Shown: piece by piece, positions 1 through 64,000 of the stretch
Layout of the letters: each line of letters starts with the position of its first letter
Numbering within the stretch: the stretch's first letter is position 1
The notes under the pieces: model-generated
What the model saw: the letters and a program-made list of their open reading frames with translations, nothing else
Databases searched by the model: none
What the model was told of the DNA's origin: nothing
Translations under genes and position numbers: made by a program
Source of the DNA: Chloroflexota bacterium
Lineage (GTDB): Bacteria; Chloroflexota; Dehalococcoidia; Lucifugimonadales; JADFKI01
Assembly: GCA_009840355.1 (NCBI GenBank)
Contig: VXNZ01000019.1
Coordinates: forward strand, 101-64,100
Reading direction: 5' to 3'
DNA: 64,000 nt

Positions 1-300
1 GACTCCCTCAATGCCTGTGCGGTCGCCTGTTCACAACTCATTGCACGCTCCATTTCGGTGAATCTTCGCTCGCCGATCCAAAGTCTCAACAGCCTGATGG
101 TATCAACATAAGCGCCTGTCGTCTATAATCGCTTATGACTGCTACTGGCGAATATGCGGCAGATCAATGAATTACGATACCCTTCCTCCTCTCATGACGG
201 GGAAGGATAGGATGGGGAAGTAATCGGAATCGTGCAAGTCAAGATGGGCATGCATAAGCCCGAACCTGTCCCGGTAGATTCTTGCAAAGGCTGAAATACT

Positions 301-1512
301 GTGAGTGATATACAACGGCTGCGCGCGCTGCTCGAATCCGGCGCGCTGCTCCATCCCGTCTCAGACGCCATCAGCATCGTGGATTTCGCGAACGCGCTGC
401 ACAGCGTTATGGGTGTGCCGGATGTGCCGGCGCCATTGGGCGAAAGAGCCGCGCAGATCAGAGGACTAATTGGCGAACCGGAGCATCTCGTAATGGTGCT
501 CGCGGACGGATTCGGCATGAACTTCGTCGAGGCGCTCGACCATGATTCCTTCATTCGTCGGCACATCGCCACGGAAATGCGCACGGTATTTCCGTCCACG
601 ACGCCTATCGTGCTGACAACGCTCGCCACCGGACACTGGCCCGCGACGCACTCGGTCATCGGCTGGTTCCAGAGGCTGCGCGAGATTGACGCCGTATCGA
701 CGATTATCGCCTACCAGCGTACGGCGGACAAGAAGGCGCTGTCACAGCTGGGCGTGAGAGCAGAAACGGCGTTTCCCGTGCCGTCTCGCATGGGTAAGAG
801 CGACAAAGACGCGCTGCACTTTATGCCCGAACACATCGTTGCCACCGAATATTCCAATTATTGGACAGGCTACATCAAGCAGCATGGATACGATGCTGAT
901 CATCCACAGCAGGCGATAGAGATGGCCATTCAAGCCGTGCGAAAGTCCAGCCGCCCGACCAGCGTGTACATCTATTTGCCGCAGGTTGACAGCGCCGCCC
1001 ATGAACATGGCACTTGGCACGCGACCACGATGCAGACGGCGCGTGTCGTTGACCGGTTGCTGGCAACGCTGGCGGACGCACTGCCATCGAACGCGCGTCT
1101 GGTCGTTACCGCAGACCACGGCCATCTGGACGTGCCGCCAGACAGAACGCATGTCATCGAGAAATCGGACGAGTTGCTGAAGTTGTGCGACGGTCCGTTC
1201 ACCGGCGATCAGCGCGCAATATACGCCGATGTATCGGACGCCAACATGGACGCATTCAGGACGGCAATCCACGAGCGATTCGGCGGCGACTTCCTGGTAC
1301 TCACCGCGCAGGAAGTCGAGGAATGCGGGTTGCTGGGCGCTGCACCGTTGGCCGATGAAACCCGCCGCCGGATGCGAAAAGCGTTAGTATTGTCCACAGG
1401 CGACGCCGTGCTTGATTATCGTGCCACGCTAGATGACAGCCGTTTTCCGCTGCTCTCGCATCACGGAGGACTGACGCCCGCAGAGATTCGCGTTCCTTTA
1501 GTGCTCGCCTAA
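301..1512 (+). CDS. alkaline phosphatase superfamily protein (type I phosphodiesterase / nucleotide pyrophosphatase-like)
   Basis: 403-aa ORF with GTG start. Metal/nucleophile motifs VLADGFG, FPSTTP, VDSAAHEHG and VTADHGH are typical of the NPP/phosphodiesterase family. Confidence 0.75.
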   Translation: MSDIQRLRALLESGALLHPVSDAISIVDFANALHSVMGVPDVPAPLGERAAQIRGLIGEPEHLVMVLADGFGMNFVEALDHDSFIRRHIATEMRTVFPSTTPIVLTTLATGHWPATHSVIGWFQRLREIDAVSTIIAYQRTADKKALSQLGVRAETAFPVPSRMGKSDKDALHFMPEHIVATEYSNYWTGYIKQHGYDADHPQQAIEMAIQAVRKSSRPTSVYIYLPQVDSAAHEHGTWHATTMQTARVVDRLLATLADALPSNARLVVTADHGHLDVPPDRTHVIEKSDELLKLCDGPFTGDQRAIYADVSDANMDAFRTAIHERFGGDFLVLTAQEVEECGLLGAAPLADETRRRMRKALVLSTGDAVLDYRATLDDSRFPLLSHHGGLTPAEIRVPLVLA

Positions 1513-1545
1513 CGAGTATCACTGCCGTATGCATCATAGAACAGA

Positions 1546-2367
1546 CTAATTTCTGAGCAGCATACCCGGCTGACAACGGCGGCAGTAGCTCGTGATGCGC
1601 TTGTTCGCGGTAATCTGGCTAATAGCGTTGCCACAGCGAGGGCAAGGCTCGCCGCCTCTATTGTGCACCTGCAAGAATTCGCGCGCCTTGAGGTGAACAT
1701 TATCGCCGATACGCTCGCGGACTAGCGGTATTGCTGTTTCAACGACTCTACGCGACTGCTCGAACAGACGGAGCAGTTCGTCTTCCGACAGCGCTTTCCG
1801 CTTGCGAAATGGGTATATTTGCGCAGCAAACAGTATCTCGTCCACCCACGCGTTGCCGATGCCGGAAATCACGCGTCCTCGCGTCAGCACGCCTTTAATC
1901 TCACCGTGGAAGTGCTTGAGCCGCTGCTGGAACTCCTCGAAGGTGTAATCATCAAGCACATCCGGCCCCTGTTCATGCAGGCGGGGAATCACTTCAATCT
2001 GCTCTTCGCCAACATAGTGAACCAATCCCATCTGCTTATCATCGATGTAGCGCAAATCCTTACCGTCTGACAGCGCGAACCGCAAGCAAGTGCGCTTGTA
2101 CACGTGCTGTTTCGGCGGGCAGTATTGCAGCGCGCCAGTCAGCATCGGATTAATGGACAGCATGCGCCCTCCGGACAACCCAAGCAAAATAAACTTGCCG
2201 CGTCTGCACACGCTCTCGAATGCCCGACCCGGCAAGTCCTCTGAAATATCGCCGCATAACGACCGCAGTACACTCGGCTTCATCACCGTCGCGGACTCGA
2301 CCGACACACCGACCAGCTTATCGGCAAGAAAATCCTTAACCACTTCCAATTCAGGCGCTTCCGGCAT
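1546..2367 (-). CDS. Fpg/Nei family DNA glycosylase (formamidopyrimidine-DNA glycosylase-like)
   Basis: N-terminus MPEAPELEVV (catalytic Pro2/Glu); C-terminal zinc finger CPRCG...CRRCQ. The ORF-track start at 2502 was trimmed to the in-frame ATG at 2367, because the family starts with Met-Pro-Glu. Confidence 0.88.
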   Translation of the reverse strand: MPEAPELEVVKDFLADKLVGVSVESATVMKPSVLRSLCGDISEDLPGRAFESVCRRGKFILLGLSGGRMLSINPMLTGALQYCPPKQHVYKRTCLRFALSDGKDLRYIDDKQMGLVHYVGEEQIEVIPRLHEQGPDVLDDYTFEEFQQRLKHFHGEIKGVLTRGRVISGIGNAWVDEILFAAQIYPFRKRKALSEDELLRLFEQSRRVVETAIPLVRERIGDNVHLKAREFLQVHNRGGEPCPRCGNAISQITANKRITSYCRRCQPGMLLRN

Positions 2368-2605
2368 TTTTCGTACTCCACTTGCGTCATCAGATGGCAA
2401 CTTCAGTTGTCCCTTCTCTCTCTGGAGGAAGGTAACGATAAGGGCAACGTGTCCGCATTTATTCGGCAGAATTTCAACGCGGCAAGCCAACCTGCCACAC
2501 AATTAATCTTCCATCTTCGTATCCCAAGTTTCAAGGCGCGCGTGTGCTAGAATTGAGAAACAGACTAACTGCATCTGCACAAGGAAGAATCGTAACGGAG
2601 GAAGC

Positions 2606-3481
2606 ATGGAAAGACGACGGTTAGGCAGAACTGGACACGAAAGCACAGTCGTTACATTCGGCACCGCGGGACTTGGACGCGTAACCCAAGCGGAAGCGGA
2701 TGTCGCGGTGGAGCAGATACTCGAACACGGCGTCAACCACATAGACATCGCGCCAACCTACGGCGAGGCGATGGAGCGCATGGCGCCCTGGATGCCAAAA
2801 TTGCGCGACAGGATGTTCCTTGGCGCGAAGACCAGGGAGCGCACACGCGAGCTGGCATGGCAGAATATCGAGAGCTGCATGAGCAGACTCGGTGTGGAAT
2901 CGTTCGACCTGTTTCAGCTGCACTCAGTCGGTACTATGGCAGACCTAGACGCCGCAACCGCAAGCGGAGGCGCGATTGAAGCGCTGGTCGATCTGCGCGA
3001 GCGGGGCCTGACGACATGGCTCGGCATCACCGGGCACGGACCGGACGCGCCGCGCGTTCACCTAGAAGCGCTGCGGCGATTCGATTTGGACACGGTTATG
3101 TTCCCGCTGAACGCCACGCTGTACCGCAACCCGGAGTACCGCGAGGCTGCCGTAGAGTTGCTGGAAGTGGCGAACGAACGAGATGTCGGCATCCAGACAA
3201 TCAAGATGGTTGCGCGCGGCGGCTGGGGCGCCCGCGACCGTGAGCACGCCACTTGGTACGACCCGCACCGTGAGCAGGCAGAGATTGACGGGGCGCTCTG
3301 GTGGTTGCTGTCTCAGCCAATGCACACCGCGCCAAGCGTTGGCGATGTAGAACTGCTGCCACGCGCGCTAGACGCCGCTGAGCGCTACCGCCCACTGAGC
3401 GCGGACGAGCAGGAAGCCGTCGTAACTGGGCAACGCCCGCCACTTCCCGAGCCGGGACTAGGCATCCTGGCAGCGGATTAG
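2606..3481 (+). CDS. aldo/keto reductase
   Basis: 291 aa. N-terminus RRLGRTGHESTVVTFGT...GVNHIDIAPTYGEAE-like and a TIM-barrel AKR pattern. Confidence 0.85.
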   Translation: MERRRLGRTGHESTVVTFGTAGLGRVTQAEADVAVEQILEHGVNHIDIAPTYGEAMERMAPWMPKLRDRMFLGAKTRERTRELAWQNIESCMSRLGVESFDLFQLHSVGTMADLDAATASGGAIEALVDLRERGLTTWLGITGHGPDAPRVHLEALRRFDLDTVMFPLNATLYRNPEYREAAVELLEVANERDVGIQTIKMVARGGWGARDREHATWYDPHREQAEIDGALWWLLSQPMHTAPSVGDVELLPRALDAAERYRPLSADEQEAVVTGQRPPLPEPGLGILAAD

Positions 3482-3487
3482 GCGACG

Positions 3488-4159
3488 CTAGTCGTTCGCC
3501 GCGCCTCCGCTCTTGGTCGCTGCGACGACATACACCGGGTCCGAGTAGTGCGGCAGCTGCGGCGTGATGTTGTAAGCGCGGATGTCTTCCCAACCGCCGG
3601 AGTCGTCGCCGGAGTTCTGGAAGTACGACGCTATGAGCTGCGCGCGACGCCGGTTGTCAAGTGTCTGCCAGACGGCAATCGCCTTCGTCGGGAACATGCG
3701 GTTCGAGTAGATTACATGAAATGAAGCGCCTGGCTTGAGCGCCCGATTCACCGCCGCGAAGATTTCGACGGGCTTGACCATGTACTGAATGGAGACCGTC
3801 ACGACCGCAGCATCAAGACTGCTGTCATCGATCGGCAGCGCGGGGTCTGCGTTGATGTCGTGCACGATGCGCTCGTCCAGCTGCGAGTTCTCGGCGAGTT
3901 CGATGGCGTTCAGCCCGATGCCTATAAGCCGGTCTATCGGCAGATCGGGCGGCATGTGCGAGCGCCAGCTGGACATCAGGTCGAGGATGACGCCGTTCTG
4001 CGGCAGCGCCTCGCTGAAGTACTGGCTTATCGCGCCGATTGCCTCATAGTCGATGTGCACGACAAGGCGCGGCGCGGCGTAGAAAAGGCTGTCGTCGGAC
4101 TCGTCTTGCCGCCGGAACAGCTCAGGCGGGTACAGATTCCGGTCATCTCCGATTGTCAA
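3488..4159 (-). CDS. class I SAM-dependent methyltransferase-like protein
   Basis: 223 aa. VILDLMSSW (motif I-like) and AVVTVSIQYMVKPVEIFAAVNRALKPGASF (post-II/III), a Methyltransf_11-like pattern. Confidence 0.65.
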   Translation of the reverse strand: MTIGDDRNLYPPELFRRQDESDDSLFYAAPRLVVHIDYEAIGAISQYFSEALPQNGVILDLMSSWRSHMPPDLPIDRLIGIGLNAIELAENSQLDERIVHDINADPALPIDDSSLDAAVVTVSIQYMVKPVEIFAAVNRALKPGASFHVIYSNRMFPTKAIAVWQTLDNRRRAQLIASYFQNSGDDSGGWEDIRAYNITPQLPHYSDPVYVVAATKSGGAAND

Positions 4160-4224
4160 GAGCGATTGACCTCATGCGGCTAGGCTGGAATGAAAGACGG
4201 CACGACGGATCGAACGAGGGGATT

Positions 4225-4527
4225 ATGGCTAGTAAGTGGGATTTGAGCGAAGAAGATTGGGTAGAAGTCGCCGACCGCGCGCTGGAATTCGTGGACGACC
4301 CGGACGCGCGAGGGCTCATCCTGTATCGCTTCGAGGGGCAATACCTGCCCGCCCTCAGAAAGGCGCGCAACGCCGAGCAGACCTTCCGGGCGTGGAACGC
4401 CTTCTACGCCTATATGACATTCCGGGAGTCGCGCCGCAAGTTCTTCTCACTGTCCGACGGCGACGCACTACGAGTCATAACGACCTTAACCGATGTCCTC
4501 GACCTGCCGCCCTATTCAGGCGATTAG
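4225..4527 (+). CDS. hypothetical protein (100 aa)
   Basis: In-frame ATG at 4225 preceded by GAGGGGAT. The longer ORF-track start at 4039 overlaps the neighbouring methyltransferase gene. No recognisable domain. Confidence 0.4.
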   Translation: MASKWDLSEEDWVEVADRALEFVDDPDARGLILYRFEGQYLPALRKARNAEQTFRAWNAFYAYMTFRESRRKFFSLSDGDALRVITTLTDVLDLPPYSGD

Positions 4528-4569
4528 CGAGAACATCGGCCGTCTTTCGCGATAATATGTCCGCCCAGC

Positions 4570-4803
4570 CTAGCTGACCGTAGAGTTTGGATTGCGGACT
4601 GACAGGTCTTCTACGACCGCATCTCGGTCGGCGTCAGCGGCCCAGGGCGTAGGTATGACGTTCGTGCCGAACAGCCGGATGAGCTGCTGGTCCGGCGCGC
4701 CATCGATGAGATGCTCGGTGTGCCAGCCGTCATCCTGCTGCACGACCTTAATCTCGCGGTTCTCGCCCGTCCATCCGAAACTTACCATAACTGGTGCTGC
4801 CAT
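4570..4803 (-). CDS. hypothetical small protein (77 aa)
   Basis: Intact ORF with native-looking codon usage. No recognisable motif. Confidence 0.35.
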   Translation of the reverse strand: MAAPVMVSFGWTGENREIKVVQQDDGWHTEHLIDGAPDQQLIRLFGTNVIPTPWAADADRDAVVEDLSVRNPNSTVS

Positions 4804-5122
4804 CTGTTACCTCCCAAATGTGCTTGAAGTGCGTGGCACAAATCATTCGTATCAGGATTCGCCTGCTGCTATGCCGGCGAGTGCCCGCCCTACTTAGTCA
4901 ATGGCTAGATTTTAGAAAAATGCCTGCCAAATATCAATATCCGAACTGTGTGGGTAATGCGAATTCATTTCTGCCTCTGGCATCGGTGCCGTCTTTTAGC
5001 CCGTATCATCAGAATTTGATGATGCCGATGATATGTTTCAGCAGGCTTTCCAGCCTCTCGTATTCAAGAGTGGCGACTGCCTCACGCAACAGACAATACT
5101 GAACTGAAAACTTGCACATCGG

Positions 5123-5443
5123 TTAGCTATTAGACTGAGGTTGCCAAAGTGCGGCTAGACCTTCTTCTGGCACAGATACATAAACTTCAATACCAGGCCA
5201 CGACACCGTTGGGTTGAACTCACCCATGTGCTTCATCAGTCGGTCAGCTAATTCGTTAGCATGTTCCTGGTCCCGTTTGCCTTTGCCAATCTTGTATGCT
5301 GCATAGCCCACTGTAGCCACTGTGCCACCTACTAAGGCAAACGGTGCGAGAAGAGGCAAGCCTATGGCTGTTCCGGCAGATGCGACACCTATCCGGGCTA
5401 GTGTGCTTCCTAGGATAGCTTTGCCAATGACTGCGCCTACCAC
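5123..5443 (-). CDS. glycine-zipper membrane protein (hypothetical)
   Basis: The N-terminal 60 aa are Gly/Ala-rich small-xxx-small helices (GAVIGKAILGSTLARIGVASAGTAIGLPLLAPFALVGGTVATVGYAAY), followed by a soluble tail. GTG start; the frame stays open upstream to 5566. Confidence 0.45.
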   Translation of the reverse strand: MVGAVIGKAILGSTLARIGVASAGTAIGLPLLAPFALVGGTVATVGYAAYKIGKGKRDQEHANELADRLMKHMGEFNPTVSWPGIEVYVSVPEEGLAALWQPQSNS

Positions 5444-5543
5444 TGCTCCACTAGCAACTCCAGCACTAGCAGCACCTATGACCTTAGCGGCTTCGCTTGC
5501 TATGTCAGACGGGTCAGCGGCACCTTTCGACGGATGCTGGTAC

Positions 5544-5663
5544 TTAGTAGTTAAGGGGAATGCCCGTTACGGTCACAGACAACTTAGGGCGATTTTCAGG
5601 AAGTTCAAATTGCTCCAAATGGGCTTTCAACTCGTTGTAGAATTGGTTCGTATCGTCTGCCAT
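5544..5663 (-). CDS. micro-ORF (39 aa), hypothetical
   Basis: ATG at 5663 preceded by AGAGGTTAACA. Translates MADDTNQFYNELKAHLEQFELPENRPKLSVTVTGIPLNY. Lies between the RHH gene and the glycine-zipper ORF, and is below the ORF-track size cut-off. Confidence 0.3.
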   Translation of the reverse strand: MADDTNQFYNELKAHLEQFELPENRPKLSVTVTGIPLNY

Positions 5664-5719
5664 TGTTAACCTCTGTATGTTTCAAAACCATTGGCAAAAG
5701 ATGTTCTGACTCAGCAATC

Positions 5720-6136
5720 CTACGTCTCATCCTCGTCTACCATCCGCCGCAGCTCTTCCTTGGCATCCCGTATCTGTTGTATCTTCTCCGCGATGCGGTC
5801 GAAAAGCGGCTGCCGCGCCTTGATGCCCTCTGCTATCAGAAACGCCGCCGCCTCGGAGCGGCTGTTCATGATGCCAGCCTCTACCAGTTCGTCGAGGCGG
5901 TCGAGGCTTGCCTTGTCCACACGCACCATTACCACGTTTTCGCGGTTGCCGCGCATGCCCTGTATCGTGTCGCGCAGGTTCTCGCTGATGCTCTCGGCAG
6001 CGTCCACGCCCGACACAATCGCGCCGCGCACCGTCTTGTTCACTTCGTCCACAATCTCTTCGACATTGTCCGAAATCTTGCGCCTGTCCGCCTTTTGGTC
6101 CTGTCCGTTCTGCTGACTATCCCTCTTCTCATTCAC
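5720..6136 (-). CDS. ribbon-helix-helix (CopG-like) domain protein
   Basis: 138 aa. VVMVRVDKASLDRLDELVEAGIMNSRSEAAAFLIAEGI fits a beta-strand/helix/helix RHH pattern. The N-terminal 60 aa look polar and disordered. GTG start with AAAGGA 8 nt upstream. Confidence 0.55.
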   Translation of the reverse strand: MNEKRDSQQNGQDQKADRRKISDNVEEIVDEVNKTVRGAIVSGVDAAESISENLRDTIQGMRGNRENVVMVRVDKASLDRLDELVEAGIMNSRSEAAAFLIAEGIKARQPLFDRIAEKIQQIRDAKEELRRMVDEDET

Positions 6137-6154
6137 GGCAAGTATCCTTTCACT

Positions 6155-6181
6155 ATTACTAGTAACTAAATTACAAGTAAT
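6155..6181. promoter_or_regulatory. operator-like tandem palindromes upstream of the RHH gene
   Basis: ATTACTAGTAA (perfect palindrome TTACTAGTAA, 6156-6165) and ATTACAAGTAAT (6170-6181), 15 nt centre to centre, 20-45 nt upstream of the RHH start. Confidence 0.35.
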
Positions 6182-6346
6182 TATAGACTACCTCATACGG
6201 CATTTCAACGCACGGCCGGAGATTTTGAACTGACGGCTGTTTACTATCTCATTTGACTTGCGCCCGCGCATTCCCTATCGTTTACCGCATCGTCGCGGCG
6301 CCTCCTGTACGCCTGCGGCGCGCACTAGCAAGCTCGAAAGGACTCA

Positions 6347-7810
6347 ATGCAGGAAGACGATTCGCAGCCCCAGGATTCGCGGCAGACACCTACACCCGCC
6401 GCATCGACACGAGCGAGGCGATCCGGCGGCGCATCTCCCCGCACTCGCAGGCAGGCGGCACTCTCCCGTCGCGACCTGACGAAGGGCAGCATCCGAGGGC
6501 ATGTCTGGTACTTGGGATGGCCACAGGTCGCAGAAGGCTTTCTCGGGGTTGTGGATCAGGTCGCGGACTTAGTTTGGGCAGGCAGGCTCGGCTTCCACGC
6601 AATCGCCGGACTTGGCGCGTCTCAAGCGTATCTCAGCACCATTATGATGGCGCGCATGGGCTTGGATTCGAGCATGCGCTCCATGATTGCACGCTCGGTG
6701 GGGGCACGCCAATTCGCGCAGGCGAATCATGTGCTTGCGCAGTCGTTCACTCTCACATCCGCGCTGGCGCTGCTGATGATTACGGCAGGCATATTCCTCG
6801 CCGAGCCGCTGTTGCACCTCATCGGGATGAGCGACGCGGCTGTGGAGCAAGGCGCCGACTATATGCGCGTGCAGCTAGTCGCGATGGCATGCCTCAGCTA
6901 CCATCGCCTATTCGGTGGCGCGTTGCAGGCGTCCGGAGACAGCATCACACCGCTCAAGGCGGCGCTGGTCTCGCGCGTTATTCACATCGTGCTCAGCCCC
7001 ATACTGATATTCGGATGGCTCGGTCTGCCGTCAATGGGTCTCGCAGGCGCGGCGTTCGCGCGACTAGCCGCCGAGGTGGTCGGAGTCGGCATGACATACT
7101 GGGCGCTCCGCTCAGGAAGAGCGCGAATTAGTATGCGATTCCGCGAGTTCCGCGTGGACTTTCCGCTGATATGGACGCTCATCCGACAAGGCGTGCCTGC
7201 GTCGGTGACGAACATGCAGCGCGGGGTGTCGCAACTCGTTGTCGTGGGCGTGGCGGCGCAGTTCGGCGATGTGGCGCTTGCGGCGTTTGCACTGGCGCGC
7301 CGTGCGGAAAATGTGATCAACCAGAGTTCCCGCGGCATGGGACGGGCGGCAGGCGCGCTCGCCGGGCAGAATCTTGGAGCGGGTATCATCGACCGAGCGC
7401 GCAGCGCGGTGCGTTGGGGCATGATATTCGGCATAATGATGGCGGCGCCGTTCCTCGCGCTGATGCTCATATTTCCGGAGCCGGTCGCGGGCTTCTTCAA
7501 TGCGGACGCCGACTTCATCGGCATTGCATCGACGTGGCTGGTAATCGCCACCATCGGTTACATCTTCATGTGCCCGGTGCAGATATTCACGCAGGCGTTC
7601 AACACATCCGGCTCCACATTCGCGCCGATGGTCATAACTGTCGCGACGATGTGGGCGTTCGAGATTCCGCTGACTTTCATTCTGGCAAACTTCAGCGCGC
7701 TAGGGCATCTCGGAATCCCGGCGGCGATCGTAGGCGGCATGGCGCTGCGTCTCGTAGCGTTCACCTGGTACTACTTCCGAGGGACATGGTTGCGCACGGG
7801 GCTCGTCTGA
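6347..7810 (+). CDS. MATE family efflux transporter
   Basis: 487 aa with about 12 predicted TM segments. The N-terminal polar extension and then a WPQVAEGFLGVVDQVADLVWAGRLG-type first helix are typical of MATE/DinF/NorM. Start codon uncertain. Confidence 0.85.
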   Translation: MQEDDSQPQDSRQTPTPAASTRARRSGGASPRTRRQAALSRRDLTKGSIRGHVWYLGWPQVAEGFLGVVDQVADLVWAGRLGFHAIAGLGASQAYLSTIMMARMGLDSSMRSMIARSVGARQFAQANHVLAQSFTLTSALALLMITAGIFLAEPLLHLIGMSDAAVEQGADYMRVQLVAMACLSYHRLFGGALQASGDSITPLKAALVSRVIHIVLSPILIFGWLGLPSMGLAGAAFARLAAEVVGVGMTYWALRSGRARISMRFREFRVDFPLIWTLIRQGVPASVTNMQRGVSQLVVVGVAAQFGDVALAAFALARRAENVINQSSRGMGRAAGALAGQNLGAGIIDRARSAVRWGMIFGIMMAAPFLALMLIFPEPVAGFFNADADFIGIASTWLVIATIGYIFMCPVQIFTQAFNTSGSTFAPMVITVATMWAFEIPLTFILANFSALGHLGIPAAIVGGMALRLVAFTWYYFRGTWLRTGLV

Positions 7811-8007
7811 TCGGGTTGCGGATACCGCAATTCATTCAGAAATTATCGGGCGACTGATTGGATTAATGGTGTGAACGCGGCACATGCGACTGTGTTGAAG
7901 ACCACCTTCCGGGCTAATTCCGTGCCTGCTAACAACGCAGTGTGCTATCCTTCTCATTGGCAGATGAAACTAGCCGCAAGCACGTCAAGTCACAAGACAG
8001 TAGAAAC

Positions 8008-8589
8008 ATGGAAGAACGCACAACACTCGAAGAAACGAATCCGCACACGCAGGGCGCCGAAAACACCGCGCGGCGGCCGCACTGGTACCGCGACTGGATA
8101 TTGCTGGCAACGATAGTCGTCATATTCGTCGCTGATCAGCTGACGAAATTCGCCATCAAGGGGACACTCAGGCTCGGCGAATCCTGGCCCTCCGATGGGT
8201 TCGTGCGCATCACGCACGGAGCGAACACGGGTACGGCGTTCGGATTGCTCCCGAATCAGACACTGTTCCTGATATTCGCCTCCATCATCGCAATCGGCTT
8301 TCTCGTGTATTTCTACCGAGCGTACGCTATGCCGCGACCGATACTGCGCCTCGCCATAGGGCTGCAACTCGGTGGTGCGTTCGGCAATCTATTCGACCGC
8401 GTGGCATTCGGTGCAGTCACCGACTTCATCGATGTAGGCTGGTGGCCCATATTCAACATCGCCGACTCGTCTATCTGTGTCGGCATGGCGACGCTCATCA
8501 TAGTGCTGCTATTCTTCGATCGCCGCCCCGAATCTGATTCTTCACAGAACGCCACGCCGCAGCAAGTCAACAGCCGCGCCGACGAATGA
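8008..8589 (+). CDS. lspA: lipoprotein signal peptidase II
   Basis: Motifs ADQLTK, NTGTAFG, GGAFGNLFDR and FNIADSSI. Start is ambiguous: 7942 in the ORF track, or the ATG at 8008. Confidence 0.9.
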   Translation: MEERTTLEETNPHTQGAENTARRPHWYRDWILLATIVVIFVADQLTKFAIKGTLRLGESWPSDGFVRITHGANTGTAFGLLPNQTLFLIFASIIAIGFLVYFYRAYAMPRPILRLAIGLQLGGAFGNLFDRVAFGAVTDFIDVGWWPIFNIADSSICVGMATLIIVLLFFDRRPESDSSQNATPQQVNSRADE

Positions 8590-9494
8590 ACAACAAAGTG
8601 AGCGGCGAGCAGACATTCGTCGCAGACGCCGACGGCGAGCGGCTCGACAGGTTTCTCGACACCCGCTGCCCTGCCCTTTCGCGCTCAAGAATACAAGCGC
8701 TAATCTCCGGAGGCAGCGTTACGCTAGACGGCAGCGCCGCCAAGCCTTCGACGAAGATTAGGCGCGGTCAGACCGTTTCGCTCAGGATACCGCAGCCGGC
8801 GGAAAGTTCTCTGCGCCCGCAGAACATTCCGCTCACAATCGTCTATGAGGACATCGACCTTCTGGTTGTGGACAAGCCGGCGGGCATGACGGTACATCCT
8901 GCGCCGGGGCATCCGGACGGCACGCTCGTCAACGCGGTACTGGCGCACTGCCCGGACTTGCAGGGCATCGGCGGCACGGTGCGGCCGGGCATCGTGCACC
9001 GTCTGGACAAGGACACATCTGGGCTGATGGTCGTAGCGAAGAACGACCGCGCGCACCGTTCTCTGAGCGACCAGCTGAAGGCGCGCGAGTTTACGAAGGT
9101 GTACATCGCGCTCATGCACGGCAGCGTTACGCCCTCCGAGGCGATAATCAACGCGCCAATCGGCCGCTCACCGGCGAACCGCCAGCGCATGGCGGTCGTT
9201 GACGGCGGTCGAAAAGCAATCACACGCTACCGCGTCCTGCACCACTACCCCTCACACTCGCTCGTGGAAATCCGCCCCACCACTGGCCGCACGCACCAAA
9301 TCCGCGTCCACTTCGCATCGCTAGGCTACCCCCTGGTTGGCGACGCCACCTACGGCAAGGCAGACAATGCGCTGAACCGCCACTTCCTCCACGCCACGAC
9401 ACTAGGCTTCAAGCATCCGAGCAGTGGCGACTACCGCGAGTTTGGCGCGGCGATGTCGGCTGAGTTGGAAGAGTATATGCATGGGGTGCAGTAG
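8586..9494 (+). CDS. rluD: RluA/RluD family 23S rRNA pseudouridine synthase
   Basis: N-terminal S4 domain. Catalytic HRLDKDTSGLMVVAKND, plus TGRTHQIRVH. ATGA overlap with lspA; lspA-rluD synteny is conserved. Confidence 0.9.
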   Translation: MNNKVSGEQTFVADADGERLDRFLDTRCPALSRSRIQALISGGSVTLDGSAAKPSTKIRRGQTVSLRIPQPAESSLRPQNIPLTIVYEDIDLLVVDKPAGMTVHPAPGHPDGTLVNAVLAHCPDLQGIGGTVRPGIVHRLDKDTSGLMVVAKNDRAHRSLSDQLKAREFTKVYIALMHGSVTPSEAIINAPIGRSPANRQRMAVVDGGRKAITRYRVLHHYPSHSLVEIRPTTGRTHQIRVHFASLGYPLVGDATYGKADNALNRHFLHATTLGFKHPSSGDYREFGAAMSAELEEYMHGVQ

Positions 9495-10386
9495 TCGCGC
9501 GGACGGCAGGGTTGCATTGACGCGCGAGATTACCTGCAATGGGACACCATAAGCAACCAAGTTCGTGGAGAAGGGTGACTAGATTGGACTGTCGAGAATC
9601 CTTGCTGGTTGAAGGGGGACATGTCTGCGGCATAGAATGGCACCGAAGTCCACGATCAGGAGACATAAGTTGCTCGACGACTAGATGACGCCGGATGCGC
9701 TTGCCGTTCCCTGGTGGAAAGTGCTTTAGAGCGACTATGTGATGGTGCCGCGACTCAATGAAGAAATGCGGTGCCAGCAAAGACTAGGCATAATTTGTCG
9801 GAATCATGTGCCCAAAAATCTGCTAGATGTACGTAAATGATGCGTAGAAGCTACACCGTCCAACAGGCTGAAACGCCGTGTTTTCGTTGAAGGGCGCCGC
9901 CTATGGGTTCCCACCAATCATGGAAGCGCAGCGAATCGCCATGAACGATATGGTCAGACACGCCTGCGAAATGTTCGGTCGTCGAATTGCCTGCCTACTG
10001 GATGTTGACGCTAATTTGAATGGCGACCCAGCGGAATCCACAGCCCGACATCTGCTGTCCCGTGCTTGGCACCCTGGACTACTGTGTGGATCATGGCGGA
10101 CTGGACGCTCCAGATGGTCGGACCGCTGTGGAAGGCTATCTTGGACCGTCGCCGGAAGAGAACCCTGCGTTGATACCGCCACACGCGTTCTGCGTGGTTA
10201 CTGCCACCACGTGAGGTTCTTCCGTGTGGCTGTTTCTGCGCCCTAAGGGAATGCGATTCGCGTGCAAAGTAGATGCTAGAATTATTGATTGCAGCTATCT
10301 ATGTATGCTTTACCCAACAAATATGTCGTGCTACACTTCTGTATCCAAGATTGCATTAAGATAAGTCTCAGTTTAAGAAAGGGCTT

Positions 10387-13300
10387 ATGACCACTCCGAA
10401 TGACTTCTCAAGCTCCTTAAGTCAGAAAGTTGCAGAATCTTCCGGCGGAAGAGAGGGCGTGTTACGAAACAGGGAACCGATAGCGATTGTGGGCATGGCG
10501 TGCCGATTTCCTGGCGCGGAGAACCTCGATGCCTTCTGGCAGCTACTGGAAGAAGGCGGAAACTCCGTAACAGAGGGAGTCCCCGGCTCCGGCGTTGGAA
10601 GGCTGGCAGATGTAATCCGAGACCCATCGGTCCAACTGGAGGCTTGCCGATACGGCGCCTTCGTGGACGATATTGATATGTTCGATGCGGCGTTCTTCCG
10701 CATCTCGCCTGTCGAGGCGGAATTGCTGGACCCGCAGCAGCGCATGATGCTGGAAACCAGCTGGGAGGCGCTTGAGGACGCGGGAATCGACCCGCTGAAG
10801 CTGAAGCACAGTCTCACCGGCATGTACACCGGAATCAGCAACGACGAGTACCGTATGCTGGTGCTGGACACGAGCCGCCCGACGGAGGCTGCGGGAAGCC
10901 TGTACGCGCTCAGCGGCACAAATCTTAACGGCACGGCAGGGCGTGTCTCTTTCGTGCTGGGTCTGATGGGGCCGGCGAAAGCGGTGGACGCCGCCTGCGC
11001 TTCTGCGCTCGTAGCCGTGAATGATGCGGTGTCGGACCTTCAGCAGGGGAAAGCCGACCTAGCCATCGCCGCCGGGGTGCAGGCAATTCTGAACGGCCGC
11101 ATTTACGAGCTTCGCGCGGAGGCAATGATGCTGTCCCCTGAAGGGCAGTGCAAGACATTCGATGCCTCAGCCGACGGGTATGTGCGGGGCGAGGGATGCG
11201 GAGTCATCGTACTGAAGCGGCTGTCCGACGCTGAGCGCGACGGCGACCGAATATGGGCGGTCATCAAGGGTTCTGCCGTCAACCACGGCGGGGACAGCGT
11301 TGGGTTGACCGTACCGAATCCTCCGGCGCTGAAACAGGTGATGGAAATAGCATTGTCGGACGCAGGCGTAAGCCCGTCGGATGTGGATTTCCTCGAAGCG
11401 CACGGAACGGGAACTGCGGTTGGCGATCCGATAGAGCTTGAAGCCGTTTCTGAGGTCTATTGCAATGGACGCACGGCTGACAACCCGCTCCTTATCGGCT
11501 CAGTGAAGACGAACATCGGGCACCTTGAATCCGCCGCGGGAATCGCCGGACTGATCAAGGCGGCGCTGGCATTGAAGCACCGCATTATACCGAAGCAGCT
11601 GCATTTCAACGACCCCAACCCGCGTGTTGACTGGGACAATCTGCCGCTCAAAGTGACAACGGAGCACGTTGACTGGCAGCGCCGGGGCGACCGTCCCAGG
11701 GTGGCAGGAGTGAACTGCTTTGGGATATCCGGCACGAACTCCCACATTGTGATGGAGGAGTACACCGACACCGAGACGGAGACTTCACAGGATATTTTGA
11801 TTGCAGGCTCGGCGCAGAAGGTCGCTGTTTCATTGCCCGCATCTGTACCAGACCTGCGAGCGCCGGACGGTGAGCTTGAGCAGCGCCGGACACGTTTCCT
11901 GCCCCTTTCGGGCAAGTCAGACGGCGCGCTGCGAGACCTCGCCAGGCGGTATCTGTCGTGGCTCGATGAACGGCAGGCCCATATCTCTTCCGACGGCGTC
12001 GCATCGGGTCCGATGCTGTCGGACATGTCATGGGCGGCGGGCGTAGGTCGCAGCCACTTCGAGCGACGCGCGGGGGCAGTGTTCCGAGACGCTGCGTCAC
12101 TGCGGGCATGTCTGAGTGATCTTGCCGAATCCGACACGACCGTTGAACCCCAAACGGCGAACAAGGTAGCATTCATCTACACTGGACAGGGCAGCCAGTG
12201 GGTCGGGATGGGACAGGCGCTTTACGAGAGCGAGCCTGTGGCGCGGGCGGTGATGGACCGCTGCGAGGAAGTGTTCAGGCAGGTCAGGGGCGTGTCGCTG
12301 CTGGATGTGATGTTCGGGCGGAACGGCGCGAACGAAAATCTGGGCGACACGGCTTGGGAGCAGCCCGCACTTTATACTTTGGAGTGCGCGCTGACCGCGC
12401 TCTGGTCGAGCGTGGGCGTGCGCCCAAGTGTGGTGCTGGGGCATAGCGTTGGCGAAATTGCCGCAGCGCAGGCCGCAGGCGTTTTCAGCCTCGAAGACGG
12501 AATGAGGTTTGCCGCCGCGCGCGGCGCGCTGATGTCGCAGATGGAATACGGCACTATGGCTGCCATATTCGCGCCGCCCGAGCAGGTGGCGGCGGAGGTT
12601 GAAGCGCACAACGCAGCGTCTGACGGCGTTGGATTGAGCGTTGCAGCAGACAACGGTGCGCATCAGGTGGTCAGCGGGCCCGTTGAGGACATCGCAGCCA
12701 TCGTCGAGCGATTCGAGACGCTTGAAATTCGCGCTCGGCGATTGAACACGAGCAAGGCGTTCCACAGCGCCCTGGTCAATCCGATCCTGAGGGGACTGGA
12801 AGACGCGCTGAGCGGTCTGGAAATTAAGTCTCCCACGCTGACTGTTGTCAGCAACCTGACGGGGCGTGCAGTAGAGCCGGGCATGGCGCTGGACGTAGAA
12901 TACTGGAAGCGACATGCCCGTGAAGCAGTTGCATTCGCCAGCGGCGTAAGGGCAATGGCGGCAGAGGGTGTTGATGTTGTGGTGGAGATTGGGCCGCACG
13001 ACATTCTCGGCACGATGGCGACTCTTGCATGGCCATCCGAAGACGCATCCGGTCCGCCGCCGGCGTTAGCCAGCCTGCGCCGACCTCTGAGGGACGGTTC
13101 ATCCCCGGAGCCGGAGAGCAGTTTCATAGACGCGGTCGCCGCAGCATACGAAGCGGGACTGGACATATCCTTCGAGGGGCTGTTTGCGGGAGAGAAGCGT
13201 CGCCGGATCTCGCTGCCGAGCTACCCGTTCCAGCGCGAACGCTATTGGGCGGAGCAGACAAGGCAGCGCCGTCAGAGCGCGGGGCATCCGCTGCTGGGCG

Positions 13301-16300
13301 AGCGGCACGAGTCGGCTCGTGGCGAGATTATGTATGAGACGGAAGTGTTCCCGTCAGACCCGGCATGGCTGAACGACCACCGCGTATTCGGGCGGCTGGT
13401 AGCGCCGGGCGCGCTGTACGGGGCAATGGCGACTTCTGCGACGCTCGCCGAAGGAAGCGGCCCGATTGTCGTCGAAGACTTTCAGCTGCACAATCCGCTT
13501 GTCTTCGCCGAGAGTGATTCGGATGACGGCTCGAATGAACCGGGCAGGACTGTTCAGGTCGTACTGGATGATTCCGAGCAGGTCGCGTCAAGCAGCGTCC
13601 AGATATTCAGCAAGGGCGCTGAAAACGAATGGATTCTGCACATTGAAGGGCGTGTGTCGTCAGGGGCACAGGCGCCGGAAGCCGGAGGGCGAGTTGACCT
13701 CGATGCGCTGAAGGCCCGGCTTTCGCCTGCGGATGTGCCAGACTACTACCGCGCAAAGGCTGACACGGGAATCAACCTGGGGCCGTTCTTCCGCACGCTG
13801 GGGAATGTCTGGTCCGCGCCGGGTGAGGCGCTGGGCGAAGTGATTCTGCCGGAAGCGGCGGGGCGCAACGACCTTGATGTGCATCCGCTGGTGATGGACG
13901 GCTGCTTCCAGGTCGTCGGTGTGGCGCGGAATATGACGGGCGCGCCGGGTGAGGCGACATATCTGCCGTTCGGCTGGGAAAGATTCTGGCTGACGAGGCA
14001 GATGCCGGACAAGTTGCTCTGCCACGTAATCATGAGCGAGTCATCCGTGGCATCGGACCCCGAATCGGAGGAGCAGCCTGAAGTCCTGAGCGGGGAGATG
14101 CGGATTTACGATCTGAGCGGTGTTCTCATCGGCGGATTTACAGGCTACACGGTGAAGCGCGCCACGCGCGCCGCTCTGCTTTCGGCGTTCGAGGGCGTTG
14201 ACGACCTACTCTACGAGATTGACTGGCGAGACCGCCCTCTTGAATCCGGGCTTATGTCCGCCGATTTCTTCCCGCGACCGTCTGTTGTCGCTGATAGTTC
14301 GGAACTATTCCCCGAATATCTCACCGGCGCAGGAGTCGATCCGCAGGGCAGGAACGAGCTGCTCGCGGACATGGAGTGGTGGTCGCGTTCTTACGCGCTC
14401 CGAACGCTGGAGAAGCTCGGTTGGCGGCGCACACCGGGCGATATATTCAAGCACAATGAGCTGCGAGAAGAACTGAATGTCAACCCTGAGCACAACCGCC
14501 TCTTTCTGAGGATGCTGGAAATGCTTGCCCAGTCCGAGGTGCTTGAGCAGAGGGATGAGGGCTTTCTGGTGCTGGTTGGCGAGGGCGAGCCGCTTCCGGC
14601 CGGACTTACGGAAAGTCCAGAAGAGTTCGACAAGCAGATGGTCGAGAAGTATCCGCATGGCCTGACCGAGACAGGGCTTTTCAGGCGATCCGGCGCGGCG
14701 CTGGCGGACGTGCTTCGTGGTCAGGAAGACCCGCTGACACTGCTGTTCAGCAGCGGCGAACCGACGGCGGCAGACCTGTACTTGAAAGCACCGGTCGCAC
14801 GCGCGGCGAACCGCATGCTCGCGGAGGCAATGCGTGAACTTATCGCCCGACTTCCTGAAGACAGAAGATTGCGGATTGTAGAGATTGGCGCCGGCACGGG
14901 TTCGGCGACCGCTTCTGTGCTGCCGGAACTACCGGAAGGTCGGTTCGACTACGTGTACACGGACATCTCGGCAGGCTTCTTCGCGGAGGCTGAGGCAAGG
15001 TTCGGTGATGGGGACGGCTGCATCGAGTACCGCACTCTGGACATCGAGAAAGACCCAATCGCGCAGGGCTTCGACGCGCACGGATACGACATAGTGCTCG
15101 CCTCGAATGTGTTGCACGCGACACGCTATCTACAGGAGACGCTGGGGCACTGCCGCGACCTGCTCTCGCCGTCCGGTCAACTGGTCGCTCTGGAGAACCT
15201 GCGCGGGCTGGGCTGGATGGACCTCACATTCGGTCAGCTTGACGGCTGGTGGCGGTTTGCTGACGATTACCGCCCGCACCACGCTCTAGCTACTCCCGCA
15301 ATCTGGCGTCAGGCGCTAGGGGATGTGGGATTTGTGGAGGTCGAGGTACTTGGCGTTGACGATTCGTTCACGCACGAAATGCTGGACAAGGGCGTGATAG
15401 TAGCGCAGGGGCCCGCTCAGGTAACGGAGCAGCCGGGCGTGTGGGTTCTTGCGGGCGACAAGGGCGGGTTCGCTGAAGAACTCGTAGAGGCAATGGCAGC
15501 GCGGAACCAAACGGTCGTGCTTGGCGACAGCGGCGAGGCCCGCGAGTCGTGGCAATCTCTGATTGAGGGACTGCCCGAAGACGCGCCGTTCAAGGGCGTG
15601 GTGTATCTGGAAGCCCTTCAAGGTCATGGAGCGCAGGCTACAACTGGCGAGATCGCGGAGGATGTGAAGCGTGTCGGCGCCAGGGCGCTTGCGATGGTGC
15701 AAGGACTGTCTGACTCTGACGTGATACCGGAAAATGGCGTCTGGTTCATAACGCGTGGCGCGCAGGTTCTGGAGCGTGAGCTTACGGGCGAGTTGGCGGG
15801 CGCGACGCTATGGGGGCTGGGAAAAGTCGTTACGCTTGAAGCGCCCCATTTGCAACCACGAATGATAGACCTCGATCCCATAGTGGCCAATTCGCTATCA
15901 GGCCTCGTGAACGACCTGATGTACCCGGACCATGAGAACCATATTGCGTATCGCTTGGGTCGCCGGATGGCTGCTCGCCTTGTACGTCCGGACACCACAT
16001 CGGAGCGCCTGACACTGCCGGAGAACTCGGAATGGGTGCTTGCGCCGCACCGGGATGGCGTGTTCGACAAGCCGGAAATCAAGGCGCTTCCCATCCGCAC
16101 ACTGGAACCGAGAGAAGTTCTGGTATCGGTCGAAGCCACAGGACTGAACTTCTGGGACGTGTTCCGCTCGCTGGGCTTCATTGAAGACGGAGACCTAGGT
16201 AGAGAGCTGTGCGGTTATGTCCTCGATATTGGCTCGGATGTGACAAATGTATCCATCGGCGACCGCGTAGTTGGGCTGGGCTTTGGCGCTTTCGCGCCTG

Positions 16301-19300
16301 AAATGGTCACGCACTCGGAACTGGTTGCGCCCGCGCTGGACGGCATATCCGTGTCGAGCCTTGCCACGATCCCCAGCGCGTTCGTGTCGGCGGCGCTCTC
16401 ATACCATTACTCCGGTCTTGAACCCGGCGACCGCGTGCTCATTCACGCAGGATCGGGAGGCGTGGGGCTGGCAGCAATTCAGCTGGCGCAGGCCGCGGGC
16501 GCTGAGGTGTTCGCTACCGCGAGCGCACCCAAGCAGGCATATTTGCGCTCACTGAGCGTCGAGCATATATACGACAGCAGACAGACCAAGTTCGGTGAGG
16601 AGATACTTGCTGACACGGGCGGCGAGGGTATCCACGTGGTGCTTAACAGCCTGACGAGTGAAGGATTCATCGACGCCAGCCTGGCCTGCCTCGCTGAGGG
16701 CGGGCGATTCGTGGAGCTTGCGAGACGCGACATCCTCACCCACGAAGAAATGGCAGAGCTGCGTCCGGATGTGAAGTACGACATCCTCGAACTGGATGTA
16801 CTGAAAAAGACCGAACCGGAGTGGGTCGGGGAAGTGCTGCGCGAAGTTATGGCGGGCATTTCGACGGGCAAACTGAAGCCGATTATCCACAGCAGGTGGC
16901 CGCTCGCCGAGGCAGGCGCTGCCCTGTCATTCATGCGCTCTGCGCGGCACATCGGCAAGATTGTGCTGACCCCGCCCTCGATCACGAACGGACAGGTGCG
17001 GCAGGATCGCACATACCTCGTCACAGGCGGTCTGGGTGGCATAGGAATCGCGGTTGCCGAATGGCTGGCAGACCACGGTGCCGGCACGATAGTGTTGAAC
17101 GGCCGCCGAGACGCTGATCCGGAGGCGCAGGTAGCCATCGAAGCTTTGCGTGGCCGCGGCATCAAAGTCGAGGTCGAACTGGCTGACATGACTGACACGG
17201 CGGCGATAGATGCGATGCTGGAGCGCATGGACGCGAACTATTCACCACTGGGCGGCGTGATTCACAGCGTTGGCGTGCTGTCGGACGCCGCGCTCACAAA
17301 TCAGAGCTGGGAAAGGTTCGAGCAGGTGCTATCCCCGAAGATTGTGGGGGCGTGGCACCTGCACCGCGCGACAATGGACCGCGACCTGGATATGTTCATC
17401 CTGTTCTCAAGCAGGGTCGGCGTTATGGGCAATCCGGGTCAGGCGAACCACGCCGCCGCCAATGCGTTCCTAGACCAGCTCGCCGGACATCGGCGCGCGC
17501 TGGGCCTGCCGGGGCAGGCGATTGCGTGGGGAGCGTGGTCAGAGATTGGCGAAGCCGCGGAGCAGCGGGAACGGATTGAGGAACGGCGTGCCGCACTCGG
17601 CGGACGCTGGTTTACGCCACAACAGGGTATCAGGGCACTGGAAAGGCTGGTGCGTGAGGACACCACTGCATCCGTGGTGATGTCAATGGACTGGTCGGTA
17701 TTCGAGGAAGCGGTCGAGGACCGTCCCGCGTTGCTGGAGGACATGCTGTCCTCACTGGCCGATGATGCAACCGACCCGGCATCGTCGGAAGACCTGCTGA
17801 CCCAATTGCGGGTAACGATTGCGCCCGTGGGCGAGCAGGAAGAACTGCTAGTGTCTTTCTTGCAGCAGGAGTTGCAGGCAGTGTTGAGGCTGTCAACGGC
17901 ACCGTCCCCGACGGTCGGGTTCTTCGACCTCGGCATGGACTCACTCATGGCAGTGGAGTTTCGGAATCGGCTGAACCGCGCATTTGCCGGCGAGTACACC
18001 GCATCCAATACTGTAGTCTTCGACTACCCGGACATTGCCAGCCTTGCGGGTCATCTCGCCGAAGAACTCGGTCAACTTGGCGATTCTCCGCCGGCACCTG
18101 AGCCAGCAGTTCCAGAAGAGCCTCAGCAGACCAGCAACGACGAAGACGGAATCGCGATCGTTGGTATGGCATGCCGCTTCCCGCAATCGAAGAACCTGTC
18201 AGAGTATTGGCAGCTATTGGAATCCGGCACTGACGCGGTTACTGACGGACGTCAGGGCAATGGGATTGCGCCTGATATGCGCGGTGCATTCATTGAGGAC
18301 ATCGAGTGGTTTGACTCACGCTTCTTTCGCATATCTCCGATGGAAGCTCGCATGATGGACCCGCAGCAGCGGATGATGCTTGAAACGAGCTGGGAGGCGC
18401 TTGAAGATGCGGGCATCGATCCTGACGGACTGCGAGGCAGCCAGACCGGGGTGTACGCCGGAATCGGCGGCAGCGAATACCGCGATGTGATAGAAAGCAG
18501 CGGCAAGTCAGGAAATTACCTTGGGACAAACGCGAGCGTAGCGGCAGGGCGGATAGCATTCGCTCTTGGTCTGGAAGGCCCCGCGATGGCAATCGATATG
18601 GCGTGCGCTTCGGCGCTTGCAGCAGTGCATCAGGCCGTATCCGGCTTGCAGCGCGGGGAAGTCGATCTTGCCCTTGCCGGAGGCGTCCATGTCGTGCTCT
18701 CGCCTTCCGTCTCGGACTTCATGACGGAGTTGGGCATTCTATCCAAGAGCGGGCAGTGCAGCCCCTTCGATGCGTCCGCAGACGGCTACGTGCGCGGCGA
18801 AGGGTGCGGCGTGATAGTGCTGAAGCGTCTGAGCGATGCGGAGGCGGACGGAGACCGGATATGGGGCGTCATCAGAGGCTCCGCCGTCAACCAGAACGGA
18901 GTGAGCGCGGGATTGACCGTTCCCAACGGCCAGGCGCAGGAGCGCGTCATGGAAGCCGCTCTTGCACAGGCGGGCTTCTCAGGAGCCGATGTTGACTATC
19001 TCGAAGCGCATGCCACAGGCTCGCAGCTGGGCGATGCAATTGAAGCGCATGCCATAGGCTCGGTGTACGGCAAGGACCGTGAAGCGGAACGACCTCTGCT
19101 GATGGGGACGGTGAAGTCCAACATCGGACATCTGGAAGCTGCGGCGGGAGTCGCAGGCGTTATCAAGACTGTGCTCGCCATGAAGCAGGGCGTCATTCCC
19201 AAGCATCTGCACTTCGATAACCCGAATCCGCAGATAGAGTGGGCTTCGATGCCCGTGCGGATAACTTCCGAGCAGACCGACTGGCCCAGACACGCCGATA

Positions 19301-20652
19301 GACCGCCGCGCGCAGCTGTGAGCGCGTTCGGCATTTCGGGCACGAATGCACATGTTGTGCTGGAGGGCTACGGCAACTCGACAGCCAACGGAACATCAGA
19401 GCACGGAGCGCAGTCTTTCGTGGGTTCTGAAAAGCAGGTGCCGGTCTCCCTTCCTGAGCAGGTGGCGGACAGGCCCGTATCTATGGACGGACTGGAAGAG
19501 CGCGTCGCACGCTTCCTGCCATTGTCCGGCAAGTCGGACGGCGCTCTGCGGGACCTGGCCGGACAGTACATGTCCTGGCTTGACGAGCACGACAACGGTT
19601 CGACACCGGCAGCACTGACACCGCAATCCCTTGCGGATGCGGCATGGATGGCGAGCGTAGGACGCAGCCACTTCGACTATCGCGCGGGGGTGGTTTTCAG
19701 CGACGCCGAGTCAATGAGGGAAGGCCTTGCCGGAATCGTCGAAACGAACGGCGCATCCGACGGCGCTGAACCGCAGCCTGTGGCGAGGGTTGCCTTCCTG
19801 TACGCAGGCGACGGCAGCCAGTGGGTTGGCATGGGCAGGGCGCTTTACGACAGCGAACCGGTCGTGCGCGCTGTGCTGGACAGATGCGATGCCGTTGTGC
19901 GTGCCGAGCGGGGCAGTTCGCTGCTCGACGTGATGTTCGGCAGTCCAGGAGGCGCGGGCGACTTGAGCGACGCGGCGTGGGCGCAGCCTGCGCTCTACTC
20001 GCTGGAATGCGCGCTTACCGCCCTCTGGGCAAGCATCGGAATTCGTCCGAATTCGGTTCTGGGTCATGGCACAGGCGAAATCGCCGCGGCACAGGCGGCG
20101 GGCGTGTTCAGCCTGGAAGACGGCCTGCGGTTCACTCTCGCTCGCAGCACGCTGATGGCGGTGCTGCCCGGGGTTGACCCGAACCAGTCCTTGATGGGAC
20201 TGGAGGTGGCTTTCAACGACATTTCGGTCGCGTCTCCTTCGCTGACAATGATCAGCGGGGTTACGGGACAGGTGATCGATTCCAGCGTGCTGCCTGACTG
20301 GGAATACTGGCGCAGGCAGGCACGTGAGTCCGCCGCGCTTGACGTCTGTGCCTCCACGCTCGCGGAACTAGGGGTGAACCTAGTGCTGGAAGTCGGACAT
20401 GAGCCGATTCAGGGACGGACGATTAGCGGCTACTGGCCTGAGTCTGCCGGAGTGCCGACTATGATTTCCACTGCTGCGAGGACATCCGCAGATGGACAGT
20501 CGCTGGAATTCGATGATGCATTTGTGAGAGCGGCGGCGGCGGCGTACGAGTCGGGATTGGATATTTCATTCTCAGGGTTGTTTGCTGGTGAGTCCCGCCG
20601 TCGGGTCTCTTTGCCGACATATCCGTTCCAGCGTAGGCACCATTGGATATAG
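10387..20652 (+). CDS. type I polyketide synthase / FAS-like megasynthase, KS-AT-DH-cMT-ER-KR-ACP-KS-AT(inactive)
   Basis: 3421-aa ORF. All domain signature motifs were read directly; see the domain sub-features. Confidence 0.97.
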   Translation: MTTPNDFSSSLSQKVAESSGGREGVLRNREPIAIVGMACRFPGAENLDAFWQLLEEGGNSVTEGVPGSGVGRLADVIRDPSVQLEACRYGAFVDDIDMFDAAFFRISPVEAELLDPQQRMMLETSWEALEDAGIDPLKLKHSLTGMYTGISNDEYRMLVLDTSRPTEAAGSLYALSGTNLNGTAGRVSFVLGLMGPAKAVDAACASALVAVNDAVSDLQQGKADLAIAAGVQAILNGRIYELRAEAMMLSPEGQCKTFDASADGYVRGEGCGVIVLKRLSDAERDGDRIWAVIKGSAVNHGGDSVGLTVPNPPALKQVMEIALSDAGVSPSDVDFLEAHGTGTAVGDPIELEAVSEVYCNGRTADNPLLIGSVKTNIGHLESAAGIAGLIKAALALKHRIIPKQLHFNDPNPRVDWDNLPLKVTTEHVDWQRRGDRPRVAGVNCFGISGTNSHIVMEEYTDTETETSQDILIAGSAQKVAVSLPASVPDLRAPDGELEQRRTRFLPLSGKSDGALRDLARRYLSWLDERQAHISSDGVASGPMLSDMSWAAGVGRSHFERRAGAVFRDAASLRACLSDLAESDTTVEPQTANKVAFIYTGQGSQWVGMGQALYESEPVARAVMDRCEEVFRQVRGVSLLDVMFGRNGANENLGDTAWEQPALYTLECALTALWSSVGVRPSVVLGHSVGEIAAAQAAGVFSLEDGMRFAAARGALMSQMEYGTMAAIFAPPEQVAAEVEAHNAASDGVGLSVAADNGAHQVVSGPVEDIAAIVERFETLEIRARRLNTSKAFHSALVNPILRGLEDALSGLEIKSPTLTVVSNLTGRAVEPGMALDVEYWKRHAREAVAFASGVRAMAAEGVDVVVEIGPHDILGTMATLAWPSEDASGPPPALASLRRPLRDGSSPEPESSFIDAVAAAYEAGLDISFEGLFAGEKRRRISLPSYPFQRERYWAEQTRQRRQSAGHPLLGERHESARGEIMYETEVFPSDPAWLNDHRVFGRLVAPGALYGAMATSATLAEGSGPIVVEDFQLHNPLVFAESDSDDGSNEPGRTVQVVLDDSEQVASSSVQIFSKGAENEWILHIEGRVSSGAQAPEAGGRVDLDALKARLSPADVPDYYRAKADTGINLGPFFRTLGNVWSAPGEALGEVILPEAAGRNDLDVHPLVMDGCFQVVGVARNMTGAPGEATYLPFGWERFWLTRQMPDKLLCHVIMSESSVASDPESEEQPEVLSGEMRIYDLSGVLIGGFTGYTVKRATRAALLSAFEGVDDLLYEIDWRDRPLESGLMSADFFPRPSVVADSSELFPEYLTGAGVDPQGRNELLADMEWWSRSYALRTLEKLGWRRTPGDIFKHNELREELNVNPEHNRLFLRMLEMLAQSEVLEQRDEGFLVLVGEGEPLPAGLTESPEEFDKQMVEKYPHGLTETGLFRRSGAALADVLRGQEDPLTLLFSSGEPTAADLYLKAPVARAANRMLAEAMRELIARLPEDRRLRIVEIGAGTGSATASVLPELPEGRFDYVYTDISAGFFAEAEARFGDGDGCIEYRTLDIEKDPIAQGFDAHGYDIVLASNVLHATRYLQETLGHCRDLLSPSGQLVALENLRGLGWMDLTFGQLDGWWRFADDYRPHHALATPAIWRQALGDVGFVEVEVLGVDDSFTHEMLDKGVIVAQGPAQVTEQPGVWVLAGDKGGFAEELVEAMAARNQTVVLGDSGEARESWQSLIEGLPEDAPFKGVVYLEALQGHGAQATTGEIAEDVKRVGARALAMVQGLSDSDVIPENGVWFITRGAQVLERELTGELAGATLWGLGKVVTLEAPHLQPRMIDLDPIVANSLSGLVNDLMYPDHENHIAYRLGRRMAARLVRPDTTSERLTLPENSEWVLAPHRDGVFDKPEIKALPIRTLEPREVLVSVEATGLNFWDVFRSLGFIEDGDLGRELCGYVLDIGSDVTNVSIGDRVVGLGFGAFAPEMVTHSELVAPALDGISVSSLATIPSAFVSAALSYHYSGLEPGDRVLIHAGSGGVGLAAIQLAQAAGAEVFATASAPKQAYLRSLSVEHIYDSRQTKFGEEILADTGGEGIHVVLNSLTSEGFIDASLACLAEGGRFVELARRDILTHEEMAELRPDVKYDILELDVLKKTEPEWVGEVLREVMAGISTGKLKPIIHSRWPLAEAGAALSFMRSARHIGKIVLTPPSITNGQVRQDRTYLVTGGLGGIGIAVAEWLADHGAGTIVLNGRRDADPEAQVAIEALRGRGIKVEVELADMTDTAAIDAMLERMDANYSPLGGVIHSVGVLSDAALTNQSWERFEQVLSPKIVGAWHLHRATMDRDLDMFILFSSRVGVMGNPGQANHAAANAFLDQLAGHRRALGLPGQAIAWGAWSEIGEAAEQRERIEERRAALGGRWFTPQQGIRALERLVREDTTASVVMSMDWSVFEEAVEDRPALLEDMLSSLADDATDPASSEDLLTQLRVTIAPVGEQEELLVSFLQQELQAVLRLSTAPSPTVGFFDLGMDSLMAVEFRNRLNRAFAGEYTASNTVVFDYPDIASLAGHLAEELGQLGDSPPAPEPAVPEEPQQTSNDEDGIAIVGMACRFPQSKNLSEYWQLLESGTDAVTDGRQGNGIAPDMRGAFIEDIEWFDSRFFRISPMEARMMDPQQRMMLETSWEALEDAGIDPDGLRGSQTGVYAGIGGSEYRDVIESSGKSGNYLGTNASVAAGRIAFALGLEGPAMAIDMACASALAAVHQAVSGLQRGEVDLALAGGVHVVLSPSVSDFMTELGILSKSGQCSPFDASADGYVRGEGCGVIVLKRLSDAEADGDRIWGVIRGSAVNQNGVSAGLTVPNGQAQERVMEAALAQAGFSGADVDYLEAHATGSQLGDAIEAHAIGSVYGKDREAERPLLMGTVKSNIGHLEAAAGVAGVIKTVLAMKQGVIPKHLHFDNPNPQIEWASMPVRITSEQTDWPRHADRPPRAAVSAFGISGTNAHVVLEGYGNSTANGTSEHGAQSFVGSEKQVPVSLPEQVADRPVSMDGLEERVARFLPLSGKSDGALRDLAGQYMSWLDEHDNGSTPAALTPQSLADAAWMASVGRSHFDYRAGVVFSDAESMREGLAGIVETNGASDGAEPQPVARVAFLYAGDGSQWVGMGRALYDSEPVVRAVLDRCDAVVRAERGSSLLDVMFGSPGGAGDLSDAAWAQPALYSLECALTALWASIGIRPNSVLGHGTGEIAAAQAAGVFSLEDGLRFTLARSTLMAVLPGVDPNQSLMGLEVAFNDISVASPSLTMISGVTGQVIDSSVLPDWEYWRRQARESAALDVCASTLAELGVNLVLEVGHEPIQGRTISGYWPESAGVPTMISTAARTSADGQSLEFDDAFVRAAAAAYESGLDISFSGLFAGESRRRVSLPTYPFQRRHHWI
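10474..11763 (+). other. PKS domain KS1 (ketosynthase)
   Basis: IAIVGMACRFPG. Active-site Cys in DAACASAL (codon 10996-10998). EAHGTGTAVGDPIE and NIGHLESAAG. Confidence 0.95.
12166..13020 (+). other. PKS domain AT1 (acyltransferase, active)
   Basis: FIYTGQGSQWVGMG. GHSVGE with the Ser codon at 12445-12447. The KAFHSA motif is xAFH-type, as in malonyl-specific ATs. Confidence 0.9.
13285..14165 (+). other. PKS domain DH (dehydratase)
   Basis: HPLLG...LNDHRVFGRLVAPGALY (the HxxxGxxxxP motif) and a downstream DGCFQ-type region. Confidence 0.85.
14620..15355 (+). other. PKS domain cMT (C-methyltransferase)
   Basis: SAM motif I RIVEIGAGTGSAT, then DIVLASNVLHAT and SPSGQLVALE. Sits between DH and ER, as in the methylating modules of reducing PKSs. 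Confidence 0.85.
16027..16975 (+). other. PKS domain ER (enoylreductase)
   Basis: MDR-type fold. NADPH motif VLIHAGSGGVGLAAIQLAQAAGAEVFATAS. C-terminal HIGKIVL. Confidence 0.9.
17008..17553 (+). other. PKS domain KR (ketoreductase, catalytic subdomain)
   Basis: TYLVTGGLGGIGIAVA Rossmann motif. VLSDAAL (LxD, B-type-like). SSRVGVMGNPGQANHAAANAF. A structural pseudo-KR half lies at about 15433-15990. Confidence 0.9.
17836..18070 (+). other. PKS domain ACP (in cis)
   Basis: FFDLGMDSLMAVEFRNRL, with the phosphopantetheine Ser codon at 17941-17943. Confidence 0.9.
18145..19372 (+). other. PKS domain KS2 (ketosynthase, Cys-His-His retained)
   Basis: IAIVGMACRFPQ. DMACASAL with the Cys codon at 18604-18606. 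EAHATGSQLGDAIE (His kept, flanks diverged). NIGHLEAAAG. Confidence 0.92.
19789..20400 (+). other. PKS domain AT2 (degenerate, predicted inactive AT0)
   Basis: FLYAGDGSQWVGMG. The GHSxG nucleophile elbow reads GHGTGE (Gly codon ggc at 20068-20070). The region that carries the xAFH motif in AT1 is shortened and lacks it. The post-AT linker LPTYPFQRRHHW ends the protein. Confidence 0.8.
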
Positions 20653-20752
20653 GGCCATTAATATTTGTGCCTAATGTATGGACAAGAGTGAAGGTACAGT
20701 GATACCTTATTGGTTGTCTTGATAAACTATTGAGCATAGGAGGCTTGAACAG

Positions 20753-20998
20753 ATGGCATCAATTGAAGATAGGGTAAGGAAGCTAATAGCCGACAATCTG
20801 GAAGTGGACGGTAAGCCTGTGGACGCGTCGATGGACCTCGGTTCCAGCCTTACGGACGCTGGGGTGTCTTCGATGGACATAGTGTCGTTCGCCCGGGTTA
20901 TTCAGGACGAATTTGGCATCAGGTTCTCGGCTGAACACTGCACCGAACTCCAGACCATCGGGCAGTTGATAGACTACCTTGACTCGAATGCTGCTTAG
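20753..20998 (+). CDS. discrete acyl carrier protein
   Basis: 81 aa with a four-helix carrier pattern. LTDAGVSSMDIVSFARVIQDEF, with the candidate Ser codon at 20870-20872. Lies 100 nt downstream of the PKS. Confidence 0.8.
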   Translation: MASIEDRVRKLIADNLEVDGKPVDASMDLGSSLTDAGVSSMDIVSFARVIQDEFGIRFSAEHCTELQTIGQLIDYLDSNAA

Positions 20999-21028
20999 CG
21001 CCGCGTATGCGGAACTGAACAACGCAGA

Positions 21029-21730
21029 ATGACTGATTCCGCAACGCATTGCTGGTGGAGTCTCTTCCGAACAATTGGCAACGTAACGGTATTACATATT
21101 GATCTGACGCCTCATGCTCAACATGAGGCGTCAGCGCTTTTGTGGCTCCATGAAAATGAACTGGAAGATTCGTGCAATTATGTGCACTTAAGTGCGCGCC
21201 GAAGGTTTGTGCTATGCCGTGGGGCGCTCCGCGCCATACTCTGTGGCAACCTAGGCTGCGATAACGAGCGGCTGACGTTTGGCGAACACCGTTACGGTAA
21301 GCCTTTTGCCCTGGTGGACGCTATTCGGGCGCAGATCAGTTTCAATGTGAGCCACAGCGGTAGTCATGGGCTAATTGCGGTCGCGCCTGGCGGGCAGTTG
21401 GGCGTGGACGTCGAAGAGCTTGCGACAAGACGTGACTTCGACAGGCTGATCGAGGCTGCATTTGGTCCCAACGAGCAGTCTGAACTGAAATTGGAGCGGG
21501 TACGAGGTGAGTTCCGGCTTTTCTTCAAGCTCTGGACAGTCAAGGAGGCGCTAATCAAGGCGCTTGGGACCGGTCTTTCATTGGATCCCGCGGCGTTTGA
21601 GGCACCTGAGGAGATACGCCGCGGTGAGACTGTCGGCACGTTCTGGTTTCCTCAGGTACCGTCGGTGAGGTGGCGCGTAGTAGATATTGGCAACGAGGAA
21701 TTCGCCGCCGCTCTCGCCTTTGCTGTGTGA
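21029..21730 (+). CDS. Sfp-type 4'-phosphopantetheinyl transferase
   Basis: GKPF, FNVSHSGSHGLIAV, GVDVEEL and FFKLWTVKEALIKALG (the WxxKEAxxK motif). Confidence 0.85.
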   Translation: MTDSATHCWWSLFRTIGNVTVLHIDLTPHAQHEASALLWLHENELEDSCNYVHLSARRRFVLCRGALRAILCGNLGCDNERLTFGEHRYGKPFALVDAIRAQISFNVSHSGSHGLIAVAPGGQLGVDVEELATRRDFDRLIEAAFGPNEQSELKLERVRGEFRLFFKLWTVKEALIKALGTGLSLDPAAFEAPEEIRRGETVGTFWFPQVPSVRWRVVDIGNEEFAAALAFAV

Positions 21731-21798
21731 TTCTTAGGCAGTTGATATATGATACTGCCAGTGAATAGGGTCTGATCAAAAGATTTAAGGATGCGACG

Positions 21799-22704
21799 AT
21801 GACCTCAGCGATCGGATGGAAGGTTCCCGAGCCGCTTTCAACGTATGACGTGCAGGTTGACGACGAGACCACAATTACCTTGCGGCGGCACGGTAACCCG
21901 GACGGTCCCCGACTCGTCCTCAGTCACGGCAACGGTCTGGCGATCGATCTCTATTACCCTTTCTGGTCACTTCTGCGGAATGACTTCGATATCATAGTCT
22001 ATGATCTCCGAAACCATGGCTGGAACGCAGTCACTTCGTTGCAGAGTCACAACATTCCTACTCTGGTTCAGGACCACGATAAGGTCTTGGAGGCTATTGA
22101 CATTGAGTATGGTGACAAGCCGAAGATAGGCATTTATCACTCTGTTTCGGCTCTGGTTACTCTTCTGTCTCCCCGGAATGGTAGCGATTTTGCCGCGCGT
22201 GTGCTGTTCGATCCACCACTCTGCAAGCCTGGTCGCAGCCACAGGGAATTTGAAGAGGCCGCCAAGCAGTTGTCCTCCACCTCTCGCGGGAGGATGGCGC
22301 GATTTAAGAACAGGGAAGACTTCGCATTCCTACTCTCGTTCTTCCCGATTTTTGAACTCATAGTGCCGGGAGGCCACGACCTCTTTTCCATGACAACCCT
22401 GAAGGAAAACAGTCTCGAAAAGCTCTATGAACTGTGTTGCCCGCCCGCATACGAAGCACAGATAATTGAGTACGCGGGCGCGTTCGCGGTTCTCGTGGAC
22501 TTCGCTTCGCAGGTCAGCCCAACAAAGGTAATTGGCGCCGATCCGACATTGCCATTCTCATACCTACCGACTCTGGATCTCAGCGATGTCTTCACGGTTG
22601 GATACGACTTCCTGCCTGATTCCACGCACTTTTTGCAGTTGGAACAGCCGGAGCAGTGCGTGGAACTGATGCTTGAATTCATCGAGCCGATAATCTCGTC
22701 CTGA
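21799..22704 (+). CDS. alpha/beta hydrolase fold protein (candidate chain-release enzyme)
   Basis: Oxyanion HGNG. Nucleophile elbow reads GIYHSVSA (non-canonical GxSxG). C-terminal STHFLQLEQPE (catalytic His region). Confidence 0.65.
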   Translation: MTSAIGWKVPEPLSTYDVQVDDETTITLRRHGNPDGPRLVLSHGNGLAIDLYYPFWSLLRNDFDIIVYDLRNHGWNAVTSLQSHNIPTLVQDHDKVLEAIDIEYGDKPKIGIYHSVSALVTLLSPRNGSDFAARVLFDPPLCKPGRSHREFEEAAKQLSSTSRGRMARFKNREDFAFLLSFFPIFELIVPGGHDLFSMTTLKENSLEKLYELCCPPAYEAQIIEYAGAFAVLVDFASQVSPTKVIGADPTLPFSYLPTLDLSDVFTVGYDFLPDSTHFLQLEQPEQCVELMLEFIEPIISS

Positions 22705-22758
22705 GCCGGCATTTTCCGCTTCCACCGTTCGACGGAAACCCACCGTGGACTGCGGTCA

Positions 22759-24507
22759 CTACGCATCGACCCGCACGGTCACGATGTCCATGCCATAATA
22801 TTTCTGGTGGCGCACCGATGACGCGTAGTGCCTTAACAGGCGGAATGAAATTTCCCTGTCGTCAATTGTCTCTTCCTCATCGTCTAGGTAAGCGAGGCGG
22901 TCTCCCAGGTTTTCGCCATCCACAAGCACGGAGACAAATTCCAGATCGACGGTCCGACCGTCCTGTCGGGCTATGATGACAAGGCGTGGGATGTTGTCGG
23001 TTCTGCCAGCCGAAAGGTGTTCGTTTCCAGGTTGCAGCAGGCTGGACAGCGCCTCCTCAGACGCTGAGCGGAGCCGCTGTGTCGATTCCTCACTCCAGCT
23101 CATTTCTGTTGCCACCTCCCGCGCGAATTCATCGATCGCCGGCAGATTGGCAAGGTCGAGTCTGGTTTCCAGGCGCCTCGGGCGCGGACTCGTCAGGTTC
23201 AGGAATATAGTGAGAAGGATTGCGGTCGCCGCGCCCGCTGTTATTCCGTTTCCCAGCAGCGCCCCCCAGGGATGCCCCAGCAATTCCTCAATTATGTTCC
23301 GCTGAAGCAGCCCCGCTCCCACGGCAAATGACAGACCCACTACAATCGACTTCTCTAGGTTTAGGCCGTCCCTCATTATGGTCTGTAAGCCTTCGACAAA
23401 GAAAATGCCCAGTGCAACCAGCAGGAAAGCGCCCATTACGGGGGTCGGTATCGTCAGCAGCGCCCCCGTCAACTTTGGGAGCAGCGCCAGTCCAATGAGT
23501 ATGATCGCTATGGCGTATCCGACGTAGCGAGACGCCACTCCCGTGATATTGACAAGCGATGCGGTGAAGGACGAGTATGACGACGTGGGAGGCGTACCCG
23601 CAATCCCTGACAAGAATATGCCAATGCCGTTAGCGTATATCGATCCCTGCAGCAGTCGAAAATCAGTAGATCTCAGACTTCGCCGCGCCGTCCGCTGAAT
23701 CACGACATTGTCGCCGACCCCCTTGATAGCCTGCACCAGAGTTACGATCAGAAACATTGGCAGGAGCGTCCAGAATCCTGCGCCCAGCCGAAGATCCAAT
23801 CCTTGAATGCCGGTCTCAGGAATGCCAATCCAAGGTGCTGAGTACAGCCGCTCAAGGTCGTAGACTCCCAGTATGGCCGCCATGATGCAGCCTGAAACGA
23901 ACCCGATTAGCATTGACCACGGTCGCAGTTGGCGCGGTGCGCGCAGAACTAAACCTGTCGCGACGAGAAGTGTAACAACGGCTACCAGAGGACCGGCAAA
24001 TGACGGCGCGCCCGTGGGAACTTCGTCGAATCGGTCGAGGCAGAATGGCAGCACCGAGACGGCTATTAGCATCAATACGGTGCCTGACACTGTTGGAGTC
24101 ACAACACGCCTCAACTGCGGCAGCCAGGTAGCCACCGCGAAGAAGAAGAGCGCGGAAACGACCATCAGGCTTGCAAGCATCGCTGGTCCGCCCTCTGCCA
24201 GCGCGAGCACTGCCAACGCTATGTAATTAGGCGTAACTCCTGTCACTGCCATGTGCCCGGTGCCCAAGCGTCCTATGCGCGAAGCCTGAAGTGCGGTGAC
24301 GATAGCCACGATTATCAAGGCGGCGAACATTGACCATGTCAGGTAGTCGTCGTCCTGTCCCGCCGAAAGAACTGTAACCACGACAATCGAAATCGCGGGT
24401 GGCAGAACGAGCAAAATACCCTGTATACCCACTACGAAAGATGTCAGTATTGAGCACCTTTCTTCCGGTTCGTAGCGGATGTGGTCATTTGATTGAGCTG
24501 TTGCCAA
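22759..24507 (-). CDS. NCS2 (xanthine/uracil/vitamin C permease) family transporter with extra C-terminal cytoplasmic domain
   Basis: About 430 aa of polytopic membrane domain with an NCS2-like pattern, plus about 140 aa of soluble C-terminus with RsbW/SpoIIAB-like spacing (weak). Confidence 0.7.
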   Translation of the reverse strand: MATAQSNDHIRYEPEERCSILTSFVVGIQGILLVLPPAISIVVVTVLSAGQDDDYLTWSMFAALIIVAIVTALQASRIGRLGTGHMAVTGVTPNYIALAVLALAEGGPAMLASLMVVSALFFFAVATWLPQLRRVVTPTVSGTVLMLIAVSVLPFCLDRFDEVPTGAPSFAGPLVAVVTLLVATGLVLRAPRQLRPWSMLIGFVSGCIMAAILGVYDLERLYSAPWIGIPETGIQGLDLRLGAGFWTLLPMFLIVTLVQAIKGVGDNVVIQRTARRSLRSTDFRLLQGSIYANGIGIFLSGIAGTPPTSSYSSFTASLVNITGVASRYVGYAIAIILIGLALLPKLTGALLTIPTPVMGAFLLVALGIFFVEGLQTIMRDGLNLEKSIVVGLSFAVGAGLLQRNIIEELLGHPWGALLGNGITAGAATAILLTIFLNLTSPRPRRLETRLDLANLPAIDEFAREVATEMSWSEESTQRLRSASEEALSSLLQPGNEHLSAGRTDNIPRLVIIARQDGRTVDLEFVSVLVDGENLGDRLAYLDDEEETIDDREISFRLLRHYASSVRHQKYYGMDIVTVRVDA

Positions 24508-24605
24508 AGCTGGACTCCGTTAAGGGGGATGTGGCACTCTCGGATGAGATACCTAGGATAGCGCGTGCGAAGCGGGCTAAGTATGCACCAGTTGTCTTGC
24601 ATGCG

Positions 24606-26762
24606 TCAACAATCGCGCAAGTACCGTCGCCGCGCCGCGAAGGCGACACCTACCGGCGCAAGCAGCATCAACAAGCTTGCCATTCCCGTACCCACAGGCA
24701 CCGCCCCCACCGAATTGCACCCGCCACTCGCCGGCGCACTCGCATCAGCTTCCGGTGTCGCCGTTACCACTATGATTACCGGCGTCTGCGTAGGCGGCAC
24801 AAGCGTTGCCGTCGGTTCAGGCGTAGATGTCGGCGCGGGCGTGTCCGTAGGCATCGGCGTATGAGTAGCCGTTGCCGTCGGAACGGGCGTATCCTTAGGC
24901 GTAGGCGTCATAGTCGGAGTATCAGTTGGCGTAGCCGTAGGTGTTTGCGTCGCGGTCGCAGTCGGCGTCGGCGTTTCCGTAGGTATCGGCGTGTCAGTTG
25001 GTGTAGGCGTGATTGTAGGTGTCGGCGTATGAGTAGCCGTTGCGGTTGGCGTGAATGTTGCTGTGGCGGTTGGCCTCGGCGTTGGAGTAGGCGCAGCCCT
25101 GCCATGCTGACCGCCGCCCTCCCACCAAGTCGCCACGCCGTCACCATCAAGGTCCTTCTTCAACGCAGGGTAATCGCTGGATGTCCCAAAGTCCCAGAAA
25201 TCATCAACGCCCGTCGTATCGTCGAAATCCTCATCGGCATTGTCGATATCGATGAGCCAATCAGCATAGATGCCCGTGTAGTCCGTAGGCTGCTGCAACT
25301 GCTGCGTCGTAAGCCCCCTGACGCCATCTGTGCTACCTTCACCCACGCCTGCGTAACGCACGGGCAGCTCCGTGAGCCAATAGCTTCCAGTTACATTACC
25401 TTCATTGGATGCTATAAATCCGCCGATGGGAACGCTGTCGCCATTGCCAGTCAATCGCACATCGCCTGTGGCGTAGCTGAACTTGATGCTACTATCTTCG
25501 CTATTGTATCCAGCAAACCCGCCGAGATATACAGTTACCTCTCCCCATTCCTCTTCATCAATTGACAGGCTTCCCACAACCCTACCAGTGGCATAACTAG
25601 ACACGATGCTGCCTTCATTGTATCCAACAAGGCCTCCTGCAGATAATTCGCTCTGCTCGGCGTTACTTACCGACACGTCGCCGGTGGCGTAACTGAATGC
25701 AATTTTACTGCCGTGTTCCGAAATCCCAACTAGGCCGCCGATTCCCCATACTCCTGAAACGCTACCAGTAGCATAACTCGATGTGATGCTGCCATAGAAT
25801 TGCTGGCCGACCAGGCCGCCAACACTAGATTCACCCGACACACTGCCAGTGGCATAACTCGATATGATATTGCTCAAATTGCCATTATTGCCTCCGACTA
25901 GCCCGCCGATAGTATCCTCACCTTCCACGCTGCCAGTAGCGTAGCTGTATGCGATGCTGCGGTTATTGCCCCCGACCAGCCCGCCTAGTTCACCCTCACC
26001 CGACACCGTGCCAGCAGCGTAACTCAGTGTGATGTTGCCATCAGAAAACCCAACTAGGCCGCCGATATTCCTCTCGCCCGACACACTGCCAGTGGCGTAA
26101 CTCAATGTGATGCTGCGTTTATTGATCCCGACCAAGCCTCCGACACCATGCACACCCGTCACATCAGCATTAACTGTCCCTAATTGTCGAATAACACCAT
26201 CATTGATTCCGAAAATGCCGGCGACCCGTGGCTGGTTCTCCCCCCTGCGATTGATGTACAAATTAGCAATAGTGCGACCATTACCCTCGAATGCTGAGCG
26301 GAACGCACTATCATCGCTAACTCCAATCGGCAACCACCCGTTCCCTCTCGTCCACTTCTCGTTCACCGCGCCCGATGCGTAGCTCCCCGCGCTCTTGAAA
26401 TCCAGGTCCCGCGCCAGCTCATACCCCCGGCAGCCCTCCGAGCATCCCATCCCTTCCGCCGCATCCGGGAACGCCGCCGCGTACCGCTCCGCATTGCCAT
26501 CGTCCGCAAACCCATCCCCATCCAGGTCCCAGCGCACCGCGTCCAGCTGCTCCAGCCACTCTATCTCAATCAACCCGTCATCGTCCGCGTCATAATCGAC
26601 CGGCGACTGCGTGCTTGCATTATTCAGCCCTGCCATCGCCGCGAATAGCAGCGCAAATGTCAATGCTGTGAGGGTTGCCACGAGTTTCTTTGCGTTCAAA
26701 TCCTTCTCCAAAATTGACCCGATAGTCCATCCCCAATAATCCGGCACATCGGCGCGCCGCAT
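24606..26762 (-). CDS. secreted/surface GLUG-motif repeat protein with Thr-Pro linker and C-terminal sorting signal
   Basis: N-terminal signal anchor [20 protein letters not shown]. Asp-rich DxDxDG calcium-binding-like motifs. About 9 repeats of SYATGxVSGExxIGGLVG (GLUG motif). About 105-aa TP-rich linker. C-terminus GGCNSVG + hydrophobic helix + RRR. Alternative TTG start at 26699 with a GGAG upstream. Confidence 0.85.
24780..25097 (-). repeat. low-complexity Thr-Pro(-Ala) coding repeat
   Basis: Encodes [60 protein letters not shown]... . The DNA is a degenerate 6-12 nt periodic repeat. Confidence 0.9.
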
Positions 26763-26856
26763 TATACACTACTCGTTCCAAAGCACGACCGATGGACGAA
26801 CCGGATGGGCAATATACGTCGTTGTGTCTAATGTGCGTTGTGGTACAATCCCCAGC

Positions 26857-28470
26857 ATGATTATGTCAGATGGGAAACTCGACTTTGACGCGATTGTGAT
26901 AGGCGCGGGCATTTCGGGCTTGTACTTGCTGTACCGGCTGCGAGAGTTGGGCTTGCGCGTGCGCGTGTTCGAGAAGGGCACGGGCGTGGGCGGCACATGG
27001 TACTGGAATCGCTACCCTGGCGCGCGCTTCGACTCGGAGAGTTACTCCTACGCCTATTCTTTCTCTCAGGAGCTGCTGGACGAATGGAACTGGTCGGAGC
27101 ACTTTGCGGGGCAGCCGGAGATTCTGCGCTACTTGCAGCATGTCGCTGACAAGTTCGACCTGCGCCGAGACATCCAGTTTTCCAGCGCCATCGAGTCCGC
27201 GCACTACGACGATGACGCGCGCTGCTGGGACATCGGCATTGCTGACGGCAGCCACTACAAGAGCCGCTTTCTGGTAACCGGCCTCGGCAACCTGTCGCAT
27301 CCCGTCATGCCCAAGATAGACGGCATCGATTCATTCAAGGGGCAGTCGTTCCACACCTCGCGCTGGCCACATTCGCCGGTGGACTACGCCGGCAAGCGCG
27401 TGGGGATAATCGGCACCGGCGCGTCCGGCGTGCAAGTGATTCAGACAATTTCGCAGAGCGTCGGGCATCTGACGGTATTCCAGCGCAGACCGAACTGGTG
27501 CGCGCCGCTGAACAACGGGCGCATTCCGCCCGACGAAATGGACGAAATCCGCGCGGGCTACGACGAGCTGTTCGACCGATGCTCGCAGACTCGCGCCGGC
27601 TTCGTTCACACTGCCGACCAGCGCAACACATTCGATGTGCCGGAAAAAGAGCGCTACGAGTTTTGGGAAGAGTTGTACGCCGGGCGCGGTTTTGGCATCT
27701 GGCAGGGCAATTTCAAGGACATCCTGACCGACGTGAAGGCGAACAAGGCAATATCCGATTTCATCGCGGACAAGATACGCGGCAGGGTCAACGATCCCGT
27801 CGTCGCGGAAAAGCTCATCCCCAAAGACCACGGCTTCGGAACGCGGCGCGTGCCGCTTGAGACGCACTACTTCGAGTCGTACAACCGCGAGAATGTCGAA
27901 CTCATCGACATCAACGAGACGCCGATAGCCTGTATCACCGAGCACGGCATCGCAACGACGGACAGGTCGTATGAGTTTGACATCATCATATACGCGACGG
28001 GTTTCGACGCGGTGTTCGGCGCATACAATGCGATAGACATTCGCGGCGTGGGCGGTCGCAGCCTAAAGGAGCAGTGGTACGAGCAGCTGGCGACATTCTT
28101 GGGCATGCAGACGCACAACTTCCCGAATATGTTCATGGTGATGGGACCGCACGCGATACAGGGCAATAATCCGCGCAACATCGAGTACAACGCGGAGTGG
28201 ATAGCGGGCGTCATACGGCACATGACCGAGCGCGGTTACACCCGCGCCGAGCCAAGCCTGGAATCGCAAGCAGCTTGGTACGATTACGTCGTGGAGCAAG
28301 GCAAAGACCTGCTGATGCGCCAAATAGACTCATGGATGACCGGCGTAAACCGCAACCTAGAGGGCAGAGAGAAGCGCCGGGTAGTCCAATACACAGGCAC
28401 CATGCAGACCTTCCGCACCCGCTGCGCGGAAGTTGCAGAAAGTGGGTACAGGGAGCTGAACCTCAAATAG
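26857..28470 (+). CDS. type I Baeyer-Villiger monooxygenase (flavin/NADPH-dependent, cyclohexanone monooxygenase-like)
   Basis: GAGISG FAD motif, GGTWYWNRYPG, BVMO fingerprint FKGQSFHTSRWP, and a second Rossmann motif GTGASG. ORF-track start 26824 (GTG); the ATG at 26857 is preferred. Confidence 0.9.
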   Translation: MIMSDGKLDFDAIVIGAGISGLYLLYRLRELGLRVRVFEKGTGVGGTWYWNRYPGARFDSESYSYAYSFSQELLDEWNWSEHFAGQPEILRYLQHVADKFDLRRDIQFSSAIESAHYDDDARCWDIGIADGSHYKSRFLVTGLGNLSHPVMPKIDGIDSFKGQSFHTSRWPHSPVDYAGKRVGIIGTGASGVQVIQTISQSVGHLTVFQRRPNWCAPLNNGRIPPDEMDEIRAGYDELFDRCSQTRAGFVHTADQRNTFDVPEKERYEFWEELYAGRGFGIWQGNFKDILTDVKANKAISDFIADKIRGRVNDPVVAEKLIPKDHGFGTRRVPLETHYFESYNRENVELIDINETPIACITEHGIATTDRSYEFDIIIYATGFDAVFGAYNAIDIRGVGGRSLKEQWYEQLATFLGMQTHNFPNMFMVMGPHAIQGNNPRNIEYNAEWIAGVIRHMTERGYTRAEPSLESQAAWYDYVVEQGKDLLMRQIDSWMTGVNRNLEGREKRRVVQYTGTMQTFRTRCAEVAESGYRELNLK

Positions 28471-28540
28471 AGTGCCCTAACCAATGCTCTCGCAGCGAAT
28501 AACGCAACCAGTTTGCCGGATACCGACGGGTAGATATTCT

Positions 28541-28805
28541 CTATTCGCTGAGCAGTCGGCGGGGCTCGGCTTCCAATTGCGCCGCGCGGTTCTCCGCTTC
28601 TTCGGCGCGCGCTTCGGCTGCCAACCGCCCGGCTAATTCGTTCTCCCGCGCTTGCCAGTCTTCTTCGTGCACGGGTAGGTATTGCCGATTCAGGATCGAA
28701 GAATCGCAGCTGTGCGTCCTCCCAGCAGACATACAAGCCCAGTGCGCCGCTGTACCCGCGAAGTCTTAATCGCATTGGTAAGTCTCGTGTTCGGCATCCC
28801 TCTAA
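28541..28805 (-). pseudogene. C-terminal remnant of a Uma2 (DUF820)-family endonuclease gene, frameshifted
   Basis: One frame reads GALGLYVCWEDAQLRFFDPES. The adjacent frame reads QYLPVHEEDWQARENELAGRLAAEARAEEAENRAAQLEAE. Together these resemble the characteristic C-terminal tail of Uma2-family proteins. No nuclease core lies upstream. Confidence 0.35.
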
Positions 28806-29022
28806 CATAACACTTGGCTCAATTGTCCATACAATCCAATATGCGCACAACGATACTCTCACGATGGATTCATAAGCACACCGGCATAATGACTTGCGTT
28901 GCGCCTCAAAATGCAACGGCAGACCGCCGTTGACACTTTTCGCCTTCGGCCGTAGCATGTGGGTGCTGTCGGCAAAGACTGTCCGACACTACAGTGTGAA
29001 AACTGGGGGCATATCGAACCGG

Positions 29023-30144
29023 ATGGATTACGGAATAGGCATACCGTCGTATATCGACGCCTGGCGTGAGGTGAAGGCGGCGGAAGACGCGGGATTCACA
29101 CACGCTTGGTTCTTCGATTCCCAGCTCATCTACTCGGATGTTTGGGCGACGATGGCGCTGGCTGCGCAGTTTACATCGCGCATCAAGCTGGGCACGCTGG
29201 TCGCGATTCCCAGCAACAGGCTTGCGCCGGTTACCGCGGCGGCAGCGGCATCCATCAATAAGATCGCGCCCGGAAGGGTCATCGTCGGGCTTGGCACCGG
29301 CTACACGGGTAGGAACACGATGGGTCTGCCCGCGCTGACGATGGACGCATTCGAGGAATACGCGCGACAGGTCAAGGGATTGCTCAACGGCGAGGATGTG
29401 CTGCTGCGCGAAGGCAGCCGCGAGCGGTGGATACGGCTGATACACGCCAAGTCCAACTCCGGACGCGACGAATTTTTCAATATCGAAGACCACATACCTG
29501 TGATGCTCGCCGCAAATGGGCCGCGCGGGCAGAAGATAACGGGCGAAATATCCGACGGCTGGATTATGACCGCGCGAAGCGCGTCCGTACCCGACGGTCT
29601 GCCCCGCGTGATAGCGGCGGCGGAAGCGACCGGCAACAATTTCGATCGGTTCGGGGGCGAAGGCGCAAAGCCGTATGTTACCGTGCTCACAACCTCGTGC
29701 GTCTTTAGGGATGGAGAGTCTCTGACAAGCGAGCGCGTTGTCAGGAATGTCGGACCGACGCTGCTTCCGGGCATCCACGCGATGTGGGAACGCGACTTTG
29801 GACCGGGCTCGAACCTCGGCATGAGCAATCCCGGACTGGCGCAGGAATACGACCGGTACATCCGCGAATATGGCGAGAGCCGCCCTGCCCCCACGCCGGA
29901 CGATAGGCGATACCTCGATGTCCACGAAGGGCATTATGTGTACCTGAAGGACGGCGAAGAGCGCTTCGTCTCGCCCGAAATGGTCGGCCGCACGCTGACC
30001 GGCACTGCGGACGAAATATGCGAGAAGTTAGACGACCTAGAGGCGATCGGCGTCAACAACGTGGCGCTCGCCGCGATTGACCGTCAGGCGGCGCGCGACC
30101 TTATCGCAGACTTCGGCGAGCAGGTTATCCGGTGCCGGCAATGA
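29023..30144 (+). CDS. luciferase-like (LLM class) flavin/F420-dependent oxidoreductase
   Basis: MDYGIGIPSY...AEDAGFTHAWFFDSQ...LGTLVAIPSNR pattern of the LLM TIM barrel. Start trimmed to the in-frame ATG at 29023. Confidence 0.8.
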   Translation: MDYGIGIPSYIDAWREVKAAEDAGFTHAWFFDSQLIYSDVWATMALAAQFTSRIKLGTLVAIPSNRLAPVTAAAAASINKIAPGRVIVGLGTGYTGRNTMGLPALTMDAFEEYARQVKGLLNGEDVLLREGSRERWIRLIHAKSNSGRDEFFNIEDHIPVMLAANGPRGQKITGEISDGWIMTARSASVPDGLPRVIAAAEATGNNFDRFGGEGAKPYVTVLTTSCVFRDGESLTSERVVRNVGPTLLPGIHAMWERDFGPGSNLGMSNPGLAQEYDRYIREYGESRPAPTPDDRRYLDVHEGHYVYLKDGEERFVSPEMVGRTLTGTADEICEKLDDLEAIGVNNVALAAIDRQAARDLIADFGEQVIRCRQ

Positions 30145-30233
30145 CGAACTGGAGAGTACGTCAAGTCAAGGATTGAGAACAGGCATCCATTATCGAAAGA
30201 CACCCGTCAAGCACAACATACGGAGAGTAAGAA

Positions 30234-31550
30234 ATGACAGACAAGCAGCCCAACATAATCCTGATAATGTCCGACGACCTTGGCTATGAGGTCATCGGCG
30301 CAAACGGCGGTACTTCGTACGCCACGCCGCGTCTCGACCGCATGGTGGAGGAAGGCATGCGATTCACGGAGGCACACGTGATGCCGCTTTGCACGCCTTC
30401 CCGTCTAGCTCTTATGACGGGCAAGTACAACTTCCGCAACTACATCGGCTTCGGGCTGATTAAGCCCGACGAGGTAACATTCGGACACCTATTCTCGGAC
30501 GCCGGCTACAACACCTGCATCGCCGGCAAGTGGCAGTTGTACTCGTACAATCCGCCCGACGAATCGCCCGAGATGCGCAACAAGGGTCAGCAGATCGAAG
30601 ACGCCGGATTCGACGAGTTTTCCGTCTGGCACGCGCACCACACTGAGGACAAGGGTTCGCGCTACAAGAACCCGATTATCTACGAAAACGGCGAGTACCG
30701 CGATGACACCGAAGGCAAGTACGGTGAGGACATATTCTGCGACTACATCATCGACTACATCGGGCGCAAGAAGGACGATGATAAGCCGTTCTTCGCTTAC
30801 TGGCCAATGGCGGCGACGCACAAGCCCCACGAACCAACGCCGGACAGCCCGGAATGGGACGATTTCGACCCGCCGTCCAACCGGACACTCGGCGGCAAGA
30901 CTTGGGCAGAAATCGAAGACGGCTCGTGGGACGACGACCCTCGCTTCTACAAGGACATGGTAGAGTACCACGACAAGGTCATAGGGCGGCTGCTGGACTA
31001 CCTAGACGAGCAGGGACTCAGCGAAAACACGCTAGTGATTTATCTGGGCGACAACGGCACTCCTGACGATGTGTGCTCCATGGTGTTCGAGCACAACGAG
31101 ATTTGCGGCGGCAAGGGCAAGACGAACGATCGTGGCACGCACGTACCGCTCATCTGCCGCCAGCCCGGCACGATTCCCGCAGGCTCGGTTAACAGGGACA
31201 TGGTAGAGGCAACGGACTACTTGCCTACGATGATGGAAGCAGCGGGCTTAGAGTTTCCTGATGATTACTTCATTGACGGCAAGTCGTTCTATCAGCAGCT
31301 GACGGGACATAAGGGCGATCCGCGCGAGTGGATGTTCTTCCACTTCGAGCCAATGAACGCCCGATCAAGCGTCGCCGCGCGCCGCATCCGCTTCGTCCGC
31401 GACGACCATTGGAAGCTCTACGAGACTGGCGAAATGCACAACATGTGGACAGACTTGGACGAAAATTATCCCATCTACCAGGCAGATGATACAGAGGAAA
31501 TGGCGGAAGCCAGGACGAGACTCATGCCAATCTTCACCGAGTTGCAGTAG
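30234..31550 (+). CDS. formylglycine-dependent sulfatase (arylsulfatase family)
   Basis: NIILIMSDDLG and the sulfatase signature CTPSRLALMTGK. DNG/GKG downstream motifs. No signal peptide visible. Confidence 0.9.
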   Translation: MTDKQPNIILIMSDDLGYEVIGANGGTSYATPRLDRMVEEGMRFTEAHVMPLCTPSRLALMTGKYNFRNYIGFGLIKPDEVTFGHLFSDAGYNTCIAGKWQLYSYNPPDESPEMRNKGQQIEDAGFDEFSVWHAHHTEDKGSRYKNPIIYENGEYRDDTEGKYGEDIFCDYIIDYIGRKKDDDKPFFAYWPMAATHKPHEPTPDSPEWDDFDPPSNRTLGGKTWAEIEDGSWDDDPRFYKDMVEYHDKVIGRLLDYLDEQGLSENTLVIYLGDNGTPDDVCSMVFEHNEICGGKGKTNDRGTHVPLICRQPGTIPAGSVNRDMVEATDYLPTMMEAAGLEFPDDYFIDGKSFYQQLTGHKGDPREWMFFHFEPMNARSSVAARRIRFVRDDHWKLYETGEMHNMWTDLDENYPIYQADDTEEMAEARTRLMPIFTELQ

Positions 31551-31705
31551 TGCATGTAATATCGGGAAAGAAAGGTTTGCCTACCTTTCCATTCGTGCCT
31601 TCCTCCTTGACGTGGGAGGGCTGGGTTGGAGATGTTCTGCATCGCAGGAATTAGCCATTCCCTCATACTTTCTCGCAAATCAAACGAAATAAACGACAGA
31701 CGCAG

Positions 31706-31738
31706 AACGCCGCTCACTTGAATTCGGTGAGCGGCGTT
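31706..31738. terminator. bidirectional stem-loop terminator between convergent genes
   Basis: Perfect 12-bp stem AACGCCGCTCAC / GTGAGCGGCGTT with a 9-nt loop, located between the sulfatase stop (31550) and the zinc-ribbon gene stop (31795). Confidence 0.6.
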
Positions 31739-31794
31739 TCGATTGTCTATGGATTGCCTAGCGAAATGCTGTTGGCAACTTGTTGTGCCGATGC

Positions 31795-32145
31795 CTAGTT
31801 GCGGGAGCCGGACCTGAAGCAGTCGTAGCAATACACCGGGCGAGCGCCGGTCGGCCTGAACGGAACTTCATCCTCCTTGCCGCACGCTGCGCAGGTGATG
31901 GTGAACCTCTGGCGACTGCCGCCGCCACCGCCGCCGCCGAATCCACCGCCGCCGCCATAGCCGCCACCGCTACCATAGCCACCGCCGCCTCGGTTAAACG
32001 ACGCGCGGCGGGCGCGGCGGCAACTCACGCAACGCTTAGGCTCGTTGGTGTATCCCTTCTCCAGATGGTACTGCTGGTCGTCTATCGAAAAAATGAAGTC
32101 GTCGCCGCAGTCCGAACAAACTAGAGTCCTATCCTGAAAGACCAA
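31795..32145 (-). CDS. zinc-ribbon domain protein with internal poly-Gly/Tyr linker
   Basis: Two CxxC...CxxC units (CSDCG...CVSCR and CAACG...CYDCF) separated by GGGGYGSGGGYGGGGGFGGGGGGG. TTG start at 32145 sits 6 nt after AAGGAG. The ORF-track start at 32217 lacks an RBS. Confidence 0.7.
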   Translation of the reverse strand: MVFQDRTLVCSDCGDDFIFSIDDQQYHLEKGYTNEPKRCVSCRRARRASFNRGGGGYGSGGGYGGGGGFGGGGGGGSRQRFTITCAACGKEDEVPFRPTGARPVYCYDCFRSGSRN

Positions 32146-32440
32146 TGTGATCTCCTTAAAAGAAAAATCGTTGCCCACTGAATATAACCGGGGTGTCCGA
32201 AATTCTTCAGGAATCACCAGTCACTATCTCCAGAACAACCATAGTTGATTGTAACATAAATGTTAAATGCAATCAATGGAAATTGCATTTAGTAGCAAGT
32301 ATTCAACCTATTTCACAGACGTCAGCATTAGCAACAATTGACCACACAGACGCCGCCTGATAACTTTGAGCGCGCGTATAACCCTTTCCGTACTACAGAA
32401 CGGCGTGGCACAAGACTATTGACGAAACCGGCTAACCCAA

Positions 32441-33823
32441 ATGCAGAAATACTTAACAATGCCTGACGTGATTGATACGAACGCGACACCTTCCACGCAA
32501 TCAGACATCCGCCGCGTCGCCGTTCTTGGCGCGGGTACGATGGGCGCGCAGATTGCAGCGCTCGTCGCGGCGCAAGGCATAAAATGCGACCTGCTGGACA
32601 TGAGCGCCCCAATGGTAGAAGACGCAAAGCAGCGCCTGCTAACGATGCGTCCGAAGGTCATCGACGACCCTGCAATGTTGGAACTCATACACGCCGGTTC
32701 GTTCGACGAAGACCTGCAAAGATTAGCTGACGCGGACTGGGTAGTGGAAGCAATCGTGGAGCGCGCAGAACCGAAAAGCGCCCTTTGGAGCAGAGTCGCA
32801 AATTGCGCCCGCCCGGACGTCATCCTCAGCACGAACACGTCCGGAATACCGATAGCGCAGATCGCTCAGGCATTGCCTGCAGAGATGCGCGGACGATTTC
32901 TAGGCACGCATTTCTTCAATCCGCCGCGATACCTGCACCTGCTCGAACTCATCCCCACTTCCGACACGGATTGCAGCGCCATCACCACGATACGCCAATT
33001 CGGGGGAGATGTGCTGCACAAGGGCGTAGTGATTGCGCGCGATGTTCCCGGCTTCATTACGAACCGCATCGGCTGCCACTACTTCCTCTCCGTGATGCGG
33101 GCGGCAGACGAACTTGGCCTCACACCTGACGAGGCGGACGCGGTGTCTGGTCCCTTGATGGGTCGGTCGAATAGCGCCACATACCGCACCATCGACCTCG
33201 TTGGCGTGGACATTCTGCTCGACATCTGCGACAACACTCGCTCCGCTGTCGCCTCGCAAGACGAAGTGCAGGCGTACGCCGCGCCGCAATATCTGCGCGA
33301 TATGCGGGAGAATGGCTGGCTTGGCAACAAGTCCGGTCAGGGATTCTACAAGCGTGAAAGGCAAGGCGGACAGTCGCGCATATTGGCGCTAAACACGAGC
33401 ACTCTGCAATACCAAGACCGGACCGGTCGCATGCGAGAATCGCTGTCCAACATAAGCGCGATTGAGGATACCGGCGAACGCCTGCGCGCGCTAGTGGCAA
33501 CAGACAGCACTGCCGCAGAGTTCGCATGGCGAGCGCTGTCGAGTCTGCTCGCGTATTCTGCCGCTATGCTGGGCGAGGTCGCCGACGACATCGCGAATAT
33601 AGACCGGGCGATGCGCTGGGGCTTCAACTGGGAACTAGGCCCATTCGAGACATGGGACGCTCTCGGCGTAGAGAAAACTGTCGCAAGAATGAAGAGAGAC
33701 GGAATCGGCGTGCCTGACTGGGTCGCCGCGATTGCGCGGGATGGCGGCAGCCTCTATCGCCAATTCGATGGCGAATTGGAGCAGGCTACTGCTGTGGGCA
33801 AATATGCCAAGGTTTCAGGATAG
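32441..33823 (+). CDS. 3-hydroxyacyl-CoA dehydrogenase (NAD-binding, FadB C-terminal-like)
   Basis: VAVLGAGTMGAQIA Rossmann motif, NTSGIPI, HFFNPPRYLHLLELIP and FITNRI motifs. Confidence 0.85.
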   Translation: MQKYLTMPDVIDTNATPSTQSDIRRVAVLGAGTMGAQIAALVAAQGIKCDLLDMSAPMVEDAKQRLLTMRPKVIDDPAMLELIHAGSFDEDLQRLADADWVVEAIVERAEPKSALWSRVANCARPDVILSTNTSGIPIAQIAQALPAEMRGRFLGTHFFNPPRYLHLLELIPTSDTDCSAITTIRQFGGDVLHKGVVIARDVPGFITNRIGCHYFLSVMRAADELGLTPDEADAVSGPLMGRSNSATYRTIDLVGVDILLDICDNTRSAVASQDEVQAYAAPQYLRDMRENGWLGNKSGQGFYKRERQGGQSRILALNTSTLQYQDRTGRMRESLSNISAIEDTGERLRALVATDSTAAEFAWRALSSLLAYSAAMLGEVADDIANIDRAMRWGFNWELGPFETWDALGVEKTVARMKRDGIGVPDWVAAIARDGGSLYRQFDGELEQATAVGKYAKVSG

Positions 33824-33829
33824 CCGCCC

Positions 33830-34489
33830 GTGACGCCCTGGGAGCCGTGTCCGCTATGTGCCGCAATCGACGCCACTTTGTTGCATAATGGCGGAAAGGG
33901 ATCCGGATTCAGGCATTTTCTGCACTGCGGCGAGTGCGATATGGTTTTCGTGCCGCGCGCGCAAATCATAGACTCTGCCTCGCAGAAGGCGCGTTACCTG
34001 CAACACAACAACGAAGTGGACGACCCAGCTTACCGCGAGTTCCTCGGCAGGATGTACTACGCGCTCCGCCCGCACTTGAACACCGGCGATTGCGGGCTCG
34101 ACTACGGCAGCGGACCCGGACCCGCGCTGCAACATATGATACTTGAAGATGGGTTCGATGCGCATGCCTATGACATATTCTTCTACCCGGACACGGCTGT
34201 TCTGAATCGTTCTTACGACTTCATCACCTGCACCGAAACGGTTGAGCACTTCACCGATCCACGCACGGAGTTGCAGCGATTCGACGTTCTGCTGCGTCCC
34301 GGCGGATGGCTTGGCGTGATGACAGGCATGCTTGATAGCTGGGACGACTTCCCATCGTGGTACTACCATCGCGATCCAACGCACGTAAACTTCTTCAGCC
34401 GCGAAACTATGAGCTGGGTGGCGGCGTGGCAAGGCTGGGACGCACACTACCCGCGTGAGAATGTTGTGCTATTCAAAAAGCCTGAGTGA
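33830..34489 (+). CDS. class I SAM-dependent methyltransferase with N-terminal Cys4 element
   Basis: CPLCAA...CGECDMVF, then GLDYGSGPG (motif I) and VLLRPGGWLGV. Confidence 0.65.
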   Translation: MTPWEPCPLCAAIDATLLHNGGKGSGFRHFLHCGECDMVFVPRAQIIDSASQKARYLQHNNEVDDPAYREFLGRMYYALRPHLNTGDCGLDYGSGPGPALQHMILEDGFDAHAYDIFFYPDTAVLNRSYDFITCTETVEHFTDPRTELQRFDVLLRPGGWLGVMTGMLDSWDDFPSWYYHRDPTHVNFFSRETMSWVAAWQGWDAHYPRENVVLFKKPE

Positions 34490-34621
34490 ACCGCTAGTTG
34501 CAGCCCACTTGTCCTTACCCTCCTTTCGGGGTACTGTGCTGTTGGGCAGGTGCGTTTGATGAAGCGCGGATATTCGGCTATACTTGTACAATTGAGCATC
34601 AACTATACGGGGAGGTAAGTC

Positions 34622-35086
34622 ATGGCAAAGCCAAAGCAGCTAGGACACTTGGTGCTGCGTGTGCGCGACCTAGAGGCATCCGAGCAGTGGTACTCGGAGG
34701 TACTAGGCTTGCACACGACGAACAAGCGCCCCGGCAGCATGATATTTATGAGCGCGAAGGAAGGCTCGTCGCACGAACTCGCGCTGGTGAGCGTGGGGCC
34801 GGATGCGCCCGGACCGGAAGAGTCGCGCGTTGGCTTATACCACTTCGCGTGGGAAATGGAGTCGCTCGAAGACCTGCAGGAACTCTACGCCCACATGAAG
34901 GCGAAGGACGTGAATATCGGCGGCATCGGCGACCACGGAATCTCGCTCGGCGTTTATCTCTTCGACCCGGACGGCAACGAGATTGAGGTCTATTACGAGA
35001 TGTCCGAAGAGCACTGGCCCGAAGACAGCGACCTATTCTCCGGCGAGTTCCCCGGCAAGCTCGAACCCGAAGAAGTCGCGATCTAG
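34622..35086 (+). CDS. VOC family protein (glyoxalase/extradiol dioxygenase fold)
   Basis: LGHLVLRVRDLEASEQWYSEVLGL and HFAWEM...YLFDPDGNEIEV. Confidence 0.8.
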   Translation: MAKPKQLGHLVLRVRDLEASEQWYSEVLGLHTTNKRPGSMIFMSAKEGSSHELALVSVGPDAPGPEESRVGLYHFAWEMESLEDLQELYAHMKAKDVNIGGIGDHGISLGVYLFDPDGNEIEVYYEMSEEHWPEDSDLFSGEFPGKLEPEEVAI

Positions 35087-35190
35087 CGGCGGTTATCGCC
35101 TAAGCCCGGCTGTCATAGTGGGCTTATAGTTGGCTTGTATAGCGATCTGCGGTGTGCGGTTAGTCTCGAATGGCCGCCCGCCGCAGCCAG

Positions 35191-35218
35191 CCTTCCTTGC
35201 ATTCGGGGAAGGTTTTTT
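35191..35218 (+). terminator. hairpin plus T-run downstream of the VOC gene
   Basis: CCTTCC ttgcattcgg GGAAGG followed by TTTTTT. Shares the core of the dispersed intergenic motif described in the findings. Confidence 0.5.
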
Positions 35219-35250
35219 CATTGCCATGTATCCGCGTAGGCTAATGATTG

Positions 35251-36279
35251 TTACTCGACGCGGAAGTGGTCCCAGCCGCCCGAATGCACTTGCATCGGCT
35301 GCCCGTTGTCGTCGAGCACCATTATCCCCTGCCCTCTTTCCACGACTTCGCCGATAACCGTTAGCGGCGTGTCCATCGATTGTAAGGCATCCCGCATCAC
35401 ATCGGCTGGTGCGGCTACCAGCAGTTCGTAATCTTCCCCGCCGCCGAGCGCGAGATCTAGCCAACTTGCGGGAAAAGTAGATATTAGGCGTTCGTCGGCA
35501 GGGATGCGCGATGCGTGGACTTGCGCGCCAACACCACTTGCACGGCAAAGCTTGCCCAGGTCGTCGACGAGACCGTCGCTAATATCCATCGCACAGCGAA
35601 CGCCAAGCCCTGTGAGCGCAATACTCTCGGCAACTCGCGGCATTGGCCGATTGTGTGCCGCCGTCAAATAAGCGTAGGTTGCGAGACCTGCCGGGTCCGC
35701 GCCTTCCGTAAGCAGTTTGAGACCGGCTGCGGACGCGCCAAGCATGCCGGTTACCGCAATATGGTCGCCGGGCTTGGCATTATCTCGCAGCAGCAGTTCT
35801 TTTGCATCGCCGGACTGCGAGACGCCTTCAAGCGCGACTGATATGAAGAACGCCGGAGACTTAACAATGTCGCCGCCAACTACGGCACCGCCGCATATCG
35901 CGGTCAAATCCATCATGCCGCGATACATCTCAAGCAAGCCACCGACTGGAATATCGCCGCGCAGCCCCAGCGTTATTGTGGCGCAGGACGGAACGCAGCC
36001 CATCGCCGCGATGTCGCTGATGTTGGTTGCAAGGCACTTCCAACCGAGATCGCGCCACCCGGTATAGCGCAGGTCAAAATGCACGCCTTCGACCATCGTG
36101 TCTGTGGTGAAGACGGTTACGCCCGCAGGGTGACGCCAAGCCGCCGCGTCATCGCCGATGGAACGCAGTGCCTCGAATCCCGTTGCGCCAAGTTCGCGTA
36201 TGCGATGTTCGTTGTCTTCGGCAATCGCCGCCGCGAGCCTGTCAATGAGATCGAACTCGCCTAAATCTCTTACAAGCAT
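35251..36279 (-). CDS. thiL: thiamine-monophosphate kinase
   Basis: LGEFDLIDRL, IGDDAAAW, and the AIR-synthase-like PurM fold motifs GGDIV and DISDGL. Confidence 0.9.
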   Translation of the reverse strand: MLVRDLGEFDLIDRLAAAIAEDNEHRIRELGATGFEALRSIGDDAAAWRHPAGVTVFTTDTMVEGVHFDLRYTGWRDLGWKCLATNISDIAAMGCVPSCATITLGLRGDIPVGGLLEMYRGMMDLTAICGGAVVGGDIVKSPAFFISVALEGVSQSGDAKELLLRDNAKPGDHIAVTGMLGASAAGLKLLTEGADPAGLATYAYLTAAHNRPMPRVAESIALTGLGVRCAMDISDGLVDDLGKLCRASGVGAQVHASRIPADERLISTFPASWLDLALGGGEDYELLVAAPADVMRDALQSMDTPLTVIGEVVERGQGIMVLDDNGQPMQVHSGGWDHFRVE

Positions 36280-36378
36280 AGGCGAAACTCAAAGCTCCCT
36301 CCCCCGTCAAGAGGGATTGTTAGGACGGAAGTACGCTCGGATAGGGCAAGCAAAGTGATTGCTTGCCTTGCCATCGGA

Positions 36379-37305
36379 CTATGCATCGTCCTTGACCCAA
36401 GGCATGCGGAATCCGCCCATCAGCGTCTCAATTTCCTGCAAGTCCGCGGGCGTCAAGTGCCAGTCTGCCGCCTTCGCGTTGTGATGGACCTGCTCCGGCG
36501 ATTTTGCGCCCACGAGCGCGGACGACACTGCCGGATTCGCGAGTACCCACGCGATTGCAAGCTGCACGATGTCCCTGCCGTTGTCGCGCGCCCATTCGTC
36601 TAGGCGCTGTGCCACCGCATACGCTTGCTCAAACGCATCGCCGCGGAAGAAATTGAACAGCCGGCGCTCGTCGTCTTGCGCGAACCGATGGCCCGGCTTG
36701 TGCTTGCCGCCAAGCACACCCTTGGACAGCACCGAGTGCGGTATTACGCCGATTCCGTTTTGCAGACAATATGGCAGCACATCGTCTTCGAGATTGCGCC
36801 ACATCAGGTTGTAGCGTGGCTGCGAGCTGTGGATTGTGCCGGACTGCATCGCCTCCGCCGTCTGCTCCGGCGAAAAGTTCGACACGCCGATATAGCGAAC
36901 CTTGCCGGTCACTTGCAACGCGAGCATGTTCTCCATTGTCTCGACGATGGGCCAGGCGGGCGACGGACTGTGTATCTGATACAGATCGATGTAATCTGTG
37001 CCGAGCGCGCGCAGACTATTCTCAAACGCCCTTGCCATGTGCGCGGCGGAGTGGTCGCTGCCGGACAGCTTCGTCGCAAGAAACACTTCGTCTCGTCTGC
37101 CCGCAATCGCCTTGCCCACGACGGTCTCGCTGCTTTGGTATCCTTCCGCCGTGTCGATGAATGTCATGCCGACTTCGATCGCCGCTTCCACGGCGGCAAT
37201 GCCCTGCTGCTCCGGTACATTGCCAAGTCCGCCGCCGATAGGCCACGCGCCAAAGGCTATCGCAGAAACTTCGGGACCGCCTTTGCCGAGTTGTCGCTTA
37301 TCCAA
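36379..37305 (-). CDS. aldo/keto reductase
   Basis: RQLGKGGPEVSAIAFGAW, FIDTAEGY, DLYQIHSP and IGVSNFS motifs. Confidence 0.9.
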   Translation of the reverse strand: MDKRQLGKGGPEVSAIAFGAWPIGGGLGNVPEQQGIAAVEAAIEVGMTFIDTAEGYQSSETVVGKAIAGRRDEVFLATKLSGSDHSAAHMARAFENSLRALGTDYIDLYQIHSPSPAWPIVETMENMLALQVTGKVRYIGVSNFSPEQTAEAMQSGTIHSSQPRYNLMWRNLEDDVLPYCLQNGIGVIPHSVLSKGVLGGKHKPGHRFAQDDERRLFNFFRGDAFEQAYAVAQRLDEWARDNGRDIVQLAIAWVLANPAVSSALVGAKSPEQVHHNAKAADWHLTPADLQEIETLMGGFRMPWVKDDA

Positions 37306-37312
37306 TTGCCAC

Positions 37313-38659
37313 TTACTCCAATCGACTCTCTATTTGCCGCGTGAACCGCAGGAAGACATATCCCAGGATTCCCGTCATTATTGACGCGACGAATATCGCC
37401 AACTTCGATTGCGTAACCAACCCTGCATCGCTGAACGCCAGACTGCTGATGAAAATCGCCATCGTGAATCCGATGCCGCCTAGCAGACCTACACCCGTAA
37501 TCTGCACCCAGCTAACGTAATGTGGCAGCGCAGCTAACCCAGCCTTGACGGCAATCCACGCGAACAAGACGATGCCCAGCGGCTTACCAATCAGCAGCCC
37601 CAGAATTATGCCGATGGTTAGCGGCGATGAGAATGCCATGCCGATGTCCCCGTCGAGCGTCACGCCTGCGTTCGCGAACGCGAAGACGGGCATGATGACG
37701 AACGCCACCCATGGATGGAGCAGGTGCTCGAGGCGCTGCAGTGGCGATTCAACTTCTTTCGATGCCTCTTCAAGTTCTTGGAGCGCTCCGCGTTGCTGCA
37801 CCGTGGTCAGCGCGAAGTCGCCTCGTCTCAAGGCTTCAGGCGCATCCCTCTCGAATATGACCAGCAGCCGTCTGCCACGCGCCACGAAATCCGCCGAATT
37901 CATGCGCACAGTCATCGGTATCGTCATGGCTATCAGCACGCCGGACACTGTCGCGTGAATTCCGGACTCAAAGAACGACACCCATATCACCACACTCAGC
38001 AGCGCGTACACCAGCGTATTGCGCACGCCGATAGAGTTCAGCGCGACAATGAACAGCAGCATCCCGACGCCAACGGCAAGGCTCATCCAGTTTATCGTAT
38101 CAGTGAAGAATATGGCGATGACCATTATGGCGCCAATGTCGTCGACGACTGCGAACGCCGTCAGGAATACCTTCAACGAAAGTGGAGCGCGAGATCCGAG
38201 CAACGCCAATACGCCAAGCGAGAACGCGATGTCGGTCGCCATCGGCACACCCCAACCTCGTGCGGCTTCTCCACTTGGGTTGAGGATCAGGTATATCGTG
38301 GCGGGAACAATCATGCCGCCGAGTGCCGCTGCGATTGGTAGAGCGGCGCGGCGCACCGACGCGAGTTCGCCGAGCACTAATGCCCGCTTGATTTCCAACC
38401 CGATAACGAAGAAGAACACCGCCATCAGGCCATCGTTTATCCAGTGATGGATCGACATGTCGTAATGGAAGTCAGACAGACCGATGATTAAGTGCGTTTC
38501 CCACATCCGTGCGAACGCGTCCTTTAGCGGCGAATTTGCGAGCGCAAGCGCGGCGATGGCGGCAATCAGCAGCATCATGCCGGCGGACACTTCATTATGC
38601 ATGAAGCGCTGTACGGGGATTGTCAGTCTCTCAATTGGTGGGGCTGTGCGGAGATTCAT
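37313..38659 (-). CDS. nhaA: Na+/H+ antiporter NhaA
   Basis: WINDGLMAVFFFVIGLEIKR and AVVDDIGAI (the paired Asp motif); about 12 TM segments. Confidence 0.9.
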   Translation of the reverse strand: MNLRTAPPIERLTIPVQRFMHNEVSAGMMLLIAAIAALALANSPLKDAFARMWETHLIIGLSDFHYDMSIHHWINDGLMAVFFFVIGLEIKRALVLGELASVRRAALPIAAALGGMIVPATIYLILNPSGEAARGWGVPMATDIAFSLGVLALLGSRAPLSLKVFLTAFAVVDDIGAIMVIAIFFTDTINWMSLAVGVGMLLFIVALNSIGVRNTLVYALLSVVIWVSFFESGIHATVSGVLIAMTIPMTVRMNSADFVARGRRLLVIFERDAPEALRRGDFALTTVQQRGALQELEEASKEVESPLQRLEHLLHPWVAFVIMPVFAFANAGVTLDGDIGMAFSSPLTIGIILGLLIGKPLGIVLFAWIAVKAGLAALPHYVSWVQITGVGLLGGIGFTMAIFISSLAFSDAGLVTQSKLAIFVASIMTGILGYVFLRFTRQIESRLE

Positions 38660-38713
38660 TCTGGAAGTGATTCGCTCCGTTGTGGTTCACTGGCTATGCA
38701 CATCGATTATCGG

Positions 38714-40795
38714 CTAGTTGTTCGCGGCGATTCTGACCATCGGCAAGGTATCGCTCGCGCTATCGATGTTCAGCGCAGATCCACTTCCGGTGATAACCGC
38801 CGATGCGGCGCTAAGCGAGACCGGCACGGTAACGCCTGCCGGCACATCAACGCGGATGCGCACGGCATACGACACCACGCCACGTTCGGTTCGCGCCTCG
38901 CTGCCAATGTGGCTGACACTGCCGCCGAGCGCCGTGTCTCCTATGCTGTCAATGTTCACGACAGCGCTCGCGCCTTCGCTGACATACGGTCTTCCAGCAG
39001 CGTCAATGACACCTTGAACCTCGACCACATCATTTGCGACGACCGTTATCGCGGGCAAATCTTCGCCAACTACTTCGTCAGGCTTGACATTGATGACGGT
39101 TATCACACCATCCAGCGGCGAGGTTATGATCGCGCCAGCAAGCGATTCCTGCGCGTCGTCGAAGTTCGCCTGCGCTACCGAGAGTTCGGCTTCCGCAATC
39201 GCAATTTGCCTATCCACAAGGTCTCGCACGGTGTCGAGGTTAGACTCCGCGTCCGAGAGCGCTGCCTCTGCCAGATTGACTCGCCGTTCAGCCGCAGCAA
39301 TCACCAGGCCGTCGTCTGAAGCACGCTCTATGGCATCCTCGGCCTCTTCCAATCCGACTTCTGCTTGATTCACCGCCGCGCGCGCCAATTGGATGTTGAG
39401 CGGGTCGATGTCCACAGTCAGCTCGGCGAGGTCGTCTTCCGCTTCTCGCAGCGAAACTTCCGCAAGCCGTAATCGCTTCTCCGCGTTCTCGACGATGCTC
39501 GCATCAGGACCGCCTTCCACGTCGTCCAAGGCGTCCTGTGCGTCCGTTAAAGCGGCTTGTGCGGCTGCCACCGCGTCTTCCGTCTGCTCATCAATGGTCG
39601 CGGCGTTGTTGCGCGCCGCTTCAAGCGCGTCCACGACCTGATCGTAGCCGTCGTAAGCGGTCTGTAGATCGCGCGTGATGCAGACTTGCCTGCCGCCAAG
39701 CACATCGTCGTCCGAACAAGTCGGCACGATTGTCGAAAAGTCCAGGCTCAGGTTTATCCACGCCCAAACGGTAAGTTCGTTCCACCGCGTGGCAGGGTTG
39801 TCCGGTGTGGGTTCTAGCGTGCCATATTCGGGGTTGAAGCGCTTGAAAGTCTCGTCAAGGTCAATACCCCATGATTCAATCACTTCGTCGGCAGTCATTT
39901 TCAGTTCATCGTCGGTCAGCTCGCTGCCGAACCAGTATCTGAACGCCGCGCGATACCGCTCTCGCACCTGAAACTCTGCGTCCTCTGCCTGCGTCAGTGA
40001 GTTCTGTGCCGCCGCCAATGCATCTGACCTGTTCCTATTTGCCGCTTCCAAAGCGGTCATGGCGAAGTTCATCCGGTTGCGCGCGTCTCGTACCACATCG
40101 TCGGGGAAGACGCCATCTTCAATATCGTCGTAAGCTTCCTGTGCTGCGTCTAGTTCGACACGCGCGGCGGCGACTCTGGACTCTGCGCTGCTAACAGCTA
40201 GATCTTCCGGCTCAAGCAGGTCTTCAAGACGCTCTTCTGCGTTGTCGAGCGCAACTTGCGCCTGCGCGACTGCGAGTTCCGCGCCCGCCATATTGACGCC
40301 CGGCCGCTGCGTTAGGTTTTCCAGTGCATCCCGCGCTTCATCCAGCGCAACCTCAGCGCTAGCCACTTCAAGTTCGGCATTCGCCATTTGGATGTTCGGT
40401 TCAAGTTGCAAGGCGGCGAGATTGTTGTCCGCGGATGTTACCGCCAACTGTGCGCCCGCAACTGCCGCACTAAGCTGCGAGACAGTCTGCGTGTCTAGTG
40501 AAGCCAATTCTTGCCCTGCTTGCACTCTATCGCCTTCGTTCACCATAATGTCGCCTACGACACCGGGCGATTCAAATGACAGTAATTCGGTATTAGGGAA
40601 TGCGAGATTGCCAGAGACTGTAATTTCCCGTGGACCTGCCTGCGACGGCGGTTCCGGCATTGCGGCAGGCTCTTCGTCAGGCTGACCGGGACGTCCGCAC
40701 GCCGCTAGAACGGCAATGGCAATAAGTGCAATAGATAGGAAGGAAAAACGGAGGAGAACGCTGCGAGTGCCAGACGGTGGAACTAGAAGTTTCAT
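38714..40795 (-). CDS. HlyD/membrane-fusion-protein-like lipoprotein with greatly extended coiled coil
   Basis: Lipobox VLAAC after MKLLVPP.... Lipoyl-like half GDRVQAGQELASLD near the N-terminus and SPLDGVITVINVKPDEVV near the C-terminus. About 450 aa of Ala/Glu/Leu heptad-like sequence between them. Start trimmed to the ATG at 40795. Confidence 0.6.
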   Translation of the reverse strand: MKLLVPPSGTRSVLLRFSFLSIALIAIAVLAACGRPGQPDEEPAAMPEPPSQAGPREITVSGNLAFPNTELLSFESPGVVGDIMVNEGDRVQAGQELASLDTQTVSQLSAAVAGAQLAVTSADNNLAALQLEPNIQMANAELEVASAEVALDEARDALENLTQRPGVNMAGAELAVAQAQVALDNAEERLEDLLEPEDLAVSSAESRVAAARVELDAAQEAYDDIEDGVFPDDVVRDARNRMNFAMTALEAANRNRSDALAAAQNSLTQAEDAEFQVRERYRAAFRYWFGSELTDDELKMTADEVIESWGIDLDETFKRFNPEYGTLEPTPDNPATRWNELTVWAWINLSLDFSTIVPTCSDDDVLGGRQVCITRDLQTAYDGYDQVVDALEAARNNAATIDEQTEDAVAAAQAALTDAQDALDDVEGGPDASIVENAEKRLRLAEVSLREAEDDLAELTVDIDPLNIQLARAAVNQAEVGLEEAEDAIERASDDGLVIAAAERRVNLAEAALSDAESNLDTVRDLVDRQIAIAEAELSVAQANFDDAQESLAGAIITSPLDGVITVINVKPDEVVGEDLPAITVVANDVVEVQGVIDAAGRPYVSEGASAVVNIDSIGDTALGGSVSHIGSEARTERGVVSYAVRIRVDVPAGVTVPVSLSAASAVITGSGSALNIDSASDTLPMVRIAANN

Positions 40796-41395
40796 TAAGG
40801 ATTGACCTCTGCGTTGGAGCGAACTTCGCGCGCGGCGAACTGTTGTGGCGTCCAAGAATTGACACCACCCACATGATAGCACAGCGCCGCGTGAAGTGGC
40901 ATTCAACCCCGTGCCTGATGTGCGTTTAGAGCCATTACTGCAGATTGACATGCTCTATTATTCTATGCGCGGAATCTGAATCCAGCAATCAGGATTGGGT
41001 ATATTTTCGTTACCATTCTCTCTTTATGTCGAAGAGATGCTAGTATGAGCTACGATCTGAAATGCATCACATTCAGGCGGAAACGACATCGGCATTTGCC
41101 ATTTGGCAGGAAGGATTTTGTAGGAAGGGAAGTGTGGTGATTCCGCCGCGCGTGGATACGAGTTCATTTCGACCTTACCGGCCGCGTCCAGGACAGCAAT
41201 CGCTTGGGCAGTGGTGGAAAACAGAGGAAGTTGGGGGGAAGAAGAATGGTGGGCCAATGCGTACCGATTTTCGAACCTTTCGCTAGGAGGTTTGGATTTG
41301 AGTTGGGTCTAGTTGACTGATGGAATACACCATCACCTACATCACCGAGGAGGCGGCATGTTGCCGGAAGTCAACGGGCACTGTTCTGTCCATCG

Positions 41396-42175
41396 CTAGC
41401 CACTCACCTCAATGTCTATGCCCACCGGGCAGTGGTCGCTCCCCATGACCTCCGGCAGGATGAAGGCGCCCGTCACCTTATCCGCCAGCGCGCTGCTCAC
41501 ATAGAAGTAGTCGATGCGCCAACCCACGTTGCGGTCCCGGGCGCGGGTGATCATGTCCCAGTATGTGTAGTTGCCCGGCTCATTGTTGAACATGCGGAAG
41601 GTGTCCATGTGCCCGTGGTCCAGCAGCTTGTCGATCCACTCCCGCTCGATCTCCAGGAACCCGGACTTCTTCTCATTCTGCTTGGGCCGCGCCAAGTCGA
41701 TGGCCCTGTGCGCCGTGTTCACGTCGCCGCAGATGACCACGTTGCGCCCCGATGCAGTCTGCCCATCGATGTGCTCCAGGAAAGCGTCGTAGAAGCGCAT
41801 CTTGTAGTCCAGCCGATCCTTAGATCTCTTGCCGTTCGGGAAATACACCGAGTATAGCAGGAAGTCCCCGTAGTCGGCGACGAGAGTCCGCCCCTCGCTG
41901 TCGAATTCGTCGACGCCGAATCCCACCTTCACCGACGTCGGCTCCCGCTTTGTGTAGATGGCCACGCCGCTGTAGCCCTTGCGCTCCGCCGAGGCGAAGT
42001 ATGCCCGATACCCCTCAACCTCCTTCAGCGAGGCCGGTAGCTGGTCCGGGTGGGCCTTGGTCTCCTGGATGCATAGCACTTCCGGTTCCACCTCTGCCAT
42101 CCACTCCAGAAAGCCCTTTTTGAGGGCGGCGCGAATGCCGTTCACGTTCCATGAGAGCATTCTAACGGTCGCCAT
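41396..42175 (-). CDS. xth: exodeoxyribonuclease III
   Basis: [24 protein letters not shown] and SDHCPV motifs. ATG at 42175 preceded by GAGGGAGGAATA. Confidence 0.92.
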
Positions 42176-42441
42176 TATTCCTCCCTCTGCAGCCAGCGGG
42201 CCACGTCCTTGGCGAAGTAGGTGATGAGGATGTCTGCGCATCCGCTCCAGTTGGAAAGACGGTCAGTGGGTCAATTACATTCTAAGCAGTGCATAAGACC
42301 TCTGCTACCGACCCCAAGCCCGGTTCACGAAAGAACGCGTCTCTCACACGTTAGGACTCCTACTGAAGGGCGACCTACTGCTTGCTAGGGTCACAGTCCG
42401 CCTAGCCAAAGATCGAAGACGGTTCTGTCTACCGTCAAGTT

Positions 42442-42518
42442 TGGTGGGCCATCGTGGACTCGAACCACGGACCTCAGTCTTATCAGGACTGCGCTCTAAC
42501 CGGCTGAGCTAATGGCCC
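42442..42518 (-). tRNA. tRNA-Ile (anticodon GAU), CCA encoded
   Basis: Hand-folded cloverleaf: acceptor GGGCCAT/ATGGCCC, D arm GCTC-AGCCGGTTA-GAGC, anticodon arm CAGTC-CTGATAA-GACTG, T arm CGTGG-TTCGAGT-CCACG. Close to E. coli tRNA-Ile(GAU). Confidence 0.92.
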
Positions 42519-42546
42519 ACTGATGCTGTTGAATGGAATGGAATGG

Positions 42547-42963
42547 CTAATTGACTGGTTTGCCCGTCGCTGGGTCGAACTCAACAACAACTTCAACCGG
42601 TGCGTTGCGCGCTACAATCAGCTCCATTGTCTCGGACACGCTGTCGTTGACCGGCTGGTGCACCGAATCCGGCGGCACATATATGAAGTCGCCTTTTGCG
42701 ATGTCCAGCGTCGTCTCCAGATTCTTGCCCGTCAGGAAACGCCCATTTCCGCTAACGACATAGATCGCGGACTCGCAGTTCACATGGTAATGCGGACTAG
42801 AAGCGCACCCCGGCGGTATCGTCGCAATCGCAAGGTGAATGCCTTCAGTACCGGCGAGCGCTTTAGACACTCCCGCCAATCGAGTCATGCTGCCCGACGC
42901 CACCTCGACTTCAAGGCTGTCAGAATGAATGACTGTGCAAGTTGCTTCGAATTGTTTATCCAT
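42547..42963 (-). CDS. cupin domain protein
   Basis: 138 aa. PGCASSPHYHVNCESAIYVVSG...GDFIYVPPDSVHQPVN, the two-motif cupin signature. Confidence 0.75.
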   Translation of the reverse strand: MDKQFEATCTVIHSDSLEVEVASGSMTRLAGVSKALAGTEGIHLAIATIPPGCASSPHYHVNCESAIYVVSGNGRFLTGKNLETTLDIAKGDFIYVPPDSVHQPVNDSVSETMELIVARNAPVEVVVEFDPATGKPVN

Positions 42964-43319
42964 GATGCTGAATTATATCACTAGGCAACAGATTATGGAA
43001 TAGAAAGTTGCGGATTTCAGATTGCGAATGTCCCTTCCCTTATCGAGATCAAGGATCGGTAAATATCTACTAAACGCAATCGCACAGCTGGAATATATTC
43101 TCTTAGGAATCACATCGCAAAGTCCCCAAGCGGAGGTGAGTGATGGTTGAGGAACCGTTGAACGCCCGCAAAGAAGAGCTTTATAGAGAGGCCGGTGCCT
43201 TCCGTTTATAATTCCAATATCCAGTAGCGAGGATAGAAAAAAATCGAATGGCAGGCACTAACCCGAAACTAGGGTATGTTGACAATTGGTTCATGCTGAG
43301 AGCAGGTCAGTAGTTAACT

Positions 43320-44065
43320 AACTCCGGAACAACAGTCAAATATACTCGGCTATCTGAAATAAGCCGACCAACGTCTATGTCAAGTCTGAACAGGCGTGAA
43401 GTAGTCACATAGAAACGGTTCCATGAATGAACAGGTCAGGCGCTCCCCGAAGGATGCTTCCGACAGAATACGGCAAGTGGTACAGCGTGCACAGGCGCTT
43501 TGCCGGATGGAACGAGCAAGGAATATGAGAGAAGATGCACCTGCATTTCGATGTTGAGCCAGATATGGAATATCTGATTATACACAGCACCGCCAGTGCA
43601 CGCGCATCCATGTAAGGCGGGTGCACCGCATAAAGGGGGGATGGTCGCAGACTCTGGGAAGAAGTCAGGGGATTCAGCACGAAGGTACACGTGAGTGTTG
43701 ATGGCTTGAACAATCCGCTGAGATTCACGCTCACGGGAGGACACGCACACGACATCACCCAAGCCTACGGTCTGATAGACCGTATCAAGAGCAAGTATGT
43801 GATAAATGAGCGTGGATATGACTCACTGAAGTTTCTTGAACGAATCGTTTAGGTGGTCGCTACGCCTGTAATATACCGTCTCGCTCCAACAAGAAAGAGC
43901 TTCAGCCATACGATGATCATTTATACGACGAGCGCCACCCGATTGAGTGTTACATCAATAATATGAAGCGTTATCGCCATATCTTCAGACGGTTTGACGA
44001 GTTGGCGAAGACTACCTAGGATCCCCACACTTCGTCGGCACTCTTGTATGGCTGAAACGATATCT
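43320..44065 (+). mobile_element. decayed IS5-family (DDE_Tnp_1, IS427/IS1031-like) transposase pseudogene
   Basis: Reads APRRMLPTEYGKWYSVHRRFAGWNEQGI*, then ..EYLIIHSTASARASM*GG..*..RGFSTKVHVSVDGLNNPLRFTLTGGHAHDITQAYGLIDRI..., then YVINERGYDS, then (after a frameshift) PSRSNKKELQPYDDHLYDERHPIECYINNMKRYRHIFRRFDELAKT, then FVGTLVWLK. At least 4 in-frame stops and at least 2 frameshifts. Confidence 0.75.
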
Positions 44066-44089
44066 CAACACAACTCGATACGAGAGCTC

Positions 44090-44456
44090 CGTGCCCAAAG
44101 GAGTCTCCTGCCGTAGGACGTCCCGCGTTCCGTTGACCTTCGGATTGGAGTCTGTATATACTCCAAAGCATGGAATTCGTCACATGGAACCCTGCATTAT
44201 CCGTCCTGTTGAGCGATGTGATCCTCAGTGTGGTGGTCGGCGGCGCCATTGGACTAGCCCGATGGTTGTCCCGTCCGCAGGCAACGCGAGGTCATCCTTT
44301 CGGCACGCTACTACGTTGGATTGGTTTTTTGATCGGCTTCAGCGTGCTGAGAATGATCTTTGTCACCGTGATCTGGCAGTCTCTATAACGTGCTGCGTAG
44401 GCAATCGCAGCACATGCCCGAAGGTCATCGGTATAAGGCTTTCTAGCGCGACTCAT
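44090..44456 (-). pseudogene. possible IS630-family transposase N-terminal (HTH) remnant
   Basis: From the ATG at 44456: MSRARKPYTDDLRACAAIAY...QRSSVPKG*, which resembles the RPYSLDLRERV...GSVAPKPxGG opening of IS630 transposases. The next frame reads VTNSMLWSIYRLQS, resembling the second HTH. It is truncated where the IS5 scar begins. Confidence 0.3.
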
Positions 44457-45165
44457 ATACCTGTTTGTCCCCTTAAATGACCGCTTTGCTCATCGTCCGC
44501 ATATCAGGATGCCTTATGCATTACGAGAGATGGAATGAGCTTGACTGGTGGGGACTCCCGCCACGTATGCACAGGACAAAATCGATGATGACTTCTGATA
44601 ATCTTTCGGATCAACCTTTGAGCGAAGGAGACGAAACCTTCATTATAGGATTTTACGATAAAATCAAGAACTGACCAGTTGTGCGTCAAGGTTGTTGGCT
44701 CAGATACAGCCTTATCCCAGAGGCACAGCTCGAACATTCTTGATTGATGGTTCTGTGTTTGGAAGCAATAGTGAAGGTCATGTTGTAACCAATTCCCACA
44801 CGAGTATTATTAACGAGACACACCAGTTTAGTAAGAATGCCCTACATAGAATGGTCAGTGGTTCTCGATTGAATCCCCGCAATCAATAAAATGCAGGCTT
44901 AGGCATTATGATTCCACTGAGCACAATCAACGAAACGATTGAAACGGCATTATCTGATTCCATTCATGTGAGTCGAGCGACATACAAATATGGAAATGCC
45001 CGTGTTTGATGACTTTGCCGTGTAATTCCCCTATTGAAGAACCCTTACATCAAGAGCGTTACGGTGTTCAGACACAAGTGCGCCAACTGTGGCAGGACAT
45101 ACGGGAGTTACCCCTTACGGCAGGATAGACAGAAATGCAATCTGCCTGATAAAATTGGCGCATAA

Positions 45166-45242
<77 letters not shown>

Positions 45243-45298
45243 CACTCAAGCCTATCCCACACGATTCAACCGCAAAACAGCACATTCAAGGAGTAACC

Positions 45299-45643
45299 AT
45301 GCCCATTCTGAACAGGGAAGATTCTGAAGAGCTAAGCCCCGGCGTCGAGCGATATGCACTGGTGGACGGCGACAAAGGCTCGGAATCCACAAGCGTGGGC
45401 GATGTACTCGTTGGCGTGGACGGCGTGGTGCCGACGCACATTCACCCGACCGAAGAAGCGATGGTCATCTTGCAAGGCGAGATGGATGCGATTCTCGGCG
45501 ACGATGTGATAACCGTGACCGAAGGACAGACGGTATTAGCGCCGCCGGGCGTTCGGCACGGCTTCGTGAACCGCTCCGGCGCACCGGCCAGGGTGCTCGC
45601 AATCTTCCCGACGGCGAACATGGAACGCACTCTGGTGGACTAG
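45299..45643 (+). CDS. cupin domain protein
   Basis: 114 aa. VPTHIHPTEEAMVILQG...GQTVLAPPGVRHGFVN. Confidence 0.75.
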   Translation: MPILNREDSEELSPGVERYALVDGDKGSESTSVGDVLVGVDGVVPTHIHPTEEAMVILQGEMDAILGDDVITVTEGQTVLAPPGVRHGFVNRSGAPARVLAIFPTANMERTLVD

Positions 45644-45714
45644 GTGCAGCACCGCGTATGACTTTGCCGTAATTTCGCAGTATCCCCGCTTGCCCAACAC
45701 GATGAGGAGCCACA

Positions 45715-46887
45715 ATGCAGGCAACCGCCAAGCGCGCTGAAGAGGTCGTCGAGAATGTCAAAGAACTGTCGACACGGTTTGCGTCAGAGCGCTCCCAACG
45801 GCAGCAGCGTCGCGCACTCGAAAGAGCGGACTTCGATGCGCTGACGGACGCGGGCTTCCATCTCACAGGAGCACCGCCGGAGATGGGCGGCATCAACGGA
45901 GGCGTCGAAGAGTTCACGCGGCCTCTGTGTGAGATGCTGCGCATTCTGGCGAAGGGCGACCCCAGCGTCTCGCTTGTCGCGTCGATGCATCCCGCCGTGC
46001 TTGGCGGCTGGCTGGAAGTGCCAAAGGCGCCGCAGCCCTATACCGATGCATGGGAGAAGCAGCGCAGGGCGGTTTTCGAGACGGCGCTCGACGGCTGTTG
46101 GTGGGGAACGATTATATCCGAACCGGGCAGCGGCGGCGACCCGTCAAAGAGCCGTGCCGTCGCAAAGCCCGTGGACGCGGACGGTCAGTACCTAGTCAGC
46201 GGGCAGAAACACTTCGGCAGCGGTTCGGGCATGACTTCGTTCATGATTACGCAAGCGGTGCCCGAAGGTGAATCCGCGCCCGATGTGTTCTACATGGATA
46301 TGCGCGACATCCCTTGGGACGGTTCGGCTGGCGCGACACTCACGCGCGCATGGGACGGCGTGGGAATGACTGCCACGCAAAGCCACGCGATGGACTTCAA
46401 CGATATGCCCGCCACACGCGCCGCCTGGCCTGATAACGGCGCAAGACAGCGAGCGCGAGAGACGGCGGGAAGACCTGCCGGGCATCTGTTCACCTCGGTC
46501 ATCGTGGGCGTCGTGGAGTCGGCAGTGGATGCGGCGCGACAGCAAGTGCAATCGAAGCGCGGCTCGATGCGCCCATTCGAGCAGGTTGAGTGGTCACGCG
46601 TGGAAATGGAGGCGTGGCTAGTACAGCAAGCATACGAAGGCGTGCTGCGAGATGTGGAATCCGGCAGCGCCGCCGCTAGTCGCAGCAGTCTGCTGTGCAA
46701 AGAGGCAGTAGCCGAACTCGCGGAATCCATCTTGCTGCGAATAAGCAAGGTCGTGGGCGGCGGCGCATACTCGCGCAGTTCGCCATACGGATTCTGGCTG
46801 GAAGACGTCCGCGCGCTGGGCTTCCTGCGCCCGCCATGGGGCTTTGCATTCGACCGCATTTTCGACGGAAGCTGGTACATTGACTAG
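45715..46887 (+). CDS. acyl-CoA dehydrogenase family protein
   Basis: 390 aa. ISEPGSGGDPS and VSGQKHFGSGSG middle-domain motifs, with a C-terminal helical domain. Confidence 0.7.
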   Translation: MQATAKRAEEVVENVKELSTRFASERSQRQQRRALERADFDALTDAGFHLTGAPPEMGGINGGVEEFTRPLCEMLRILAKGDPSVSLVASMHPAVLGGWLEVPKAPQPYTDAWEKQRRAVFETALDGCWWGTIISEPGSGGDPSKSRAVAKPVDADGQYLVSGQKHFGSGSGMTSFMITQAVPEGESAPDVFYMDMRDIPWDGSAGATLTRAWDGVGMTATQSHAMDFNDMPATRAAWPDNGARQRARETAGRPAGHLFTSVIVGVVESAVDAARQQVQSKRGSMRPFEQVEWSRVEMEAWLVQQAYEGVLRDVESGSAAASRSSLLCKEAVAELAESILLRISKVVGGGAYSRSSPYGFWLEDVRALGFLRPPWGFAFDRIFDGSWYID

Positions 46888-48109
46888 CGCGAAACGGCTC
46901 GTCCTCACCGGCGTCAACATCATCGACGGCAATTCCCCTGTGCCGATTGCGAACGGCAGCGTTGTTGTCGGAAATGGACGAATCACGGAAGTCCTGGACT
47001 CTGGCAAGTCGCCCGATACTCGCGATGCGCGCGTTCTCGAACTGGACGGCGCGTATCTGCTGCCCGGCTTGTGGGATGTTCACATCCATCCGGAATATCC
47101 CCTGCCGCCGGGCATTACGGTTGCGCAGCAAACGGCGGATTTCGGCGCGCAGCTTTCTCGCGCGCTCATGGACGGTGGCGTTACCAGCGTGCGCTGTGCC
47201 GGCGCGGCGAGGTACATGGATGTGGCGTGGCGACGTGTATTCGACAGCGGCAAGATGGTAGGGCCGCGAGTGTTCGCAAGCGGATACTTTCTGACCACGA
47301 CCGGCGGGCACTTCCTGACATCCGGCGTAGCGCGCGAGTGCGACGGCCCATACGGCTTCGTCCAGGCCATACGCGAGGCTATCAAAAACGGCGTTGACCA
47401 CATCAAGCTCAACATGTCCGGCGGCATAATGGGCCCACCCTGGGACTTGCACAAGCATTCGTTTCTGCTGCAGGAAGAACTAGAAGCCGCATTCGCAATA
47501 TGCCATCTTCGAGAGTTCAATGTGATGGCGCACGCGACCAATCCGGATACCGTGAAGGCTGCGATTCGGCTGGGCGCACACAGCATAGAGCACGGCTACA
47601 TTCAAGATGACGAGTGCATCGATCTGTTCCAAAGCAGCGGCGTGTGGTATGTGCCAACGCTCGCCATTTCGCATCTGACAAATGAGCAGGCGACTTGCGA
47701 CATAGAGCGCGAATGGCTTGAACATCGACAGATTGCGCCCGACTTGCAGCGCCGAGCGGACGCCGCCAGCGACGAGCACGCCAAGTGGTTCAAGCGCGCC
47801 CTAGACGCTGGCGTAAGAATGGCGCTAGGCTCGGACATCCACCCATTGAGCGAAGCAGCGCTGCTAGAAATGGGCCTTTGGGTGCGAGACGGCGCCACCG
47901 AATGGCAGGCAATTCAAGCCGCGACAAAGAACGCGGCAGAACTGTGCGGTGTAGGCGACAAACTCGGCACAATCGAAGCAGGCAAGCTCGCCGATTTGAT
48001 AGTTGTCGCCGAAAATCCGTTAGACGACATCACCAACGCGCGCAAACTTATGCTGGTGGTCAAGGACGGGCGGGTTGTCTCGGACAAGCGCGGTCTCACG
48101 GTGACGTAG
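46880..48109 (+). CDS. amidohydrolase family metallo-hydrolase
   Basis: LTGVNIIDG...LLPGLWDVHIHPE (HxH metal site), then HATN, IEHG and GSD... motifs. TTG at 46880 gives an 8-nt overlap with the upstream gene; the ORF-track ATG at 46844 is the alternative. Confidence 0.8.
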   Translation: MTSAKRLVLTGVNIIDGNSPVPIANGSVVVGNGRITEVLDSGKSPDTRDARVLELDGAYLLPGLWDVHIHPEYPLPPGITVAQQTADFGAQLSRALMDGGVTSVRCAGAARYMDVAWRRVFDSGKMVGPRVFASGYFLTTTGGHFLTSGVARECDGPYGFVQAIREAIKNGVDHIKLNMSGGIMGPPWDLHKHSFLLQEELEAAFAICHLREFNVMAHATNPDTVKAAIRLGAHSIEHGYIQDDECIDLFQSSGVWYVPTLAISHLTNEQATCDIEREWLEHRQIAPDLQRRADAASDEHAKWFKRALDAGVRMALGSDIHPLSEAALLEMGLWVRDGATEWQAIQAATKNAAELCGVGDKLGTIEAGKLADLIVVAENPLDDITNARKLMLVVKDGRVVSDKRGLTVT

Positions 48110-48143
48110 CAGTTCAGCGGTTGGGATAAGTATGCCTTCCGAT

Positions 48144-49490
48144 TCACTGCGCCCTGCCGCACAGCCGTAGCAGGTTGCGTGTCCAGTGCAGCAATCCGCC
48201 CTCTGGCTCCGGGCGCGCGTCGGGGGCGATATTCGTGATTATCCACACGTAACTCATGGCTTGGTGCAGCGCGCCCAACGGCTTAGACGCCTCGAAAGCC
48301 TCTATCAGCCGTTCCATCGGCTCGTACGCCGTCCACGGTTCTAGGTAAGCATCACGTAATCGGCTATCCGCATCCTCAATCTTGTCGAGAACCAGGACGT
48401 CGAAATAGGTGCTGGAAACCGTCGCCATATCGAAGAACGGATGCGATATGCACACATCGGTCCAGTCAAAGAAGGTGTAGCCGTCTTCCTGCATCAGAAT
48501 GTTGCCGCCGATGTCGCCGTGAACAAGGGTGTGGGGAACACCAAGCTGCGCCAGCCGAGCGCACATCATCTTGAGCGGCATGGACAGCGAGCGTAACGCT
48601 TGGACTTCCTCTTGTGTCAAACCGTTTGCGCCGCCCGCCAGCATGCGCGAACAAGAGTCAATCAGTGGATCAATCAACTCAACCATGCGCCCAAGTCGCC
48701 TGTCAGGACAGCCAAGCGCAAGCCATTCTCGCACATGCGCCGCCTGCTCCACCTGCGTCTGCGCGAACACTCGCAATGCCTCTTCCCAGCGCGCGATGTC
48801 AGCGCATTCGTGCAGCATATCGCTGCCGTAGTCGGGCATAAGCAGCCAGCCGCGCTCGGCGTCGGCGGCAATCGGCGCAGGCAGCAGCTGCGGGCAGCGT
48901 TCGCCAATCGCCTGCATAATGCGCCCTTCGTGCGCCATGAACGGCGGAGTCGCCTTGAAATAGAAATCGCCCGCGTCCGTCCTAGCGAGCATGGTGCATG
49001 AAATTCCCCACGCTCGCTGCTGGGCTATCGGCGCATACACGTCAATGCCACGCGCGGCGAGTTCGGCGTGAATCCAGTCGCATGCGGAGTCATGCCAGCC
49101 CATCGCCTCCCAAGGCGCGCGCAATTCAGAAGGACTGTCAATGCCGGCGAACCACGCGGCGACCGCGTCATTGATTGCAGGAATGGCAAACTTCAATGAG
49201 GACGCTTCGCACTGCCCGATCCACATCGCATTTTGTTGCGCTGCCACGGCGGGCTCTCGCACAATCGCCATGAAGATCCGCCAATCTTCACCATTATATT
49301 CGCCGCGCGCCGCGCACTTGAGTGTCCATATCTCGAAGCCCAGCTGTCGGCGCATTTCGGCATTGACATGCTCCACGATTCGAGGGTCGGTAGTCTGCGG
49401 CGTGAATACAGGAACACACCAGCCGCCGGAAGATGGCAGCGCCAATATGCTGCCGTCCTCCGGGCGAGCGACTACGACATGGTATTGCAT
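48144..49490 (-). CDS. phosphotransferase (APH/choline-kinase-like) family protein with N-terminal extra domain
   Basis: Brenner/APH motif LVHGDIGGNILMQEDGYTFFDWTDVCISHPFFD in the C-terminal half. Confidence 0.6.
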   Translation of the reverse strand: MQYHVVVARPEDGSILALPSSGGWCVPVFTPQTTDPRIVEHVNAEMRRQLGFEIWTLKCAARGEYNGEDWRIFMAIVREPAVAAQQNAMWIGQCEASSLKFAIPAINDAVAAWFAGIDSPSELRAPWEAMGWHDSACDWIHAELAARGIDVYAPIAQQRAWGISCTMLARTDAGDFYFKATPPFMAHEGRIMQAIGERCPQLLPAPIAADAERGWLLMPDYGSDMLHECADIARWEEALRVFAQTQVEQAAHVREWLALGCPDRRLGRMVELIDPLIDSCSRMLAGGANGLTQEEVQALRSLSMPLKMMCARLAQLGVPHTLVHGDIGGNILMQEDGYTFFDWTDVCISHPFFDMATVSSTYFDVLVLDKIEDADSRLRDAYLEPWTAYEPMERLIEAFEASKPLGALHQAMSYVWIITNIAPDARPEPEGGLLHWTRNLLRLCGRAQ

Positions 49491-49495
49491 GACGG

Positions 49496-51142
49496 CTAGA
49501 ACGGTCGGCGGTGCGAGAAGGCGCGCTCTTCGTTCGTGATGAACTCCAACAGAGCCGCTTCACCGTTATCGGTTGCCGCTTTCGCTCGCAAAATCGCCGG
49601 TGCGACTTCCGCCGGATCTACCACACGCTCCGACCAGCCGCCCATGTCGCGTCCTAGATTCGCGTAACTGCCGCCGAGGTCGCGCGTGCCGTAGAGATTG
49701 TGGGAGAGTTCCATTGCGTCGGTCTCAATCGCCATCGTTGAGTTGTTGAATACTACTGTCAGGATGGGTATGTTGCTGCGAACGGCGGTCTCGAAGTCCA
49801 ACCCGACCATGCCGAACGCAGCGTCTCCCATGAAGTTCACCACGAACTTGTCGGGCGCCGCTAATTTCGCGCCGATGTTCAGCCCAAGTCCGGTGCCAAG
49901 ACCATGCGATTTGCCCCAGCCAAGATAAGTGCGCGGCCCACCCGCCTGATAGAACGGCATAATCTGGTCGCGCGGGCTACCGGAATCGTGCGTTACGATA
50001 GCGTCGTCGGAGTTGACATTCTGCATGAATTCCCAGATAACGCGGTACGGTGTTATCGGATTCTGGTTCGATGTCAGCGTGGGCATCCATTCGTCAAGCC
50101 ACTCTTGGCGCACGGACGCGATCTCTTCCGCAACAGAACCGTCGCCGCGCCGACCGCCACCCAGGATGTCTTTGCACGCGTCGATAAACTGCCGCAGCAC
50201 AAGTTTGGCGTCGCCGAGGATCGGATGGTCGATGGAATAGTTCTTGTCGATGTCAATCGGGTCGTTCGTGGCGTGGATAAGCGTCTTGCCGGCCGGCACG
50301 CTCATCGTCATGCCGTGCTGTGTGAAGCTGGTGCCGATGCCGAAGACGACATCCGCGCGGCTTACGAACTGGTAACACGCGCGATTCATCACGCCGGAGC
50401 CGCTGCCAAGTGCGAGCGGATGCTTCTCCGGAAATGCGCTCTTGCCCGCCATCGTGGTCATCACGGGGATCTGCGTAAGCTCGGCGAATTCGACGAGTTC
50501 GTCCGTGGCGCCGGCGTACATCACGCCCTGCCCTGCGTGGATGACAGGGTTCTCGGCATTTAGAAGCGCGCGCGCCGCCGCCTGGATGTCCGTAGGATTA
50601 CCGGCGGCAACGGCAGGCTTGACCGGGCTATATCCGGCCACGATGTTATCCGGCACTTCGGCGGTTGCGACATCTGCGGGCACTTCCACCATCACGGGGC
50701 CGGGCCGCCCACGCTTGAGCGCGGCGAACGAGCGGCGCATTGTCTCAACAATGCGCTCCGGCACGTTTATCTGTTCAACCTGCTTGGTTACTGAGGCGTA
50801 ACTGCGCAGCGAGCTGTAGTGCGGGTAGATGCCGTCGCGCTCCCGCGGATGACCGAGCGGCAGCAGCAGCATCGGCACGGCATCCGAGAATGCGGTGGCA
50901 ACGCCTGCGTAGGCATTCTCTGCGCCGGGACCATACTGCATCGCGAACACACCCGCCGGGTTGCCGTTCGTAACGCGCGAGTAACCGTCGCCGATACCCA
51001 CGCCAACACGCTCCTGTCGGCAGATTATAGGGCGAATGCCGGCATCCGCCGCCGCCTCGATGATGGGCGTCGTGGGAAACGCACTCAGGTACTCGATACC
51101 TTCTTTCTTCAGAATCTGTGCGATTGCGTCGATAGTTCGCAT
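49496..51142 (-). CDS. thiamine-pyrophosphate-dependent enzyme (acetolactate synthase large-subunit-like)
   Basis: N-terminal Pyr domain (RQERVGVGIGDGYSR). C-terminal PP domain GDAAFGMVGLDFETAVRSNIPILTVVFNN (GDG-x24-NN-like motif). Confidence 0.8.
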   Translation of the reverse strand: MRTIDAIAQILKKEGIEYLSAFPTTPIIEAAADAGIRPIICRQERVGVGIGDGYSRVTNGNPAGVFAMQYGPGAENAYAGVATAFSDAVPMLLLPLGHPRERDGIYPHYSSLRSYASVTKQVEQINVPERIVETMRRSFAALKRGRPGPVMVEVPADVATAEVPDNIVAGYSPVKPAVAAGNPTDIQAAARALLNAENPVIHAGQGVMYAGATDELVEFAELTQIPVMTTMAGKSAFPEKHPLALGSGSGVMNRACYQFVSRADVVFGIGTSFTQHGMTMSVPAGKTLIHATNDPIDIDKNYSIDHPILGDAKLVLRQFIDACKDILGGGRRGDGSVAEEIASVRQEWLDEWMPTLTSNQNPITPYRVIWEFMQNVNSDDAIVTHDSGSPRDQIMPFYQAGGPRTYLGWGKSHGLGTGLGLNIGAKLAAPDKFVVNFMGDAAFGMVGLDFETAVRSNIPILTVVFNNSTMAIETDAMELSHNLYGTRDLGGSYANLGRDMGGWSERVVDPAEVAPAILRAKAATDNGEAALLEFITNEERAFSHRRPF

Positions 51143-51196
51143 GGGCGTGTCCTTTGCACTTGTAATTTAGTATGGCTACCTAGCACGGCAGTCGGC

Positions 51197-52219
51197 TTAT
51201 TCGTCGGAGACCCTTATGAGCATCTTGCCAAAGTTCTCGCCGCGCAGCATGCCGATGAACGCCGTCGGCGCGTTTTCGATGCCCTCGACCACATCCTCCT
51301 TGTACTTCATCTTGCCTTCCCTAATCCAGCCGGCAATACGCCGTCTGCCCTCTTCGTGACGATTGGCGAATTGGAAGACGAGAAAGCCTTCCATGCGCGC
51401 CTGATGCGTCGTCAGGTTGCGCGTGTTTCGCGGGCCCATCTCAGGCTCGGCAAGGTTGTACTGCGAAATCTGCCCGCAGACGGATATGCGCGCGAAGTCG
51501 GCTAGGTTTTCCATCACGGCATCGGTAACGGGACCGCCAACATTGTCAAAGTAGATGTCTATGCCCAGCGGACAGGCAGCCGCTAGCGCATCGACAACAT
51601 TTTCAGTCTTGTAGTTTATGCCCGCATCGAAGCCAAGTTCGTTCACGATGTAGTCAATCTTGTCCTGCGTGCCTGCCGTTCCCACAACATAGCATCCCAT
51701 TATCTTCGCTATCTGCCCCACGACCTGCCCGACCGCGCCCGACGCCGCAGACACCACGACCGTATCACCCGGCCTAGGGTCGCACACATCCAAGAAACCG
51801 AAGTACGCGGTCATCCCAGGCATGCCGAGTATTCCGAGCGATGTTGACAGCGGCCCCAGAGCGGGATCCACCCGGCGCAGGTCGCGCCCGTCCGATACGG
51901 CGTATTCCTGCCAGCCAAGCCTACCCTCCACGATTTCGCCCACGCTGAACGCCGGTGTGCGCGACTCGACGATGCGCCCGACCGCACCGCCGACCATCAC
52001 GTCGCCGAGCTGCACAGACGGCGCATAGGACGCCGCATCGCGCATTCGTCCGCGCATATACGGATCGAGCGAAAGCCAGATTGACCGAATGAGTACCTCG
52101 CCCTCGCGAGGCTGCGGGATCGGCTCTTCAATCATCTCGAAATCTGCCGGTTCCGGGTAACCGTCCGGTCGAGATTTCAGCGTGATTTTTCTATTCGTTC
52201 CTTCTGCCAAAGTTCTCAC
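51197..52219 (-). CDS. NADP-dependent oxidoreductase, MDR superfamily (alkenal/one reductase-like)
   Basis: GDTVVVSAASGAVGQVVGQIAKIMGCYVVGTAG. Lacks the zinc ligands, a pattern typical of the PTGR/YncB group. Confidence 0.85.
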   Translation of the reverse strand: MRTLAEGTNRKITLKSRPDGYPEPADFEMIEEPIPQPREGEVLIRSIWLSLDPYMRGRMRDAASYAPSVQLGDVMVGGAVGRIVESRTPAFSVGEIVEGRLGWQEYAVSDGRDLRRVDPALGPLSTSLGILGMPGMTAYFGFLDVCDPRPGDTVVVSAASGAVGQVVGQIAKIMGCYVVGTAGTQDKIDYIVNELGFDAGINYKTENVVDALAAACPLGIDIYFDNVGGPVTDAVMENLADFARISVCGQISQYNLAEPEMGPRNTRNLTTHQARMEGFLVFQFANRHEEGRRRIAGWIREGKMKYKEDVVEGIENAPTAFIGMLRGENFGKMLIRVSDE

Positions 52220-52362
52220 CTCGTCATTTTCACGACTCGCTAATGTTCTTCTTGTCCATTCTCCCCTTACGGGGAAAGGTTTGGATGGTGGCGATTCTGA
52301 ACTTCGCTCATGGGTAACTCTCAGAGTATGAGTATCCGCGCACCATTGTACATCGCGACTCC

Positions 52363-53475
52363 TTACGCCCCAATCTTCCGCTCCACACGCGCCCTAATGC
52401 GCCTGAACCATACCCGCAACAGCCTGTTAGACCGCCCGCACAGCAGGGACAGCGCGATTGTACCATACACGGCGCGGCGCGATACTTTGACGCGCGTCTG
52501 CGGATTCAACCAGTTGTCGCATTCGGCAAGCGCGGCAAGCGTTTGCAGCCCGATGAGCACGGGCCATAACGCGGCAAGTCTGAGCCGCAAATTCCGGCGA
52601 GGTATGGCAATGATATATCGCTCCGCCGCATCAAAGTGGTCGAGAGTCGTGTGTATGCCCCAGACAAGCGCAGGACGCGCACTTAATCCGTGCGCAGGAT
52701 CCAGCAATTCAACCGGCGTCAGTCCGGTGTGAGCCAATGCGGATTTCGGAATATAGCATCGCCCATTTCGCAGGTCGCGAGGCATGTCTCGTAGTATGTT
52801 CGTCATTTGCAGCGCCTTGCCGAAACACACACCAAGCGTCCGCATCTCATGCGCGTCCCAATGCGCCAGCGCCGGCGTGTGTGCGACTGCCGTGTCTGTG
52901 AAGAACTCGCCCACGCAGCCGGCGACGAGGTAGCAGTATTCGTCAAGCTGCGCAGTCGATTTCAGCGCGACGGGCGTGTCATCATCAATGCGGCTGAATG
53001 TCGTCAAGTCAAAGCACATCCCACGAGTTAGCGTCAGCACAACGGATCGCACGAGTTGAGCATCGTCCGCCGCCAGCGCGTCCAGCAGCGACAAGACTTC
53101 GGGCAGCGCTTGCAGCAGTTCGCGCTCTCCGTCAGTCGGCTGAATCTCAGCAAGCGAGTCGGACAGCCCCGCAGTTGAGGCTTGCCCTTGCATAATCTTC
53201 CTGAACTCGCGCAAGTGCGCCAACCGCTGTGCATGCGAAAGCGTAGGCGTATCCGCGATCGTGTCCGCGGCGCGGGCAAGCACGTATGCTACCGCGACCG
53301 GCTCGCGCATGCCGGCAGGCAGTACGCGAATGGTCAGGTAGAACGCTCGCGACACGCCTTTCAGCAGAGTTGTGAGGATATACCGGCGTCGAGAGTTGGG
53401 CAGCGATGCCGTCGCATTGCCATCATTGTCCTGCGCATCAACATTCATGCCGCGCCAATTACCTCTTCGCAGCAA
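52363..53475 (-). CDS. squalene/phytoene synthase family protein
   Basis: SRAFYLTIRVLP, first Asp-rich region ARAADTIAD, second NILRDMPRDLRNGRCYIP. Confidence 0.85.
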   Translation of the reverse strand: MLRRGNWRGMNVDAQDNDGNATASLPNSRRRYILTTLLKGVSRAFYLTIRVLPAGMREPVAVAYVLARAADTIADTPTLSHAQRLAHLREFRKIMQGQASTAGLSDSLAEIQPTDGERELLQALPEVLSLLDALAADDAQLVRSVVLTLTRGMCFDLTTFSRIDDDTPVALKSTAQLDEYCYLVAGCVGEFFTDTAVAHTPALAHWDAHEMRTLGVCFGKALQMTNILRDMPRDLRNGRCYIPKSALAHTGLTPVELLDPAHGLSARPALVWGIHTTLDHFDAAERYIIAIPRRNLRLRLAALWPVLIGLQTLAALAECDNWLNPQTRVKVSRRAVYGTIALSLLCGRSNRLLRVWFRRIRARVERKIGA

Positions 53476-53478
53476 CCG

Positions 53479-54024
53479 CTATTTGCCGAAGCCGCGCTTC
53501 AAGCCGCGCACGAACGACACCTGCCCGAGATGCTGGTCTTGCTCGCCGATTAGCTGGCGCATAATGCTGCCCACGCTGCGCCCGCTGAAATACCGCACCG
53601 ATGCCGGATTCTCAGGGAACGGCGACCTGTCAATCGGCACTTCGTCGAAGTCGTCGTCGCTCAAACCGCGCAGATATTCCAGCGTCCCTTCGCGCACCGA
53701 ATCGAAATACTGCTGAAGCTGCTCTTTGGTGATTGCCGGGAATGCCGCGACCTGCTCCAGCGTGTAATTGACACCATGGTCGCCTTCAGGGATGCCAGTC
53801 TTCGTGCTCCAGCCATCCCGCAGCCACACCTCGTCCGTGCCTCGCGCGAACACGTTGATGAGTCTGTCCTCGACGCGCGCCGAATGCCAAATGAGGAACG
53901 CTATGCAGTTGGATTCCGCGTCCGGTCGCCAGTGCATCTCCTCTTCCGACAAGGGTCCGGCGGCGGCGTACACGCGCCTGCGATAATCCTCCAAACACTG
54001 CCCAATGAATTCGTTCAGTTTCAT
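53479..54024 (-). CDS. DinB family protein
   Basis: 181 aa. WRPDAESNCIAFLIWHSARVEDR and QHLGQVSFVRG, with the His triad spacing of the DinB_2 four-helix bundle. Confidence 0.75.
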   Translation of the reverse strand: MKLNEFIGQCLEDYRRRVYAAAGPLSEEEMHWRPDAESNCIAFLIWHSARVEDRLINVFARGTDEVWLRDGWSTKTGIPEGDHGVNYTLEQVAAFPAITKEQLQQYFDSVREGTLEYLRGLSDDDFDEVPIDRSPFPENPASVRYFSGRSVGSIMRQLIGEQDQHLGQVSFVRGLKRGFGK

Positions 54025-54214
54025 TATCAGCCTTCCTGTTATTTTTATTGTGAACTGTGCTAGGCATTATCTCATGTCCGACAATGTCCCGTAAGTAGGC
54101 GAGGGATTTGACGCTCCGCCTTGTTAAGCATAAACTTTGCTGAAGCGAAGCAATCTACGCATATCGACATAGACGCAGTTGTCAGCAGCATCACCATATT
54201 CTTGGAAAATTACC

Positions 54215-54625
54215 ATGACCGTCAGCCGCGCTCCACTGCCCCAACCTACGCCTGAAAGCCAGCCGTTCTTCGACGCGTTGAAGCAGCGCCGCCTGCTCAT
54301 ACAGCGATGTACGGACTGCGGCAACGCCTACTACTACCCGCGCCCGTTCTGCCCGGCGTGCCTGTCTAGCGCAGTCGAATGGGAGCAAGCGAGCGGCAAG
54401 GGCACGCTGTACTCGTTTGTCATCAACCATCGCGCCGCGCCCGGCTTCGTCGCACCGTACATCATTGCCGTCGTGGAACTCGATGAAGGACCGCGTATGA
54501 TGTCGAATCTCGTCGATGTTGAGCCTGACCCGGATATGGTGCGCTGCGAAATGCCGGTCGAGATTGTATTCGACGAGGTAGATGACGACTTCACGCTGCC
54601 ACGCTTTCGTCCCATCGATAGCTGA
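54215..54625 (+). CDS. Zn-ribbon/OB-fold protein (DUF35 family)
   Basis: FFDALKQRRLLIQRCTDCGNAYYYPRPFCPAC...GKGTLYSFVI. Immediately precedes a thiolase-like gene, which is the conserved pairing. Confidence 0.8.
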   Translation: MTVSRAPLPQPTPESQPFFDALKQRRLLIQRCTDCGNAYYYPRPFCPACLSSAVEWEQASGKGTLYSFVINHRAAPGFVAPYIIAVVELDEGPRMMSNLVDVEPDPDMVRCEMPVEIVFDEVDDDFTLPRFRPIDS

Positions 54626-54715
54626 TGCCCCGAGGCGTTCGAATGTCTCTTGTTTACCACCAAGTTAATCGCATCTACCTCATATATTCTGGCACATAAA
54701 TTAAGGAAGTTAGCA

Positions 54716-55882
54716 ATGGCGAACAGCCCCAGAGAGCTGCGTGGCAAAGTCGCTATCGTCGGCGCGAGCGAGTCTGACCGGATTGGCGTGCTGCCCGACA
54801 AATCCGCGCTTACGTTGCATGCGGAAGCCGCGCGCAACGCTCTCAACGACGCTGGGTTGACTCTCGCCGATGTTGACGGGCTGTTCACGGCAGGCGTTAC
54901 CAGCGTACAGCTTGGCGAGTACCTCGGCATCGTGCCGCGATACAGCGACGGCACGAATGTCGGCGGATGTTCGTTCATCATGCATGTAGAGCACGCGATG
55001 CTCGCCATCGGAGCGGGCATCATCAATGTCGCGCTGATAACACACGGCGAAAGCGGCAGGTCGCGCGTGGGCATGGGATATGGCGGCATTGCGCCGGACT
55101 CGCCGCAAGGTCTGTACGAAGCTCCATATGGCACCTATGGTCCGACCACGCTATTCTCGCTGCCCGCGACACGACACATGCACGAGTACGGCACGACCCG
55201 CGAGCAGATGGCGGAAGTCGCCGTGTCCAACCGCAAGTGGGCGGCGATGCACCCGATGGCGATGATGAAAGACTCGATTACCGTTGATGATGTGATGAAT
55301 TCGCGGCCGATCTGCTGGCCATACACGCTGTTCATGTGCTGCCTAGTTACCGACGCCGGCGGCGCGCTTGTGCTGACGAGCGCAGACAGAGCGAAGTCGC
55401 TGCGCAAGCCACCCGTGTACATTCTCGGCACAGGCGAGGCGACAGAGCACAATATGGTCAGCATGATGGCAGATATGACCACATCTCAGGCAGCGAAGGT
55501 GTCAGGCAAAGCGGCGTTCGAAATGGCAGGCGTGTCGCACGCGGACATTGATGTCGCGGAACTTTACGACGCATTCGCCTTCACGCCGATGCTCGCGCTG
55601 GAAGACCTCGGCTTCGTCAATCCGGGTGAAAGCGGGCCATTCATGGCAGAGCGGCGCACCGGGCCCGGGGGCGATTTCCCGATGAACACCAACGGCGGCG
55701 GGCTGTCATACACTCACTCGGGAATGTACGGCATGTTCACGCTCATCGAGCTGACACGCCAACTCCGCGGCGAAGCCAGCGAACGACAAGTGCAGGACGC
55801 GCAAGTCGGCATAGCGCACGGGCCAGGCGGCATGTTCGCGGCGGCAAGCACTCTCATCGCGGGAACTGCGGATACGCTGTAA
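54716..55882 (+). CDS. thiolase-fold protein (SCP-x / non-specific lipid-transfer thiolase-like)
   Basis: VAIVGASESD... with the thiolase-like N and C halves. NTNGGGLSYTHSGMYG C-terminal motif. ATG at 54716 after AAGGAAG. Confidence 0.85.
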   Translation: MANSPRELRGKVAIVGASESDRIGVLPDKSALTLHAEAARNALNDAGLTLADVDGLFTAGVTSVQLGEYLGIVPRYSDGTNVGGCSFIMHVEHAMLAIGAGIINVALITHGESGRSRVGMGYGGIAPDSPQGLYEAPYGTYGPTTLFSLPATRHMHEYGTTREQMAEVAVSNRKWAAMHPMAMMKDSITVDDVMNSRPICWPYTLFMCCLVTDAGGALVLTSADRAKSLRKPPVYILGTGEATEHNMVSMMADMTTSQAAKVSGKAAFEMAGVSHADIDVAELYDAFAFTPMLALEDLGFVNPGESGPFMAERRTGPGGDFPMNTNGGGLSYTHSGMYGMFTLIELTRQLRGEASERQVQDAQVGIAHGPGGMFAAASTLIAGTADTL

Positions 55883-55965
55883 AGGTGCGTAACGCCGGGC
55901 GAATTACAAATCGCCCTGATCTAAAGCCCTCCTTGACGGGAGAAAGGACAAATCGTACTGCGAAT

Positions 55966-56268
55966 ATGGCAATTGACAAGGTAATGCTGAATGTCGAGAC
56001 TGACGGCGATGCACGGGCGAGCGAGATAATCGCGGACTTGCGCACGGTGGCGGAGACGCTGTACTTCCCGATGAAGCTCGTCGGATTCTGGGACTATCAG
56101 GCGGACATGCACCTCTGCCCGCACGAAGAGCGCGGCGAGGCATGCCCGCACAAGCTGCCCAAAGACGACCCGCGATACGTTGATTATGCCGTCACGATGC
56201 AGCGCGAGCGCAGGGCGAACATTCAGATAAGCTTCCCGCACGCTGGCGTTACGATATTCTTGAGCTAA
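55966..56268 (+). CDS. hypothetical protein (100 aa)
   Basis: In-frame ATG at 55966. No recognisable domain. Sits between the thiolase and acyl-CoA synthetase genes. Confidence 0.4.
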   Translation: MAIDKVMLNVETDGDARASEIIADLRTVAETLYFPMKLVGFWDYQADMHLCPHEERGEACPHKLPKDDPRYVDYAVTMQRERRANIQISFPHAGVTIFLS

Positions 56269-56337
56269 TTTCATTCCGTTCGTGCCTTTTGCCATCCTTA
56301 GCATTAGCATTTGAGACGATTTCACAAATCCCCAATG

Positions 56338-56460
56338 TTGTCATTCCGCTTCGTTGCCATGTCATTCCGAACACAGTGAGAAATCCGAAACATGTCCCCA
56401 CGAAGGCAGGGATCGTTGCATGCAAACCTGTTTAGATTTCTCGCTTCGCTCGAAATGACA
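56338..56460. repeat. imperfect inverted-repeat (MITE/REP-like) intergenic element
   Basis: GTCATTCCGAACACAGTGAGAAATC (56361-56385) faces GATTTCTCGCTTCGCTCGAAATGAC (56435-56459). An extra partial copy GTCATTCCGCTTCG starts at 56340. Translated, it gives the RFLASLEMT / FERSEKS type peptides. Confidence 0.6.
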
Positions 56461-56604
56461 GGAAAAAAATTGCATCTGCGAAATCGTCTTAGCATTTACG
56501 CCGGAATATATTTTTGGTACAACCGGATAAAGCAAGAACCAGCGTGTGCCGTCACCTGCTACGGTATAGTGCCCATACATTTCCCATACACCAGGAGGTA
56601 AGCC

Positions 56605-58194
56605 ATGACTAGCGCCGCAACCGACCGCGCATCCCTCGCGCCCTACCCGACCTATCCTTTGCAGCACATCTTGAGCGAGACGGCTAGGCGATTGCCGCAG
56701 AAGGCGGCGATCATCGATGGTGAGTATGTCTATTCGTACCAGCAACTCGATGTGTACAGCAATCGTTTCGCGGCGGCGCTGGCGAAATTGGGCGTGGTCA
56801 AGGGCGACCGCGTGGGATTGCTCGCGCCGAACTGCGCCGAGTTCGAGATTGCGTTCTTCGGCATCGTCAAAGCCGGCGCTGTGGTAACGACCATCAACTC
56901 CGGATACCGTGAGCGCGAGATTGCGCACCAACTCAGCAACAGCGGCGCGGAAGTGCTGGTCGTCCACGAATCGCTGCACCAGATGGCTGAAGCCGCCCAC
57001 GATGGCGCGCCTGAAGTGAAGCGCATGATTATCATAGAGTCGAGTTCGCGCGAGTCCGATTCATTCTGGGGACTCATAGAGCGCTCGCCGGCGACGACGC
57101 CACCGGTCAGAATTAACGCCAAGGAAGATTTGGCGGCGCTGCCATACTCCAGCGGTACTACAGGGCTATCCAAGGGAGTGATGCTGACGCACTTCAACAT
57201 GACGGCGAATCTGCGGCAGTTCATGGTGCGGCCCGGCGAGGCATTGCAGCAGCGCGAGTCCGATGTAATGCTCGCGCACCTACCACTGTTCCACATTTAC
57301 GGCATGCAGGTGCTGATGAATGCTGTGATATTGTCCGGCGGCACGCAGGTGATGATGGGACGCTTTGACATGGGCGAAATGCTGCGCCTAGTCGCCACGC
57401 ACAAGATTACGCACCTTTACACCGTGCCGCCGGTTGGCATCGGGCTGTCGATGCTGCCGAACCTGGGATTAGAGCCTGATTTTTCGTCGATGATAGCCGC
57501 GTGTCTTGCCGCCGCGCCCGCATCCGCCGAGCTGCAAATGCGAGTGCAGGAAGTCGTAGGCTTCCCCGTGTTCCAAGCTTACGGCATGACCGAGCTTTCG
57601 CCCGTGTCCAATCTGGACTACATTGAGCCTGACAGGATGACGCCCGGCTCGGTCGGTCCGGCGATTTCAGACACCGAAGAGCGTGTGGTTGACACGGAGA
57701 CTGGCACGAAAGATGTGCCGGTGGGCGAACTGGGCGAACTGTTAGTGCGAGGTCCGCAGGTGATGAAGGGCTACTACGCCAACGAAGAAGCCACGCGCGA
57801 AACAATCGACGACGACGGCTGGCTGCACACCGGCGACATCGTGCGAATGAACGAGGATGGCTGCGTGTGGATTGTTGACAGGGTGAAGGAACTCATCAAG
57901 TATAAGGGCTTCCAAGTGCCGCCCGCCGAACTCGAAGGCTTGCTGCTGGAACATCCGGCAATCACGGACGCCGCTGTCGTCGCCAAGCCCGATGTTGAAT
58001 CCGGCGAAGTGCCCAAAGCTTTCGTCGTTACGAAGCAAGGCGAAGATGTGTCCGGCGAAGACGTGATGAGTTTCGTCGCATCGAAGGTTGCCACCTTCAA
58101 GCACATCCGCGAAGTGGAGTTCATCGATGCCATCCCCAAGAACCCGTCCGGCAAAATACTCCGCCGCATGCTAATCGAAGGCGAAGGCGAGTAG
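56605..58194 (+). CDS. AMP-dependent acyl-CoA synthetase/ligase (ANL superfamily)
   Basis: LPYSSGTTGLSKGVMLTH (A3), YGMTE, TGDIVRMNEDGCVWIVDRVKELIKYKGFQV and PKNPSGKILRR (A10). Confidence 0.9.
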   Translation: MTSAATDRASLAPYPTYPLQHILSETARRLPQKAAIIDGEYVYSYQQLDVYSNRFAAALAKLGVVKGDRVGLLAPNCAEFEIAFFGIVKAGAVVTTINSGYREREIAHQLSNSGAEVLVVHESLHQMAEAAHDGAPEVKRMIIIESSSRESDSFWGLIERSPATTPPVRINAKEDLAALPYSSGTTGLSKGVMLTHFNMTANLRQFMVRPGEALQQRESDVMLAHLPLFHIYGMQVLMNAVILSGGTQVMMGRFDMGEMLRLVATHKITHLYTVPPVGIGLSMLPNLGLEPDFSSMIAACLAAAPASAELQMRVQEVVGFPVFQAYGMTELSPVSNLDYIEPDRMTPGSVGPAISDTEERVVDTETGTKDVPVGELGELLVRGPQVMKGYYANEEATRETIDDDGWLHTGDIVRMNEDGCVWIVDRVKELIKYKGFQVPPAELEGLLLEHPAITDAAVVAKPDVESGEVPKAFVVTKQGEDVSGEDVMSFVASKVATFKHIREVEFIDAIPKNPSGKILRRMLIEGEGE

Positions 58195-58415
58195 TATAGT
58201 TCCGCCTCCTTGACGAGGAAAGGTTGTGAGAGCCTTCGGCAACGAAATCTATGCCCAACACCTAACCATCCATTCACACCGCGCACTCCCAAAGGAGATG
58301 AACAGCAGACTTTGCGCCAGCGCGCCCGATAGGAGTATCATTAAAGGGCGGCGTGATTTTCTCAAGCTGCAGGCAGAGAAGGCATCAGATTTAAGAAGGG
58401 CACGAGGTAGAAAAA

Positions 58416-58643
58416 TTGGCAGACGCAGTATTGGTCTATTCTACGATTGGATGCGGCTACACGGACATCGTTAAGGCAGAGCTCGACAAGGAAGGTAGGG
58501 CATACGAAGAGATAAACCTGTCGCTGCATCCCGACCGCTGGCCTGAGATTCTGCCGCACACGGACGGCATCCGCTTGACGCCCGTCGTTATTGACGGCGA
58601 CGAAGTTACTGTCGGCGTGAATGGTATCGGCTGCGTATCGTAG
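58416..58643 (+). CDS. glutaredoxin-like (thioredoxin-fold) small protein, CxxC lost
   Basis: 75 aa, TTG start. VLVYSTIGCGYTDIVKAELDKEGRAYEEINL...TPVVIDGDEVTVG. Confidence 0.55.
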   Translation: MADAVLVYSTIGCGYTDIVKAELDKEGRAYEEINLSLHPDRWPEILPHTDGIRLTPVVIDGDEVTVGVNGIGCVS

Positions 58644-58662
58644 GGTAAACGGAGGGCACGAC

Positions 58663-58899
58663 TTGGCAGAATCCAATATCGTGATTTACACGCATCCCAC
58701 TTGTGAGATTTGCGTGACGGTCAAAATGGAACTTGACGAGCAGGGCAAAGCCTATGAGGAAATCGATCTCGCCGAGTTTCCTGAGCGATGGTCAGAGGTC
58801 GAGGAACTAGCCGACGGCGATCGCATCACACCAGTGACCGTGGAGAACGGCGAGGTCACCATCGGCTACCACGGCATCGGCTGCATGTTCTACGACTAG
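58663..58899 (+). CDS. glutaredoxin/NrdH-like small protein with CxxC
   Basis: TTG at 58663 sits 6 nt after GGAGGG. IVIYTHPTCEICVTVKMELDEQGKAYEEIDL...TPVTVENGEVTIG. Paralogous to the preceding gene. Confidence 0.6.
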   Translation: MAESNIVIYTHPTCEICVTVKMELDEQGKAYEEIDLAEFPERWSEVEELADGDRITPVTVENGEVTIGYHGIGCMFYD

Positions 58900-58921
58900 C
58901 CGGAGACTCCGCGCCACCTGC

Positions 58922-59566
58922 TTAGGAAACGTCATGCGCCTGCATGAGGCACACCCAGCTCTTTTGGGTCATCTCCACGCGGCGGCGGCGCAGAGCATTC
59001 TCATTGTCCCAGAGCTCCCTAGCAACGCCCAGGTGACGTGGAGCGTCATACCGCGTCTGTTCCCAGTGCGACGGACTGCGGTATCCGGTCACCAGTACAA
59101 TTTCCATCGGACTTGCGACTGCAAGAGTCGTCCAGAGCCCCAATATGCTGGCGCCCATAGATTCGATTCTGGGCCATATCCCGTTCTCAGAGCAATGCAC
59201 AAACTCTTTGAGGTCGCCCGGCTGAATGAAGAACCGACGGAAGCCGTAAACGGGACGCCTGTCTCCCTCCGGAATGACCGACTTGGGGCGCGACGATATC
59301 GCCCTGAACAGTCGCACCTCTTCAGATTGACAAAGCCCATCTAAATATATTCGTGATAAGGACTGCGCCTTCTCCCATGAATATAGGGAGCGCCACGATG
59401 TTATCTGCACCAATTCGTTCTGCGGATTGCCTATGAGTCCGCTGAGCTGGCAAATAACATTTCCACCCGCGCCACGAATCGCAGGAAACATGTCGGACTG
59501 GCAGACAGACAAGTATTCGTTCAGCCGCTTGGCATCGACGATTACGCGTCGCTCTTCGTAAATCAT
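58922..59566 (-). CDS. NIPSNAP family protein (two tandem NIPSNAP-like halves)
   Basis: MIYEERRVIV...LVQITSWRSLYSWEKAQ and a second half YGFRRFFIQPGDLKEF...VLVTGYRSPSHWEQTR. Confidence 0.55.
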   Translation of the reverse strand: MIYEERRVIVDAKRLNEYLSVCQSDMFPAIRGAGGNVICQLSGLIGNPQNELVQITSWRSLYSWEKAQSLSRIYLDGLCQSEEVRLFRAISSRPKSVIPEGDRRPVYGFRRFFIQPGDLKEFVHCSENGIWPRIESMGASILGLWTTLAVASPMEIVLVTGYRSPSHWEQTRYDAPRHLGVARELWDNENALRRRRVEMTQKSWVCLMQAHDVS

Positions 59567-59839
59567 GCTTCCTCCTATACCGGGTTAGTCAGCGCACATC
59601 ATACCGCATCGCGCCGCTCAATTGAATGGTGTTCCGATTAGTCCCTTCGCTCTGTGGTGGAATGTTGGGATTGGAAAGTTAGGAGGGGGAGAGATGAGAA
59701 ACGCCCATCCCCTTCACAGGATAGCGAACGCTTGACCAGCCGCCCGTTAAAGCGTAATCTTGGCGTAGTCCACATTGGCACACAATGGCACAGATCACCG
59801 ACATGCCCTCGCCGTCGGGCGTGTTAAGGAAGGTACGCA

Positions 59840-60892
59840 ATGCAGTTCGGTTCGTTTATGGAGTTCCATCGCCGCGAAGGCAGCACTCAGGCGGACGCCT
59901 TCCGCGAGGCGTTCGACCACATCGCGCAAGCCGAAGCACTCGCCTTGGACGGCGTTTGGCTTGCCGAGTCGCACTTCAACCCGGCGCGCTCTGTCCTGTC
60001 GTCTCCACACGCCATCGCATCCGCGATCGCCGCACGAACAGAGCGCCTACGCATCGGTACCGCAGTGAGCGTGCTGCCGCTCGGCAATCCCCTGCGCACG
60101 GCGGAAGAAACGGCGATCATCGACCACATCAGCCAAGGTCGCTTCGACTTCGGCGTGGGACGCAGCGGGCTGCCTGGCTCGTACGAAGGCTACAATATTC
60201 CCTACGCCGAAAGCCGCGAGCGGTTCTACGAGTACCTCGAAATCATCACGAAGGCGTGGACTGAAGAGCGTTTCAGCTACGAAGGCGATTACTACACCTA
60301 CGACGATGTTTGCCTGGTGCCTAAGCCGTATCAGGACCCGCATCCACAGATACGCATCGCCGCGAACACATCTGCCACATTCCCGGTCATCGGCAAGATG
60401 GGACACGCTATATTCGTCGGCGTACGCCAGCAGAGCCTAAATGCGGTGGGCGAGCAGGTGGACAGCTACCGAGATGCGTGGCACAAGGCGGGACACGATG
60501 GGCAGGTCGATGTGTCGCTGCGTGTGCCGCTGTATGTTGGCGAGACAGAAGAAGACGCCCTCACCGTACCCGAAGAGAGCTTTATGCGGCAGTTCAGGCG
60601 GCTCGGCGGACAGCTGACCGCATCCGTACAGCGCGCCGGATCGCACGCGCTTCAAGAGCGCGCTGAGCGTGGTGCAGAACTAGCGGTGCTGGAATGGGAG
60701 CGCGATGTCATCGGTCAGAAGGCAGCAGTCGGCACACCTGAAATGGTCATCGAACAGCTCCGCGTGATGCGCGAAACGCTCAGCCTAACCGGAGTCGTCG
60801 CCGAGTTCAACGCCGGCGAACTAATACCGGAGGAGAAAATCGCCAGTTCCCTGCGCCTATTCTGCGAAGAAGTGATGCCCGCATTCAAGTAG
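59840..60892 (+). CDS. luciferase-like (LLM class) flavin-dependent oxidoreductase
   Basis: MQFGSFMEF...LDGVWLAESHF...RIGTAVSVLPLGNPLR...GRFDFGVGRS. Confidence 0.85.
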   Translation: MQFGSFMEFHRREGSTQADAFREAFDHIAQAEALALDGVWLAESHFNPARSVLSSPHAIASAIAARTERLRIGTAVSVLPLGNPLRTAEETAIIDHISQGRFDFGVGRSGLPGSYEGYNIPYAESRERFYEYLEIITKAWTEERFSYEGDYYTYDDVCLVPKPYQDPHPQIRIAANTSATFPVIGKMGHAIFVGVRQQSLNAVGEQVDSYRDAWHKAGHDGQVDVSLRVPLYVGETEEDALTVPEESFMRQFRRLGGQLTASVQRAGSHALQERAERGAELAVLEWERDVIGQKAAVGTPEMVIEQLRVMRETLSLTGVVAEFNAGELIPEEKIASSLRLFCEEVMPAFK

Positions 60893-60995
60893 ATAGCGTC
60901 GTTATCGCCTGAAATCGTCTCGAAGACCACACTGTGCTATCGTTGTAATAAAGATGATATAATACATACAGCAAACGAAACCCACCAAAGAATAT

Positions 60996-62429
60996 GTGAA
61001 CGGAAATGAGACTTTGGTTGACTCAAATCTTGCAGTCTTAATTGACTACGAAAATGTCGGGCTTGATGCCATTCAGCGCCTGCTCGACCAGCTCTCCGAT
61101 GTGGGCCGCGTGATAATCCGGCGGGCATACGGCGACTGGTCGGTCCAGCGCAACAAGCAGGATCAGCTCCTTGAGCTTGGCATCGAACCCATCCACCAAT
61201 ACCACTCCAACAAGTCTGGCAAGAACTCCAGCGACATCCGACTCGCCATCGAAGCCATCGACTTGCTATACAACAACCCCATCGACACCTTCGTCATCGT
61301 CTCTTCCGACAGCGACTTCGTGCCACTCGTTGGCAAGTTGCGCTCGTCCGGCAAGAGCGTCATCGTCGCTGGGCGGCGCGAAGCGACTTCGCCCACGCTA
61401 ATCAAGAGCTGCGACCGTTACATCTTCCTCGACACTGCAGAAAAGCAGCCGACATCGCACACTTCCAGCCCTGCGCGCCGTAGAAACTACCGACGGAACG
61501 GCAGGCAAACTTCATCCGCTTCCAATCTTGAAGCGGAAGCGCGCTCGCTATTGCAGCGTGCCATGGACGCATCGATGGACGAATCCGGCGAGGTCGTCGG
61601 CTCCAAGCTGTACCAGACTATGCGCCGCATCGAGCCGAGCTTTAATTTCAAGGACTTGAAATATCGCGCGTTCAACCAGTTCCTGGAAGCGCACACAGAT
61701 GTCATCGAAATGACACGCCCCAAGGACGGCAGCGGCGATGTGGTCGTACATTTCACCGGCAGGGAGCAAATCACTCCACCTCCGGTCAGTGCTGACAACG
61801 AGAATCGCGCCGCAAGGCTTGTCGATCCCGCGAGGGACGATGGGCAGGAAGAAGACGCGCCGCAGACGGCAGCAGCGGCAGCACCGGAACCGGTGGAAGA
61901 AGACAAGCCATCGACCAGCCGCGCCAAGCCTAGCACAGGCCGCAGGCAGAGCGAGCGCAGAAGCAGGTCCGGCCGCCGCTTGCTGGGTTCCACGAGACCG
62001 CAGGCAAACAGGAATGAGCCTAAAGCGACAAGCGACGAAAAGCCGATCGACATCGATGATGTCGCAAAGGCAGACTCCGCGCCGGTAGCCGCAGGAGCGG
62101 CATCACTCGCGCAGCCAAAGCAGAGCGTCGATCAGGACAAGGCATCGACGCAAAAGACCGAGCAACCGGAGCTGCCTGAGCCGGATACTGGCGCCGAGAC
62201 AAATGGCGTCGCGGCACAAGTCAGTTGGGAAGTGCTGGTTGATGAGGCATGGGCGAAGCGGGATGTCGAAAAGATAGCCGGACGCTCAGCCGCATCGGAC
62301 GCCGCGAAGATCCTCGGCGCTGCCAAGTTGAGCGAGTCGGAATACCCGACGCTCGAGAAGTTGCTGAATTCCAGCACGCTGCTGCAGCTAAACTGGCGGC
62401 GCGACGGCAACGCGATTTTCCGCAAATAG
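60996..62429 (+). CDS. NYN (LabA/DUF88) domain protein with OST-HTH/LOTUS domain(s) and long basic disordered linker
   Basis: LAVLIDYENV...GKNSSDIRLAIEAIDLLY...FVIVSSDSDFVPLVGKLRSSGKSVIV (NYN). GSKLYQTMRRIEPSFNFKDLKYRAFNQFLEAH (LOTUS). GTG start. Confidence 0.8.
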   Translation: MNGNETLVDSNLAVLIDYENVGLDAIQRLLDQLSDVGRVIIRRAYGDWSVQRNKQDQLLELGIEPIHQYHSNKSGKNSSDIRLAIEAIDLLYNNPIDTFVIVSSDSDFVPLVGKLRSSGKSVIVAGRREATSPTLIKSCDRYIFLDTAEKQPTSHTSSPARRRNYRRNGRQTSSASNLEAEARSLLQRAMDASMDESGEVVGSKLYQTMRRIEPSFNFKDLKYRAFNQFLEAHTDVIEMTRPKDGSGDVVVHFTGREQITPPPVSADNENRAARLVDPARDDGQEEDAPQTAAAAAPEPVEEDKPSTSRAKPSTGRRQSERRSRSGRRLLGSTRPQANRNEPKATSDEKPIDIDDVAKADSAPVAAGAASLAQPKQSVDQDKASTQKTEQPELPEPDTGAETNGVAAQVSWEVLVDEAWAKRDVEKIAGRSAASDAAKILGAAKLSESEYPTLEKLLNSSTLLQLNWRRDGNAIFRK

Positions 62430-62520
62430 CAGCCGAAGGTATCCGCAAATTACCCGGCGGGAATAGGCGACGGGAACATACGGCGGATGCCTTCGTATCC
62501 ACGAACGGGACGCCGCCGCT

Positions 62521-63285
62521 ATGCTGTTAGCCCTCGACATAGGCAACACGAACATCACACTCGGTGTGTTCGACGGCGAACGGCTCGCCGCCACTTGGCG
62601 GCTGTCCACCGATCGCTCCAAGATGCCGGACGAGTACAGCATCATGCTCACTCAATTGATGAGTCTGCGCGGCATGTCGCCACAGGACATCCACGCGGTC
62701 GCGCTATGCAGCGTCGTCCCGCCACTAACGCCGATGTTCGCGGATATGTGCCGGCAGTTCTTCACGGTCGAGCCGCTGGTAGTCGCAGCGGGCACACGCA
62801 CCGGCATACGCATTCTGTACGACAATCCCCGCGATGTCGGCGCAGACCGCATTGTGGACGCCGCCGCCGCGCTGAAACTGTACGGCGGGCCAATCATCAT
62901 CGTCGATATGGGCACCGCTACCGTGTTCGACGCAGTTACGGCGGACGGCGACTATCTAGGCGGCGCAATCGCGCCGGGCATGACAATCGCGCACGACGCC
63001 CTGTTCAGCAGCACATCGCAGTTGCGGCGCGTGGAACTCGTTAGCCCTGCCACGCCCATCGGCAAAAACACCATCCACGCCATACAGTCCGGCATCGTGC
63101 TCGGCTACGCCGAACTCGTGCGCGGGATGGTAGCGCGCTTCGACGAAGAACTGGGCGGCGGCGCGAAGGTAATAGGCACAGGCGGCATGGCGCACATCAT
63201 CGAACGAGAAGCGGGCGTTTTTGATGATCTGAACCCTGACCTGACGCTCACCGGGTTGCGCCTCATACACGAGATGGCGAAGTAG
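62521..63285 (+). CDS. coaX: type III pantothenate kinase
   Basis: MLLALDIGNTNITLGVF, IIVDMGTATVFD and PGMTIAHDAL motifs. Confidence 0.92.
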   Translation: MLLALDIGNTNITLGVFDGERLAATWRLSTDRSKMPDEYSIMLTQLMSLRGMSPQDIHAVALCSVVPPLTPMFADMCRQFFTVEPLVVAAGTRTGIRILYDNPRDVGADRIVDAAAALKLYGGPIIIVDMGTATVFDAVTADGDYLGGAIAPGMTIAHDALFSSTSQLRRVELVSPATPIGKNTIHAIQSGIVLGYAELVRGMVARFDEELGGGAKVIGTGGMAHIIEREAGVFDDLNPDLTLTGLRLIHEMAK

Positions 63286-63384
63286 TCAGGTGGCGAAGTA
63301 TCCTGACTTTCGGCACGACCATATCAGCGCTAACGCCGGACTCGTCTGCCACAATTTCAGCGCGCGAATAATTAGAGGTGAAGC

Positions 63385-64000
63385 ATGCCGAACCCTTTAG
63401 TGAACCGCAGGATAGCGCTCGGCGTTACGGGCAGCATCGCCTGCTATAAGGCGGTTGACCTCGCCAGCAAACTCACGCAGGCAGGCGTGCTCGTCGATGT
63501 CATTATGACGCGCGAGGCGTGCCAATTCCTAACACCGCTCACCTTCCAAAGCATCACGCATCGTCCCGTCGTTACGGACGTGTTTGACCCGCAGTCCGAG
63601 TTGAGCATCGACCATGTGGCAATAGCAGAACGCGCCGACGCCATAATCGTCGCTCCTGCCACCGCGAACACGATTGCCAAGATTGCGCACGGCTTCGCAG
63701 ACGACGCCCTGACTACGACAATTCTCGCCACGCAAGCGCCGCTCATCATCGCTCCCGCGATGGACGCTCATATGTACGACAACGCCGCCACGCAGCGCAA
63801 TATCTCCATGTTGAAAGACATGGGATGCGTAGTCGCGGGACCGGCAAGCGGGCGGCTGGCATCCGGCCTGATTGGCAAGGGACGGCTGCTGGAAACTCCG
63901 GAACTGCTAGGATGTCTGCGGCAAACTCTCGGACGCAACGGCGACCTCGCCAATCGCAAAATTGTCGTGAGCGCAGGCGGCACACAAGAGCCGATCGACC
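63385..64000 (+). CDS. coaBC: bifunctional phosphopantothenoylcysteine decarboxylase/synthetase, 5' partial (runs off the window)
   Basis: ATG at 63385 after AGAGGTG. IALGVTGSIACYKAVDL, IVAPATANTIAKIAHGFADD and PAMDAHMY (flavoprotein CoaC half). No stop before the window end. Confidence 0.88.
   Translation, partial: MPNPLVNRRIALGVTGSIACYKAVDLASKLTQAGVLVDVIMTREACQFLTPLTFQSITHRPVVTDVFDPQSELSIDHVAIAERADAIIVAPATANTIAKIAHGFADDALTTTILATQAPLIIAPAMDAHMYDNAATQRNISMLKDMGCVVAGPASGRLASGLIGKGRLLETPELLGCLRQTLGRNGDLANRKIVVSAGGTQEPID

Follow-up and report, generated by a model that had tools for sequence, protein, structure and literature searches.

The window, that is, the whole 64,000-nucleotide stretch of Chloroflexota DNA that was analysed, contains a type I polyketide synthase (PKS) gene followed by three smaller genes on the same strand and by a permease gene that converges on them:

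10387..20652, + strand: SupA-like type I PKS of 3421 aa, KS-AT-DH-cMT-ER-KR-ACP-KS-AT0 (ORF, Pfam)
20753..20998, + strand: discrete AcpP-like carrier protein (ACP), in the SupB position (PP-binding, E 2e-11)
21029..21730, + strand: Sfp/HetI-type 4'-phosphopantetheinyl transferase (PPTase), in the SupC position (ACPS and AASDHPPT_N)
21799..22704, + strand: alpha/beta hydrolase, in the SupD position (Abhydrolase_6)
22759..24507, - strand, convergent: NCS2/xanthine-uracil-family permease, in the SupE position (Xan_ur_permease)

The first-pass annotation had read the PKS as a plus-strand frame at 10387-20652 encoding 3421 aa, which proved exact. Pfam bore out the domain order that it proposed, including the cMT, ER and KR calls, as well as the ACP, PPTase and hydrolase directly downstream on the PKS strand. 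From the PKS through the hydrolase, the intergenic gaps measure 30-100 bp. An alternative annotation elsewhere begins the PKS 24 codons downstream (3397 aa), and an identical PKS protein is present in NCBI nr, with a Chloroflexota MAG as its source. The permease gene (22759-24507) lies one gene past the end of the cluster as it had first been delimited. No FAAL, loading didomain, TE, cyclase, GT or P450 was found among the neighbouring genes adjoining the cluster, as had been claimed, and promoter and terminator scans gave no signal exceeding the shuffled expectation. A flavin monooxygenase, a luciferase-like monooxygenase and a sulfatase were considered as cluster genes and rejected: their conservation ends with the closest relatives (L001, L085-086) and does not reach other lineages.

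The first module of the PKS comprises the following domains:

10474..11607, + strand: KS1, aa 30-407 (Pfam, E 1e-155)
12172..13011, + strand: AT1, aa 596-875 (Pfam; GQGSQ, GHSVG, Arg and KAFH present)
13285..14178, + strand: DH, aa 967-1264 (Pfam; HxxxGxxxxP, here HRVFGRLVAP, and DGCFQ conserved)
14818..15342, + strand: C-methyltransferase (cMT), aa 1478-1652 (Pfam)
16108..16968, + strand: ER, aa 1908-2194 (Pfam; NADPH motif HAGSGGVG)
17011..17544, + strand: KR, aa 2209-2386 (Pfam, E 1e-60)
17860..18057, + strand: integrated ACP1 (LGMDSL), PP-binding domain at aa 2492-2557 (Pfam)

KS1 has the Cys of DAACAS, the His of HGTGT (aa 339), the His of GHLE and the motif DPQQR (aa 115), while the cMT has conserved the SAM motif EIGAGTG, the His of NVLHAT and the Glu of LENL. 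By its motifs AT1 is active. The substrate of an AT can be read from established motif rules; the xAFH motif of AT1 suggests a malonyl-type domain, and this signature (GHSVG...KAFH) is kept throughout the family. The catalytic residues of the PKS were compared over 54 relatives, and gene order over 82 loci. The catalytic motifs of KS1, AT1, DH, cMT, ER, ACP1 and KS2, together with the KR cofactor site, are conserved over all 54. With every domain call holding and the motifs conserved in this way, the original view of a self-contained, C-methylating and fully reducing pathway of the lipid type is supported.

The KR departs from the textbook enzymes, all of which have a Tyr at the catalytic position. 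The residue found there is His (aa 2355, nt 17449-17451), and the replacement is shared by 53 of the 54 relatives. The Rossmann motif GGLGGIG and the Lys, Ser and Asn residues are retained, and the KR is the most conserved catalytic domain of the synthase (79% mean identity among the relatives). We rejected the idea that the domain is simply dead, given this conservation and the intact cofactor motif, Lys, Ser and Asn. Its best solved match in a PDB sequence search is MAS (E 7.5e-47), whose KR, in contrast, has the canonical Tyr. The His variant tracks cMT-containing modules, in other PKSs too. In what follows, the KR is assumed to be active despite the His.

The rest of the protein consists of a second KS, a remnant of an AT and their linkers:

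18139..19401 (approximate limits), + strand: KS2, a paralogue of KS1
19513..19740, + strand: KS-AT linker domain, aa 3043-3118, CurL-like/RhiE-like (Pfam)
19777..20526, + strand: AT0, a vestigial acyltransferase with Gly for the Ser nucleophile and the His-bearing subdomain missing
20527..20652, + strand: post-AT linker, ending in YPFQRRHHWI and then the stop codon

KS2-AT0 and KS1-AT1 are 56% identical over 696 aa, and the former is evidently an old duplicate of the latter. The second AT had been called an AT0, correctly so, since the motif of its Ser nucleophile is altered (GHGTG for GHSVG, besides GDGSQ for GQGSQ) and a stretch of about 80 residues bearing the xAFH histidine is missing. The two halves of the duplicate have fared differently. 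The Cys-His-His triad of KS2 (the Cys in DMACAS, the first His in HATGS, the second in GHLE) is intact in 54/54 relatives, with a mean identity of 70%. AT0, for its part, never has the Ser nucleophile in these relatives, is less conserved than any other region of the PKS (52% mean identity) and has been shortened by deletions, so that the tail varies from 248 to 512 aa. The terminal YPFQRRxHW motif persists even where AT0 is deleted. As judged from these patterns, KS2 is under selection and AT0 is not, the latter being vestigial and decaying by deletions.

The conservation of KS2 bears on a reading in which module 1 is fully iterative in the manner of LovB and builds the whole chain, methylating one cycle, with KS2 and the discrete ACP acting solely as a chain-length gate or off-loading relay. 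Fungal highly reducing PKSs iterate with programmed methylation; those of the LovB type share with the locus the order KS-AT-DH-cMT-ER-KR-ACP and SAM-derived methyl branches, LovB is among the PDB matches, and the locus has a single complete module. Nevertheless, the histidines for decarboxylation are kept in KS2 of all 54 relatives and would be superfluous in a pure transfer domain. Sequence similarity to LovB is also far below that to bacterial cis-AT PKSs: in the PDB search, the KS-AT regions are nearer the modular enzyme CurL (E 4e-176) than LovB (5e-95). Moreover, LovB has a terminal condensation domain and its ER in trans, whereas KS-AT0 closes the PKS of the locus, whose partner is a discrete ACP. 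We regard this reading as quite improbable.

The discrete ACP resembles AcpP models, and its serine motif, GVSSxD, is kept by 90% or more of 76 homologues. The best NCBIfam match of the PPTase is HetI. In the hydrolase, the relatives show no change in the HGNG loop or in the Ser-Asp-His triad (Ser115, Asp248, His277). Its PDB sequence matches include no informative solved relative, being weak and to generic alpha/beta-hydrolases (the best KAI2-like, E 2e-4), and its AlphaFold model, built from a 24-sequence alignment in which all members are at least 64% identical, has a pLDDT of 41. The permease, read from a TTG start, is 582 aa long and is extended at its C-terminus by about 145 aa.

A relative of the hydrolase is encoded by at least 598 species-representative genomes. 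The best 80 of these, which were inspected, are all MAGs and fall into about eight named lineages: Dehalococcoidia/SAR202, Binatia, Thermodesulfobacteriota, Dadabacteria, Acidobacteriota, Latescibacterota, Acidimicrobiia and Gemmatimonadota. Several of the inspected MAGs could be traced to sponge-metagenome studies. One is SAR202 bin90 from the sponge Aplysina aerophoba; the RHO/IRC/COS bin names match host genera in the coral-reef demosponge study of Robbins 2021, and one relative attributed to the demosponge data set of Robbins 2021 has a permease 99% identical to that of the locus. The order PKS-ACP-PPTase-hydrolase is colinear in 42 of the 82 inspected loci. In 53 of the 82 the permease adjoins the hydrolase, and by this conserved adjacency it is associated with the cluster. 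The arrangement of KS-AT0, ACP, PPTase and hydrolase, which had been presented as peculiar, is thus standard in a very large family, and its novelty was overstated. That the cluster moves between phyla is a testable proposal.

Could the locus instead be unrelated to Sup, a cis-AT PKS orphan making some bioactive secondary metabolite, or else a decaying remnant? In the PDB searches KS and AT do resemble modular antibiotic PKSs, and AT0 is degenerate. However, there are no tailoring, loading, TE or resistance genes at the cluster, decay is limited to AT0, the remainder of the PKS shows 60-80% identity across phyla with its active sites conserved, and many of the 82 loci drawn from the hydrolase-bearing genomes have this same small set of genes. 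Such an origin seems very remote.

These features agree with what has been described for the Sup PKSs, unusual small monomodular enzymes that are ubiquitous in high-microbial-abundance (HMA) sponges and whose proposed products are mid-chain-branched fatty acids. When sponge metagenomes are screened by KS amplicons, Sup clusters predominate; the degenerate primers KSDPQQF/KSHGTGTR, which target DPQQ and HGTGT, overwhelmingly recover supA. Independent of taxonomy, SUP gene cluster families are found in MAGs of Chloroflexota, Acidobacteriota and others, and SupE is listed as a 557-aa permease. The name, reportedly introduced by Fieseler and colleagues in 2007 for a cluster of SupA-E, stands for sponge symbiont ubiquitous PKS, and the first reports are said to have pointed to hosts among Deinococcus-Thermus or Poribacteria. 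The match of the domain order to SupA and the SupB, SupC and SupD positions given to genes of the locus above are putative.

Compared by their descriptions, Sup and the locus are alike in having a reducing PKS that is small, mono-modular and equipped with a C-methyltransferase, in occurring in HMA-sponge microbiomes (several relatives in our case) and in several bacterial phyla, and in being accompanied by a permease gene. KS1 of the locus carries both of the motifs targeted by the supA-recovering primers. No difference was detected in these descriptions; the host here is Dehalococcoidia-like. No protein named Sup appeared among thousands of matches to the hydrolase, the permease and the KS1 amplicon region, and the protein-cluster look-up returned generic MAG names, with no named Sup member. 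Since architecture, habitat, multi-phylum spread and the adjoining permease all agree, we provisionally match the locus to the published sup cluster. The likeness to sponge-symbiont Sup synthases advanced in the first-pass annotation gains support from the domain order, from the conserved active sites and from the MAG relatives, several of them from sponge metagenomes. On that match, the locus is an intact, apparently functional copy, a typical member of a known family rather than a new kind of pathway. We consider it rather likely that it is a Sup-type lipid cluster of a sponge symbiont of the Chloroflexota (Dehalococcoidia/SAR202-like), making methyl-branched chains by the route proposed below.

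Two other families were considered and rejected. MAS resembles the synthase of the locus in being a FAS-like reducing type I enzyme for methyl-branched saturated acyl chains, with release by a separate enzyme and no fused TE. It has no cMT, its branches coming from methylmalonyl-CoA, whereas at the locus a SAM-dependent cMT accompanies a malonyl-type AT motif (the GHSVG...KAFH of AT1 is not methylmalonyl-specific); MAS also lacks the second KS-AT0 and the discrete ACP. Consequently, of the likeness to MAS-like synthases that had been put forward, the FAS-like reducing character stands and the MAS-like mode of branching does not. Sponge symbionts have a second widespread mono-modular PKS/FAS, encoded by the swf cluster (SwfA-C; sponge widespread FAS-like PKS), the product of which is likewise unknown. 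SwfA has the order KS-AT-DH-ER-KR-ACP without a cMT and the KS motifs DPQ(I/V)R and HATGT, and is followed by swfB, a reductase-sulfotransferase (R+ST), and swfC, a radical SAM enzyme. At the locus a cMT is present, KS1 reads DPQQR and HGTGT, the downstream genes encode ACP, PPTase and hydrolase, and the reductase-sulfotransferase and radical SAM genes are absent.

The following route may be proposed. The PPTase would activate both carriers, ACP1 and the discrete ACP. KS1, AT1 and ACP1 would add malonate to an acyl primer, the cMT would methylate the alpha carbon of the beta-keto intermediate, and KR, DH and ER would reduce it fully to a 2-methyl-branched saturated acyl-ACP1, in one or several rounds. 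The chain would then pass colinearly from ACP1 to KS2, which would condense it with malonate on the discrete ACP. As AT0 cannot load malonate, the discrete ACP would be loaded in trans, by AT1 or FabD. The second module has no reductive domains of its own in Pfam searches, and the reductions after KS2 would come from the reductive loop of the synthase itself or from type II FAS. Later reduction and elongation on the free carrier would bury the methyl branch mid-chain, and the hydrolase would release or transfer the finished methyl-branched saturated acyl chain.

HMA sponges are rich in methyl-branched fatty acids (MBFAs), 10-Me-C16:0 among them, whose producers are unresolved, and 9-Me-C16 and 11-Me-C18 have likewise been reported in sponge lipids. 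The link between Sup and MBFAs in the literature is correlative only; in agreement with the earlier statement that the product was never demonstrated, we found no product demonstration for Sup clusters in the searchable literature. Alpha-methylation followed by C2 extensions would put methyls on even carbons only, which fits 10-Me-C16/C18 and not 9-Me-C16 or 11-Me-C18. Branches on odd carbons, seen among sponge lipids, would result from decarboxylation if KS2 and the discrete ACP of a Sup-type cluster formed a terminal non-reducing module, adding a last malonate, with the hydrolase freeing a 3-oxo acid that is used directly or decarboxylated to a methyl-branched methyl ketone. Module 2 indeed has no KR, DH or ER, KS2 keeps the residues for decarboxylative condensation, and the releasing enzyme is of the alpha/beta-hydrolase fold. 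Against this, abundant 3-oxo acids or methyl ketones are not reported in the sponge lipid literature examined, the flavin monooxygenase beside the cluster is not conserved in other phyla, and the correlation of Sup with MBFAs favours ordinary saturated acids. We think this ending unlikely.

A more specific model is possible, and we put it forward tentatively, as doubtful on balance. SupA, instead of making branched fatty acids by itself, would act as a branch-insertion cassette. One methylated, fully reduced C2 unit would be joined by module 1 to a primer of medium chain length, KS2, which has lost its AT, would pass the chain to the AcpP-like carrier, and type II FAS would finish it. The His-KR would be a distinct, active subtype for alpha-methyl-beta-ketoacyl substrates, a specialization suggested by its association with cMT modules in other PKSs. 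If this model is true, finishing by type II synthesis would leave the methyl mid-chain.

Nothing at the locus is categorically new, and its value lies in providing a complete copy in a long-contig genomic context. As biomarkers, mid-chain methyl-branched fatty acids are applied to sponge symbionts as well as to ancient sediments. A selected KS2 with a vestigial AT, an AcpP-like free carrier, a His-KR and movement across phyla may now lead to narrower mechanistic hypotheses about this family.

The PKS, ACP, PPTase and hydrolase genes lie on one strand, separated by gaps of 30-100 bp, and a convergent permease gene comes next:

10387-20652, + strand: PKS, 3421 aa (ORF call and Pfam domains; the domains below are from Pfam)
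PKS aa 30-407: KS1
PKS aa 596-875: AT1
PKS aa 967-1264: DH
PKS aa 1478-1652: methyltransferase (cMT)
PKS aa 1908-2194: ER
PKS aa 2209-2386: KR
PKS aa 2492-2557: carrier domain ACP1
after ACP1, before the KS-AT linker: second KS (KS2)
PKS aa 3043-3118: CurL/RhiE-type KS-AT linker
19777-20526, after the linker: second AT (AT0)
20753-20998, + strand: discrete ACP, 81 aa
21029-21730, + strand: Sfp/HetI-type PPTase, 233 aa
21799-22704, + strand: alpha/beta hydrolase, 301 aa
22759-24507, - strand: convergent NCS2-family permease, next after the hydrolase

The ORF call and Pfam agree with the first-pass annotation in its coordinates and in every domain, and Pfam E-values down to 1e-155 exclude chance for the domain calls. 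Its claim that FAAL, TE, glycosyltransferase and P450 genes are missing is likewise borne out, since none was found around the cluster in the window. The flanks are made up of housekeeping or catabolic genes, with a MATE transporter, LspA and RluD upstream and, downstream (24606-31550), a GLUG-motif protein, a flavin-containing monooxygenase (possibly of the Baeyer-Villiger type), a luciferase-like monooxygenase and a sulfatase. These downstream neighbours are kept in the closest relatives (loci L001 and L085-086) and have no counterpart in other lineages, so that they probably do not belong to the cluster. The PKS gene has a GC content of 0.59-0.63 (window 10001-20000), against about 0.55-0.60 in the flanks, and a strongly positive GC skew (+0.07 to +0.15, versus roughly zero in the flanks); the GC content of the accessory genes is 0.555. 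Within the PPTase ORF, towards its 5' end, the two arms of a perfect 13-bp inverted repeat flank a 5-nt loop (21104-21134; CTGACGCCTCATG CTCAA CATGAGGCGTCAG), and one gene caller, placing the start downstream of this repeat, makes the PPTase of L001 182 aa long instead of 233.

Sup (sponge symbiont ubiquitous) PKSs are small, monomodular enzymes that dominate the KS amplicons of high-microbial-abundance sponges; mid-chain-branched fatty acids are their proposed products. MAGs of Chloroflexota, Spirochaetota, Proteobacteria and Acidobacteriota carry SUP gene cluster families irrespective of taxonomy, and a permease, SupE, belongs to the sup cluster. The published cluster reportedly reads supA (a PKS with a terminal KS-AT), supB (ACP), supC (PPTase), supD (hydrolase) and supE (permease), which would be the order at our locus. 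The fit covers architecture, habitat, the DPQQR and HGTGT primer motifs of KS1, the spread over several phyla and the permease as fifth gene, making membership of the Sup family very likely; we stop short of certainty because no Sup-named sequence was found for comparison among the cluster members or the listed relatives of the hydrolase, the permease and the KS1 region. The earlier interpretation, a Sup-like lipid-type pathway, is essentially right. Two other types, MAS (mycocerosic acid synthase) and Swf (sponge widespread FAS-like PKS), were rejected on defining features: the cMT that is present here, the AT of malonyl type, the KS motifs and the genes found downstream.

Relatives of the hydrolase number 3582 at E<=1e-5, the best 120 of which all share at least 64% identity, and at least 598 genomes encode one (scan of one genome per species). 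The best 80 of these genomes are all MAGs, assigned to Dehalococcoidia/SAR202, Binatia, Thermodesulfobacteriota, Dadabacteria, Acidobacteriota, Latescibacterota, Acidimicrobiia and Gemmatimonadota. Several of them can be traced to sponges: SAR202 bin90 comes from the sponge Aplysina aerophoba, RHO, IRC and COS bin names match host genera of a coral-reef demosponge study (Robbins 2021), and a relative with a 99% identical permease lies on a ROBB21 scaffold and in the same JAPP assembly series. NCBI nr already contains our PKS under a generic name, from a Chloroflexota MAG. PKSs in pairs of MAGs assigned to different phyla share 76-92% identity (L042/L082, L080/L084, L036/L064, L072/L031; Gemmatimonadota/Latescibacterota 89-92%, Acidobacteriota/Binatia 82%, Acidimicrobiia/Dehalococcoidia 76%), closer than many pairs inside Dehalococcoidia. 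Such similarity could reflect horizontal transfer between sponge symbionts or, at least in part, wrong binning or labels.

PKS, ACP, PPTase and hydrolase are colinear in 42 of 82 loci, with other loci rearranged or cut by contig ends; the permease directly adjoins the hydrolase in 53. The accessory genes are not always coupled to the synthase. In L005 1-13000 (OZ241923.1, a Dehalococcoidia chromosome), as in L006-L008, L014, L015 and L022, an ACP-PPTase-hydrolase(-permease) set with 93% hydrolase identity has no PKS within the ~9 kb upstream. The PKS lies ~6 kb downstream of the accessory set in L066 and L078, and on the opposite strand in L031, L034, L039, L054 and L072.

Domain complement and conserved catalytic residues form the firm part of the mechanism. 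When the PKSs of 53 related loci were aligned with ours (n=54), module 1 was found to conserve the AT1 Ser and Arg, the DH motifs HxxxGxxxxP and DGCFQ, the SAM motif, NVLHAT His and LENL Glu of the cMT, the ER GGVG motif, the Rossmann motif, Lys, Ser and Asn of the KR, and the ACP1 Ser. Textbook KRs have a catalytic Tyr at a position occupied here by His (PKS aa 2355, window 17449-17451; GQANHAAAN, versus GQGAYAAAN in M. tuberculosis MAS). This His is found in 53 of the 54 PKSs, with Tyr in L028 only, and despite it the KR is the best-conserved catalytic domain. Among the best 150 matches of the KR in 1.84 billion representative proteins, 19 KR copies carry His and 336 Tyr; a Sup-like cMT lies upstream in the same module for 12 of the former and 1 of the latter (Fisher p ~1e-16, a value that overstates the evidence, the sequences being mutually related and the cMT HMM having been built from the Sup-like family itself). 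This suggests that the His-type KR is a distinct, active subtype travelling with C-methyltransferase modules. Several matched proteins (P0403, P0404, P0406-P0409, P0442) are multi-modular PKSs of 3100-5500 aa, with KRs 55-63% identical to ours, of the His type in cMT modules and the Tyr type elsewhere; such proteins could be ancestral to the Sup module, or its multi-module relatives.

KS2-AT0 and KS1-AT1 are paralogues within the one protein, sharing 56% identity over 696 aa. AT0 reads GHGTG for GHSVG and GDGSQ for GQGSQ and lacks ~80 residues including the xAFH histidine, changes which predict that it cannot load an extender unit. The KS2 Cys/His/His triad is kept in 54 of 54 PKSs, and the AT0 nucleophile position is never Ser. 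With a mean identity of 52%, AT0 is the least conserved region (KS2 70%, KR 79%), and internal deletions have made it shorter in L020, L052, L029, L062, L079, L083, L021 and L023. These features argue that KS2 is a selected condensing enzyme and AT0 a structural vestige. Between 248 and 512 aa follow the second KS2 histidine, depending on the relative; since all keep the YPFQRRxHW post-AT motif at the end, even beside a shortened AT0, the AT is apparently being lost while KS-stabilising linkers stay.

In the discrete ACP a GVSSxD motif is conserved, and its best matches are AcpP-type models, at scores below their cut-offs. Invariant Ser115 (xHSxS elbow), Asp248 and His277, together with an HGNG loop, predict that the hydrolase is catalytically competent, as a serine hydrolase or an acyltransferase. 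Its PDB matches are weak, generic alpha/beta hydrolases, and modelling of its structure failed, at a pLDDT of 41. The permease extends C-terminally ~145 aa past the transporter core (window 22759-23200, - strand); the core is matched by Pfam to about aa 401 and by TIGR to about aa 437, and no family match was found for this extension.

In the pathway that we consider most likely, the PPTase would activate both carriers, and module 1 would extend a primer with malonate, C-methylate the beta-keto intermediate and fully reduce it. The chain would pass colinearly to KS2 and be condensed there with a malonate that AT1 or FabD had placed on the free ACP. As a weak point of this scheme, module 2 lacks reductive domains of its own; the condensation could instead be a terminal, non-reducing step yielding a 3-oxo acid or a methyl ketone, an outcome we consider unlikely though worth keeping in mind. 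A fully iterative, LovB-like module 1 seems less likely still. Under the colinear scheme, more reduction and elongation would bury the branch mid-chain before the hydrolase sets the acid free or passes it on. Hexanoyl, one methylated unit and four further C2 units would, for example, give 10-methylhexadecanoate, a typical methyl-branched fatty acid of sponges. The second weak point of the scheme is that alpha-methylation accounts for even-numbered branch positions only, while 9-Me-C16 and 11-Me-C18 have been reported too.

This is an intact and ordinary representative of a family that hundreds of genomes carry and that has reportedly been known since 2007. What makes the locus valuable is the set of mechanistic constraints drawn from comparison across the family, not novelty of kind.
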